A DNA stretch of 47,146 nucleotides from Candidatus Heimdallarchaeota archaeon (GTDB taxonomy: Archaea > Asgardarchaeota > Heimdallarchaeia > Heimdallarchaeales > Kariarchaeaceae). Position numbers and translations under genes: made by a program. The DNA lies in contig WAKA01000009.1 in assembly GCA_015523565.1 (NCBI GenBank), positions 1-47,146 on the forward strand, read 5' to 3'. Each line of letters begins with the position of its first letter. Position 1 is the stretch's first letter. This document shows positions 1 to 47,146 of the stretch, piece after piece. A model generated the notes under the pieces. That model was given only the letters and a program-made list of their open reading frames with translations, was not told the origin of the DNA and did not search any database.

Positions 1-85
1 CCTTGTAGTTTTATTCTGTTGAATTTGTCTCTTATTCATTGAAAAAATAATTGCCCTTATATAGTAGTACAAATTAATAGAACAC

Positions 86-3061
86 ATGAGCTATGTGGGT
101 GAACGTAAAAGTTCAAAACGCACAAATAGATCTTGGACTTTGATTTCTTTCACTTTTTTCATCAATTTTTCAATGGGATACGCCTTTACTAGAGATATCT
201 TCTTTTTCAAATCTTTTTTCCTGTTTTTCACCATCTTTTCTGGAACTGTTTTTGTTTTGCTTTTCCTCAAAAATTTTATTTCACTCAGGAAAAATCCTAT
301 CGAACGAAAAATTGCTGAAATAGGGATTGTAAAGAAATATCTGAAAATCTCTCGAAAATATCTTATGGCTTCTGCTATTGGAATGGTTTTGGCTACATTG
401 TTGCTTTCACAAGGAATATTGACCCCGCAAATATATGAAAAACAAATTGCCGAGCAATATTTTAATGGAAATCAAGTCAATTCATTCTCTATTAACTATT
501 ATCATAATACAAACAATGTTACAAATGATATGCCCATTATTTTTGAAAATTTCAAAAAAATGAAAACAATAGCAGAACAGCAATTAAGTGGTTCAAATTT
601 CCCAATAGTTTCAGCTTTTGACTGGATTACTCTTGAAACTTCCTTAAACAGTTCTCGTTTAATTAAAAATAACTCTCGCAATGATTTTTATTATGGCCCC
701 TCATTTGTAACCGTTCTCCCCTTAACTGAAAATAATATTCAATTTTTATCAGATCGCCATCTTTTTCAAGGTTCTAGTACAAATGACACTGCAATGCTTC
801 TTACTTATCCTTCATTTAAGGAATTTTTCCAATCTGAAAACACTGTTCCTCTGCTTTTTGAAAAAGTCTACTCGTTTGAGCCAACCTATAATGCAACAAA
901 ACTTGAATACAGTGTAAATCTTACCAACAAGGTTTTCACTAGCTTATATGATTTATTTGACAACTATGTTGGTGAGATTCTACTCTTTGTTTCCATTCCT
1001 ATTTTCTCTGACTTAATGTCCATTTATCAAACCCAATATCCTGTATCTTATAACAAGGAGTTTTCAAGGTCTTCTTATACCCTATTTCTATATTCTCCTA
1101 TTCCTCCGTTAGATGACATTGATTCGCGTAAAAAAGAACTGGCCGCTTTAACAAACAAGCTTTATGGCTCTTTTTCAGAATATGATGTATACATCACCAC
1201 CCCATTCGAAAAAAAATTGGATGACTATCAAGACACATTATCTGGATTAATATTTACTATAATATTATTCTTGTCTCCTATAATTGGTTTGGGACTTTAT
1301 CTGGTCTATTACTCATCTACATTGGTTGAAAAACGCAGAAGAAAATTGGTCTCAATAATGAGAATGAGGGGAACCACTGAAAATGAACTGAAGACAATGT
1401 TCATATTCGAGATTGTTGCTGGTTCTCTAATTGCTGTTGGTGTTGGAATGGTCTTGTCAATACCATGGGTTCAACTCATCAATAGTTTCTCAGGGTTTTT
1501 CCAAATATCATTTAATCAGACTCCTTCAGTTTCCCCAATTTTCGAATGGTATTGGCAAGTTCCTTTGACAGGGATGATTCTGGCCTTTGATGTGAACATG
1601 TTTCCATTGTTCAAACTTGCGGATCCAAATTTGACAGAGGGAATGGGTCCTGAAGAAAAAAGACCTCCTTTTTGGCAACGTTATTATTTTGACGTAATCT
1701 TGTTTATCATTGGTTTCATTGACTATGCCCTCATAAGTTTCATACCTATCAATCCCCAAACGATTGGTGTTCTAATCATTATTTTCCTATTGAGTCCATT
1801 TGCAATCATTGGAATATTTATTGGATCATCACTGATTGTTGCAAGATTTTTTTCTCCTGTCATCGGCTTTTTCTCTGATTTTATTTGGATTAGAAGGGGT
1901 GACATGATTGCATTGGCTACAAGAAATATGAGACAAAACAGATATACCAGCTCAAAACTTGTTGCATTCATATTATTTGCCTTAATGGTCAGTTTTACTT
2001 TTATCATCCTCCCAAACAGCATAATACCCTATTCAGAGGAAACCACTATGTATTCCTCAGGTGCTGATGTAGTAATTTCTGGACCACAATTCCTCAATAC
2101 TAGCACTCTCACAAACATTACTGGAATAGAGGGTGTTGAGGGTTTCACCAATCTAGTACAGACTTACCTATCGTTTGAGCGAAGCATAAGCCTTCTTGCA
2201 GTCAATGCAAGCAGTTTCGCAGAATATTCTTTTTGGAAGGGGAAATATGCCGATAAACCAATTGAGAAACTGATGGATGCGCTTGGCAAAAAACAAGAAA
2301 ACATACTGATGCAGAAATTGAGTGCCAAAAGTTTGGATATTGAAGTTGGTGATTCGTTTTTCCTTCAATCATCCGACAATACAATTGATTTGACTGTTGT
2401 TGGAATGTTCGATTATTTTCCACGACTGGTGCAATATCTTGATCCTACATATCCCCAAACCTATTTTGTGATGAACTTAGATTATTTCTTTTCTCTCAAT
2501 CTCACAGGTATTACTGCTTATTCTTATATTAAGGTGGACAAAAATGCTAACATTACTCGTATTCTCTCTGAAATTGACGACGTCCTTCCAGCATCATACT
2601 CTGTCTCAAGTCCACTGAAAGAGATTAGTGAAAATAATGTTTTCAAAAAACTAACTGTAACGATTTCTCAATCAAGTTTGATGACTGCATTGCTGGCCAT
2701 TTCCATTGCTACCTTCTACTATGCATTTACAACTCTTTCTGATAGGAAAAAGGAAATTGGAATATTTCGTGCATTGGGTATGAAGGAAAAACAAATATTC
2801 CAATTGCTGCTTGTTGAAACCCTCATAATCATATTAATTGGTGTTTTGCTTGGAATTGTGTTTGGGGTTATTTTAAGTGATTTCATCAGCAAACTGATTT
2901 TTGCAGGTTCTTTCGGCGTTCCGCCATTCTCTCTGGAATTTCCCATATCATATCTTTCTTCATATGGCTTGATTGTCCTGTTATTGGCAGTTGTTGGTGC
3001 GATAATCCCTGCAAAACGAATTGCATCCCTCCAAACAGGAAGTATTCTCAGGGCTGAGTGA
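86..3061 (+). CDS. FtsX/MacB/LolE-family ABC transporter permease (two FtsX-type TM repeats, large extracytoplasmic domains)
   Basis: 991 aa; two FtsX signatures (KRRRKLVSIMRMRG..ENEL; DRKKEIGIFRALGMKEKQIFQLLLVE); ends IPAKRIASLQTGSILRAE; directly upstream of two LolD-like ATPases. Confidence 0.9.
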   Translation: MSYVGERKSSKRTNRSWTLISFTFFINFSMGYAFTRDIFFFKSFFLFFTIFSGTVFVLLFLKNFISLRKNPIERKIAEIGIVKKYLKISRKYLMASAIGMVLATLLLSQGILTPQIYEKQIAEQYFNGNQVNSFSINYYHNTNNVTNDMPIIFENFKKMKTIAEQQLSGSNFPIVSAFDWITLETSLNSSRLIKNNSRNDFYYGPSFVTVLPLTENNIQFLSDRHLFQGSSTNDTAMLLTYPSFKEFFQSENTVPLLFEKVYSFEPTYNATKLEYSVNLTNKVFTSLYDLFDNYVGEILLFVSIPIFSDLMSIYQTQYPVSYNKEFSRSSYTLFLYSPIPPLDDIDSRKKELAALTNKLYGSFSEYDVYITTPFEKKLDDYQDTLSGLIFTIILFLSPIIGLGLYLVYYSSTLVEKRRRKLVSIMRMRGTTENELKTMFIFEIVAGSLIAVGVGMVLSIPWVQLINSFSGFFQISFNQTPSVSPIFEWYWQVPLTGMILAFDVNMFPLFKLADPNLTEGMGPEEKRPPFWQRYYFDVILFIIGFIDYALISFIPINPQTIGVLIIIFLLSPFAIIGIFIGSSLIVARFFSPVIGFFSDFIWIRRGDMIALATRNMRQNRYTSSKLVAFILFALMVSFTFIILPNSIIPYSEETTMYSSGADVVISGPQFLNTSTLTNITGIEGVEGFTNLVQTYLSFERSISLLAVNASSFAEYSFWKGKYADKPIEKLMDALGKKQENILMQKLSAKSLDIEVGDSFFLQSSDNTIDLTVVGMFDYFPRLVQYLDPTYPQTYFVMNLDYFFSLNLTGITAYSYIKVDKNANITRILSEIDDVLPASYSVSSPLKEISENNVFKKLTVTISQSSLMTALLAISIATFYYAFTTLSDRKKEIGIFRALGMKEKQIFQLLLVETLIIILIGVLLGIVFGVILSDFISKLIFAGSFGVPPFSLEFPISYLSSYGLIVLLLAVVGAIIPAKRIASLQTGSILRAE

Positions 3062-3067
3062 TTTACC

Positions 3068-3994
3068 ATGAATGCAAAAACCCAAAATAGCTTTAATCTA
3101 GAAATTTCCAAACCAGTAGGTATCGTCGCCCGCAACTTGATTAAGGTTTATGATGACCCTTCTTCAGACAGTGGCATTATTGCCTTGCGTGGTGTTGAAT
3201 TGAATGTGAAACCAGGTTCTTTGGTTTCAATAATAGGTCCGTCAGGTGCTGGAAAAAGCACATTGTTGAATGTATTGGGCGCAATGTATCCTCCTACTGC
3301 TGGAGAACTTTATGTTGGTTCTATTCCAGTCCATTCACTTCGCCACTGGCAAATTGACTATTACCATCAAAAAATAGTTGGATTTCTCTGGCAATTGCCT
3401 GAAAGGAATCTTTTGCCTGAACTTTCTGCCGAAGAAAATGTGGAATATGTGATGCAGATTGCAGGCTACCCCAAGGATAAACGTAAAGAACGCATCAAAT
3501 ACCTTCTGACTGCTGTTGGGGTATGGGAACGAAGAACACATAAACTCGGACAATTGTCTGGTGGCGAAGCTCAACGTGTTGGTTTGGCTGTGGCACTCGC
3601 AAATGAGCCTGCTATCCTCCTTGCAGATGAACCAACTGGTGAGCTCGATTCTGAAACAACTATGGAAGTTATTGGCTATCTTCAAGACTTGAACAAGGAT
3701 GAAGACCTAACAATGGTCATTGTTACACATGACGGTCGATTTGAACGGATGACGCATCAAAGCTTTCACATTCTTGACGGCATGATCAGTGGTGTGAGAA
3801 GATCTATAACTGGTGAAGCCGCAAAAGACTGGAGAAGTGCAGAAAGGGAAGAACTTGCATTTGTGGATCAGTTTGGCAATGTTCGAATTCCCTCAGAACT
3901 GAGAAAACGACATGCAATTGGTTCCTATGTTCGTTTTGTATCTGAGGACGGTCGGCTCTACATAGAACCCGCGGAGGTGTCAACAAATGAATGA
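3068..3994 (+). CDS. LolD/MacB-type ABC ATPase with C-terminal AbrB/SpoVT-like domain
   Basis: Walker A GPSGAGKS, LSGGE, ILLADEPT, VTHD; tail VDQFGNVRIPSELRKRHAIGSYVRF..EDGRLYIEP resembles an AbrB swapped hairpin. Confidence 0.9.
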   Translation: MNAKTQNSFNLEISKPVGIVARNLIKVYDDPSSDSGIIALRGVELNVKPGSLVSIIGPSGAGKSTLLNVLGAMYPPTAGELYVGSIPVHSLRHWQIDYYHQKIVGFLWQLPERNLLPELSAEENVEYVMQIAGYPKDKRKERIKYLLTAVGVWERRTHKLGQLSGGEAQRVGLAVALANEPAILLADEPTGELDSETTMEVIGYLQDLNKDEDLTMVIVTHDGRFERMTHQSFHILDGMISGVRRSITGEAAKDWRSAEREELAFVDQFGNVRIPSELRKRHAIGSYVRFVSEDGRLYIEPAEVSTNE

Positions 3995-4760
3995 TGAAAT
4001 TCTCATTCATACTGAAAATCTGACCAAGGAATATGGTGCTGGTGAAACTTTGGTTCGTGCCATCAGAGGCATCGATATCGATATCAAAAGAGGGGAATTC
4101 ATTGCAATTCTTGGAAAATCTGGAAGTGGGAAATCCACATTTGTATCTATGCTGGGGGGCTTGGAAATTCCGACACGGGGTAAAGTCATTTTTGATGGCG
4201 TTGATTTGGCAAAACTTTCGCAAGACGAATTGGCGGAGATTCGGAGAGATAACATCGGAATTGTATTCCAGCACTTTTATTTGCTTGAAACACTAACTGC
4301 TGTAGAAAATGTTGAACTCCCTTTGCTGATCGCCAATCGTCCAAAGAAAGAACGTCGTCCGCTTGCCTTGCAAATTCTCCAACGTGTCGGACTTGCGGAT
4401 CGTGTATCAAATTATCCTGTCGAACTTTCAGGTGGTGAAAAACAAAGGGTTGGAATTGCAAGGGCACTTGTTGCCAAACCCAAGTTGATTTTGGCGGATG
4501 AACCTACAGGGGATCTTGACTCAAAAACAGGTGACCAAATTATTGACCTTCTCGTTGAAATCAATAATGATCCTGACTGGAGACCCACAATAATCATGGT
4601 TACTCACGACGTCAGCAAATTACGCAAAGGTATGCGTGTCTTGACCCTCTCAGACGGAAGGATTATTGATGACCGTTACTTCTTGAAAGACAGTGATTTG
4701 TTGATTTTTGATGAATTTGGGGCTCCAAGTGAAATCATTGGTGAGTTGCAGAAAAGTTAA
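3987..4760 (+). CDS. LolD/MacB-type ABC ATPase
   Basis: GKSGSGKS, GIVFQ, LSGGEKQRVGIARAL, LILADEPTG, VTHD; overlaps upstream gene; GGAGGTG SD-like motif. Confidence 0.93.
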   Translation: MNDEILIHTENLTKEYGAGETLVRAIRGIDIDIKRGEFIAILGKSGSGKSTFVSMLGGLEIPTRGKVIFDGVDLAKLSQDELAEIRRDNIGIVFQHFYLLETLTAVENVELPLLIANRPKKERRPLALQILQRVGLADRVSNYPVELSGGEKQRVGIARALVAKPKLILADEPTGDLDSKTGDQIIDLLVEINNDPDWRPTIIMVTHDVSKLRKGMRVLTLSDGRIIDDRYFLKDSDLLIFDEFGAPSEIIGELQKS

Positions 4761-5655
4761 GCATCTCCATCAACTTATCAATCTTGATATTCAGTTCTGC
4801 AACATTCACAGACATGTCTTTTTCTGTATGGTAATTTGGGTTTCTGTAATTGGCTGTATCTGTCACCATGACAGCAGGAACGTTTATGTCCCAAAACAAG
4901 GCATGATCTGATCTTCGTGCATCTTCATTGAATTCAAGCGGTTCAAGTCTGTGGACAATAAAATCTGGAAGTTTAAAAAGATTCAAGAGAAATTGACTGT
5001 TGTGGTTACCGACTACAACTAGATAATTTCCATCCTCAGGTAACATGATGTCCCCTACCGCCTTTTGTTTTCCAAAATACCCTACTGATTCAAAATTAAT
5101 CACTCCTTTCAACTTAGGTAAAAGTAAAACATCTCTTAAATGTTTAATCAACATTTTGGTTCCATGAAAAATAGAAATTCCCTTGTACTTTGATATGAAA
5201 TTCCTCTGAAATTCAAAATACTCTTGAGTTCCCAATTTTAGTTTGCCGTGTTCACTTTCCCATTTATATCTCTCCTCCCATAATCTTGGATGACCTTCTT
5301 CAAAATCCGTAAGGGCAAATGCATAATTCCCTTTTAGTTTCCCTTGTTTGTGTGCAAGTAACAACTGGTGAACTGTTGCCATTCCAGAAAGATTATCGTC
5401 AGCTCCTGGGCTATTTGGGACTGTGTCATGATGTGCCATAAATAAAATAAATTCTTCTTCAGGCTTCTTTGGAGGGACAAAGATATTGGTTCCCTGTATT
5501 CCCCCCAATTCAAATGACATTTCTATCGATGTGATTCCCTTTTCTTTCCACTCTTGCCTTATCTTTTTTGGAGTCTCAGAATGCCCTTCTGGATTTGTCC
5601 AAGGATTTCTGTCATACAGATATTGATCCACAAACCCTTTGATATCTTCCATCAT
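4735..5655 (-). CDS. M28-family metallopeptidase
   Basis: AHHD, PGADDNLSG, FEE, NFES, RRSDH, PNYHT..D metal-ligand motifs. Confidence 0.85.
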   Translation of the reverse strand: MMEDIKGFVDQYLYDRNPWTNPEGHSETPKKIRQEWKEKGITSIEMSFELGGIQGTNIFVPPKKPEEEFILFMAHHDTVPNSPGADDNLSGMATVHQLLLAHKQGKLKGNYAFALTDFEEGHPRLWEERYKWESEHGKLKLGTQEYFEFQRNFISKYKGISIFHGTKMLIKHLRDVLLLPKLKGVINFESVGYFGKQKAVGDIMLPEDGNYLVVVGNHNSQFLLNLFKLPDFIVHRLEPLEFNEDARRSDHALFWDINVPAVMVTDTANYRNPNYHTEKDMSVNVAELNIKIDKLMEMLNFSATHQ

Positions 5656-5784
5656 AAACTTTCCATGAATCTGTTTCTTTAATTATTTTCCAAGTTGACT
5701 TTGTCAATTTAGCTGTTTAAAGTGCCATTTTTCATTATAGCTAACTAAATGCTTTAATTATTTGAATCCATGTTTTTTATTTAG

Positions 5785-6474
5785 ATGGAAAAAATCAAGG
5801 AAGGCTCATTTGTCAAAGTTGATTTTATCGCTAAAAAATCCGAGGACGGCGAGATTTTTGATACAACAATAAAGGAAGTAGCTGAAAAACATGGTATATT
5901 TACACATGCTAAAATTTATGAACCAAAATTACTTGTAATCGGAAAGGAATGGCTCCCTGGTGCAGTGGAAAATGCCCTGTTGGGAAAAACTGTTGGTGAA
6001 ACCATCGAAATAGATGTTCCATTTGCAGAAGCATTTGGTCCTCATGATCCATCCAAAATAAAACTTGTTCCCCGCCGTGAATTTCAGAAACTTCAAATCA
6101 ATCCACAAAAAGGTGAATACGTTGAAATTTCTGGTCAGGAAGGATTAATCCTCTCAGTAACTCCTGGAAGAGTTCGAATTGACTTCAATCATAAACTTGC
6201 AGGAAAGGACTTGCATTATACTGTAACCATCCATTCAGTAATCAATGAGGAACTTGACAAAATTCAGGCATTGATCAATAGACGACTACCTGGCGCTGAT
6301 TTGTCTGATTCAATTATTCGTATTGACGGTGAAAAACTTGATGTAATCCTGCCTGACAGGGTTCGCTATTATGAGTATATCCAATTCGCAAAGAAAAACA
6401 TCGCAAAAGATATTGGTGATATTATTGGAAAATACACTGAAGTGGTTTTCCATGAAACCTTTCCGACATCATGA
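5785..6474 (+). CDS. slyD: FKBP-type peptidyl-prolyl isomerase (archaeal long-type SlyD)
   Basis: GEIFDTT, EAFG, RIDFNHKLAGKDLHY; insert-in-flap domain and archaeal C-terminal extension. Confidence 0.92.
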   Translation: MEKIKEGSFVKVDFIAKKSEDGEIFDTTIKEVAEKHGIFTHAKIYEPKLLVIGKEWLPGAVENALLGKTVGETIEIDVPFAEAFGPHDPSKIKLVPRREFQKLQINPQKGEYVEISGQEGLILSVTPGRVRIDFNHKLAGKDLHYTVTIHSVINEELDKIQALINRRLPGADLSDSIIRIDGEKLDVILPDRVRYYEYIQFAKKNIAKDIGDIIGKYTEVVFHETFPTS

Positions 6475-6535
6475 CGCTAATCTTTCAAAGAAAATATCGA
6501 TATGATTTAATAAAATAAGTGACAAAATTTTAATT

Positions 6536-7195
6536 ATGGGTCATGGACTGGAAACTGCCCTTTCTGAACTTAAAAAGTACAGGGTTATTGATTCTAACGG
6601 AAATGAAGTTGGCAATCCAATTGATGTCGTCTTTGATATCAAAAAGGATCTGGCTACCAAATTGGTTTTAGGTGGCTCTTTTATCGAAGAACTCAAGGAA
6701 AAATTGGGTCTGAAACCTGATGATGATCCTGTTGTGTCTTTGACGCATATCGACAAAGTTCAGAATAAGATTATCAAGCTAAATGTAACAGCAGAAGATT
6801 TACCTAACAAGCTGGAAACAGATGCAATCTCCAAAAACGAACAAATGTTCTCTCAAATCAAGAATTTTGTCATTGTTGATACTGAGGGCAATGAAATTGG
6901 AAGACCCATTGATATAATCATACATTCCGATAATGGAATATCATTTATCATTGGAGATTCCATATTTCAAGAGTTCCTTGAAAAAATCGGTTTTACTCCT
7001 GATTTTGATTTGCTTCTTCCCTTCCATGATGTCCAGTTTATTGACACTCCCAGCAAGAAAATTAAGATAAAAAGCAAAAAGGAACATCTCCAAACAATTC
7101 TTGATGGACTTCCTCTCAAAGATGCAATTGATAGGCTAAATACTGCCACCATGGCAAGCAAAGAAGCAGAAATCATGAGGTTTAAAATCCAATAG
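6536..7195 (+). CDS. Tandem PRC-barrel domain protein
   Basis: Two repeats LSELKKYRVIDSNGNEVGNPIDVVFD / FSQIKNFVIVDTEGNEIGRPIDIIIH match the PRC-barrel pattern. Confidence 0.75.
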   Translation: MGHGLETALSELKKYRVIDSNGNEVGNPIDVVFDIKKDLATKLVLGGSFIEELKEKLGLKPDDDPVVSLTHIDKVQNKIIKLNVTAEDLPNKLETDAISKNEQMFSQIKNFVIVDTEGNEIGRPIDIIIHSDNGISFIIGDSIFQEFLEKIGFTPDFDLLLPFHDVQFIDTPSKKIKIKSKKEHLQTILDGLPLKDAIDRLNTATMASKEAEIMRFKIQ

Positions 7196-7205
7196 AGGGT
7201 ACACC

Positions 7206-7805
7206 ATGAGTCTTCCACCTATCCAATTCTCAAAAATTAGACGGATGGTCATTATTGACTGTAATGATGTTGAGGTTGGAGAACCTGTTGACATTGGTTT
7301 TTCTCTTGATCTTACTCCAAAATTCTTGGTTATCGGTGGCGGGTTCATAGAAGAGTTGCTCGAAATAATGGAACGCCGCGAGGATATTGATCAGATAATT
7401 GACCTTGATATAATCCAAGAAATCTCTGATGCAATTTACCTGAAAGTTCCCGAAACCGATCTTCCTGAAGAAAGCAACATTGGAACCATGATGACTGATA
7501 TCATCCTTTTTTCCCAAATCTGCCAAACACCAATGTTTGACATAGATGGTTTACCATTAGGTAAAATTAAAGATGTCATCTTCTCATCCGAAAAGACTGA
7601 ATTCATCTTTGAAAATCCAGAATTCAATAAGGCAATGTCAATGCGAGGCTATGGACAAAAGCTTGAATTCAAGGTGCCCAAGGAAAAACTGAGTTATCAA
7701 AATGGACTTCTTATGCTTGCATTGCCTAAGGAAGAAATCGAAAGTAAAATTCAAGCCCAAATCATCGCCAAATCAAGGGGAAAACAGCTAATTGCATTAT
7801 CATGA
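7206..7805 (+). CDS. Tandem PRC-barrel domain protein (paralogue of 6536..7195)
   Basis: FSKIRRMVIIDCNDVEVGEPVDIGF..GGGFIEELL / FSQICQTPMFDIDGLPLGKIKDVIF. Confidence 0.72.
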   Translation: MSLPPIQFSKIRRMVIIDCNDVEVGEPVDIGFSLDLTPKFLVIGGGFIEELLEIMERREDIDQIIDLDIIQEISDAIYLKVPETDLPEESNIGTMMTDIILFSQICQTPMFDIDGLPLGKIKDVIFSSEKTEFIFENPEFNKAMSMRGYGQKLEFKVPKEKLSYQNGLLMLALPKEEIESKIQAQIIAKSRGKQLIALS

Positions 7806-7830
7806 AAAATTGCATTGAACTAAAAAAGAA

Positions 7831-8604
7831 CTAAAGAAACATCCCTTTGTCAGCTCCCTGATTGTCACCATTGTCATTTCCCATGCTCTCTGTCGCATCC
7901 ATCATCGATTGTATTTCCCTTTCAATATTTTCTGCCTCTTTAATAAGTTCTTCCACGCCACAGTTGGTTCCCAATAGGTCATTGATTATTTCAACGGCAT
8001 GGCTTGCTCCAATTGGGTCTGGTCTTGACCTTTCTGCATATGGAAGTATTGCAATTCCTGGAAAATCATATAGTTCACAGTACATCAACAATAGTGCCAA
8101 CGGTCCTGTAACATAAAGTCCTTCATCAAGGCTGGGGACATTGGCCGCTGGAAACATCTCCCTATAAAGTGTTGTATAAACTGCTTTTGCAAGGACTTCC
8201 TCTTCAGTCCTCAATCTTGAATCCAACCCTCCAATCAATATCGCATTGTTCATGCGTTTGCTTTTTGCCCATTGGATAATGGCTTTTGCAAATGCCCTAT
8301 GCTCATATTTCTGAGGCTCAAAAAAAGCGGCCAAGAAAACTATGTTATCCGATTTGTAAAGTTCAAATGGAAGAATCAAATCCTGATTCCGTACTGAAAG
8401 AAATGGCGGCAAATATTCTGTTACCACAAACCCAATTCTTTTTGCATTTAATTTCTGTATCATGTGGTTTACCGCTATGAAGCCAATCTTCCCAATTCCA
8501 TAAAATCCTGTGACTAAAGTACATCCTGATAAGTCTTCCCCATTTGTCAAAAATTCAATTGGATTGCCGCCTGTTTCTATACGCTCTATTTTTTTATCGT
8601 CCAT
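7831..8604 (-). CDS. PAC2-family proteasome assembly chaperone (PbaA/PbaB-like)
   Basis: LVTGFYGIGKIGFIA, ILIGG, TGPLALLL, RPDPIGA, ELIKEAENIE; C-terminus GMFL. Confidence 0.88.
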   Translation of the reverse strand: MDDKKIERIETGGNPIEFLTNGEDLSGCTLVTGFYGIGKIGFIAVNHMIQKLNAKRIGFVVTEYLPPFLSVRNQDLILPFELYKSDNIVFLAAFFEPQKYEHRAFAKAIIQWAKSKRMNNAILIGGLDSRLRTEEEVLAKAVYTTLYREMFPAANVPSLDEGLYVTGPLALLLMYCELYDFPGIAILPYAERSRPDPIGASHAVEIINDLLGTNCGVEELIKEAENIEREIQSMMDATESMGNDNGDNQGADKGMFL

Positions 8605-8660
8605 TTGCCCATGATTGTTTTCTCATTATCCTTTTAAATGACTTCCATTGTTTGCAACAA

Positions 8661-9659
8661 TTAAAGTAACCCTTTTAGGTAGTTTCTATAATTGACACGA
8701 TACGAGGGATGATATTCTGGTTCATTATCCATGATCTGCTCTATTTCCTCAACAAGTTGTCTCGAAAGGTTGATCTCCCCTGCCGCTGCATTTTCTCTCA
8801 CTTGATCAGGTTTGCTGGCTCCCGTTATCAAAGAACTTATCTGTGGTTTACTGAGTGCCCAAGCCAAGGAAAGTTGGGTAAGGCTCATATCATTCTCCTT
8901 TGCCAATTCCCTCAACTTTCTCAACTTTTCAAAAACTTCCTCTGTCATCTCACGTTCTGTCAACTTGTTATATCTTGCATGTCTGGAATCTTCTGGAATT
9001 CCATCTAAATACTTCCCAGTCAATATTCCCTGTGCCAATGGAGACCATACCGTTATTCCAATACCATGACCATCAATTGTATACCAGAGTTCCTTTTCTA
9101 TGTATCGATCCAATAAATTATATCTTGGCTGTTCCACAGCAGGTGGTCTCAACCCAAGCTCTTTCGCCAAGCCTGTTGCCCTTTCAATTTCCGCAGCAAA
9201 CCATGTGGATGTTCCCCAATAATTGATCAATCCCTCTTCAATCAGGTCATTCATCACTTGTATCGTTTCTTCAAGTGGTGTTGAATAATCATAGCGATGG
9301 CAGAAATAGATGTCGAGATAATCCGTGTTCAATCTCGCAAGGCTTTTCTTGATTGATTCCCTGATATGCTTATGGGAAAGCCCTCTATTGTTTGGATTGT
9401 CTGACATCTTTCCATAGACTTTAGAGCTTATGACAAAGTCACTACGATCTCTTCCTTTCAAAAACTCCCCAACAACCCGTTCTGACTCACCTTTATTGTA
9501 TACATCTGCAACATCAATAAAATTAATGCCTTCATCCTCTGCAACCTGTAGGCATTTCAATGAAGTTGAATCATCCACATTCATGCCAAATGTCAGCCAA
9601 CCTCCAATGCTTATTGCTGAAACTTTTGTTCCATATTTTCCCAAATTTCTATAATGCAT
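8661..9659 (-). CDS. Aldo/keto reductase (Kv-beta/Tas-like)
   Basis: YRNLG..G.KVS, GINFIDVADVY, SSK, LDIYFCHRYD, WSPLAQGILTGKY; catalytic D/Y/K/H present. Confidence 0.93.
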   Translation of the reverse strand: MHYRNLGKYGTKVSAISIGGWLTFGMNVDDSTSLKCLQVAEDEGINFIDVADVYNKGESERVVGEFLKGRDRSDFVISSKVYGKMSDNPNNRGLSHKHIRESIKKSLARLNTDYLDIYFCHRYDYSTPLEETIQVMNDLIEEGLINYWGTSTWFAAEIERATGLAKELGLRPPAVEQPRYNLLDRYIEKELWYTIDGHGIGITVWSPLAQGILTGKYLDGIPEDSRHARYNKLTEREMTEEVFEKLRKLRELAKENDMSLTQLSLAWALSKPQISSLITGASKPDQVRENAAAGEINLSRQLVEEIEQIMDNEPEYHPSYRVNYRNYLKGLL

Positions 9660-9758
9660 AGGTTACCTTGTCTAAACAAAATTTAAAGAATTGTAAACCA
9701 CTAAATTATCCAAGCCTCTTCCGATTGATTGATAACAAGCAAGTTTCCATTTTGAAAC

Positions 9759-10610
9759 ATGATAAAAAACCTAGCAGTTATTGGTGCAGGGCAAATGGGT
9801 GCTGGCATCGCACTCGTCTGTGCTGTTAATGGCTATGAGGTAACCCTCAACGATATTGACCAAAAATTCATCGACAGTGGGTTGGAAAGAAACAAAAAAT
9901 GGCTGGATAGGCAGGTCTCAAAAGAACGGATGACACAACAGGAGGCTGATGAAATTTGGAACAGAATGACTGGTGAAGTGGATCTGCAAAAAGCAGTATC
10001 TGAAAAAGACATGGTTATTGAGGCCATAATCGAAAACCTTGACATTAAAAAGGATGTATGGACAAAAATAGGTAACTACGCCCCAGAGCATGCCATTTTT
10101 GGATCAAACACCTCATCTCTCTCAATTACCGAAATGGCTGTGGCATCAGGTCGCCCTGAAAAATTCTTGGGAACACACTTTTTTAATCCACCTGTGATCA
10201 TGAAAATCATTGAATTCATCAAGGGCTATTCCACCTCTCAAGAAACATTGGAAACAGCTATTGAATTCGGAAAATCATTGGGCATGAAAACAGTCATTGC
10301 CGCAGAGGCTCCTGGATTCATTGTCAATCGTATCCTCATCCCCATGCTTAATGAGGCATACTTTGCTCTTCAAGAAGGTGTTGCCACAAAAGAAGACATC
10401 GATCTCGCCGTAAAAATGGGTTTGAACCACCCAATGGGTCCTCTAACCCTCTCGGATTTCATTGGGTTGGATACCATACTCTATATCGCAGAATATCTAC
10501 ATAAGGAATTGGGTGAGGATAAATATCGACCTTGTCCCTTGCTCAGAAAAATGGTAAGGGCTGGCAAGCTTGGCAGAAAAACTGGTGAAGGGTTCTATAA
10601 ATACGATTGA
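9759..10610 (+). CDS. hbd: 3-hydroxybutyryl-CoA (3-hydroxyacyl-CoA) dehydrogenase
   Basis: GAGQMG Rossmann motif, IEAIIE, SNTSSLSI, HFFNP, PGFIVNR, HPMGP, LGRKTGEGFY. Confidence 0.93.
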   Translation: MIKNLAVIGAGQMGAGIALVCAVNGYEVTLNDIDQKFIDSGLERNKKWLDRQVSKERMTQQEADEIWNRMTGEVDLQKAVSEKDMVIEAIIENLDIKKDVWTKIGNYAPEHAIFGSNTSSLSITEMAVASGRPEKFLGTHFFNPPVIMKIIEFIKGYSTSQETLETAIEFGKSLGMKTVIAAEAPGFIVNRILIPMLNEAYFALQEGVATKEDIDLAVKMGLNHPMGPLTLSDFIGLDTILYIAEYLHKELGEDKYRPCPLLRKMVRAGKLGRKTGEGFYKYD

Positions 10611-10664
10611 GCCTTCCGAACCCCAGTCATCATTGTTAAGAAGGGTTTTTGACAGATAATAATT

Positions 10665-11063
10665 ATGGTCAAAATTTCCCAAATTGCAATTGCAGTGCCA
10701 GAAATAGAAAAGGCAAAAAAGGTCTTTGAAGCACTTACTGAAACATCTGCAAGCTCTCCCCATCTTGTTGAAACTCAAAAAGTCAATGTTTCATTCATTC
10801 AAGTTGGAGACACTAAAATTGAACTGTTGGAACCTGCCTCAGATAAAACCCCTATTACAAATTTCCTTCAAAAAAGAGGCAGTGGAATACATCATATTGG
10901 GATCAAAGTGAAGGAATTTGAAGAAACGATAAAAAAAATGAAGGCATTGGGTGTCCGTACCCTCGGTGATCCCACTGTTGGTGCTGAAGGGCATCGTGTT
11001 GTTTTCTTCCATCCCAAGGACACACATGGTGTACTTATTGAGCTTGAAGAGGATCTGGAATGA
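10665..11063 (+). CDS. mce: Methylmalonyl-CoA epimerase (VOC fold)
   Basis: QIAIAV, QKVNV, IELLEP, GIHHI, FFHPK..HGVLIEL. Confidence 0.88.
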   Translation: MVKISQIAIAVPEIEKAKKVFEALTETSASSPHLVETQKVNVSFIQVGDTKIELLEPASDKTPITNFLQKRGSGIHHIGIKVKEFEETIKKMKALGVRTLGDPTVGAEGHRVVFFHPKDTHGVLIELEEDLE

Positions 11064-11611
11064 ACGGTTGGATTGCCCCAAATTCATTTCCTGGTTGGTA
11101 TGTTCTGCACAAAGTCGAAACTGGTTCAACAAATGATGATAGTGCAGAATTGCTGGATGAGGGGTATGAAAAAGTCATTGTAACGGCAGAAGTTCAACAC
11201 CATGGGCGAGGCAGAAAAGGAAACTTTTGGCATTCTCCAAAAGGTGGATGCTGGATTTCCATTGGCTTTAATTGCAATCTCCCTGTGATGGAATTAAGTA
11301 CTCCTCTTGTTGAAACCCTTGCCATAAAATTTTCCAATAACTTCAAAACCAAATTTAATGTAAAACAACCAAATGATATTTTCTTAAATGGAAAAAAAGT
11401 GCTGGGATTGCTAATCGACACCATAATTGTTGATCAAACAATTAAACGTCTTATTCTTGGAGTGGGTGTAAATGTAAACAATCCCCTCCCTGAACCAATC
11501 ATGGATATAGCAACTTCCTTGAAGAATGAGGGCATTCAGACAACCCCGGCAGAAGTGGCAATGTTAATCTGCAACAGCGCATTGCCTTTTTTCAAACAAC
11601 TTACTGGGTAA
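11060..11611 (+). CDS. birA: Biotin-protein ligase, catalytic domain only
   Basis: STND, QHHGRGRKG..WHSPKG, KQPND, GKKVLGLL, GVGVNV; ATGA overlap with mce. Confidence 0.88.
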   Translation: MNGWIAPNSFPGWYVLHKVETGSTNDDSAELLDEGYEKVIVTAEVQHHGRGRKGNFWHSPKGGCWISIGFNCNLPVMELSTPLVETLAIKFSNNFKTKFNVKQPNDIFLNGKKVLGLLIDTIIVDQTIKRLILGVGVNVNNPLPEPIMDIATSLKNEGIQTTPAEVAMLICNSALPFFKQLTG

Positions 11612-11662
11612 CGCGAAATGATGAAAAGAGAGTCAATGATCCTTCATGGAAATGAAAACACC

Positions 11663-12322
11663 CTAATTTTTCTGATCGCGTTTTTCCAGTACAAACTGCG
11701 TAATGAATTTGCCTCGTTCTAACATGGATGCTCTCCCAAATTCCTTGAACTGATGATAGGAGCAAATAATGCCATGGTTATCCTCCAGTTCCATGGAGAG
11801 TCTCTCACGATCTATCATTTGTGAATATGCTTGGGAAAGGACAAACACGACCCTTTCAAATCTCTCTGATAAAATATATGACTTGAGTATTTCTCCCAAC
11901 CTGTTCTTTTTCCAAAATGTCTTTACAGTCCCCATCCCCTCAAGCTTATCAACTGACTTTAAATCATAGTTTCTTATGGGGTCATCAAACAAAATCAATC
12001 CATAAAATGGTGTGACAATCACAGCATCAAGATCTTGATCTTCCCCAATGGTATGCCATACCTCAATTGGGATTTTTGAAAAAGTCCTGCCAGTACACCT
12101 TTGATAAGCAGGCATCAAAGCCACTGTTTTCTCTTTACTTGGTTCTGTATCAAATGCTGGCTTTTCTCCAGTCTTTTGAAGAATTTCGGTTCTCAATGCC
12201 AACAATTTTTCTGCTTCTTTCCGCGGCAATGACTCCAAAAATGTATGCCTTTTCTTTTTAAAATCTGTAATTCCTCCTGCTTGCTTGGATTTTGAAGTTG
12301 CCGTGACAATTAATGTTTTCAT
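11663..12322 (-). CDS. YaaA/DUF328-like protein
   Basis: MPAYQRCTG..F and FYGLILFDDPIRNYDL resemble YaaA motifs PA..RYTG and YGll...d.I..Y.l. Confidence 0.6.
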   Translation of the reverse strand: MKTLIVTATSKSKQAGGITDFKKKRHTFLESLPRKEAEKLLALRTEILQKTGEKPAFDTEPSKEKTVALMPAYQRCTGRTFSKIPIEVWHTIGEDQDLDAVIVTPFYGLILFDDPIRNYDLKSVDKLEGMGTVKTFWKKNRLGEILKSYILSERFERVVFVLSQAYSQMIDRERLSMELEDNHGIICSYHQFKEFGRASMLERGKFITQFVLEKRDQKN

Positions 12323-12364
12323 TGCTTTCTTAATGATTCCCCGATTTTAATGTTTTATATCCTT

Positions 12365-12775
12365 CTAAAAATCAATTCTTCTTCTTTGGCAATATTCTTC
12401 ACTGAATTTATAGTAATGCTTGATCTCCATTTCCCCCATCTTATAGCACAGAAATACGGGTTCCAACTTTCTTAAGGTGATAAATGCAATAATTCCCCTC
12501 TCCCAATCCCTGACAAGGACATCGTTTCTCAAAAACCTCAAGTTCAGATCATGAAGTCTTTCCGTAATCTCATCCAATTGAAACCTTTTAAGTGTGACAA
12601 CTGTTGGATCCTCGCCTTCCATTAACAGTAATTCTCTTTTCAACTCTTTATATCTCAGAAATAAATTAACCGCCTCCCTTAGCAATGGTTCAATGATATG
12701 GATCTTTTCCTGAGCCTCATGCAAATGAATTGCCCTGACAGGAATTTTCTGGTTTTGGAAGAGATCTTCGTTCAT
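12365..12775 (-). CDS. DUF2203-family protein
   Basis: LHEAQEKI..IEPLL; VRDWERGIIAF; VFLCYKMGEMEIKHYY; RRRI end. Confidence 0.7.
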   Translation of the reverse strand: MNEDLFQNQKIPVRAIHLHEAQEKIHIIEPLLREAVNLFLRYKELKRELLLMEGEDPTVVTLKRFQLDEITERLHDLNLRFLRNDVLVRDWERGIIAFITLRKLEPVFLCYKMGEMEIKHYYKFSEEYCQRRRIDF

Positions 12776-12816
12776 CTGCTAATTTATTGGTTAAGTATTA
12801 ATTAACTTTTCTTGTA

Positions 12817-13914
12817 TCACTGACCAACCTTTTCATCAACAGACCCTTTGTCTATCAGGCCTGTCTTCTCCAATGCTTTGATGACTGCCCTTCTCGTTAC
12901 TCCTGTCGCCAATATGGTATATCTTTCTGGTCTAATGCTCTGTGCCGTTAAAATTGCATTGACCAGCATCTCTGGGTCAACTCCGATTTGAGAGACATGG
13001 GTCGGCGCCCCAATGATTTCCAATGTTTCCTTTATCTCCTGCCAATTGCCCCCGTGCAAATACATTGTGAAAATTGACATCATTCCAACTTGTTCCCCAT
13101 GAAGTGCTGGATGTTCCACTAATTGATCGAGACTATGCGAAATCAAATGCTCTGCTCCACTCGCAGGTCGGGACGATCCATCAATGCACATTGCCATTGA
13201 ACTTGTTATCAATCCTTTAAAAACGTGATAAGCCCCCTTTATGGGATCCTTTGCTATCTCTTCCCTTGCTTCTATCATTGAAATTGCTGAAATCTCTGCT
13301 AAGGTGGATGCATAGGATGACATATGTTCTCCTGTTATCCGTCGTGATAATTCCCAATCCAAAATGGCTGTCTTGTTTGAAATGATGTCTGCACAACCCG
13401 AAATGGTAAATCTCCTTGGTGCCTTTGCCAAAACTGAAATGTCTCCTACAACAAGAATGGGTGCTTTTGCTGGAAATGATCCCTTGACATCAACACCATA
13501 AAGGGATGCTCTTGCGCTTGCAATCCCATCATGGGATGCCGCAGTCGGGACAGAAACAAAAGGGATATTATACTCATGCGAAGAGAATTTGGTCACATCT
13601 ATTACCTTGCCTCCTCCCACAGCTACTGCAAAATCTGCATTTATTTCCTCATAAAATTTTTCTGCCTCCTTCGCAACTTCTGTTGTTGCTTCCTTGATCT
13701 TAAGGATTTGAACTTCTTTGCCTGCTTCCTCCAAAACCTCTTTCACTTTTTTCCCAGCAACTTTATAGGTTGTATTACCTGATAATAATGCGACAGTGTC
13801 CTTTAATTGCAGTTTCTCAACATTTTCACCTATGTTTTCTATCGCGTGAAGCTTTACATCAAAAAGCCTTGGCAATTCAATAGTGGGTCTATCTATTATT
13901 CTTGCAAAACTCAC
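12817..13914 (-). CDS. egsA: sn-glycerol-1-phosphate dehydrogenase
   Basis: GGGKVIDVTK, VPTAASHDGIAS, SSRPASGAEHLISHSLD, LHGEQVG, IRPERYTIL; GTG start. Confidence 0.95.
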   Translation of the reverse strand: MSFARIIDRPTIELPRLFDVKLHAIENIGENVEKLQLKDTVALLSGNTTYKVAGKKVKEVLEEAGKEVQILKIKEATTEVAKEAEKFYEEINADFAVAVGGGKVIDVTKFSSHEYNIPFVSVPTAASHDGIASARASLYGVDVKGSFPAKAPILVVGDISVLAKAPRRFTISGCADIISNKTAILDWELSRRITGEHMSSYASTLAEISAISMIEAREEIAKDPIKGAYHVFKGLITSSMAMCIDGSSRPASGAEHLISHSLDQLVEHPALHGEQVGMMSIFTMYLHGGNWQEIKETLEIIGAPTHVSQIGVDPEMLVNAILTAQSIRPERYTILATGVTRRAVIKALEKTGLIDKGSVDEKVGQ

Positions 13915-13992
13915 TAATTTCTATACAACTTTACTATTAAAACTATTGTCTTTAAAAAATTTGAAAATAAATATTTTTAATTCTAATTACGT

Positions 13993-15384
13993 TTAATTTC
14001 TTCTTCTCTTAAAGTGGACTATTGTTGCGAAACTGAACAAGGTGACCAATGCAAGGTAAAGTCCAAATCCAGGTCCTTCTTTTGCTTTTACAGGTGAAAA
14101 TGAGGGTGTTTCTGTGACACCACCAGGCCATGTGATGGTTCCTGTAATTGACATTCCTGAGGTTTCGTCCCATGAGCCAACTACTGCAAACTTGTCTCCC
14201 TGCAGGTTCACAATGTCATAAAGTGCGTTCCTGTCTCCCTGTGAGTTGAAGGTGACATGTCCTGTTGCTCCCATGAAGTCAGTCTTCTTCAATTCAGCAA
14301 GCAAAAGATCACCGTCATTGTAATCCTTGCTGTCCTTTACCAACCTTTCAATTGCATAGGCAAAAGCAAAGACTGCGTCATATGCAAAGCTTGCATAGGT
14401 GTTGGGTGTTCTGTCACCACACCCTGTGTATGTGTTATTGTCCTTGCCATTGCATGTTTCCCACAAATCAAGGAATGCATCGTGAGTTGGACCACTGCCT
14501 CTGTTTGGTGCAGTTCCAATCATTCCTTGCATGTTATCCTTGACTGTTTGGTCGACCGTGCCGTCATCATTCTCGAAGACACCTTCTTGTGTGGGTCCAT
14601 CTGTACCAATCCATACATAGTCTTTTCCAACAAGTCCGACATCGCCTGCTTGGGAGAACACAGTCTTTGCATCACCAACGATGGTGTTCAAGACAATGAC
14701 ATGTGCTCCAGAATCCTTAATTGCCTGCAATTGGGTTTTTACGTCTGGTGCACCTTTGTCAAACCTTTGTGAACTGAGAATTTCAATTCCAAGATCTTTT
14801 GCAGTGTCTTCAACAACTGATATACCGCCTTCACCATAATCGTCAGATGTTGCCAAAGTTGCAATTTGTGTAAAACCAAGATCCTTGATGATGTTTGCAA
14901 TTGCAACTCCCTGTACTGCATCAGAGGGGACAACTCTCAAGAAGTATGGATATACTGTCTTGTTTGAAAGGTCTGGATTGGTTGATGAGTAGGAAATCTG
15001 TGGTATTTTGTTCTGTTCTGCAACAGCGGCAATGGCCTTTGAGACTGAGGATGATGCCGCTCCAACAAAACCAACAACTCCTGCTGCTGCCAATTCCTCT
15101 GCTGCTGACTTTCCAGTTGTTGGATCTGTGGCTGTGTCCTTGACAACCAATTCCAATGTGTATCCGCTGAGCAATGAGTCATTCGCATTGATGACATCAA
15201 CTGCCATTTGGGCGGCTGCTCTTCTTTCAACACCACCTGCTTGGAGCTTGCCCGTAAGTGGGAAAAGTCCACCAAGCTTAATTGTTGTGGTCTGATGAAG
15301 TTCAAGTGCTGTACCATTGCTCATTGGTGCCAACATCATCAAACCCAAAACAATTGTCAAATAAACAATGTTTCTTTTATTCAT
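13993..15384 (-). CDS. Liv-type substrate-binding protein (ANF_receptor/Venus-flytrap fold) with signal peptide and PGF-CTERM-like anchor
   Basis: Start moved to ATG 15384 (GGAGG upstream, signal peptide MNKRNIVYLTIVLG); IPQISYSST, FLRVVPSD, DDYG; C-terminus PGFG-TM-KRRRN; divergent from livFHMG. Confidence 0.88.
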   Translation of the reverse strand: MNKRNIVYLTIVLGLMMLAPMSNGTALELHQTTTIKLGGLFPLTGKLQAGGVERRAAAQMAVDVINANDSLLSGYTLELVVKDTATDPTTGKSAAEELAAAGVVGFVGAASSSVSKAIAAVAEQNKIPQISYSSTNPDLSNKTVYPYFLRVVPSDAVQGVAIANIIKDLGFTQIATLATSDDYGEGGISVVEDTAKDLGIEILSSQRFDKGAPDVKTQLQAIKDSGAHVIVLNTIVGDAKTVFSQAGDVGLVGKDYVWIGTDGPTQEGVFENDDGTVDQTVKDNMQGMIGTAPNRGSGPTHDAFLDLWETCNGKDNNTYTGCGDRTPNTYASFAYDAVFAFAYAIERLVKDSKDYNDGDLLLAELKKTDFMGATGHVTFNSQGDRNALYDIVNLQGDKFAVVGSWDETSGMSITGTITWPGGVTETPSFSPVKAKEGPGFGLYLALVTLFSFATIVHFKRRRN

Positions 15385-15653
15385 GTTCTTTCCTCCAAAT
15401 TGCAACGCTTTTTTCGCACCAACCATTCGGTTCTCGAAATGTGCTGTCGCGTTGCAATTTTGCTAATATGTCAAATTTGGCTTATAAGACTTTCTATTTT
15501 TTTGTGAATGAATCATAATTCTCAATTCCGTAAAAGTCATCACCTATTTTCTATTGATTAAGAATAACAATTATAAAGCAATCCGAAAATCAGAATAAAA
15601 TTACATATCCCGTAAGGAGGATGATATGACTGAAAGTAATAGAAACACAAAAT

Positions 15654-16358
15654 TTGGTTAGCGGTTATGGAAAACTCCAAATCATTAATGGAGTTGACAT
15701 TGAATTGAATAAAGGGGAATTGGTTACAATAATAGGTCCAAATGGATCTGGCAAATCAACATTAGTAAAAACAATAATTGGACTTGTCCCAAGCTGGTCT
15801 GGTAAAATCATAATCAACGAAAAATTGGACATAACTGGCATGAAGCCTTATGATATTGTCACCAAACAAGTCCCAATCAACTACGTGCCACAGGTCAACA
15901 ATGTTTTCCCAACATTGACGATTGAGGAAAATCTTCTTTTGGGCGCTCTCCCCAGGAAAAAAGATCCTAAAGAGAAAATCCAAGAGGACATGGAAAAAAT
16001 CTTTGAAATTTTTCCACGGCTAAAGGAGCGGCTCTCTCAAAAAGCTGCGCTTCTTTCTGGCGGTGAAAGGCAAATGCTTGCCCTTGGCAGAGCATTGATG
16101 TCAAATCCAGACATTTTGATTTTGGATGAGCCTACAGCTGCATTAGCGCCTGTTCTTGCGGATGAAATATTCAACAAAATTATTGAACTGAAAAAACTGG
16201 GGCTAAGCATATTGCTTGTGGAACAGAGGGCAACACGTGCCTTGAAAATCAGTGACAGGGGTTATGTCTTGGTCTCTGGAAAGGTTGCTTTTGAAGACAA
16301 GGCCGAGAATCTCATAAACAATGAAAAAGTTGGAGAACTTTATTTAGGAAAGAGGTGA
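15654..16358 (+). CDS. livF: Branched-chain amino acid ABC transporter ATPase LivF (true start probably about 15626-15630)
   Basis: SGYG, GPNGSGKS, YVPQ..NVFP.LT.EENL, LSGGERQMLA, DEPT, LLVEQ, YLG. Confidence 0.9.
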   Translation: MVSGYGKLQIINGVDIELNKGELVTIIGPNGSGKSTLVKTIIGLVPSWSGKIIINEKLDITGMKPYDIVTKQVPINYVPQVNNVFPTLTIEENLLLGALPRKKDPKEKIQEDMEKIFEIFPRLKERLSQKAALLSGGERQMLALGRALMSNPDILILDEPTAALAPVLADEIFNKIIELKKLGLSILLVEQRATRALKISDRGYVLVSGKVAFEDKAENLINNEKVGELYLGKR

Positions 16359-17590
16359 ATGATATGAGTGAAGAAGACAAAGAAATTCAAAAAATTATTG
16401 ATGAACTCAATGAGGAGGAAATCAAGGAAATTCAAGAGGTGAAAACAGAGAAACAATCATTTGTCACGGATCATCCCATTGTTTCTCTTGTTATTGCGAT
16501 TCTAATATTTATTCCAATTGCATGGGTTTTTTCCGTATTCACTTTCACCAACTTGTTGCAACAGTTCCTTTTCTCTGTTGAAAGGGCTGCATTGTATGTA
16601 ATGGTGTGTGTAGGCTTAACCCTGACAACTAGAGTTCTTAAATTCGCAAACTTTGCACATGCGGAGTTCCTTACCATTGGTGTTTATACTGGTTTGGTTA
16701 TTACATCTTTCACAAATGCGTCTGAGATTTGTTTAGGGGATTTCTGCCTTGACAATATCTTTTTGCTATCCATTTTCATCTTCATCATCACGGGTGCATT
16801 TGCAGTTCTTGGTGAAAAACTAATTTTTGGTCCCCTAAGAAAAAGAAATGCCACTCCATTGTCGCTTATGGTTGCTTCAATTGGATTTGGTCTGGTCATC
16901 AGGCAACTCGTGTCTGACTTTTTCGGGGGTCGTGATCAAAAGATTGATCTTCAATATCCTCCTTTCTTTGATAAGGTTGGATCGAATCTTGAATCAATCC
17001 CTGTTTTGAAAATCTTCTCAATTTGGTTCAGTGAAAGAGTCGAATTCAGTATTATTGGAACAACAAAAGTTATTGCCTTCAATCGAAACATGGTTTGGAA
17101 AGTGACTATGATGATAATATTAGTGGTCTTACTCCAACTTTTGTTCAAGAAAACAACACTTGGGATTTCGATGCGAGCAACTGCCGATGATATTGATTTA
17201 GCACAAATAAGCGGAATCAATACCCAGCGCATCATTGATTGGACTTGGTTCATCGCGGGTGGTGTTACTGGTGTCGGTGCATTGTTTTTCTTGGGTCCCC
17301 AAGCATTTGTTCCATTCTCTGGCTTTGCACAACTTCTCATCATATTTGCAGTCGTAACCTTAGGGGGTTTTGATTCTTTTGAGGGGACAATTGTCAGTGC
17401 CTTCATCATCTCTGCAATTCAAACAATGACCATTCTCATCAATTCTAATTTGGATCCTGATAATCCGCTTGTTTTTTGGTCACCCAACAAGGATTGGAGC
17501 TTGGTTGGTCCCTTTGCCACAATTATTGTTGTTCTAATATTCCGACCAAGAGGGCTGTTCGGGTTGGTTGACCCCAAGTCAAAATTATGA
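16355..17590 (+). CDS. livH: Branched-chain amino acid ABC permease LivH (alternative start ATG 16364)
   Basis: GLTL....KFANFAHAEF, KTTLGISMRATADD..LAQISGIN, LGG, FRPRGLFG. Confidence 0.88.
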   Translation: MNDMSEEDKEIQKIIDELNEEEIKEIQEVKTEKQSFVTDHPIVSLVIAILIFIPIAWVFSVFTFTNLLQQFLFSVERAALYVMVCVGLTLTTRVLKFANFAHAEFLTIGVYTGLVITSFTNASEICLGDFCLDNIFLLSIFIFIITGAFAVLGEKLIFGPLRKRNATPLSLMVASIGFGLVIRQLVSDFFGGRDQKIDLQYPPFFDKVGSNLESIPVLKIFSIWFSERVEFSIIGTTKVIAFNRNMVWKVTMMIILVVLLQLLFKKTTLGISMRATADDIDLAQISGINTQRIIDWTWFIAGGVTGVGALFFLGPQAFVPFSGFAQLLIIFAVVTLGGFDSFEGTIVSAFIISAIQTMTILINSNLDPDNPLVFWSPNKDWSLVGPFATIIVVLIFRPRGLFGLVDPKSKL

Positions 17591-17600
17591 GGTGCCTATC

Positions 17601-19295
17601 ATGTACGAAGATACAGATATCCAAAAAATTCTTGAAAAACGAATTGTGAAAAAAGATCAAGGTTATTTGCGCATGCTTTTGGGATTGATAATACTTATAG
17701 CATTGCTCATTATTTTCCTTTGGGCCACATTCTCATCTGGTACTGACCGTAATAAACAATTCAACTTTGTTTTAAGCTCATTTACCCTTATTTTCATTTA
17801 TGCGGCCTTTGCCTTGAGCCTTAACCTTGAAGTCGGTTATGTTGGTCTGCCAAACTTCGGAAAAATTGGTTTCGTTGCTATCGGCGCGTATACTTTTGTG
17901 ATATTGGAAACTACTCAGGGTTCCAATCTTTTTGTCCATGTTTTTTGGTCCGTAATTGCAACGCTTATCTTTGGAGTGCTCATGACTTTACCATCTCTTA
18001 GGTTGAAAGAGGATTATTTTGCAATTGTCACTATTGTTGCAGGTGAAATTGTCCGAACAATTGTTCAGAATGAAGATAAATTTGGTGGTACTTCTGGTAT
18101 TAATTATGTAAATCCAATTTTCAAAAAGTATTCCGCGGATTCATTGGTGAAACACATTTTCATTAATTTTACTTCTTTCTTGTTTCTTCTTGTTATTGTT
18201 GCTATAACTGTTGTAATTGCAATATTTCAATATCGTGGATACCTTAAGGTTAACTCCTCAAAAAGAAGCATGGTTCGTACTTTGGAAAATGCTGACAAGG
18301 TATTTCTCTTTTTCATGCTCATAGGATTTATCATGAATTTTGCTGGAATTATGGATGATGGGCCATCCCTTGGACTTGATCTAATGCTTCTGCTAACATA
18401 TTTCTCAATAAAAATTGCTAAAGCTACTTTGAACATGATCGTTTCCGACAATAAACCAACGACAAATAATGTATTGGTTGGGATTTCTCCCCTCATTATC
18501 CCCATAATATCTATTGTTGTGTTCTTTTTGCTAAGATTCTCAAAAGGTGATACTGTAAGCATTATTTCAACTCCCAAGTGGTATACTGCAATTCTTTCCA
18601 TGTCAATCATGCTAATTGCATATGAGGTCATGAACATAATGGACATATCCCCCTTGGGACGAACATTAAAGGCAATAAGGGATGACGATACTAGTGCCGT
18701 TTCTGTTGGAAAGGGTCTCTTGATTAACAGGCTTAAAGGATTTGTCGTTGCAAGCTTTGTAATTGGATTTGTGGCACCATTTTTCGTGTTCTTTAATGCA
18801 GGTGTAACGCCTGAAACCTATCTGCCCCTTCTCACCTTTATCCTCTATATAATGATCATTATTGGTGGAACGGCTAACAACCGTGGAGTTGTCTTTGGTG
18901 CAGTGACCATCGAGTTGCTTATCTTGACAGCCCAAAGGCTCCAAAGCGTCAATAATGCATTCATACAAAACCTGTCCTACCCATGGGGACAAAAAGTGGA
19001 TCCCGTCAATTGGGCTTATATTATTACAGGAGTACTCCTGATTGTGTTTCTCATTTTTGCTCCTGAAGGATTTTTCCCTGAAAGAAAATACAACAATGAC
19101 AGGTATCTTGACGATCTTTACCTTGCAGACAGGGATGATGACATAGACAAAAGCAAATTCTTGTCAATGCTGGCAAAAGCCTCAAAATCTTCCCTTATCT
19201 ATGGTGAACCCAAGGAGGAAATTCCATCAAATTTCTTCAGCAACTTGTTGGATCAAGTAAAAAATAAATTCAAAGGAGGTTCTGAAAATGAGTGA
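17601..19295 (+). CDS. livM: Branched-chain amino acid ABC permease LivM, enlarged
   Basis: LNLEVGYVGLPNFG, RLKEDYFAIVTI, SPLGRTLKAIRDD, IIGG, PEG; ATG 17601 preceded by GAGGTG. Confidence 0.88.
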   Translation: MYEDTDIQKILEKRIVKKDQGYLRMLLGLIILIALLIIFLWATFSSGTDRNKQFNFVLSSFTLIFIYAAFALSLNLEVGYVGLPNFGKIGFVAIGAYTFVILETTQGSNLFVHVFWSVIATLIFGVLMTLPSLRLKEDYFAIVTIVAGEIVRTIVQNEDKFGGTSGINYVNPIFKKYSADSLVKHIFINFTSFLFLLVIVAITVVIAIFQYRGYLKVNSSKRSMVRTLENADKVFLFFMLIGFIMNFAGIMDDGPSLGLDLMLLLTYFSIKIAKATLNMIVSDNKPTTNNVLVGISPLIIPIISIVVFFLLRFSKGDTVSIISTPKWYTAILSMSIMLIAYEVMNIMDISPLGRTLKAIRDDDTSAVSVGKGLLINRLKGFVVASFVIGFVAPFFVFFNAGVTPETYLPLLTFILYIMIIIGGTANNRGVVFGAVTIELLILTAQRLQSVNNAFIQNLSYPWGQKVDPVNWAYIITGVLLIVFLIFAPEGFFPERKYNNDRYLDDLYLADRDDDIDKSKFLSMLAKASKSSLIYGEPKEEIPSNFFSNLLDQVKNKFKGGSENE

Positions 19296-20073
19296 TATCA
19301 TCTTTGAAGCTGAAAACATCCACAAGTATTTTGGAGGTGTAAAAGCGTTGCAAGGCGCAACTGTCCTTGTGGAAAAAGGAAAACTAACTTCCCTGATCGG
19401 TCCGAATGGAAGCGGAAAAAGCACTTTCTTTAATGTGATTACAGGTTTCCTTAAAGCGGAAGAAAATAGCGGCAAAATCATCTTCAAAAAACATAACATC
19501 AAAAACTTGCCACCAGAATACATCCCATGGCTTGGTATGGTAAGAACGTTTCAGCACACCCGCAATTTCCCCCAAATGACCGTTCTTGAAAACATGCTAG
19601 TCTCCCCCAAAAAACAAGTCGGTGAAAGCCTAATCTGGAGTTTTCTAGCCAAACCAATCTGGCAAAGGGAAGATGCAGTCAATGTGAAAAAGGCATTGCA
19701 AATCCTTGATTTTCTTGAAATTGCCCATGTCATGGATCACTTGGCCAGCGAACTGTCTGGTGGTCAACAAAAGCTGTTGGCGATAGGCAGACTCCTTATG
19801 ACTGCTCCATCATTGCTTTTGCTCGATGAACCTGTGGCAGGTGTTAACCCTACCCTTGCCAATAAAATCTTTGACCAAATTATCAATTTGAAAGAAAAAC
19901 AGGGAATAGATGTTCTTTTGATTGAACATAATATGGATGTTGTCATGTCCTTCTCAGACCATATCTTTGTCATGGCAGAAGGAAGGGTCATTGCGGAAGG
20001 AGACCCATCAAGCATCCAAAAAGACAAGAAGGTTCTTGATGCATACCTCGGAGAAAGTCCAGACGAAGCATAA
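19288..20073 (+). CDS. livG: Branched-chain amino acid ABC transporter ATPase LivG
   Basis: KYFGG, GPNGSGKST, RTFQ, LSGGQQKLL, DEPVAGVNP, IEHNM, AYLG. Confidence 0.92.
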   Translation: MSDIIFEAENIHKYFGGVKALQGATVLVEKGKLTSLIGPNGSGKSTFFNVITGFLKAEENSGKIIFKKHNIKNLPPEYIPWLGMVRTFQHTRNFPQMTVLENMLVSPKKQVGESLIWSFLAKPIWQREDAVNVKKALQILDFLEIAHVMDHLASELSGGQQKLLAIGRLLMTAPSLLLLDEPVAGVNPTLANKIFDQIINLKEKQGIDVLLIEHNMDVVMSFSDHIFVMAEGRVIAEGDPSSIQKDKKVLDAYLGESPDEA

Positions 20074-20284
20074 TCTGTGCTTCTCTTAAATTGCTGCTCT
20101 TATTTGTTTATTTTAATTTTACCTACTCGATTCTCCTTGTTGTAATAAAAAAATTTCAAGTTTTTGGCACCTTTGAACTCTGTAATCAAATTTTCTAATT
20201 TTCTACCATCTTGTTAGGTACCTCCAAAAAGTTTAATAAGGGGTGGTCTGAAATATTGCTTTTAAGGTAATTCGGTGAACTGAT

Positions 20285-21607
20285 ATGGTAACCGCAGATG
20301 TTGTCGGTGGCAAAAAATATGATTTTGACCATCTTTCAAATTATCTGAACCCCCATATGAAGGGTTTTGAAAAATCACCCACTCTTGCAATCAATGAACT
20401 GTCCAGAGAAATGGAAATGCAGGGGATGAAGGTCTACAGATTCGGATTTGGTCAATCTCCTTTTCCTGTTCCCAACTTCATGGTCAAGGAATTGCAGAAC
20501 TATGCAAAAGAAAAGGATTATTTGCCCGTCGAAGGGCTCCCTGAACTCAGGGAAGCCGTCGCAAATTTCTACAGGGAAGTAAAAGGCATTGAAGTCGAAT
20601 GGAATCAGGTGCTTATCGCCCCTGGCTCAAAACAACTTCTTTTCCTCATCCAATTCGTCCTAAATGCTGAACTCCTTATTCCTGTACCATGTTGGGTGAC
20701 TTACATCCCCCAAGCAAAACTTTTAGGTAGGCAAGTCCACACCTTCATGACTTCTGCCGACAACAACTGGGAACTGGATCCTTTTGAACTCGAAGAATAT
20801 CTGCAATCCACTTCCAATACCCCAAAACTTCTTCTTCTCAATTATTACAACAATCCCACAGGAACCGAAGCTCATGCCAAAAACCTAATGAAAATTGCCG
20901 AAATTGCAAGAAAATACGGTGTTGTTGTTGTCTCTGACGAAATTTATGATCGACTCACATTTACAGACAACTACTCATCGATCGTAAAATATTATCCTGA
21001 AGGAACAATCATTAGCAGTGGACTGTCAAAATGGGCTGGTGCTGGTGGATGGAGACTTGGAACCTTTATTTTCCCAAAACGCCTTGGGGAAATCCAACGG
21101 GCATGTGCTGTCCTTGCTTCTGAAACTTACTCCTGTGTTGCCGCGCCCATTCAATATGCAGGCGTTGCGGCCTATAATGATAGGGATCGGATACACAAAT
21201 ATATCTCTAAATCCGTCAAGATTCTCAAGCTTATTTCATCTTATTGCTCCATGAAGCTTGTACAAGCAGGAATCAGAGTCAATCCTTCTGCTGGAGCATT
21301 TTATCTTTTCATTGATTTCGAAAAACTCAGGGACAAACTTCTTGCCAAAGGTGTCCATACAAGTATTGAACTAACGCACACCTTGCTTCAGGAAACAGGA
21401 GTTGCTCTACTGCCAGGCACCGCTTTTGGAATGCCTCCTGAATCATTGACTGCACGTTTGGCTTATGTGGACTTCAATGGAGCACACGCTTTAGAAATGC
21501 TTGGAAATTACCTTGAGTATGATTCTGACAAAGATTTCCTTATGGAAATCGCCCCCAATGTTGTTGAAGGAATTGATGCACTTACTGAGTGGGTCGAAAC
21601 TCTCTGA
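20285..21607 (+). CDS. Class I/II PLP-dependent aminotransferase (aspartate aminotransferase-like)
   Basis: GLPELREAVA, GSKQ, NNPTG, SDEIY, GLSKWAGAGGWRLG (PLP lysine), GAFY, LPG. Confidence 0.92.
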   Translation: MVTADVVGGKKYDFDHLSNYLNPHMKGFEKSPTLAINELSREMEMQGMKVYRFGFGQSPFPVPNFMVKELQNYAKEKDYLPVEGLPELREAVANFYREVKGIEVEWNQVLIAPGSKQLLFLIQFVLNAELLIPVPCWVTYIPQAKLLGRQVHTFMTSADNNWELDPFELEEYLQSTSNTPKLLLLNYYNNPTGTEAHAKNLMKIAEIARKYGVVVVSDEIYDRLTFTDNYSSIVKYYPEGTIISSGLSKWAGAGGWRLGTFIFPKRLGEIQRACAVLASETYSCVAAPIQYAGVAAYNDRDRIHKYISKSVKILKLISSYCSMKLVQAGIRVNPSAGAFYLFIDFEKLRDKLLAKGVHTSIELTHTLLQETGVALLPGTAFGMPPESLTARLAYVDFNGAHALEMLGNYLEYDSDKDFLMEIAPNVVEGIDALTEWVETL

Positions 21608-21777
21608 AAATACTCTACAAATGGCTGATAATCAATCCAAAACTAATCAATATCCATTTTCAATTAAAAAAAATATTTCAATCAAATCTTACTATGAATC
21701 ATCACAAAATGCAGGGCAAAACCGTCTGAAGCCAGTTTGTCTAGGGACTGAATAAGTTTTTCACAAAAACTTGACAT

Positions 21778-22590
21778 CTATGCAATCCATGAATCATTAT
21801 GAACAAAAAATTCATGGAATATGTGGGATATAGTTTTTACCGAAAAATTTATTCGACCGTTTATGTCTATCTTTGGTCCAGCCAGAACAAAACTAGAACC
21901 CAAAAAGCAGTTATGCATTGAGACCCAATCCAGACCTCCATAAATGCTGGGTTTATTTGGAAAAATTCTACAGGAGTTAAATGCAAGACTTCTTAACTTA
22001 TTTGGAATTGAATCCAAAAATATGTCTGACAAAAAGAACGACGCTCGTCTCCATTCATATCCTGAAACAATTTCTACTCCTTTTAGTTGCATTGCAATAT
22101 TTAGCTTCTTTAATTTCCCAAAAGAAAGATCAAATGTACCGCTGCCCTTCGAATTTGAGACATGCAAAACCTCCAACGAACTAGGAAGAGGTGGCCATTC
22201 CTCAACATCAACATGGTCTAGTGTAATTTTCAAAACACGCAAGTAATTTAATTCAAAAACATTCTCTGGAAAAAAAGTAAGTGGTTGATAACCATAAAAA
22301 CCTATAACATGTCCTTTTTGATTCAATGTTAATTTCCATGCGGCCTGACCTCTTTGGTTCATAACATAAACATTTCCCTTAATGTCCGAGGAATTATATT
22401 CTTCTTGCCATTTCAACAAATCCAGTGTTCTTATTGAATTGAACTTCCCCTTATTGACAAGTGAAATTCCCTCAATCATTCGGACATATGCATGAAGATC
22501 TTTCAAAATCTCATTTTCCTTTTGATCAATCTTGACGGATACTCTTTCACCTGTTTTTTCATCTACCAATGGGAGATAGAAATCTGCCAT
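21778..22590 (-). CDS. Hypothetical protein with degenerate leucine-rich-repeat-like segments
   Basis: 270 aa; FPENVFELNYLRVLKI, LPSSLEVLHVSN, FGKLKKLNI, IPNKLRSLAFNSC. Confidence 0.5.
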   Translation of the reverse strand: MADFYLPLVDEKTGERVSVKIDQKENEILKDLHAYVRMIEGISLVNKGKFNSIRTLDLLKWQEEYNSSDIKGNVYVMNQRGQAAWKLTLNQKGHVIGFYGYQPLTFFPENVFELNYLRVLKITLDHVDVEEWPPLPSSLEVLHVSNSKGSGTFDLSFGKLKKLNIAMQLKGVEIVSGYEWRRASFFLSDIFLDSIPNKLRSLAFNSCRIFPNKPSIYGGLDWVSMHNCFLGSSFVLAGPKIDINGRINFSVKTISHIFHEFFVHNDSWIA

Positions 22591-22859
22591 TGTATATATT
22601 GACTCCGTTTACATATTAAAGTATTCTTTATGATCAAATTACATGTTATTTACCTTTTTCCTCTCTCTTTAAGAATCATCGAAATGTTGGTTCAAATGAT
22701 AAATGGTTATTTTAACTAAATGGGTTTTTAATGTGTTTAAATTCATCTGTACATCTATCTCAAAAACTTTCTCACAAAATGAGAAAATCAATCCTTATCC
22801 ACAAGTAAACTTTCCTAAGTCTTAAATACAAAAAAATAAAAGCAAAAAACAGAGGAATT

Positions 22860-24152
22860 ATGAGTTCAAAGAAACCTCACTTGAACCTAGTTATCATCGG
22901 TCACGTCGACCATGGTAAGTCAACCATGACTGGTCACCTCCTATATCTTGCAGGAGCAATCGACCAGAGAACAATGGATAAATATGAAAAAGAATCTGAG
23001 AAAATCGGAAGGGGAACCTGGAAGTTTGCATGGGCTCTCGACAAACTGAAGGAAGAGCGTGAAAGAGGTGTGACTATTGATATTGCCTTCTTTAAATTCG
23101 AGACGCCTAAGCAAGTTTATACCATTATTGATGCTCCTGGTCACCGTGACTTTGTCAAGAACATGATTACTGGTACTTCACAGGCAGATGCCGCTGTTTT
23201 GGTTGTTTCAGCAGAGAAGGGTGGTTTCGAGGCTGGAATTTCCGCACAGGGTCAGACACGTGAACATGCTTTATTGGCAAAGACCTTGGGTGTTGACCAG
23301 TTGGTCGTTGCTATCAACAAAATGGACACTGTCGATTTCTCACAGGATCGTTACAATGAAATCAAAGATGAAATTGGTTCCTTCTTAAAGGGTATTGGTT
23401 ACAAGATAGACAAAGTTCCCTTCGTTCCTGTCTCTGGTATTACTGGTGACAATCTGAAGGAACGCAGTGACAAGACTCCTTGGTACAAGGGTCCAACATT
23501 ATTGGAGGCATTGGACACATTCTCACCACCTCCCAAACCAACTGACAAGCCACTGAGACTGCCCATCCAAGATGTTTACACCATTACTGGTATTGGTACC
23601 GTTCCTTCAGGTCGTGTTGAGACTGGTACAATGAAACCTGGTGACAAGGTTGTCTTTGCTCCTTCAGGAAAGACAGGTACTGTCAACAGCATTGAGATGC
23701 ACCATGAGGCAATTCCAGTTGCTGAACCTGGTGACAACATTGGTTTTTCAGTTAAGGGTATCGGCAAGAAAGATGTAAGACGTGGTGATGTTGTTGGTCA
23801 TCCAGACAATCCACCCACTGTTGCAGAAGAATTCAAGGCCCAAGTCATTGTCATGAGACATCCTACTGTTATTGCCCCTGGTTACACTCCAGTTATTCAC
23901 ATTGGTACCTCACAAACCGCATGCACCTTTGCAGAGTTGGTGAGCAAGACAACAAAGGGTGCTAAGGTTGACAAGCCTGACATCTTGAAGAACGGTGATT
24001 CCGCAATTGTCAAGATGATCCCTGTCAAGCCATTTGTTGTTGAGTCCTTTAAGGACTTTCCACAGTTGGGTCGCTTTGCAGTTCGTGACATGGGTCAGAC
24101 AGTTGCTGTCGGTGTTGCAATGGAAGTCACAAAGAAGAAAGACTATCTATAA
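22860..24152 (+). CDS. tuf: Translation elongation factor EF-1alpha
   Basis: [54 protein letters not shown]; visibly biased codon usage. Confidence 0.98.
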
Positions 24153-24364
24153 GCCTAATTTGATGTCTATCCTTTAATTTGATCATTTTTTGTCAAAACA
24201 ATATATTTTGTTATCTTATTGCAAATTTTGATTTCAATACACAGGTTGTCAATTTTTTGGAATTAGTTAATTGCTGATTTTAATTTGAAAATTTCGTTCA
24301 AAAATTTCTATTGGATGAATTTCCATTTGACAATTCATATTAATGTGATAAAAAAAATAGGGTT

Positions 24365-26251
24365 ATGAGACGTTTTTTGTCTATTTTGATGCTATTTTTG
24401 ATTTGGACATCGGTTTCTGTTAATGTAAACAGTGCTGATAATTCAAATGAATTGACATGGGGTTTGATTGCGATTGGTGCACCTGGTGCTTGGAATTATA
24501 CACTAGGTTTGAAAGAGATCGTTGTTGCCGTCATTGATTCTGGTCTTGATTATAGACACCCTGAATTTGCAGGAAGAGTATGGAATAACACTGATGAGAT
24601 TTTGAATGGTATTGATGACGATGGCAATGGCTATATTGATGACATTCGTGGATGGAATTTTTATGATGGTACAAATGATCCTTTTGATGCTCTCCCCTCA
24701 TCACATGGTACTCATGTTTCTGGTACGATTGCCGCGGCACTTGATGGTGTTGGTGTTGCAGGTGTTGCACCCAATGTCACGATCATGCCTTTGAAGGTCT
24801 TTGGAACAGACGACAATGGTGGTGCTGTCGGTCTTTCTGATGCTATTCGTTATGCCATTGACAATGGCGCGAACATTATCTCTATGAGTTTAGGAGGTCT
24901 TGGTTTTACGACTGAAGAGCGTAAAGCCATAGAGGATGCATGGGATGCTGGACTTGTACTTGTAGCTGCCAATGGAAATGAAGCGGGACCTGTTGGTTTT
25001 CCTGCGGCTTTTGATGAAGTTATTGCAGTCTCTGCCGTGGATGAGAACTTGAAGCTCGCCGACTTTTCCAACACTGGGGATCCGACTGAAATAGCCGCAC
25101 CTGGTGTCGGTGTCAATTCAACAGTTCGTCAAGGTTCTGGTCAGTGGACCAAGTTCAGTGTGAATGGGACATCGTATGAGGCAAATTGGATGGAATTCGC
25201 CCCCAATGCAGATCCTGCCGTTATTGGGGAAATGGAATACATTGGTCTTGGTCGATCCGAGGATGTTGCCGGTCGAAATTTGACAGGAAAAATTGCCTTG
25301 ATTCAAAGAGGAGAAATCTATTTCCGTGATAAGGTTGGAAATGCTTCTGCTGTAGGTGCAATCGGTGCAGTTATTTTCAACAATCAGCCAGGGAATTTCC
25401 TTGGCACTCTTGGAGAACCTGGTGAAATTCCTGCTGTATCCATCTCAAAGTCAGATGGTCAATTCCTGTTGGATCAATTGAATCAAAACATGACTTTGAA
25501 TGCAACGCTTGTTTCAAAACCTGCAAATTATAGCATGCTATCTGGTACGTCCATGGCCACCCCACATGTCTCTGGAGCCGCAGCATTAGTCTGGAGCCTT
25601 AACACAAGCTTAAGCAATATTGAGGTAAGGCGTATCCTTGCTCGAAGCACCACGGATCTTGGAACAAAGGGTCGCGATAAATCATACGGTTTCGGACTGT
25701 TGAATGTTGAAAAGGCAATGGAAGTAACGTTGGATTCTTCACTTCCCATACTTGATTACAACCTTTCCACCTCTTGGAACAATGATACAAACAAAATTAC
25801 CGCTTGGGTCAATTTCACGAGTACTGATGACGTTGGAATCTGGTCAGTTACAATTGATGTGCTTGATGTAAATGGTTCGCTTGTGGCAAACAAGGTTTAT
25901 ATGAACAATGACAGGGACAATAATTATAAAACTCGTGTCTTTTTCAAAGGTCTGGATTCAACTCGTGGTAATCTTACCTTTGTCTTGAATGTTGAGGATC
26001 TACGCGGACATCGCGTTTCAGCTATTGTGGATACAATTACGTACAATACAACTCAAACTCTTGTTTCATCAGGAAGTACAAAAACAAGTGAACCCGTGAC
26101 TTCATCTTCTTCTACTACAACAACAAATATTAGTGGCTCGGTTGAAACAAGTCCTACAACGTCAAACGTAACTCCAATCGACTTTGAAATGATTGTAAGT
26201 GGTCTAATCATTATGGTAGTGACTGTACGTCGTTCACGGAAACGTCGATAG
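24365..26251 (+). CDS. Membrane-anchored S8 subtilisin-like serine protease with PA domain
   Basis: Signal peptide; VIDSG, HGTHVSG, AANGN, GTSMATP; PA insert GKIALIQRG..F..K; S/T-rich linker, TM helix, RRSRKRR. Confidence 0.93.
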   Translation: MRRFLSILMLFLIWTSVSVNVNSADNSNELTWGLIAIGAPGAWNYTLGLKEIVVAVIDSGLDYRHPEFAGRVWNNTDEILNGIDDDGNGYIDDIRGWNFYDGTNDPFDALPSSHGTHVSGTIAAALDGVGVAGVAPNVTIMPLKVFGTDDNGGAVGLSDAIRYAIDNGANIISMSLGGLGFTTEERKAIEDAWDAGLVLVAANGNEAGPVGFPAAFDEVIAVSAVDENLKLADFSNTGDPTEIAAPGVGVNSTVRQGSGQWTKFSVNGTSYEANWMEFAPNADPAVIGEMEYIGLGRSEDVAGRNLTGKIALIQRGEIYFRDKVGNASAVGAIGAVIFNNQPGNFLGTLGEPGEIPAVSISKSDGQFLLDQLNQNMTLNATLVSKPANYSMLSGTSMATPHVSGAAALVWSLNTSLSNIEVRRILARSTTDLGTKGRDKSYGFGLLNVEKAMEVTLDSSLPILDYNLSTSWNNDTNKITAWVNFTSTDDVGIWSVTIDVLDVNGSLVANKVYMNNDRDNNYKTRVFFKGLDSTRGNLTFVLNVEDLRGHRVSAIVDTITYNTTQTLVSSGSTKTSEPVTSSSSTTTTNISGSVETSPTTSNVTPIDFEMIVSGLIIMVVTVRRSRKRR

Positions 26252-26447
26252 TTTAATTGGAAAATGAATTGAGACAACAATAAATCATCTGTATAATTGA
26301 ACTATCCCCTCTAATTCTATTATTTTTGTATGAAAAGATCACTATTGTGTGAACAAGCAAGGAAAAATGGAATTGTATTACATGCTTTTCAGAATTTTCT
26401 AAATAATTGATTTTTTCCTCATTTAAACATATGTGGATCAAAAAGAC

Positions 26448-27014
26448 TTATCGTGCAGAATATGCAATCCTTTCGATTTCCTGTTTCTTTCTGACACCTT
26501 GTGACGAGGTGTCATTGTTTGCCGCGGCAATCAGTTCGTCTGCAATGACTTCATCAAAAGATTTTATGTTTGAGAAGCAAGACTTGGTAATTCCTTCACA
26601 GATGTATCTTAATGCTAAGTCAACCCTCCTTAATGGAGCAACGTCAACAGCTTGGTGTTGGGCAACTCCACCATACGAAATCCTTGTTGTCTCTTCTCTT
26701 GGTGCTGCATTGACAATTGCATCAACAAGGACTTGAATTGGATTTTTCCCTGTTTTTGCATTAATGATTTCAAAAGCTGTTTCAACACTTTTGATGACCT
26801 TGAGTTTTTTGCCCGCATTTCTTCCTGGTCTCATGAGCTTGTTGATGAATCTTTCAACGATATTTACCTCTGCTTTCTTAAATCTCTGGGACGCATGTCT
26901 TCCTGCTGAGTGGGGAAGGATGATTGGCTTGAGGTTTACATATTTCTGAAGGCCAAGATCATTGACCTCAACGTCCTCGAATGTCCATTTGTCAAAAAGC
27001 TTGAATTCTGTCAT
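26448..27014 (-). CDS. rps7: 30S ribosomal protein uS7
   Basis: KLFDKW, PHSAGRH, IVERFINKLM, APREETTRISYGG, AVDVAPLRRVD, ERIAYSAR. Confidence 0.98.
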   Translation of the reverse strand: MTEFKLFDKWTFEDVEVNDLGLQKYVNLKPIILPHSAGRHASQRFKKAEVNIVERFINKLMRPGRNAGKKLKVIKSVETAFEIINAKTGKNPIQVLVDAIVNAAPREETTRISYGGVAQHQAVDVAPLRRVDLALRYICEGITKSCFSNIKSFDEVIADELIAAANNDTSSQGVRKKQEIERIAYSAR

Positions 27015-27020
27015 GTTCCA

Positions 27021-27548
27021 TCATTCCTCTATTTTTCCGATGATTACCTTTGCAGGGCATGGCATTTTGGAGACGCCTGATTGCATGGCTTGAATTGCCA
27101 GTTCCAAATTTTCCTTATTGACCCTTATTGTAAATAGTTCGTCATTTGCCTTGATTCTTGCGGCTCTGTCTGTTGGTTTTCCAAATGACTTTCTCATCCC
27201 ATCCTGCATTCTGTCTGCACCTGCGAATGCCATCATCTTGTTTTCCCTTAAGACATGGTGTGGATGTTTTCTGACTCTAAAGTGGTAGTTCTCTCGTCCT
27301 ACCTTTTTCATGAGTTTTCTGTTTATGGCTTGTCTTGCCGCTTCCAATGCCATATGCCTTATGTTGCATGCCTCGAGTCCTATCATGTGTACTTCAGCAT
27401 TGAAGTCGCCACCTTTTTTTCCCATGTCATAAATCTGCAATTTGGATCCTGGTATCCCTCTAATGTATCCTTTGGTTCTTCTTCCTTGTGTACGGGTATA
27501 CGCTGGTCCTTTTGAATATGAATAGCATCTTGCTGGTCTTTTACCCAT
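27021..27548 (-). CDS. rpl16: 50S ribosomal protein uL16 (L10e)
   Basis: MGKRPARCY, ALEAAR, HPHHVLRENKM..AGADRMQDGMRKSFGKP; start ATG 27548 with GAGGT upstream. Confidence 0.97.
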   Translation of the reverse strand: MGKRPARCYSYSKGPAYTRTQGRRTKGYIRGIPGSKLQIYDMGKKGGDFNAEVHMIGLEACNIRHMALEAARQAINRKLMKKVGRENYHFRVRKHPHHVLRENKMMAFAGADRMQDGMRKSFGKPTDRAARIKANDELFTIRVNKENLELAIQAMQSGVSKMPCPAKVIIGKIEE

Positions 27549-27614
27549 AATGATAACCTCTACAATTCTGTAGATGATTTTGGAATTTAAAAGGTATTCA
27601 TTGTTCACAAGAGA

Positions 27615-29645
27615 TTACACAAGGCGTTTTGACTTCCTTATGACTGTTTCATTTACCCTGTCCTTGAACAGTTCAACCATTGAATACGATGCACTTCTGA
27701 TTGCTGAAACTTCCTCCCCTTCTTTCTTGTATCCGAACACGATTTCTTCATCGTCTCTGAAGCAAGCGTACAGGTCTTTTTCCTCATAGTTATAAATTAA
27801 GATTGTCCCGAATTCCTTCGCCCTTTCCAACTCTTTTTTCCGTTTACCTGGGGGGATGTGAGTGACAATAGTCACTCTTGTACTCGGTGAATTTCTGACC
27901 AATGAAATTGCCAATCCAAACAAGGTGGAATCAAATGTCGGTGTAATTAGGGTCACTCGTCTTCTGGCTCGCAAAAGGAGATCGGTAATTGACGCATAAA
28001 TTGCAGGCAATCCGACAACAACTCCATTATCTACTGGGACTTTGATCTGGATTTTTTCCGTTGCCCTGAGAATCTTGCGAAGATCTAGGCTTCTTCCCTC
28101 AACCATTGTTTTTGCGAACTCTATTCTTTCTTTTAGAAGCAACATTGCTTCTTCCTCCTCTTTTCTCAATTGCATCAAATAGTCCTCAAGTGCGGAATGT
28201 ACTTGGGTCTCAAACAGTTCCTTCTCATTTATCCCCACCTCTTTCAGGTCTTCAATGTATTTCAATAGAATTTGCTTGGGTCTGTTGAAGGCATCAAGCA
28301 GATCCTTTTCATATGCTGCGAATGCATCATGCACGCTTTGAACCATTGCTCCTTCAATTTCCTTGAGTTGTTCCCTTACTTCATTTGTTTTTGATGCCAC
28401 CCTTTTGGTCAACCCTTTTACTTGTTCTTGAATGTCCTCCCTAAGTTTGATTAGTGATTCGTCATCTTTTTGGTTGACCTCTGTCAAAATCCCTCCTATT
28501 TTATTAAGGGTATTCTTAAACTCCTGCTTGGTTTTCAGGAGCTTATTTTGTGCATTTGTTTCAGTTGACTTGATTGCATCTTCAACCTGCCTTAATTCGT
28601 TTGGCAATTGGTTGGCAATTGGGGAAAGTTGATCTTCTGCCTTTACAAAATGTGATAGGTCTGGCTTTTCAATTAGGCTTCCAAGTTCATCGAATTTTTC
28701 CCTCGCAAGCCGTTCCAGTTGTTCTGCTTGGACAGGGTCTGCTATTGTTTCCTTGATGTTTTTAACCAATGTCTCCCTTGAAAGCAAGAGTGTTTCCATG
28801 AGCTGTGCATGTCTTTTGGTTTCCTGTTCTCTCATGCTTTTTATGTTATCAAGTGTATCCTTAATCATTTGTACATTTTTAGCTAACATTCCACTTTTTT
28901 CTTTTAGTCTTTCCAAGTTTTCACTGATGGCTCCATTTATCTCATCAAAGTGTTTTTCAGTTGTCTTGAAATAATTGCCAAGCTGAAAATGGATGTTCTT
29001 CAATAGGCTGATTCTTTCTGCCTTTCTTTTCTTGACAAATTCCAGAAGTCCATCTTCCTCCTCAGTCAATGCCAAGGTCATTTTTGTACCCGACAGTTTT
29101 GTCAACTGTTCAAGAGGAACTGCCATTTTTGTTATCTCTTCTTTTAGGATATCCCTGAAATCTTGGATTGCCTTTACGTTCTTGACAGAAATCTCGTCCA
29201 AATCATCTTGTTTGGACAAGAGTGTATCTCTTAGTGGTTCAAGCACATTGCTGTAATATGAGTCCAAGAGTTGATTTATGAACATCGGCAGAGTGACTTC
29301 TTTGATGAAATTGCGTTTTTCCTCGAGTTCCTTCTGTTTTTCATCAATTGATTCAATCAAGGATGCAAGGCTAATTATGGCCTCCCTTTCCACAGTCAGA
29401 ATCTCCCTTAAAAATGGGAAATTGGCATAATACCTCTTGATTTTTTCACCGACTACAGAAACAAGTCCAAAATCAACAAGGTCTCTTAAGGATTCCAATA
29501 CTTCTATAAGCCCTTTGTTGCCTAAGGTTTCATTTATTTCTCCGGGTGTCATCACTCCTTTTCCGATAAGGACTCCATATACTTCCTGGTCAAGCTTGTT
29601 CAGACCGAACCTGTCAAAAAACTCTGCATATATCTCTTGAGACAT
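27615..29645 (-). CDS. TrmB-like protein: N-terminal winged HTH, about 450-aa coiled coil, C-terminal TrmB/PLD-like domain
   Basis: FGLNKLDQEVYGVL..G.MTPGEI..L.DLVDFGLV..RYYA; heptad-rich middle; AIYASITDLLLRARRRVTLITP..RDDEEIVFG. Confidence 0.7.
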   Translation of the reverse strand: MSQEIYAEFFDRFGLNKLDQEVYGVLIGKGVMTPGEINETLGNKGLIEVLESLRDLVDFGLVSVVGEKIKRYYANFPFLREILTVEREAIISLASLIESIDEKQKELEEKRNFIKEVTLPMFINQLLDSYYSNVLEPLRDTLLSKQDDLDEISVKNVKAIQDFRDILKEEITKMAVPLEQLTKLSGTKMTLALTEEEDGLLEFVKKRKAERISLLKNIHFQLGNYFKTTEKHFDEINGAISENLERLKEKSGMLAKNVQMIKDTLDNIKSMREQETKRHAQLMETLLLSRETLVKNIKETIADPVQAEQLERLAREKFDELGSLIEKPDLSHFVKAEDQLSPIANQLPNELRQVEDAIKSTETNAQNKLLKTKQEFKNTLNKIGGILTEVNQKDDESLIKLREDIQEQVKGLTKRVASKTNEVREQLKEIEGAMVQSVHDAFAAYEKDLLDAFNRPKQILLKYIEDLKEVGINEKELFETQVHSALEDYLMQLRKEEEEAMLLLKERIEFAKTMVEGRSLDLRKILRATEKIQIKVPVDNGVVVGLPAIYASITDLLLRARRRVTLITPTFDSTLFGLAISLVRNSPSTRVTIVTHIPPGKRKKELERAKEFGTILIYNYEEKDLYACFRDDEEIVFGYKKEGEEVSAIRSASYSMVELFKDRVNETVIRKSKRLV

Positions 29646-29789
29646 TTACATTATCATATTTGATTCAAAGAATAAATGTTTAACACTTGTAATTACCCAA
29701 ACTTTACAAAAATCATACCATTTTCTCCCATCCTATTTTTTCAGTCGCGCACTATCATAGTATCTTTATTGTCTGAATAATGAGTTCAT

Positions 29790-31937
29790 ATGCAAGTGGA
29801 CGGACAAAAAAACGATATCAATGAAGAGGTGGTTAACGCCATAAGTGACCTGTTGAACTATTCAACCAAACAGGTAATTGGTGCTGAATTGGAGAGGCTT
29901 CGCCAAACCAAGTTGCAAGCCTTAGAAGTCATTTCCAAAAATTGGGACAAGAAAAAGATGATTGAATACATCTGGGCTGCAATTAAGGACGAAGCTGATC
30001 CTGTCATCAAAAAACGATTGATTTCATTTATTATCCAAAAAAGGGAACTGAAGGCCTTTCCTAGACTGTTCCGTTTTTGCCAAATTGGTGCCATCCCAAA
30101 TGAACTGCAACGCATGATCGGCTCCAACTTTGTCGAATATTATGATGCATGCAAGGATTCTGAAGATATGTTGGAGGACCTTGAACATGCAATTAATGTA
30201 CTGGGCAAGACATTAGTTGCAGAAAAAACCGAATCACTCCCTTTGGCAACATCAATACTTACCCGGTATTCTGCAACTTCAATTATCCGGAAAATTTTAA
30301 CATTTAACATTAAACCGAAAATATTGAGGGAATTGGTCTGGGTAATAGCGCGTAACGAAATTGGTGTTGTGGCTCTTTATGACAATGCTCCAAATATTCC
30401 CTCTGTTGACAGTGTATTGCTGGAATTGGCTCATGCCTTGCTCTTCCCTTATGAAACAAGAAATGGAAGATTCAGAAAACCTAACAAGGCGGTTATTGTC
30501 GATCTTTCATCAGAACGAACTTGGAGTGTATTTCCTGACCTCCCCCCAGTTCTTCAATATCTTGTGCGAAAGACACGAAATGTCCACAGTTCCGAAAACA
30601 TACGGTTGACTGCTATGAAACTTTTGTCACGGACACAGAAAATGGCTATTGATCATCTTTATAGACGTATTCAAGAACTCAGCAGGGATGATTTTGTTTT
30701 GATTGATGATATCCTCGGGAATGATCTATATTTTGACGCTATTGAGTTACCTATCATCGTTCCTAAAGCTTTGCAAAGGATTTTCGCAGAAAAGAAATTC
30801 CATGGGATCTTGGATAAATTCAATTTTGATGATATGTCTATTTCTGAAGTAGACGCGTCTGATATTGACATTGAAGTCATAAGAATGCTGGAACGGGAGC
30901 AACTGGCCAAAGAAGTACCGTTTATTGAGACAAGGATGGAATTGGCTGAAAAAACAGATGACATGGAACTTAAAGAACTTTTACTTGAATTTATGGATGA
31001 TCATGACTATTCCGTGCTTAAGGAATTTTTAGATTCCATTGAGTACAGTCTTTTGACTATTTTGGAACATCACAAGCTTTTATCAGCAACAGTCGAACAA
31101 ATGCAAAAAGGATTTGAACTTGGAAAAGAAGCCATCCTGAATGCATACTTCTCAATTAACCTTCCTGAAAGTTTTTGGAAGGAAGCTCGGTCTCCAAGCT
31201 CCATTCATAGGTATTTAAGCGTCGATGTCGTACGCCAGACTATCTTGAACGTTGCTCAAACAACTTCATCCATTAATCTTCGACAAAAGGCTTTTGAAAT
31301 GCTTTCCCACCCCGATTTCTGGATTCAAGACAACTTTTTGGTTGCAACAAAAGAAACCATTGTCCAAACAACCAGAACCATGTTTCATTTTCTTAATATT
31401 GAACAATCAAGAAAAACTCAAGAAATTTTATTCTCTTTCAGCAATCTGTTTCTTGACTTTTTACAATCGCATGTTGTCGCGGCTCCTGAAGTTGGGGAAA
31501 ATGGCTATCCTTTGCCAAAAAATATCATCATAAATGCCCTCAAGGAAAATGAGGATCAAATCAATCACCTGAAAGACCATCACCTTGGTTTTACCTTATT
31601 CTTACGATACCATTATTTAGTTGACGGGCATTATCTGAAAATTCCTGAAAGGAGCTCTTATCCTCAAATCACCATCTCTCCATTGGTAAGGCACTATCTG
31701 TCTGGTCTTAGTCATCAAGATGCATATTCATCAATGAAATTTTTACTCTCAAAATCTGCCGATGCAAAATTAGAATTCCTTTCAATTGTTGACAAGGCAA
31801 TTAAAGATACAAATACTCTTCTTTCACTTAACCTCAATTCAATCAGGTCAATTTTGGAAGAGATGCTCTCTGAAATGGATACTACTGGCATAAAGGCAAA
31901 AGCAAAGTTCCTTCTCAAAAAAATCGATAACATTTGA
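29790..31937 (+). CDS. Large all-helical hypothetical protein (HEAT/ARM-like solenoid candidate)
   Basis: 715 aa, no TM; HEAT-like segments DEADPVIKKRLI, SENIRLTAMKLL, SINLRQKAFEML, TGIKAKAKFLL. Confidence 0.55.
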   Translation: MQVDGQKNDINEEVVNAISDLLNYSTKQVIGAELERLRQTKLQALEVISKNWDKKKMIEYIWAAIKDEADPVIKKRLISFIIQKRELKAFPRLFRFCQIGAIPNELQRMIGSNFVEYYDACKDSEDMLEDLEHAINVLGKTLVAEKTESLPLATSILTRYSATSIIRKILTFNIKPKILRELVWVIARNEIGVVALYDNAPNIPSVDSVLLELAHALLFPYETRNGRFRKPNKAVIVDLSSERTWSVFPDLPPVLQYLVRKTRNVHSSENIRLTAMKLLSRTQKMAIDHLYRRIQELSRDDFVLIDDILGNDLYFDAIELPIIVPKALQRIFAEKKFHGILDKFNFDDMSISEVDASDIDIEVIRMLEREQLAKEVPFIETRMELAEKTDDMELKELLLEFMDDHDYSVLKEFLDSIEYSLLTILEHHKLLSATVEQMQKGFELGKEAILNAYFSINLPESFWKEARSPSSIHRYLSVDVVRQTILNVAQTTSSINLRQKAFEMLSHPDFWIQDNFLVATKETIVQTTRTMFHFLNIEQSRKTQEILFSFSNLFLDFLQSHVVAAPEVGENGYPLPKNIIINALKENEDQINHLKDHHLGFTLFLRYHYLVDGHYLKIPERSSYPQITISPLVRHYLSGLSHQDAYSSMKFLLSKSADAKLEFLSIVDKAIKDTNTLLSLNLNSIRSILEEMLSEMDTTGIKAKAKFLLKKIDNI

Positions 31938-31940
31938 TCT

Positions 31941-32744
31941 TTATTGATTATAAAGGACAATGAATTTCAGGTCTGGAAAATCATTTAGAATGCTAGTATA
32001 GTCTTTCATATGTGAATAAAGAACAAGCACTGCAACAGGTATTCCCTTTAAATTTGAAACTAGTTTTATTAATGCCCTTATACTGCTTCCACTGTTAACG
32101 ACATCATCAACAATCAAAACTCGCTCACCGTCCTTGATATATTTTTTTGGTAAGAATAACCCTTGCAAGCGGCCATCTGCCGGTTTAAACATTGATTGAC
32201 CCCACTCACTGCGCTCTAAAAAATCGAATGTGGGTGATTTCCTGCAATATACCATATCCACATTTTGTCCCATGCTTGCAGCAATGGCCGCGGCAAATGC
32301 AATCCCATCCACTTCTAAGGTTGCTATCTTATTTATGCCACATTCCGCCAATATGACCTCTCTTCCATCGACAGAATACAGTTTTCTGTAAAGGGCAAAG
32401 TCGATAATGGTGTACAGTGCCCTGGCATCGCTTAAAAGGTATGATACGTCAATCTGCAAATTATTGTCGATCTCAATGATATGTGAATGCTTTTTAATGA
32501 TATTTCGAAATTGAAGTTCCTTGAAATAATTTGAGAGAAGTAAATCCCATAATTCATCCAGCCTTTTGCCTGAAGGGTGGGCTTTGCCTGAAAGATATCT
32601 GGATAGATCCGCTCCTGAAAGCTTTTGTGAAACTTTGGTGTTTATTGCTTCCAACAGTTTTTGTTGGGAATGATATCTTCTCTCTAAATAACGTAGCTTT
32701 GAGACAACCATCAACTTGCGTCTTACTATTGTTTCCGCATTCAC
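31941..32744 (-). CDS. XRE-type HTH fused to type I phosphoribosyltransferase domain (PurR-like regulator)
   Basis: LSRYLSGKAHPS HTH; TLEVDGI, RK, PRPP loop VLIVDDVVNSGSS. Confidence 0.8.
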   Translation of the reverse strand: MNAETIVRRKLMVVSKLRYLERRYHSQQKLLEAINTKVSQKLSGADLSRYLSGKAHPSGKRLDELWDLLLSNYFKELQFRNIIKKHSHIIEIDNNLQIDVSYLLSDARALYTIIDFALYRKLYSVDGREVILAECGINKIATLEVDGIAFAAAIAASMGQNVDMVYCRKSPTFDFLERSEWGQSMFKPADGRLQGLFLPKKYIKDGERVLIVDDVVNSGSSIRALIKLVSNLKGIPVAVLVLYSHMKDYTSILNDFPDLKFIVLYNQ

Positions 32745-32974
32745 CTTTTTAATGGAAAACTTATGTATTATAATTTTCTTCTTGCATACACAAAAAATTG
32801 AGAAATGAAATTCCCAACGTGAAAATTTAGGTCGAACTCTTATATTCTGCCTTGAAATTATTGCAGTTTTTTCTTCACTTTTAGATGAAAATTGATGTGT
32901 TCAAGTGAACTTTTTTAGGATTTTATTGTTGCATCACACCATACATTTATGATATTGTATGCGTAAGGGGTTTT

Positions 32975-34486
32975 GTGGGTAACTCGACCAATCCACTAAT
33001 TCGTTTAATCATGTTCACAAGCGAAGATTGCATTTATTGCCCCCCTGTTGAATCAATAGTGAAAGAAGTGGTGGGAGGTGCCATGAGTGACTTTATTTAT
33101 GTGAACACTGTGGATGTCGATGAAAATCCAGAAGCTGCACAACGATACAATATTTCTAGTCTTCCAACTTTAATGATAAACGAGCAAATCGTTCTTCAAG
33201 GGGGCATGGATGACGACAGTATCAGAGAGATACTCTGGAATACACTTTTGAGTTTGGCAGTTGCCAACAAAGAAAGGTTGGAACGGTCAAAACAATCCTT
33301 GCTCCATGTTGCAGTCAACACTTGGGAATCGTTGACTGGAGAGCGGATGCTAAGGAAAACGTTAGGTGATTTTATTCATTTGGGACCATATCAACTGACT
33401 TTGCTCTCACTTTATAGTCTTGACCCATTGGTTCCCTCAATCCTCTATCAAGCAGGTTATCAACTTGGTCTGTTCGGTCTCATGCACCATCTGCTTAATT
33501 TGCTTGAACCCCGGCTTGGTATGACAATTAAACGAAAGAATAGGCTCAAGTTCATTTGTGATGCCCTTGAACTTTATTACAGCGATCGTGAATTCCTTCC
33601 GACATACGTGGCAGAAAGTGCCGAGGTAACGACCATCAAAGATGACCTATTTGTTATCCAGATCGAGGGTCTGGCGTCTGCTGCCATGAAAATTGACGTT
33701 GGGGAACCAATGTGCGATTTTACAGCAGGAACATTGGCGGGTGTCACAGATTCATTGATGGGTACACAATCCATTGCAGTAGAAACGGCTTGTGCCGCCA
33801 ATGGTGCTCCCCATTGTGAATTTACTGTCTATCTTGATCCCGAAAACCCAAACGAAATCAGGAAAACCCCAAAAGTGGAAGACAAATTGGAAATCAGGGA
33901 ACGAAGACTTAATTTTTATGAAAGCATCCATGAACTTAGCATTAAACTTGAAGATAGCTATTTCATGAGAAAAAGGCTCCGACCATCCATAGGTGACATG
34001 GTTCATGTTAGTGTTTATCAGCCTATTGTCCTTTCAATAAAAATGATGGACGATTATCTTTCCTCCATCCTGTTTTCCGCAGGAAGGGAATTAGGTATCT
34101 TTGGCTCAGGAAAAACATTGCTGTATGACATTGTGCAAGGAATGGAAGGTGAAGGTGAACTGCAACTGCCCATTGAGTTCAATAAGGGGGTTGACATTCT
34201 CCAAAAATACATGACACATCCTACAACCTATTTGGCAAAAGAATGGGGGATTGTCGAGACCAGCCCTCCAGATCCAGACAATCCTGGTGTCAGGTATATC
34301 TCTGTTGGTGACTATGGTCCTGTTTCCGGTGTCCCTGATCTTAATCTGACTCTTTGTGACTTCCTGGTAGGATTCCTTACAGGAAGGCTCTCAGTCCTCA
34401 TTGGTGAAGAACCCCTGATTAGGGAGGTAGAGTGTCAAGGAACAGGTGCACCATTCTGCAAATTTGAAATCAAGCTACAAAGGTAA
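32975..34486 (+). CDS. Thioredoxin domain + two V4R domains
   Basis: CIYC and SLPT thioredoxin motifs; V4R1 PMCDFTAG..ETACAANGAPHCEF; V4R2 LCDFLVG..EVECQGTGAPFCKF; internal repeat RKTLGDFIH / RPSIGDMVH. Confidence 0.85.
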   Translation: MGNSTNPLIRLIMFTSEDCIYCPPVESIVKEVVGGAMSDFIYVNTVDVDENPEAAQRYNISSLPTLMINEQIVLQGGMDDDSIREILWNTLLSLAVANKERLERSKQSLLHVAVNTWESLTGERMLRKTLGDFIHLGPYQLTLLSLYSLDPLVPSILYQAGYQLGLFGLMHHLLNLLEPRLGMTIKRKNRLKFICDALELYYSDREFLPTYVAESAEVTTIKDDLFVIQIEGLASAAMKIDVGEPMCDFTAGTLAGVTDSLMGTQSIAVETACAANGAPHCEFTVYLDPENPNEIRKTPKVEDKLEIRERRLNFYESIHELSIKLEDSYFMRKRLRPSIGDMVHVSVYQPIVLSIKMMDDYLSSILFSAGRELGIFGSGKTLLYDIVQGMEGEGELQLPIEFNKGVDILQKYMTHPTTYLAKEWGIVETSPPDPDNPGVRYISVGDYGPVSGVPDLNLTLCDFLVGFLTGRLSVLIGEEPLIREVECQGTGAPFCKFEIKLQR

Positions 34487-34655
34487 AGGCAAAAAGATGG
34501 ATATTCTATATAAATTTGAAAACCATTCAACTTTAACCACTATGCTTGAGTAACATATAAGAACCTGAAAGTTAATTAGGTAATTATAGGTTCAACATGA
34601 ACAAGGTAGGGGATTCCCACAAACAGAACCCGAACAATTCCTTGAGGCTTTTGAT

Positions 34656-35213
34656 ATGAGCAACAGAAGAAAAATTTTCAAAATAGTCCTCCTCGGCGAT
34701 GGAGCAGTAGGAAAGACCGCACTTAGAACCAGATACCTCGGAGAAGGGTTCAAAAAAAGCTATTCTATGACTATCGGTGCAGATTTTGCGGTCAAAAGGG
34801 TCAATCTCGATGGACACGAAATTGTCGCACAAATTTGGGATCTGGCTGGACAAATCCGTTTTCAGTCAGTGAGGGAAGTGTATTACCAAGGAGCGACTGG
34901 AGCTCTCCTCGTCTTCGACATCACCAGAGGGGATACATTCGAAAACATACCTAATTGGATTACTGAACTTCTTGAAAATAACAATAACAGAGTTGTTCCC
35001 ATGGTACTTATTGGCAATAAGTCTGACTTAAGGGATGAAAACTCAATCACCACTGAAGCTGGTATTGAGTACGCCAAAAACCTCTCACAATGGAGCAACT
35101 TTGAAATCCCCTATGTTGAAACCTCCGCCAAAGAAGGTAGCAATGTCGAGGAAGCTTTCCAAATCCTCCTAAGAAATATCGAAAGCTACTTGGCTAGCGA
35201 AAAAGCGGGGTAA
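34656..35213 (+). CDS. Rab-like small GTPase
   Basis: G1 GDGAVGKT, G2 TIGADF, G3 WDLAGQ, G4 NKSD, G5 ETSAK; RabF-like RFQSV, YYQGA, LVFDIT; no C-terminal cysteine. Confidence 0.95.
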   Translation: MSNRRKIFKIVLLGDGAVGKTALRTRYLGEGFKKSYSMTIGADFAVKRVNLDGHEIVAQIWDLAGQIRFQSVREVYYQGATGALLVFDITRGDTFENIPNWITELLENNNNRVVPMVLIGNKSDLRDENSITTEAGIEYAKNLSQWSNFEIPYVETSAKEGSNVEEAFQILLRNIESYLASEKAG

Positions 35214-35220
35214 AACATTT

Positions 35221-35604
35221 ATGAGCATACGAAGACGAAAGAAAAAAATTGAAATGGATGATCTTCTTCCCGAAGAAGTTGTAGAATCAACTGACGCAAC
35301 CACTGTCGACGAACTGTCCAAAATTGTCAACCAAATAAAACAACAATTGGAGGATGCTGTAAGCAAGTTCGAAACGCTTTCAAAGGATCTGACCGAAAGA
35401 ATTGAGCTATTGGAAAGTGATTTCAAGCAAGTGGCGTTGGCTCTCCAAAAAGCAGGTCAAATTGCCAACCAACAACCCACAGTTCCCACTACCCCTTCAG
35501 TTCCCAGTGGTGCCCCTCCAAGTGGACCATCTCCTGGCGGTCCAAGACCTGCGCCAGGTGGTCCTCGCCCAGCAACAGGTGGTCCCCGCCCCCCAAAACT
35601 CTGA
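35221..35604 (+). CDS. Small protein: basic N-terminus, coiled coil, Pro/Gly-rich tail
   Basis: Starts 7 nt after the GTPase stop; RRRKKK; heptads LSKIVNQIKQQL..LTERIELLE; GGPRP x3. Confidence 0.75.
   Translation: MSIRRRKKKIEMDDLLPEEVVESTDATTVDELSKIVNQIKQQLEDAVSKFETLSKDLTERIELLESDFKQVALALQKAGQIANQQPTVPTTPSVPSGAPPSGPSPGGPRPAPGGPRPATGGPRPPKL
35536..35595 (+). repeat. Three imperfect 21-nt coding repeats (GGPRPAP/GGPRPAT/GGPRPP)
   Basis: ggcggtccaagacctgcgcca / ggtggtcctcgcccagcaaca / ggtggtccccgcccccca. Confidence 0.8.
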
Positions 35605-35618
35605 AATAATTTTTTCCA

Positions 35619-36566
35619 TTAGACTCTTCCCTCTAAATTTTTCTCAATCCAAATTTTCAAAAATTCTCTTAGTTGGCTCACCTTTTTTCTGTTTTTATTT
35701 CCAAAAACTAGATAGGTCTTTAATGGAACCTCATATTTGCTTGGTTGAATCTGCATCTTTGCTTTGTTAAGATCAAATTTCAACGCATCAAATGATGCAA
35801 CAAACAAAAAGTAAATTTTAAACAATTTTCTTGATTTTCCTTCTTTGATCAATTCTGCTTTGGTCAATTCTGTTTTGAAATCTGAAATTTCTATATTTTT
35901 TAATTCTTCTACAGGATATTCAAACATCATCCTTTCTTCTGCACTAACCAATGTTTTTGAAATGACACGTACCCTGTCATTCGATATCCATAATATTTCT
36001 GTTACCATATTATTCTTTTCTTCATCTTTTCCAAATTTCTTCCCAACTGAAATTATAATTAAAATCAAGAAAATCACAATCGGAAATACCGTTCCAAAAA
36101 ATAGAAATCCCCATATAGCGAATTGAAATACCTCATACGGCAAAATATAATTGGTGAAGAAATACACCGTCCCCAAACTTAGGAAATTGAAACATAAAAA
36201 CGTAATTAACATGATGCCTACATACCTTAAATTAATGCTTCCCTCTATCATTTCAATCCAAATTTTCCTAGGGGTTATAAATAAGATTGTGGTTTCATTC
36301 CAATCAATGCACTGCTCTAAAATTCCGAAATTAATCTCTGAAGTACATTTTTCTTTCAACCTTTTTATTTCACTCTTCGTTGCATATCTTATTGAAATAA
36401 TCATTGATAGAATGATCTCTACAAGAATTGGTATTGGCATTGTTGGTTCCATCCCCCAAAAAAACAAAAACAATGAAACAACTATCATCAAGATCGGCAA
36501 TAACAAAAAAAGTGCTTGATATATTTTCAATTCGTTTTCCATCAGCCATAATTCAAAAGAAGACAC
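35619..36566 (-). CDS. Hypothetical membrane protein (about 4 TM helices + soluble C-terminal domain)
   Basis: Two hydrophobic helix pairs; visibly AT-rich. Confidence 0.65.
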   Translation of the reverse strand: MSSFELWLMENELKIYQALFLLLPILMIVVSLFLFFWGMEPTMPIPILVEIILSMIISIRYATKSEIKRLKEKCTSEINFGILEQCIDWNETTILFITPRKIWIEMIEGSINLRYVGIMLITFLCFNFLSLGTVYFFTNYILPYEVFQFAIWGFLFFGTVFPIVIFLILIIISVGKKFGKDEEKNNMVTEILWISNDRVRVISKTLVSAEERMMFEYPVEELKNIEISDFKTELTKAELIKEGKSRKLFKIYFLFVASFDALKFDLNKAKMQIQPSKYEVPLKTYLVFGNKNRKKVSQLREFLKIWIEKNLEGRV

Positions 36567-36688
36567 ATCAAAAAAACAGGTGTTTATTAAAATGTATTAT
36601 GAAAAATTCCTGTACTGATTTTTAATTCCTTTACCTTAATTTTTGGCTTAACACAAAAATCCTTATTCTGCAAATTTCATCTCAAAAT

Positions 36689-37210
36689 ATGAATCAAACT
36701 AAGGAAATAATTCTTGACATGTTTAAGAACATTCAACGAGGAACAGAATACGTCCTGATGGCAATTCCCAAAGACAAACTGGATCATAGGGTCAGCCCAA
36801 ATTCTGCCTCAATCAAGGAATTGGCGTTCCATATTTCAACTATGCCCTTAGGGGCAACTCTCTTCGCCAAGAATCTTTTCGACAAATTTCCAGAGTCCGA
36901 TGTTTTGATGGCTGAATTTGAAAAATATCTTGGAGAATCCATGAAAAACAATGATTTCCCAGAAATGTTCCGAAAATCTTGTGAAGTCTGCATAGAATTC
37001 TTCAATTCCAAGGACTGGCTCAATGAGACATTTTCAAATTTCCTCAACAAAAAGGAAAGAACATATCTCGAAGCCTTCCTGTCCATGCAGAACCATATGA
37101 TCCAACATCGTGGCTCTCTAGTTTCCACCCTCCGCTCAGCAGGAATCCCAGTCACCATGCAACAATATTGGGGAATGAGACCTCTTCAGCAAAAGGAAGC
37201 TTCTCCTTAA
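36689..37210 (+). CDS. DinB/YfiT-family protein
   Basis: IP..KLD.R, SIKELAFHI, NHMIQHRG..V..LR..G (His triad). Confidence 0.85.
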   Translation: MNQTKEIILDMFKNIQRGTEYVLMAIPKDKLDHRVSPNSASIKELAFHISTMPLGATLFAKNLFDKFPESDVLMAEFEKYLGESMKNNDFPEMFRKSCEVCIEFFNSKDWLNETFSNFLNKKERTYLEAFLSMQNHMIQHRGSLVSTLRSAGIPVTMQQYWGMRPLQQKEASP

Positions 37211-37355
37211 TTGTACTGAAAAATTTCATTTAACATTTCCATGTCCCTTTCACTTGAAAACATCATATACTGGTGAATTAAATGCAACCCAATCACTTTA
37301 ATAGTTCAATCATATTGGTAATATGCAATCCTTTGGATTGAATGAGTGAAACATA

Positions 37356-37508
37356 ATGAGTTATTATAAAGAAGAAAGAAAAATGTATGACATGGTCTGC
37401 TCAGACTGTGGAACCGAATCACAAGTCCCCTTCAAACCTGACCCAGATAGGGCGGTTTATTGCAGGGATTGCCTGCCCAACCATAGGGCTCCCAGAAGAA
37501 GATTTTAA
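37356..37508 (+). CDS. 50-aa CxxC-x17-CxxC zinc-ribbon protein (not in ORF track)
   Basis: Hand translation MSYYKEERKMYDMVCSDCGTESQVPFKPDPDRAVYCRDCLPNHRAPRRRF*; family motif VPFKP...R.VYC..C. Confidence 0.88.
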   Translation: MSYYKEERKMYDMVCSDCGTESQVPFKPDPDRAVYCRDCLPNHRAPRRRF

Positions 37509-37595
37509 GAATATCATATGAACAATCCTTTATTGCATAAATATTTTAATTGAATATTTCCAATTTAAACAAAATTTTTTATTTATATAACGGGG

Positions 37596-37635
37596 GTTAT
37601 TCCATAACGATGGCTATTTTTTTTATTCCATAACG
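37596..37635. promoter_or_regulatory. Tandem operator-like sites TTATTCCATAACG x2 upstream of the ibrA-like gene
   Basis: Exact 13-bp repeats at 37597-37609 and 37623-37635; first copy lies in palindrome GTTAT-TCC-ATAAC. Confidence 0.45.
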
Positions 37636-37796
37636 GCACACCTACAATTTGTCATTTAATGGAAATTACTGGATTGACTGTCCAATTAATCCCCATCCCC
37701 TTATTTCAAAGATTGAATCCCCGTACAAAAGGAATTGTCCTTACATTCACTTTTATTTCCCTCTTTCAGAAATCCTATTAACCCTGCAAATAAACT

Positions 37797-39224
37797 ATGC
37801 TTGTGGTTCAACGTGAATATTTCATCGAGGAGCAGGAACTACGCGACCCCGAAGAAATAGACAAGGTTTATCTGGAAACCAATGTGTATGAAGAAACCAT
37901 AAAACGTATTGACTTTATCCTGACTGAATTTGAAGAAATCTGCGTCTCTTTCAGCGGAGGCAAGGATTCGTCGGTTCTGTTGCAGTTGACAATTGAAAGG
38001 GCACGGAAGCTTGGCAAACTCCCCGTGAAGGCCATGTTCATTGATTTCGAAGCACAGTACGAGGCAACAATCAAGCATGTCGAGGAAATGCTTATTGACA
38101 ACCCTGATGTAGAGCCATACTGGATATGCCTTCCATTCAAACTCAGAAATGCAGTCAGTGTCTATGATCCGCATTGGATCTGTTGGGATGAGAGTAAAAG
38201 GCACCTATGGGTCAGGGAATATCCTGAATATGATTGTGTTATCACCAGACATAACCTCCCAAAAGAATGGCATTGGTTTTTCGAAGGCATGGAATTCGAG
38301 GAATTCGTTGTTCCCTTCGGCATGTGGATCAGGGATACGGGAGGCATTATCAGGGAACGCATGGAACTTACCAACACCCTTGACAAAAAAGTCCAGACGG
38401 TTTCCATTGAAGGGCTATTGGCAGATACTTACTCCATGAAAGAGATTGTCCGCCACAAAAGCGAACGAAAAAGGCTAACTGCAAACCTCGTGGCAATAAG
38501 GGCTGACGAATCCCTCAACAGATTCAGAGCCGTTAGACGCCTTAACAATGATGCCAAATACAAGGGGATCAACTGGACAACTAGAATGCGTAAAAACCTC
38601 TACAATGCATATCCAATCTATGATTGGAAAACTGAGGATATTTGGACTGCCGTCGGAAAATTCAGACTGAAATACAACAAGATTTACGATTTCATGTATA
38701 TGGCTGGGACCAGCATCCATGAATCAAGACTCTGCCAACCATTCGGTGACGACCAACGCCAAGGTCTTGACCTGTTCAGGAAAATCGAACCAGAAACATG
38801 GTTCAGACTTGTCCAACGAGTTGCAGGTGCTAATTTCGGAAACATCTATGTCAAAAGCCCCCTATTGGGACATGGCAAAGTGTTCAAACCAGATCACATG
38901 ACTTGGCACGAATATGCAAACTTCCTCCTGAACACAATTCCAAAATATCAGGCACATATCTACAAGGAACGCATTGAGCAATTCCTCAAATGGTGGGAAG
39001 AAAACGGCAACTGGCCACGTGACGAAGTTCCAGACGCCACCCCCCCAAAAACTGACCCAAGATGGTACAAACCTGACGGCACCAAATACAGGAAATTACC
39101 GTCATGGGAACGGATCGCAAAAGCCATCCTCAAGAATGACATTACCTGCAAATCACTTAGCTTTGGATGCGTCATCGGCGGTTACCCACGATACCTTAAG
39201 CTCAAGGAAATGTATGGAGAGTAA
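37797..39224 (+). CDS. IbrA/YbdN-like PAPS-reductase-family (PP-loop) protein with DUF3440
   Basis: SFSGGKDS, FIDFEAQY, WICLP, WICWD, IRADESLNR, YPIYDWKTEDIW, RLCQPFGDDQRQGL, RVAGANFG, PSWERI..ILKND. Confidence 0.9.
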   Translation: MLVVQREYFIEEQELRDPEEIDKVYLETNVYEETIKRIDFILTEFEEICVSFSGGKDSSVLLQLTIERARKLGKLPVKAMFIDFEAQYEATIKHVEEMLIDNPDVEPYWICLPFKLRNAVSVYDPHWICWDESKRHLWVREYPEYDCVITRHNLPKEWHWFFEGMEFEEFVVPFGMWIRDTGGIIRERMELTNTLDKKVQTVSIEGLLADTYSMKEIVRHKSERKRLTANLVAIRADESLNRFRAVRRLNNDAKYKGINWTTRMRKNLYNAYPIYDWKTEDIWTAVGKFRLKYNKIYDFMYMAGTSIHESRLCQPFGDDQRQGLDLFRKIEPETWFRLVQRVAGANFGNIYVKSPLLGHGKVFKPDHMTWHEYANFLLNTIPKYQAHIYKERIEQFLKWWEENGNWPRDEVPDATPPKTDPRWYKPDGTKYRKLPSWERIAKAILKNDITCKSLSFGCVIGGYPRYLKLKEMYGE

Positions 39225-39229
39225 TTCAA

Positions 39230-40012
39230 ATGCCCAAGAAAAACCAACCAAATGACAAACCGAAAGAGAAAACCATCCAAGGAAAGCCAAAGGGCAAATC
39301 AAAAGAGAATGCCCAAAAGAAGACCAGCCAACGAAACCCTAAAGAAAACCCAAAAGAGAAAACCAACCAAGTAAAAAACATCAAAGACAAGTTGCACCCC
39401 CTCAAAAATGAAATGGACGCTTTGATTACCAAACTGTCACAATTACCTGAAGAACAACGTATCGACCTGCTTAACTATCTGAAACGAAAAATTGCAGAGG
39501 CAAGCCCTTTCTCTCACCATCCCGTTGATGTCGTCCAATGGATCCCCTCCGAAAAAGTGGTCGCAAACGACTACAACCCCAATAAGGTGGCTCCTCCTGA
39601 AATGAGGCTCCTTCATCTCTCCATCAAGGAAGACGGCTATACCCAACCAATTGTCGCATATTACGACAAGGAACTTGACCAATACGTCATTGTCGACGGA
39701 TTCCACAGAAACAGGGTCGGAAAGGAATATGAAGACATCAGGGCATCAGTCAAAAACCACCTGCCCATTGTCGTCATCAACAAGGACATAAAAGCAAGAA
39801 TGGCCTCAACAATTCGTCACAACAGGGCAAGAGGAACTCATCAGATCCAGTCAATGAGCCAAGTCGTTGCAGAGCTCCACCTTAAGGGATGGTCAGACAA
39901 GAAAATCGCAGAACAGCTCGGGATGGACAAGGATGAAGTTCTCAAACTCAAGCAATTCGCAGGACTTGGAGACCTGTTCAAAAACCGAGAATTCTCAAAA
40001 GCGTGGGTGTGA
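39230..40012 (+). CDS. IbrB/YbdM-like ParB/Srx-domain protein
   Basis: ANDYNPNKVAPPEM.LL..SI.EDGYTQPIV, IVDGFHR, RMASTIRHNRARG.H, HTH GWSDKKIAEQLGM. Confidence 0.92.
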   Translation: MPKKNQPNDKPKEKTIQGKPKGKSKENAQKKTSQRNPKENPKEKTNQVKNIKDKLHPLKNEMDALITKLSQLPEEQRIDLLNYLKRKIAEASPFSHHPVDVVQWIPSEKVVANDYNPNKVAPPEMRLLHLSIKEDGYTQPIVAYYDKELDQYVIVDGFHRNRVGKEYEDIRASVKNHLPIVVINKDIKARMASTIRHNRARGTHQIQSMSQVVAELHLKGWSDKKIAEQLGMDKDEVLKLKQFAGLGDLFKNREFSKAWV

Positions 40013-40205
40013 TCATTTCTCTCCTCCAATTGCTCTTTCCACCCGTTTTTCCATTCACCATTTGTCTTCCCCGTTCTTTTTTGTCTGCACTAAATTTTAT
40101 TTTTGTACGCAAATTGCCTCCCCATCCCTCCACTTAATCTCCTATCTCCAAAATTCCTGTAAACTTTCCGAAATTTTTATTAGTGTCCAAATGATAAATA
40201 AAATT

Positions 40206-40236
40206 GCAGCCATCTGATACTTTTTTAGGTGGCTGC
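40206..40236 (+). terminator. 12-bp stem-loop in the convergent intergenic region (terminator or small-RNA element)
   Basis: GCAGCCATCTGA-tactttt-TTAGGTGGCTGC with two G-U pairs. Confidence 0.35.
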
Positions 40237-40493
40237 CTCCCTCCCCCCATATAAAAGTCATGATTATTTTTCCCTCCATACACGTAACTTTCACCCCCTT
40301 ACTCAATTTCCTTGGGGGAAATTGTTTTTCAAATCACTGGTTTTTTCAAAACCCAATCGTATCCATTGATCCTATTTTTTACTGACTGAATACATCATTT
40401 CATGTTTTCTCTTCTATTGCACTTGAAAATATCAAAAATTTCTAACAGTTTTTCTAATTCGATTTTTGATTTCCCCCCGACCATTCCAAAATT

Positions 40494-43400
40494 TTACGGA
40501 TTTGGTAGTGTTATTATATCATCCTTAACCAAAATTTTCCTGTTTGTCTCCATTTCATTCATTAACTCCTCGTAATATTGCCTGGTTTTTGGTGATAACT
40601 TGACCCCAAATATCTGTGAAGAATGTTTAATAAGTTCCTTTCTAGAAATCATCCCACCAACAGTATCTATAATAATGAGAATTGATTTTTTCACCTCTTC
40701 TGGAAACACCTCTGTGATGTTTTCATAAACATGCTCTGCAAAACGAACTTTTCCATCCCATTTCCCATAAAAATCACTGTATCCGCTTATGCTTGCCAAA
40801 TAACTTGTCAATGTTCCTAAAAATCGTTTTGTTTTGCGTTTGATATCGAATATTTCCATCATCCGTTTCATTATTACGTTCCTATGGATTGGCTGTTCAA
40901 TTGAAATGATCTTTCTTATTATATCTTTCACAAACATCTGTCTCTCAAAAAAAAGGTCTCGATGGTATTTCATATTTGATTGGAACCGCTGATATGTTTG
41001 CAGTCTCCCCATTTCAAAAAGTATCGTTCGCAAACTCTTTTGTGGTTTTTGATCTCGTGTTTTTTCAATAAATTTCAAGATTTTATCATTATTCTGCCCT
41101 ATATTGTTTGGAACTTTGTCCTCTTTTTTTGACCCTGCTTTCTCTATAAAATCCACCAGCTTTTTCAGAGTTTCTTCCTTTGATGTAAACCAATCTGTTG
41201 ACCAAAGATGATACATGTTCCAACCCAAGCTTTCTAGAAATGACGGTCGTATCTTGTCCCTGTCCCTTGGAAACCTTGAATTAAGGTACGATGGATCATC
41301 ACACTCAATTCCGACAATGTATTTGTCTGGTTGTTTTTTATTTACAATTGCAATATGTACTCTATACGCCGCATTTCCGACATAGGTCTCCACTTCATAT
41401 CCCATCTTTTGAAGGCGGCTTGCCATATTGCTGACAAACTTGCTTTTTTGAATCTCGATCATAAACCCTTCTGGCTTAAGCATTGACATATTTCCTGTTT
41501 TGGCGAATTTCATGTAAGTAATTAGCTGTTTCAATCCCTTACTGCTACTTGAACTGTCATCTATCCCCAAGGGATCAAATGAGGCAAATATCCTATTATG
41601 GTATCTTGCACGGGTGATTGCAACATTCAACCGCCTTTCTCCCCCTTTCCGATTAATGGGTCCAAAATTCAATGACATCTTCCCATCTCTGTCTGGTCCA
41701 TAGCCGACTGAAAGAAAAATGAAATCTCTTTCATCTCCCTGCATGTTCTCTAAACTTTTGATTATGATCTCCTCCTCATTCTCTTCCATTAAAGAAAAAT
41801 AGTATTCCTGCAATTCCCCTTCTTCTTCCAATCTTGTATCAAATAAGTCCTGGATTAATTCCGTTTGCGGCAAATTGAATGCAATGACTCCCAACGAATA
41901 ATATTCCCCCTTCTCCTTGCAAGATTTCAGATGGGCTATCATGTGATCCACAACTATTTCTGCTTCCTTATGGTTTACCCTCTTTCCACCCTTGTCATAA
42001 ATCCCATCAACATAGATAAAACGCAATGAGGGTTCATTCCTGCCTTTCCCTTCTCTATAAGGGTCAGGAAATGTCACCAATTGGCTGTCATAATAATGAT
42101 AATTCGAAAATGTAATCAAATTCTCCCTACGTGACCTATAATGCCATTTAAGCATTGTTTCTGGAATCCCTGCCCCCAAGAATTCCTCTAGAATGCTCTC
42201 ATAGTGGTAGTATTCCTCATCTTCTTCTTCATCATTGTCCCTCATTGTTCGAAAGAATGACGTGGGTGGCATCTGCTTTTCGTCCCCCACCATAATTACC
42301 TGTTTTCCACGGGTAATGGCTCCAATCGCATCCTCTGGCGTCACTTGTGATGCCTCATCAAAAATGACCACATCAAAGAATGAGTTGAATTCATTGCAAG
42401 GCAGATATGTCGCAATAGATAATGGGCTCATGAGAAAACATGGGGTCAGACTTGTAATGTAATTCTTGCAAAGGGAAAAAATTTCCCGCAACGGACGTAT
42501 CCGTCTTTTCTTCAATGTTTCCCTTCTCAAGATTGATTGTTCACTGGTCTTGACTAAATTCATCATCTCTCTTTTCTTCTCTTTTCTCTCCAGCCTGTCA
42601 AGTATTATGCGAACTTGATTCATCCTTATCGTCTTCTGATCTCCCTCTCTCATCCACTTAATGAACATATCTTGCTTGTTTGGCACCATTTCCTGAAGGA
42701 TCTCATCACTTTGGATAATCGACGATATGACATCTTCAAAAACCCTTTTCTTAATGATGGGCTCTAAATTCTCATTCTTTGGTGAATACGTTTCGAAACT
42801 GGAGCCGAAATAATCTGAAAGCAACCATTTCGCCTTAAAATGCTTTACCGTATCCATGAAAAAAGACTTCTGATTCAATGCCTCACTCAACAACTCATGG
42901 TAGTCTTTGTTCAGTATGGTTTCAACCCTTCTACGTTTCATCAAAACTACATGCTCCTGGAACTCCCTCAAACTCTGTTTTGTCATTTCAATCTCCTGCA
43001 TCAGTTCTTGACCATTCCGTACGAACCTTTCCATCTCCTTGACAAATTCCTCAACATCATTCAATGCAATTTCCCTTGAAATCGGAAAATAGCCCTCCAA
43101 TTCATTGAACAATGCATCCATCTCTTGATACAGGTTTAAGTAGCTTTCAAACAGGTTCGACAGTTTCCCAACCCTGTCGAAAAAACTAGGCAATCCCCTC
43201 TCTTCCTGAATCCTATACGGTATCCCGATCTTTTCCAAGGAAATGCCTCCCTCTATCCGTTTCAACACCCTTTTTGCCTTTTCCTCGAACTCTGGTTGAA
43301 GAAAATTCAATTCCAGTTTTTCAATCCCCAATCTTTCCATCTCATTCTTCAATTTACTAAACACATTCCTCTCAGGAAATACCCTGCGCATATATCTCCA

Positions 43401-45386
43401 ATGACGATAATATGCAGGTTTGAAAAAACGGCTTATCCCTTGGTACTTCTCCTCGTTTTCAATAATCTGGGTGATGTCCGCAACTAATTGCTCTGGCTTA
43501 AATGGATTGTCCCTGATAAATTCCAATACCAATTGTGCTGTTTCAACCCTTTTATCCCTCAATTTTTCAACTAAGGGCAAAATCTCACGTAAATCCCCCT
43601 GAATGGTTTTGAGCTCTTCCAATAATTGATGATAGTCACCTAGCCTCTCCAAGGAAACAACTGGGAAATCATATGAAACCTCATTTTTGATGCTCCCTCT
43701 TATCCCCTCCATTTTCCCATGGATTGTGCAGATTCTATCACTCACAACAATCTTTCTTGGCATCTGCCCCACATCAAAGGCAACCCCGTATTCCCGTTTG
43801 AATGCATCAATTGAATTGAGTGTATGCCCCAACCTTTGAAAAAGTGCCTCTAGGCTCTTTACAATTGCCTTTGCATCCATCTCCCTAAAATACTTGATAC
43901 CCAAATCCTTGAACAAATTTTCCTGATCGTTCACATATCCTGTGCTGGAATAATCCCTTGCCGCCGCAAAAATCGACATCATCTCGGTTTTGCTCCTCGG
44001 AACCCGCAAAACCCTTAATTCAAAGTCATCATAGTGCTCCAATTCAGAATACATCCCGATCATGTCATACAATGTCCAATCATCAATCATTCCCCGACGA
44101 CCAATTCTTTCCAGATATGCCTCCATTTTTTGCATGGTTCTGTCCAATGCCCGATAAATGTCATCACTGATCGGTGGATGGTTCACAGCAAGCCGCTCCA
44201 CACGCGCTAAAGTATCCAAGACCTCCTTCTTGTTCGACAAATGGGAATGCAACTCAAGACAAAAATGCCCCAAATTCACCTGATCCAACCTTGACTTTAC
44301 AACTTTCAATGCGGCCATCTTTTGAGACACAAACAGAACACGCTTGTCCCTGGCAATGAACTCTGCAATGATGTTTGCAATTGTCTGGCTCTTCCCAGTT
44401 CCCGGCGGTCCGCGAATCACCATTGATTTTCCTTCCAACGCATTGTGAATGGCAATCATCTGGGATGAATCGGCATCCAGCACTATATGCCGACTGTATG
44501 ACGGCATTCTCACAAGATCCCCCTCAAAGATTTTCTGCAGGACTATAGGTTCCTTCTCAATCATTGCCAACCTGCGGACAATCGGATGGTTGGCAAACAC
44601 ATCCAACTCATCCATTTCCTTGTATAGAGATATTCTACTGAAACTGAAAAGATCCAAAAAAACCTTGTCCATGATCTCCCATTCCCCCATGCCCGGCGCT
44701 TTTTCCAGATGCGCCCTTATCTTCTCAACATAGCCACGGTAGGTGTCCCCCTCCATGAATGGCGGTAGCTTAACCCCATAGTCCAACTTCAATCTTTCCG
44801 ATAATGACTCATTGACCACAGTCTCATCCTCATCCTTTAGTCGCAAGGAATATTGCTGGTATGGACGATTGTACAGCAACTCAACTTGCACAAACACCAA
44901 CGGAGAGAAGTTTACCTTTCCCTTGTCTGGCTCTTTCCACTTGAGAAGACCAAATGCCAAATACATCACATGAATCCCGCGATCACGCAACATTGTTTGG
45001 TTTCTCGCATTCAATCTCTTCAATTGCCGCCTCAAATCTTCATCCATCTGGTTGGTGATCAACGAAAACGGTGGAAGATCACTTCTCAAAGCCTCAACCT
45101 TCTGCATGTGTTGTCGCTTGATGTGTTCCCTCCTTTCTTCCTCCTTCAACCCCTCTGTTTCCTCAGGAGTAGGGGAATAGACTGGAATGAACTTCATGCT
45201 CTCATCCGCAAGCATCTTTCCGAAAAGAATTTCCGCACTTGGAGCAACAATCTCCACCCTTCTCTTCCGCAACGGATTATAATAAATCTGGGGGTTTCTT
45301 CGACTCAAGTCAAGCAAACGGCGTTTCCAATCCCTAAGCTTTTTCAAAAGAACTTGGTAGTTGTCATCCCTCTCAAACATATTCAA
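40494..45386 (-). CDS. DUF4011 - SF1 (Upf1-like) helicase - Vsr-like nuclease - DUF3320-like protein (HheA-type architecture)
   Basis: WKRRLLDLSRRN; GPPGTGKSQT; FDEASQ; VGDEKQMPP; HYRS; QGDERD; RRLNVAITRA; GIECD..RDRD..LGW..WSTDW; IEQPIH. Confidence 0.9.
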   Translation of the reverse strand: MNMFERDDNYQVLLKKLRDWKRRLLDLSRRNPQIYYNPLRKRRVEIVAPSAEILFGKMLADESMKFIPVYSPTPEETEGLKEEERREHIKRQHMQKVEALRSDLPPFSLITNQMDEDLRRQLKRLNARNQTMLRDRGIHVMYLAFGLLKWKEPDKGKVNFSPLVFVQVELLYNRPYQQYSLRLKDEDETVVNESLSERLKLDYGVKLPPFMEGDTYRGYVEKIRAHLEKAPGMGEWEIMDKVFLDLFSFSRISLYKEMDELDVFANHPIVRRLAMIEKEPIVLQKIFEGDLVRMPSYSRHIVLDADSSQMIAIHNALEGKSMVIRGPPGTGKSQTIANIIAEFIARDKRVLFVSQKMAALKVVKSRLDQVNLGHFCLELHSHLSNKKEVLDTLARVERLAVNHPPISDDIYRALDRTMQKMEAYLERIGRRGMIDDWTLYDMIGMYSELEHYDDFELRVLRVPRSKTEMMSIFAAARDYSSTGYVNDQENLFKDLGIKYFREMDAKAIVKSLEALFQRLGHTLNSIDAFKREYGVAFDVGQMPRKIVVSDRICTIHGKMEGIRGSIKNEVSYDFPVVSLERLGDYHQLLEELKTIQGDLREILPLVEKLRDKRVETAQLVLEFIRDNPFKPEQLVADITQIIENEEKYQGISRFFKPAYYRHWRYMRRVFPERNVFSKLKNEMERLGIEKLELNFLQPEFEEKAKRVLKRIEGGISLEKIGIPYRIQEERGLPSFFDRVGKLSNLFESYLNLYQEMDALFNELEGYFPISREIALNDVEEFVKEMERFVRNGQELMQEIEMTKQSLREFQEHVVLMKRRRVETILNKDYHELLSEALNQKSFFMDTVKHFKAKWLLSDYFGSSFETYSPKNENLEPIIKKRVFEDVISSIIQSDEILQEMVPNKQDMFIKWMREGDQKTIRMNQVRIILDRLERKEKKREMMNLVKTSEQSILRRETLKKRRIRPLREIFSLCKNYITSLTPCFLMSPLSIATYLPCNEFNSFFDVVIFDEASQVTPEDAIGAITRGKQVIMVGDEKQMPPTSFFRTMRDNDEEEDEEYYHYESILEEFLGAGIPETMLKWHYRSRRENLITFSNYHYYDSQLVTFPDPYREGKGRNEPSLRFIYVDGIYDKGGKRVNHKEAEIVVDHMIAHLKSCKEKGEYYSLGVIAFNLPQTELIQDLFDTRLEEEGELQEYYFSLMEENEEEIIIKSLENMQGDERDFIFLSVGYGPDRDGKMSLNFGPINRKGGERRLNVAITRARYHNRIFASFDPLGIDDSSSSSKGLKQLITYMKFAKTGNMSMLKPEGFMIEIQKSKFVSNMASRLQKMGYEVETYVGNAAYRVHIAIVNKKQPDKYIVGIECDDPSYLNSRFPRDRDKIRPSFLESLGWNMYHLWSTDWFTSKEETLKKLVDFIEKAGSKKEDKVPNNIGQNNDKILKFIEKTRDQKPQKSLRTILFEMGRLQTYQRFQSNMKYHRDLFFERQMFVKDIIRKIISIEQPIHRNVIMKRMMEIFDIKRKTKRFLGTLTSYLASISGYSDFYGKWDGKVRFAEHVYENITEVFPEEVKKSILIIIDTVGGMISRKELIKHSSQIFGVKLSPKTRQYYEELMNEMETNRKILVKDDIITLPNP

Positions 45387-45493
45387 TAGCTAAACTTGTT
45401 CTTCCACAATTAAAAAGTTAGTGCATGCCATCCCTTCTTGGAATGTCCCTCCTTTTGGAAAGGTTAATATGTACCCTGTCCAATGCGCTACAA

Positions 45494-45976
45494 ATGGTAA
45501 ACATAAGACTCTTCAAAACCAGCGACACGGACGATGTAATCAGGGTGGCAAGGAAGGCTTGGTTCCATACCTATAAGGACATCTTCTCCAAAGAGAAAAT
45601 TGAAGAGCTTCTCTCAATCTTCTATGACCCAATTCATCTCGTTGAAGGAAACACCCTGAAGCATTCCTTCTGGGTAGCAGAAACAGATGGGAAAATCATT
45701 GGCTATGTCACCATTGGTCTGGAAAACGGGGAAATGAAACTGTTCAGGATATACTTGGATCCCGATTACATTGGAATGGGCATCGGCTCAAAACTCCTGC
45801 AAACCGCAGAGACATTCATGAGACAACATGGAATAACCAAATACTACCTTGAGGTGCATCCCAAAAACACTCTTGGACTTTCCTTCTACAAACGGAAAGG
45901 ATTTGTCCAGTCAAGCAGGCAACCCACCGACTGTTCCTCCGAATGTGAACTGGTGCTTGAAAAAACGCTGGATTAA
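45494..45976 (+). CDS. GNAT acetyltransferase
   Basis: Likely start MVNIR at 45494; AWFHTY; IYLDPDYIGMGIGSKLL; N..GLSFYKRKGF. Confidence 0.88.
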   Translation: MVNIRLFKTSDTDDVIRVARKAWFHTYKDIFSKEKIEELLSIFYDPIHLVEGNTLKHSFWVAETDGKIIGYVTIGLENGEMKLFRIYLDPDYIGMGIGSKLLQTAETFMRQHGITKYYLEVHPKNTLGLSFYKRKGFVQSSRQPTDCSSECELVLEKTLD

Positions 45977-46087
45977 TCATCACCCCATTCCCAAATCCCT
46001 TTACATGAACTCCTTTGTATTCCTTCAATAATCAACGATCTGCAAAGCATTTTTATTGCGAAAACTCCTTATTTTCCTTATGGGATT

Positions 46088-46306
46088 GTGGAGTCTTATT
46101 GTACAGTTCACAAAGGCAACTGGTGTTTTTGCCATTGCCGGAAAATCCGCAAATTTTGTAAAAGGCATTCCCCATTTATCAAGGGGCAGGAGATCCAATC
46201 TGGAACCAAAAGATATGTAGAAAGGGCTGAATATATGCGAAAACTTTCCGAAGATTTCCATGGGGCGACCAAATCAACGTTCAACAAAATGGGGAAAAAG
46301 AAATGA
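46088..46306 (+). CDS. Small hypothetical protein, Cys/His-rich N-terminus; start uncertain
   Basis: ATGA overlap with the next ORF; no recognisable family. Confidence 0.3.
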   Translation: MESYCTVHKGNWCFCHCRKIRKFCKRHSPFIKGQEIQSGTKRYVERAEYMRKLSEDFHGATKSTFNKMGKKK

Positions 46307-46521
46307 CGAAGGAGAAGAAAAGCAAGATCAAGGAACGGATTGATGCCCAAAGCTTCGGTCTTGGATACAAAGACGCAATGGAAATGGAGAAAAAAAATCT
46401 CGAGAAAGTCAAAAAAGAATATGAGATTGCAAAGAAAATCAACAAGGAAACCAAGGAACTCATAGAAAGGATGAAGAGTTTTGCCAAAGCCAAGAAAAAA
46501 CTGAAGGGGAGAAGCCGATAA
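46303..46521 (+). CDS. Small basic helical hypothetical protein
   Basis: 72 aa, K/E-rich; overlaps both neighbours (ATGA, TAATG). Confidence 0.55.
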   Translation: MTKEKKSKIKERIDAQSFGLGYKDAMEMEKKNLEKVKKEYEIAKKINKETKELIERMKSFAKAKKKLKGRSR

Positions 46522-46985
46522 TGCGCAGGAAATTTGTGACTGACGAATACCGAAAAGGACAGGAAGCATTCAAGAATTCCAAAGAATATGAGGAAATACT
46601 CCAACAGATGGAAGACATGAACCTTGAAATGAACAACGAACTTGACGAAATCGAGGCGCTTATCCAAACTCTCTCAAAAGCAGAAAGGGAAGAGCTCATG
46701 AAAAGATTTGAAATGAAACAAGAGCCGAAACAAATGGAACAGAATACGAGGAAATTGATAAAAAAAGATACACTGACATGGTTATCACGCGCCCGCAGGA
46801 AATACGAAATCATCTTCTCAAATGTCACAATCGTTGAACATGACAAGTATGTGGAAATCGTCGCTGTAACCGACGACAACTCTGTCAGACAGATGAGAAT
46901 TAGGGGAAACAAGAATGAGGATCTCCTAAGGGAACAGCTTGCCGAACAGAACATCCGAAAGACCAAGAAGATCGTGAACCGTTAA
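46521..46985 (+). CDS. Hypothetical protein (coiled coil + small alpha/beta domain)
   Basis: 154 aa, TAATG-coupled, purine-rich coding-like composition. Confidence 0.6.
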   Translation: MRRKFVTDEYRKGQEAFKNSKEYEEILQQMEDMNLEMNNELDEIEALIQTLSKAEREELMKRFEMKQEPKQMEQNTRKLIKKDTLTWLSRARRKYEIIFSNVTIVEHDKYVEIVAVTDDNSVRQMRIRGNKNEDLLREQLAEQNIRKTKKIVNR

Positions 46986-47146
46986 TAATAAGTGGTCGAA
47001 AATCTAGCCAAACCTTTCCAAATGCGTTTTTTCAAACCAAACCATGTATATTGGAATTGGACAAGCAAGCAGACTATTAGGTGTCTCCGTCACAACAATG
47101 AGGAGGTGGGATAGAAGCAGGAAATTTTCTACAGACAGAAGGAAAC

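What the first reader, a model, noticed from the sequence alone, without database searches (positions are those of the whole stretch)
13993..15384. Liv binding protein that reads like a class C GPCR (mGluR/CaSR) Venus-flytrap domain
Seen: VGAASSSVS..IPQISYSSTNPDLSNKTVYPYFLRVVPSD..Q..AI, LATSDDYGEGG, WIGTDG, a WETC..C cysteine loop, YDAVFAFAYAI and F.GATG.V.FN..GD...YDIVN..VVGSW. As I recall them, these track the mGluR/CaSR/GLR/GABA-B motifs (SSSVS, IPQISYAST..LSD, F.R.VP.D, YG..G, W.GSDGW, DAVYA.AHA, GD..GRYDI) more closely than typical LivJ/K, including the Ser, Thr, Tyr and Asp alpha-amino-acid contacts. Yet the protein ends in one anchor helix and is divergent from livFHMG. Inference: a possible prokaryotic relative of the eukaryotic receptor ectodomain that still serves a transporter.
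Basis: partly seen in the sequence, partly recalled or inferred. Interest (0 to 1): 0.8.

Follow-up and report, generated by a model that had tools for sequence, protein, structure and literature searches.

The report
Asgard transporter protein resembling flytrap receptors
This gene makes the surface amino-acid-catching protein of an ABC importer in a Heimdall-group Asgard archaeon, and its family is the closest prokaryotic kin found of the 'Venus flytrap' sensor domain of eukaryotic glutamate, GABA-B and related receptors, so the origin of that domain can now be tested directly.

Summary
Observation confirmed. The ORF (13993-15384, minus strand, 463 aa) encodes a signal peptide, one Venus-flytrap (VFT) domain and a PGF-helix-basic anchor. 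It scores 275 bits on Pfam ANF_receptor against 163 on Peripla_BP_6, and the top PDB hits by sequence and by fold are all eukaryotic receptors. It travels with livF-H-M-G in Kariarchaeaceae-type and Hodarchaeales genomes, and the ATPases form a matching clade (100/99), so it most likely serves an amino-acid importer. Mixture-model ML trees put this Heimdallarchaeia family and eukaryotic VFTs in one clade (100/99); AU tests reject the two other sisters tried. Unresolved: which Heimdall lineage is the sister, eukaryote monophyly, hence direction of descent, and the ligand. Two corrections: the Ser/Thr/Tyr/Asp contacts are shared with LivJ and are not diagnostic, and the cysteine loop is probably lineage-specific. 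It is not a GPCR: no 7TM domain here or in 400 Asgard genomes. Two sporadic copies sit on probable Nitrosopumilaceae contigs. No paper found describes this; one 2026 preprint lists an undetailed 'class C GPCR' Asgard-eukaryote cluster. This scan noted the same family before in other genomes.

The parts
13993..15384 (-). Substrate-binding protein gene, 463 aa (477 aa from the upstream ATG at 15426)
15304..15384 (-). N-terminal signal peptide (basic start plus hydrophobic helix, about residues 1-27); cleavage site not determined
   Evidence: sequence; helix 3-17 in the model; inference
14119..15288 (-). Venus-flytrap / type I periplasmic-binding-protein domain, residues 33-422
   Evidence: PF01094 275 bits; AlphaFold2 mean pLDDT 92.9; Foldseek
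14599..15051 (-). Span holding the alpha-amino-acid contacts S112, T135, Y183, D262 (aligned to LivJ S79, T102, Y150, E226)
   Evidence: alignment; LivJ contacts in PMC6983066
15223..15225 (-). R54, aligned to the arginine of the mGluR QRVEA motif (mGluR1 R78); shared by the Heimdall family and many eukaryotes, 3% of other prokaryotes
   Evidence: R78 role in PMC5372683
14419..14454 (-). C311-C322 loop inside an insertion after W308; putative disulfide, not measured
13996..14073 (-). C-terminal anchor: PGF, one membrane helix, basic tail; Heimdall-CTERM-like (19.5 bits, below the cut-off of 24; relatives pass)
15385..15653 (.). 269-bp AT-rich (32% GC) stretch between the divergent genes; presumed promoter region, no site shown
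   Evidence: inference
15654..16358 (+). LivF-like ABC ATPase with Walker A, LSGG signature, Walker B
16355..17590 (+). LivH-like permease (BPD_transp_2)
17568..19295 (+). LivM-like permease (BPD_transp_2)
19288..20073 (+). LivG-like ABC ATPase with intact motifs and BCA_ABC_TP_C
20285..21607 (+). Class I/II aminotransferase; an aminotransferase gene lies beside the system in several related genomes

Best explanation
The protein is the membrane-tethered substrate-binding subunit of a HAAT-family ABC importer (LivF-H-M-G, 'system A') that Kariarchaeaceae-type and Hodarchaeales archaea inherited from a common Heimdallarchaeia ancestor. It is exported by its signal peptide and held at the surface by the C-terminal helix; it closes its two lobes on an L-alpha-amino acid through S112, T135, Y183 and D262 and hands it to LivH/LivM, with LivF/LivG hydrolysing ATP; the neighbouring aminotransferase probably feeds the amino acid into catabolism. 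The same lineage of binding protein is the closest known prokaryotic relative, and the likeliest source, of the eukaryotic VFT domain, which eukaryotes later fused to 7TM, channel, cyclase, kinase and phosphodiesterase modules. Shown: anatomy, gene linkage, co-inheritance, tree placement. Inferred: transport, ligand class, direction of descent. My split: transporter role about 0.9; one clade with eukaryotic VFTs about 0.9; archaea-to-eukaryote direction about 0.7. Ligand guess: a small polar or acidic amino acid (about 0.55) rather than a branched-chain one.
For: Gene order: the binding protein lies next to livF-H-M-G in related genomes, divergent in the window's relatives (L034, L037, L038, L042) and co-directional in Hodarchaeales (L070, L072-L077) (Hodarchaeales names). 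LivF+LivG of system A form one clade, 100/99, split into the same two branches. IQ-TREE LG+C20+F+G4: eukaryotes + both Heimdall branches 100/99 with 93 rows and 100/99 with 47 rows. AU tests reject eukaryotes + the nearest bacterial clade (p 7.5e-7) and eukaryotes + system B/Marine-Group-II-type proteins (p about 0). All 39 eukaryotic VFT domains tested, mGluR1/5, natriuretic peptide receptor, iGluR and GLR included, have their best prokaryotic hit in this family. A profile from animal and plant receptors alone scores the query 325, the Hodarchaeales branch 134-210 and every other prokaryote 126 or less. 16 alignment columns are shared with eukaryotes and rare in other prokaryotes, 2 the other way. 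Best eukaryotic hits reach 38-41% identity; P0101 lies beside Rpb1 and Ric8 on a eukaryotic contig.
Against: Eukaryote monophyly is weak (46/90; absent from the 47-row tree, though not rejected, p 0.42), so the tree does not give a direction. Eukaryotes + Kariarchaeaceae-type branch is 99/99 in one tree and 63/16 in the other, and a Heimdall-only clade is not rejected (p 0.36). The family is patchy: no match in two Heimdallarchaeia families (0/31, 0/12) and only 7/22 in the Hodarchaeales family (genomes incomplete). Two copies lie on probable Nitrosopumilaceae contigs, so the gene has moved sideways at least once. Most eukaryotic rows were retrieved with the query itself. One domain of about 360 columns, with long branches and uneven composition. 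No binding or transport data.
Confidence: 0.7

Rival explanations
1. Reverse or partly reverse flow: the eukaryote-like binding protein came from an early eukaryote (or the stem lineage) into Heimdallarchaeia, or replaced the native binding protein in the Kariarchaeaceae-type branch, and was put to work for the transporter.
For: In 54% of bootstrap trees the Kariarchaeaceae-type clade groups with a subset of eukaryotes, most often P0101 plus the Thecamonas phosphodiesterase type (336/1000). Eukaryotes + Kariarchaeaceae-type to the exclusion of Hodarchaeales conflicts with the view that Hodarchaeales are the nearest relatives of eukaryotes (own knowledge; the premise of bioRxiv 10.1101/2025.02.26.640444). 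Patchy distribution.
Against: The Hodarchaeales proteins still branch with eukaryotes at 100/99 and sit in the orthologous operon whose ATPases track the same split, so a transfer must predate that split or happen twice. The archaeal proteins lack the hydrophobic helix-C pair that most eukaryotic VFTs carry (both positions: 1/16, 0/16 against 22/39) and end in a Heimdall-type anchor. Eukaryotes are not known to use binding-protein-dependent ABC import at the cell surface (own knowledge).
Confidence: 0.17
2. Tree artefact or missing donor: the grouping reflects slow evolution of this family close to an ancestral VFT sequence, or an unsampled prokaryotic lineage gave the gene to both groups.
For: The query has a very short end branch while eukaryotic branches are long; composition differs among rows. 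Only the best 150 of 21,954 library hits were seen. Many bacterial phyla were not searched by profile. Sporadic thaumarchaeal copies exist.
Against: Long, supported stem under a site-heterogeneous model in three data sets; shared derived columns and the longer loop after W308 (median 28, 30, 25 residues against 17); the fast-evolving Hodarchaeales branch shows the same affinity; the whole-library search and the scan of 185,579 species genomes showed no closer bacterial clade.
Confidence: 0.08
3. The protein is mainly a surface sensor that signals through a partner, and the link to livFHMG is incidental or secondary.
For: It is transcribed away from the transporter genes; orphan, tandem and fused paralogues exist (C50 paralogue, P0084, P0092, P0140).
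Against: No cytoplasmic domain (tail of about 5 residues); no 7tm_3 match over the cut-off in 400 Asgard genomes; no signalling fusion in an archaeal member among longer homologues (a weak search); the transporter has no other binding protein at this locus, and the linkage is conserved and co-directional in Hodarchaeales.
Confidence: 0.05

Closest known systems
E. coli LivJ/LivK and HAAT-family ABC substrate-binding proteins (Pfam Peripla_BP_6; NCBIfam NF011933)
   Same: Two-lobed type I fold, alpha-amino-acid contacts (S79, T102, Y150, E226 equivalents), cognate LivF/G/H/M genes, likely role in uptake.
   Different: Only 77 bits on NF011933 (cut-off 477); scores higher on ANF_receptor than on Peripla_BP_6; LivJ Y202, L77, C78, A100 are I235, A110, S111, S133; has R54, W308 and a longer loop; C-terminal membrane anchor; gene order F-H-M-G.
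Class C GPCR VFT domains (mGluR1-8, CaSR, GABA-B1, protist GABA-B-like receptors)
   Same: Best sequence and fold matches; shared motifs; Ser/Thr/Tyr/Asp and the R78-equivalent; one clade in trees; 38-41% identity to protist members.
   Different: No 7TM domain, no cysteine-rich domain, no cytoplasmic tail; the mGluR1 K409 position is Tyr (K409 role from own knowledge); the helix-C hydrophobic pair is Gln-Asn.
Other eukaryotic VFT receptors: plant GLR and animal iGluR N-terminal domains, natriuretic peptide receptor cyclases, Thecamonas VFT-phosphodiesterases, protist VFT-kinases
   Same: Same clade of VFT domain; Arabidopsis GLR3.4 is the top PDB sequence hit; each has its best prokaryotic hit in this family.
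   Different: All are fused to an effector module; this protein is not.
'A class C GPCR' Asgard-eukaryote structural cluster in bioRxiv 10.64898/2026.10.28.762692
   Same: Reports an Asgard-plus-eukaryote-only cluster with this annotation as not previously listed among eukaryotic signature proteins; it may be this family.
   Different: One phrase only; no members, architecture, gene context or tree in the text; supplements not held, so identity could not be checked.

Membership tests
HAAT (Liv-type) ABC substrate-binding protein | Type I periplasmic-binding-protein fold with alpha-amino-acid contacts | tested here: met
   PF13458 163 bits over cut-off; model; contacts aligned to LivJ
HAAT (Liv-type) ABC substrate-binding protein | Cognate two permeases and two ATPases, conserved linkage | tested here: met
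HAAT (Liv-type) ABC substrate-binding protein | Exported and surface-retained (signal peptide, anchor) | tested here: met
   Hydrophobic N-terminus and C-terminal helix with basic tail; sequence-level only
HAAT (Liv-type) ABC substrate-binding protein | Binds substrate and delivers it to the permeases | not testable with these tools
   needs binding and transport assays
LivJ/LivK branched-chain amino-acid binding subfamily (NF011933) | Curated score cut-off and hydrophobic side-chain pocket | tested here: not met
   77 bits against 477; Y202 to Ile, L77 to Ala, C78 to Ser
Class C GPCR | VFT domain of the eukaryotic receptor clade (PF01094) | tested here: met
   275 bits, equal to a fish mGluR5 ectodomain at 276; trees
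Class C GPCR | Seven-helix 7tm_3 domain and G-protein coupling | tested here: not met
   one C-terminal helix; 0 of 400 Asgard genomes over the 7tm_3 cut-off
Class C GPCR | Cysteine-rich NCD3G linker (mGluR/CaSR type) | tested here: not met
   only two Cys, both inside the VFT; no PF07562 hit
Class C GPCR | Obligate dimer through lobe-I helices | tested here: inconclusive
   helix-C hydrophobic pair absent in sequence; no experiment
Heimdall-CTERM / PGF-CTERM sorting signal | Motif score over cut-off and a cognate sortase | tested here: inconclusive
   19.5 bits against 24, though P0005, P0018 and P0304 pass; PF09721 not found in the 90%-complete genome

The most novel reading that the evidence does not exclude
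All or most eukaryotic Venus-flytrap sensor domains (class C GPCRs, iGluR/GLR N-terminal domains, natriuretic peptide receptors, protist VFT-enzymes) descend vertically from one amino-acid ABC importer of the Heimdallarchaeia host lineage, not from a bacterial periplasmic protein; this protein is a slowly evolving living proxy of that ancestor, and the transporter-to-receptor switch meant losing LivFHMG, gaining a dimer patch and fusing to effectors.
Probability: 0.6. Interest if true: 0.85.

Novelty: new variant of a known kind. Interest (0 to 1): 0.72.

Why it matters
The standard account derives the class C GPCR flytrap loosely from 'bacterial periplasmic binding proteins' at 7-9% identity for GABA-B (PMC2670285; repeated in PMC13466386). 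Here a specific archaeal donor candidate lies at 38-41% identity to protist receptors, in the lineage closest to eukaryotes, and still in its transporter context. That makes testable the ancestral ligand of glutamate, GABA-B, calcium and taste receptors, and the changes needed to turn a transport subunit into a dimeric receptor. It would also add a eukaryotic signature protein family that annotation hides as 'ABC substrate-binding protein'.

Tried and rejected
Homodimer prediction: no answer, score 0.00; not evidence either way. Sequencing runs: no RNA holder listed; DNA holders come from one hydrothermal-vent study that may be the source. Promoter/terminator scan: chance level, bacterial model. 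Ser/Thr/Tyr/Asp as receptor-specific signature: rejected. Cysteine loop as the mGluR disulfide: not supported; it lies in the same insertion, but spacing differs and the nearest protist relatives lack it. Asgard VFT-7TM fusion: none found; 7TM hits checked for context were eukaryotic contigs. Contamination: rejected; the contig carries archaeal EF-1alpha, a glycerol-1-phosphate-dehydrogenase-like gene and ribosomal genes, and synteny holds in other genomes. P0248 as sister of the clade: a slicing error of mine; correctly cut domains fall with the Marine-Group-II-type proteins. Archaeosortase: not found. Literature: no mention in bioRxiv 10.1101/2024.07.03.601958, 10.1101/2024.10.14.618318, PMC7997004 or PMC11719702 main texts; supplements and paywalled ESP catalogues not searched.

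Full report
Observation. Every quoted motif is present. The protein has a signal-like N-terminus, one VFT domain (about 33-422), a short linker and a PGF-helix-basic tail. AlphaFold2 gives the two-lobed fold at mean pLDDT 92.9. livF, livH, livM and livG follow on the plus strand after 269 bp, with intact ATPase motifs.

Host. Named close homologues are Candidatus Kariarchaeaceae and Heimdallarchaeota proteins (61% and 50-52%), and the neighbours are archaeal. I infer a Kariarchaeaceae-type member of Heimdallarchaeia; the tools did not name the genome.

How eukaryote-like. Pfam ANF_receptor scores it 275 bits against 163 for Peripla_BP_6. A fish mGluR5 ectodomain scores 276, E. coli LivJ 86, and the genome's own conventional Liv binding protein 155. 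The best 60 PDB sequences are GLR3.4, mGluRs and GABA-B; the best 50 Foldseek hits are class C GPCRs. In the search of 1.84 billion cluster representatives, the best relatives outside the family are eukaryotic: a 7TM receptor beside Rpb1 and Ric8 (P0101), Thecamonas VFT-phosphodiesterases, an Endostelium 7TM receptor, Picozoa and Fabomonas proteins, at up to 38-41% identity. Bacteria trail: 30-34% in Bipolaricaulota, at most 83 bits in plasmids, at most 176, 167 and 153 bits on the family profile in samples of Pseudomonadota, Thermoproteota and Bipolaricaulota, against 349 for P0101 on the same alignment run locally. To limit circularity I built a profile from animal and plant receptors only: query 325, Hodarchaeales branch 134-210, all other prokaryotes 126 or less; and each of 39 eukaryotic domains had its best prokaryotic hit in this family.

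Gene context. Heimdallarchaeia carry two Liv systems. System A has this protein with livF-H-M-G, divergent in the window's relatives and co-directional in Hodarchaeales (names). System B has a conventional binding protein followed by livH-M-G-F; the window's genome has its binding protein and livH at the end of contig C214. LivF+LivG of system A form a clade at 100/99 that splits into the same two branches. The binding protein and transporter were therefore most likely inherited together from the common ancestor of the two groups. An aminotransferase gene lies beside system A in several genomes. The family is patchy: strong hits in the own family, one sister family and part of the Hodarchaeales, none in two other Heimdallarchaeia families, only weak hits in most other Asgard groups.

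Phylogeny. With 93 rows and 360 columns under LG+C20+F+G4, eukaryotes plus both system A branches form a clade at 100/99; eukaryotes plus the Kariarchaeaceae-type branch 99/99; eukaryotes alone 46/90. With 47 rows the large clade holds at 100/99 but the inner order dissolves (63/16). AU tests reject eukaryotes with the nearest bacterial clade (p 7.5e-7) and with system B plus Marine-Group-II-type proteins; they do not reject a Heimdall-only clade (p 0.36) or eukaryote monophyly (p 0.42). So kinship is well supported, while the exact sister and the direction are not shown by the tree. Direction rests on the transporter's age, the archaeal anchor and the absence of eukaryotic receptor traits.

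Residues. S112, T135, Y183 and D262 align with LivJ S79, T102, Y150 and E226 (PMC6983066) and occur in 79-97% of other prokaryotic VFTs, so they point to an alpha-amino-acid ligand but not to receptor kinship. More telling are 16 columns shared with eukaryotes and rare elsewhere (for example L72, P146, F148, F208, W308, N393), against 2 in the other direction, and R54, aligned to mGluR1 R78, a glutamate contact (PMC5372683). The mGluR lysine that binds the distal carboxylate (K409, own knowledge) is Tyr here, and several LivJ hydrophobic pocket residues are smaller or polar, so neither glutamate nor branched-chain specificity is shown. The two helix-C positions that are hydrophobic in most eukaryotic VFTs (Leu-Phe in mGluR, part of the dimer surface by my own knowledge) are polar in the archaeal proteins, which suggests that this patch arose later. 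The Cys pair is mostly confined to the Kariarchaeaceae-type branch.

Exception. Two unanchored members of the clade (P0059/P0246, P0061) lie on short contigs; one neighbours a DEAD-box helicase 72% identical to a Nitrosopumilaceae protein. None was found in 301 Nitrosopumilaceae genomes and their place in the clade is unresolved. They look like sporadic transfers, and they show that the family is not strictly Asgard-only.

Mechanism. Most likely the protein is secreted, tethered by its Heimdall-CTERM-like tail (no sortase found), closes on an L-amino acid and delivers it to LivH/LivM. It is not a GPCR: it has no 7TM domain, and none passes the cut-off in 400 Asgard genomes.

Prior knowledge. 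The LivJ-VFT homology is textbook and is attributed to bacteria (PMC2670285; PMC13466386). I found no paper that names a Heimdallarchaeia binding protein as the nearest relative. A preprint of October 2026 lists 'a class C GPCR' among new Asgard-eukaryote structural clusters without detail; it may be this family. Earlier notes of this scan reached the same reading on other genomes; I formed my reading before opening them and do not count them as support.

Verdict. A real, ordinary-looking transport subunit with an unusual and well-supported evolutionary position. New variant of a known kind; interest 0.72.

Noticed in passing
G000:C50:5536-6921 (L002; P0040): Orphan paralogue, 50% identical, sister to the window's protein on a long branch, with no liv genes nearby; it has lost the Y183 and D262 equivalents, so it may have a changed ligand or a non-transport role.
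   Followed up: partly
G000:C214:9368-11553 (L003): Second, conventional Liv system (binding protein then livH, cut by the contig end); its binding protein groups with Marine-Group-II-type proteins, not with eukaryotes.
   Followed up: yes
L181:1276-2355 (P0246/P0059) and L183:536-1657 (P0061): Unanchored members of the eukaryote-Heimdall VFT clade on probable Nitrosopumilaceae contigs (73% and 35% GC); both keep a Cys pair in the W308 loop; likely sideways transfers.
   Followed up: partly
L090:8001-10616 (P0140), L091:7517-10261 (P0092), P0084: Orphan variants of the family: VFT fused to a beta-helix, and tandem double-VFT proteins, away from liv genes; P0092 lies next to a PAS histidine kinase gene.
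   Followed up: partly
P0224, P0125, P0108: Thecamonas trahens and environmental VFT-membrane helix-phosphodiesterase receptors are among the closest eukaryotic relatives of the Asgard protein.
   Followed up: partly
P0317: A protein labelled Candidatus Methanoperedens falls inside the Hodarchaeales branch at 60% identity; possibly a misbinned contig.
   Followed up: no
L072 (G397): A genome placed outside the window's class carries a complete system A nested among Hodarchaeales copies in both trees; transfer or taxonomy effect.
   Followed up: partly
window 34656-35213 (+): Rab-like small GTPase (read from sequence only).
   Followed up: no
window 32975-34486 (+): Thioredoxin-like CxxC-type N-terminus followed by two apparent V4R-like domains (read from sequence only).
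   Followed up: no
window 37797-45386: PAPS-reductase-like gene with a ParB-like partner (37797-40012) beside a 1630-aa superfamily 1 helicase-like gene (40494-45386); looks like a mobile or defence island (read from sequence only).
   Followed up: no
window 24365-26251 (+): Secreted subtilisin-like protease with a PA-like insert and a C-terminal anchor, close to the amino-acid importer; fits peptide scavenging (read from sequence only).
   Followed up: no
window 6536-7805 (+): Two adjacent PRC-barrel-like paralogues (read from sequence only).
   Followed up: no
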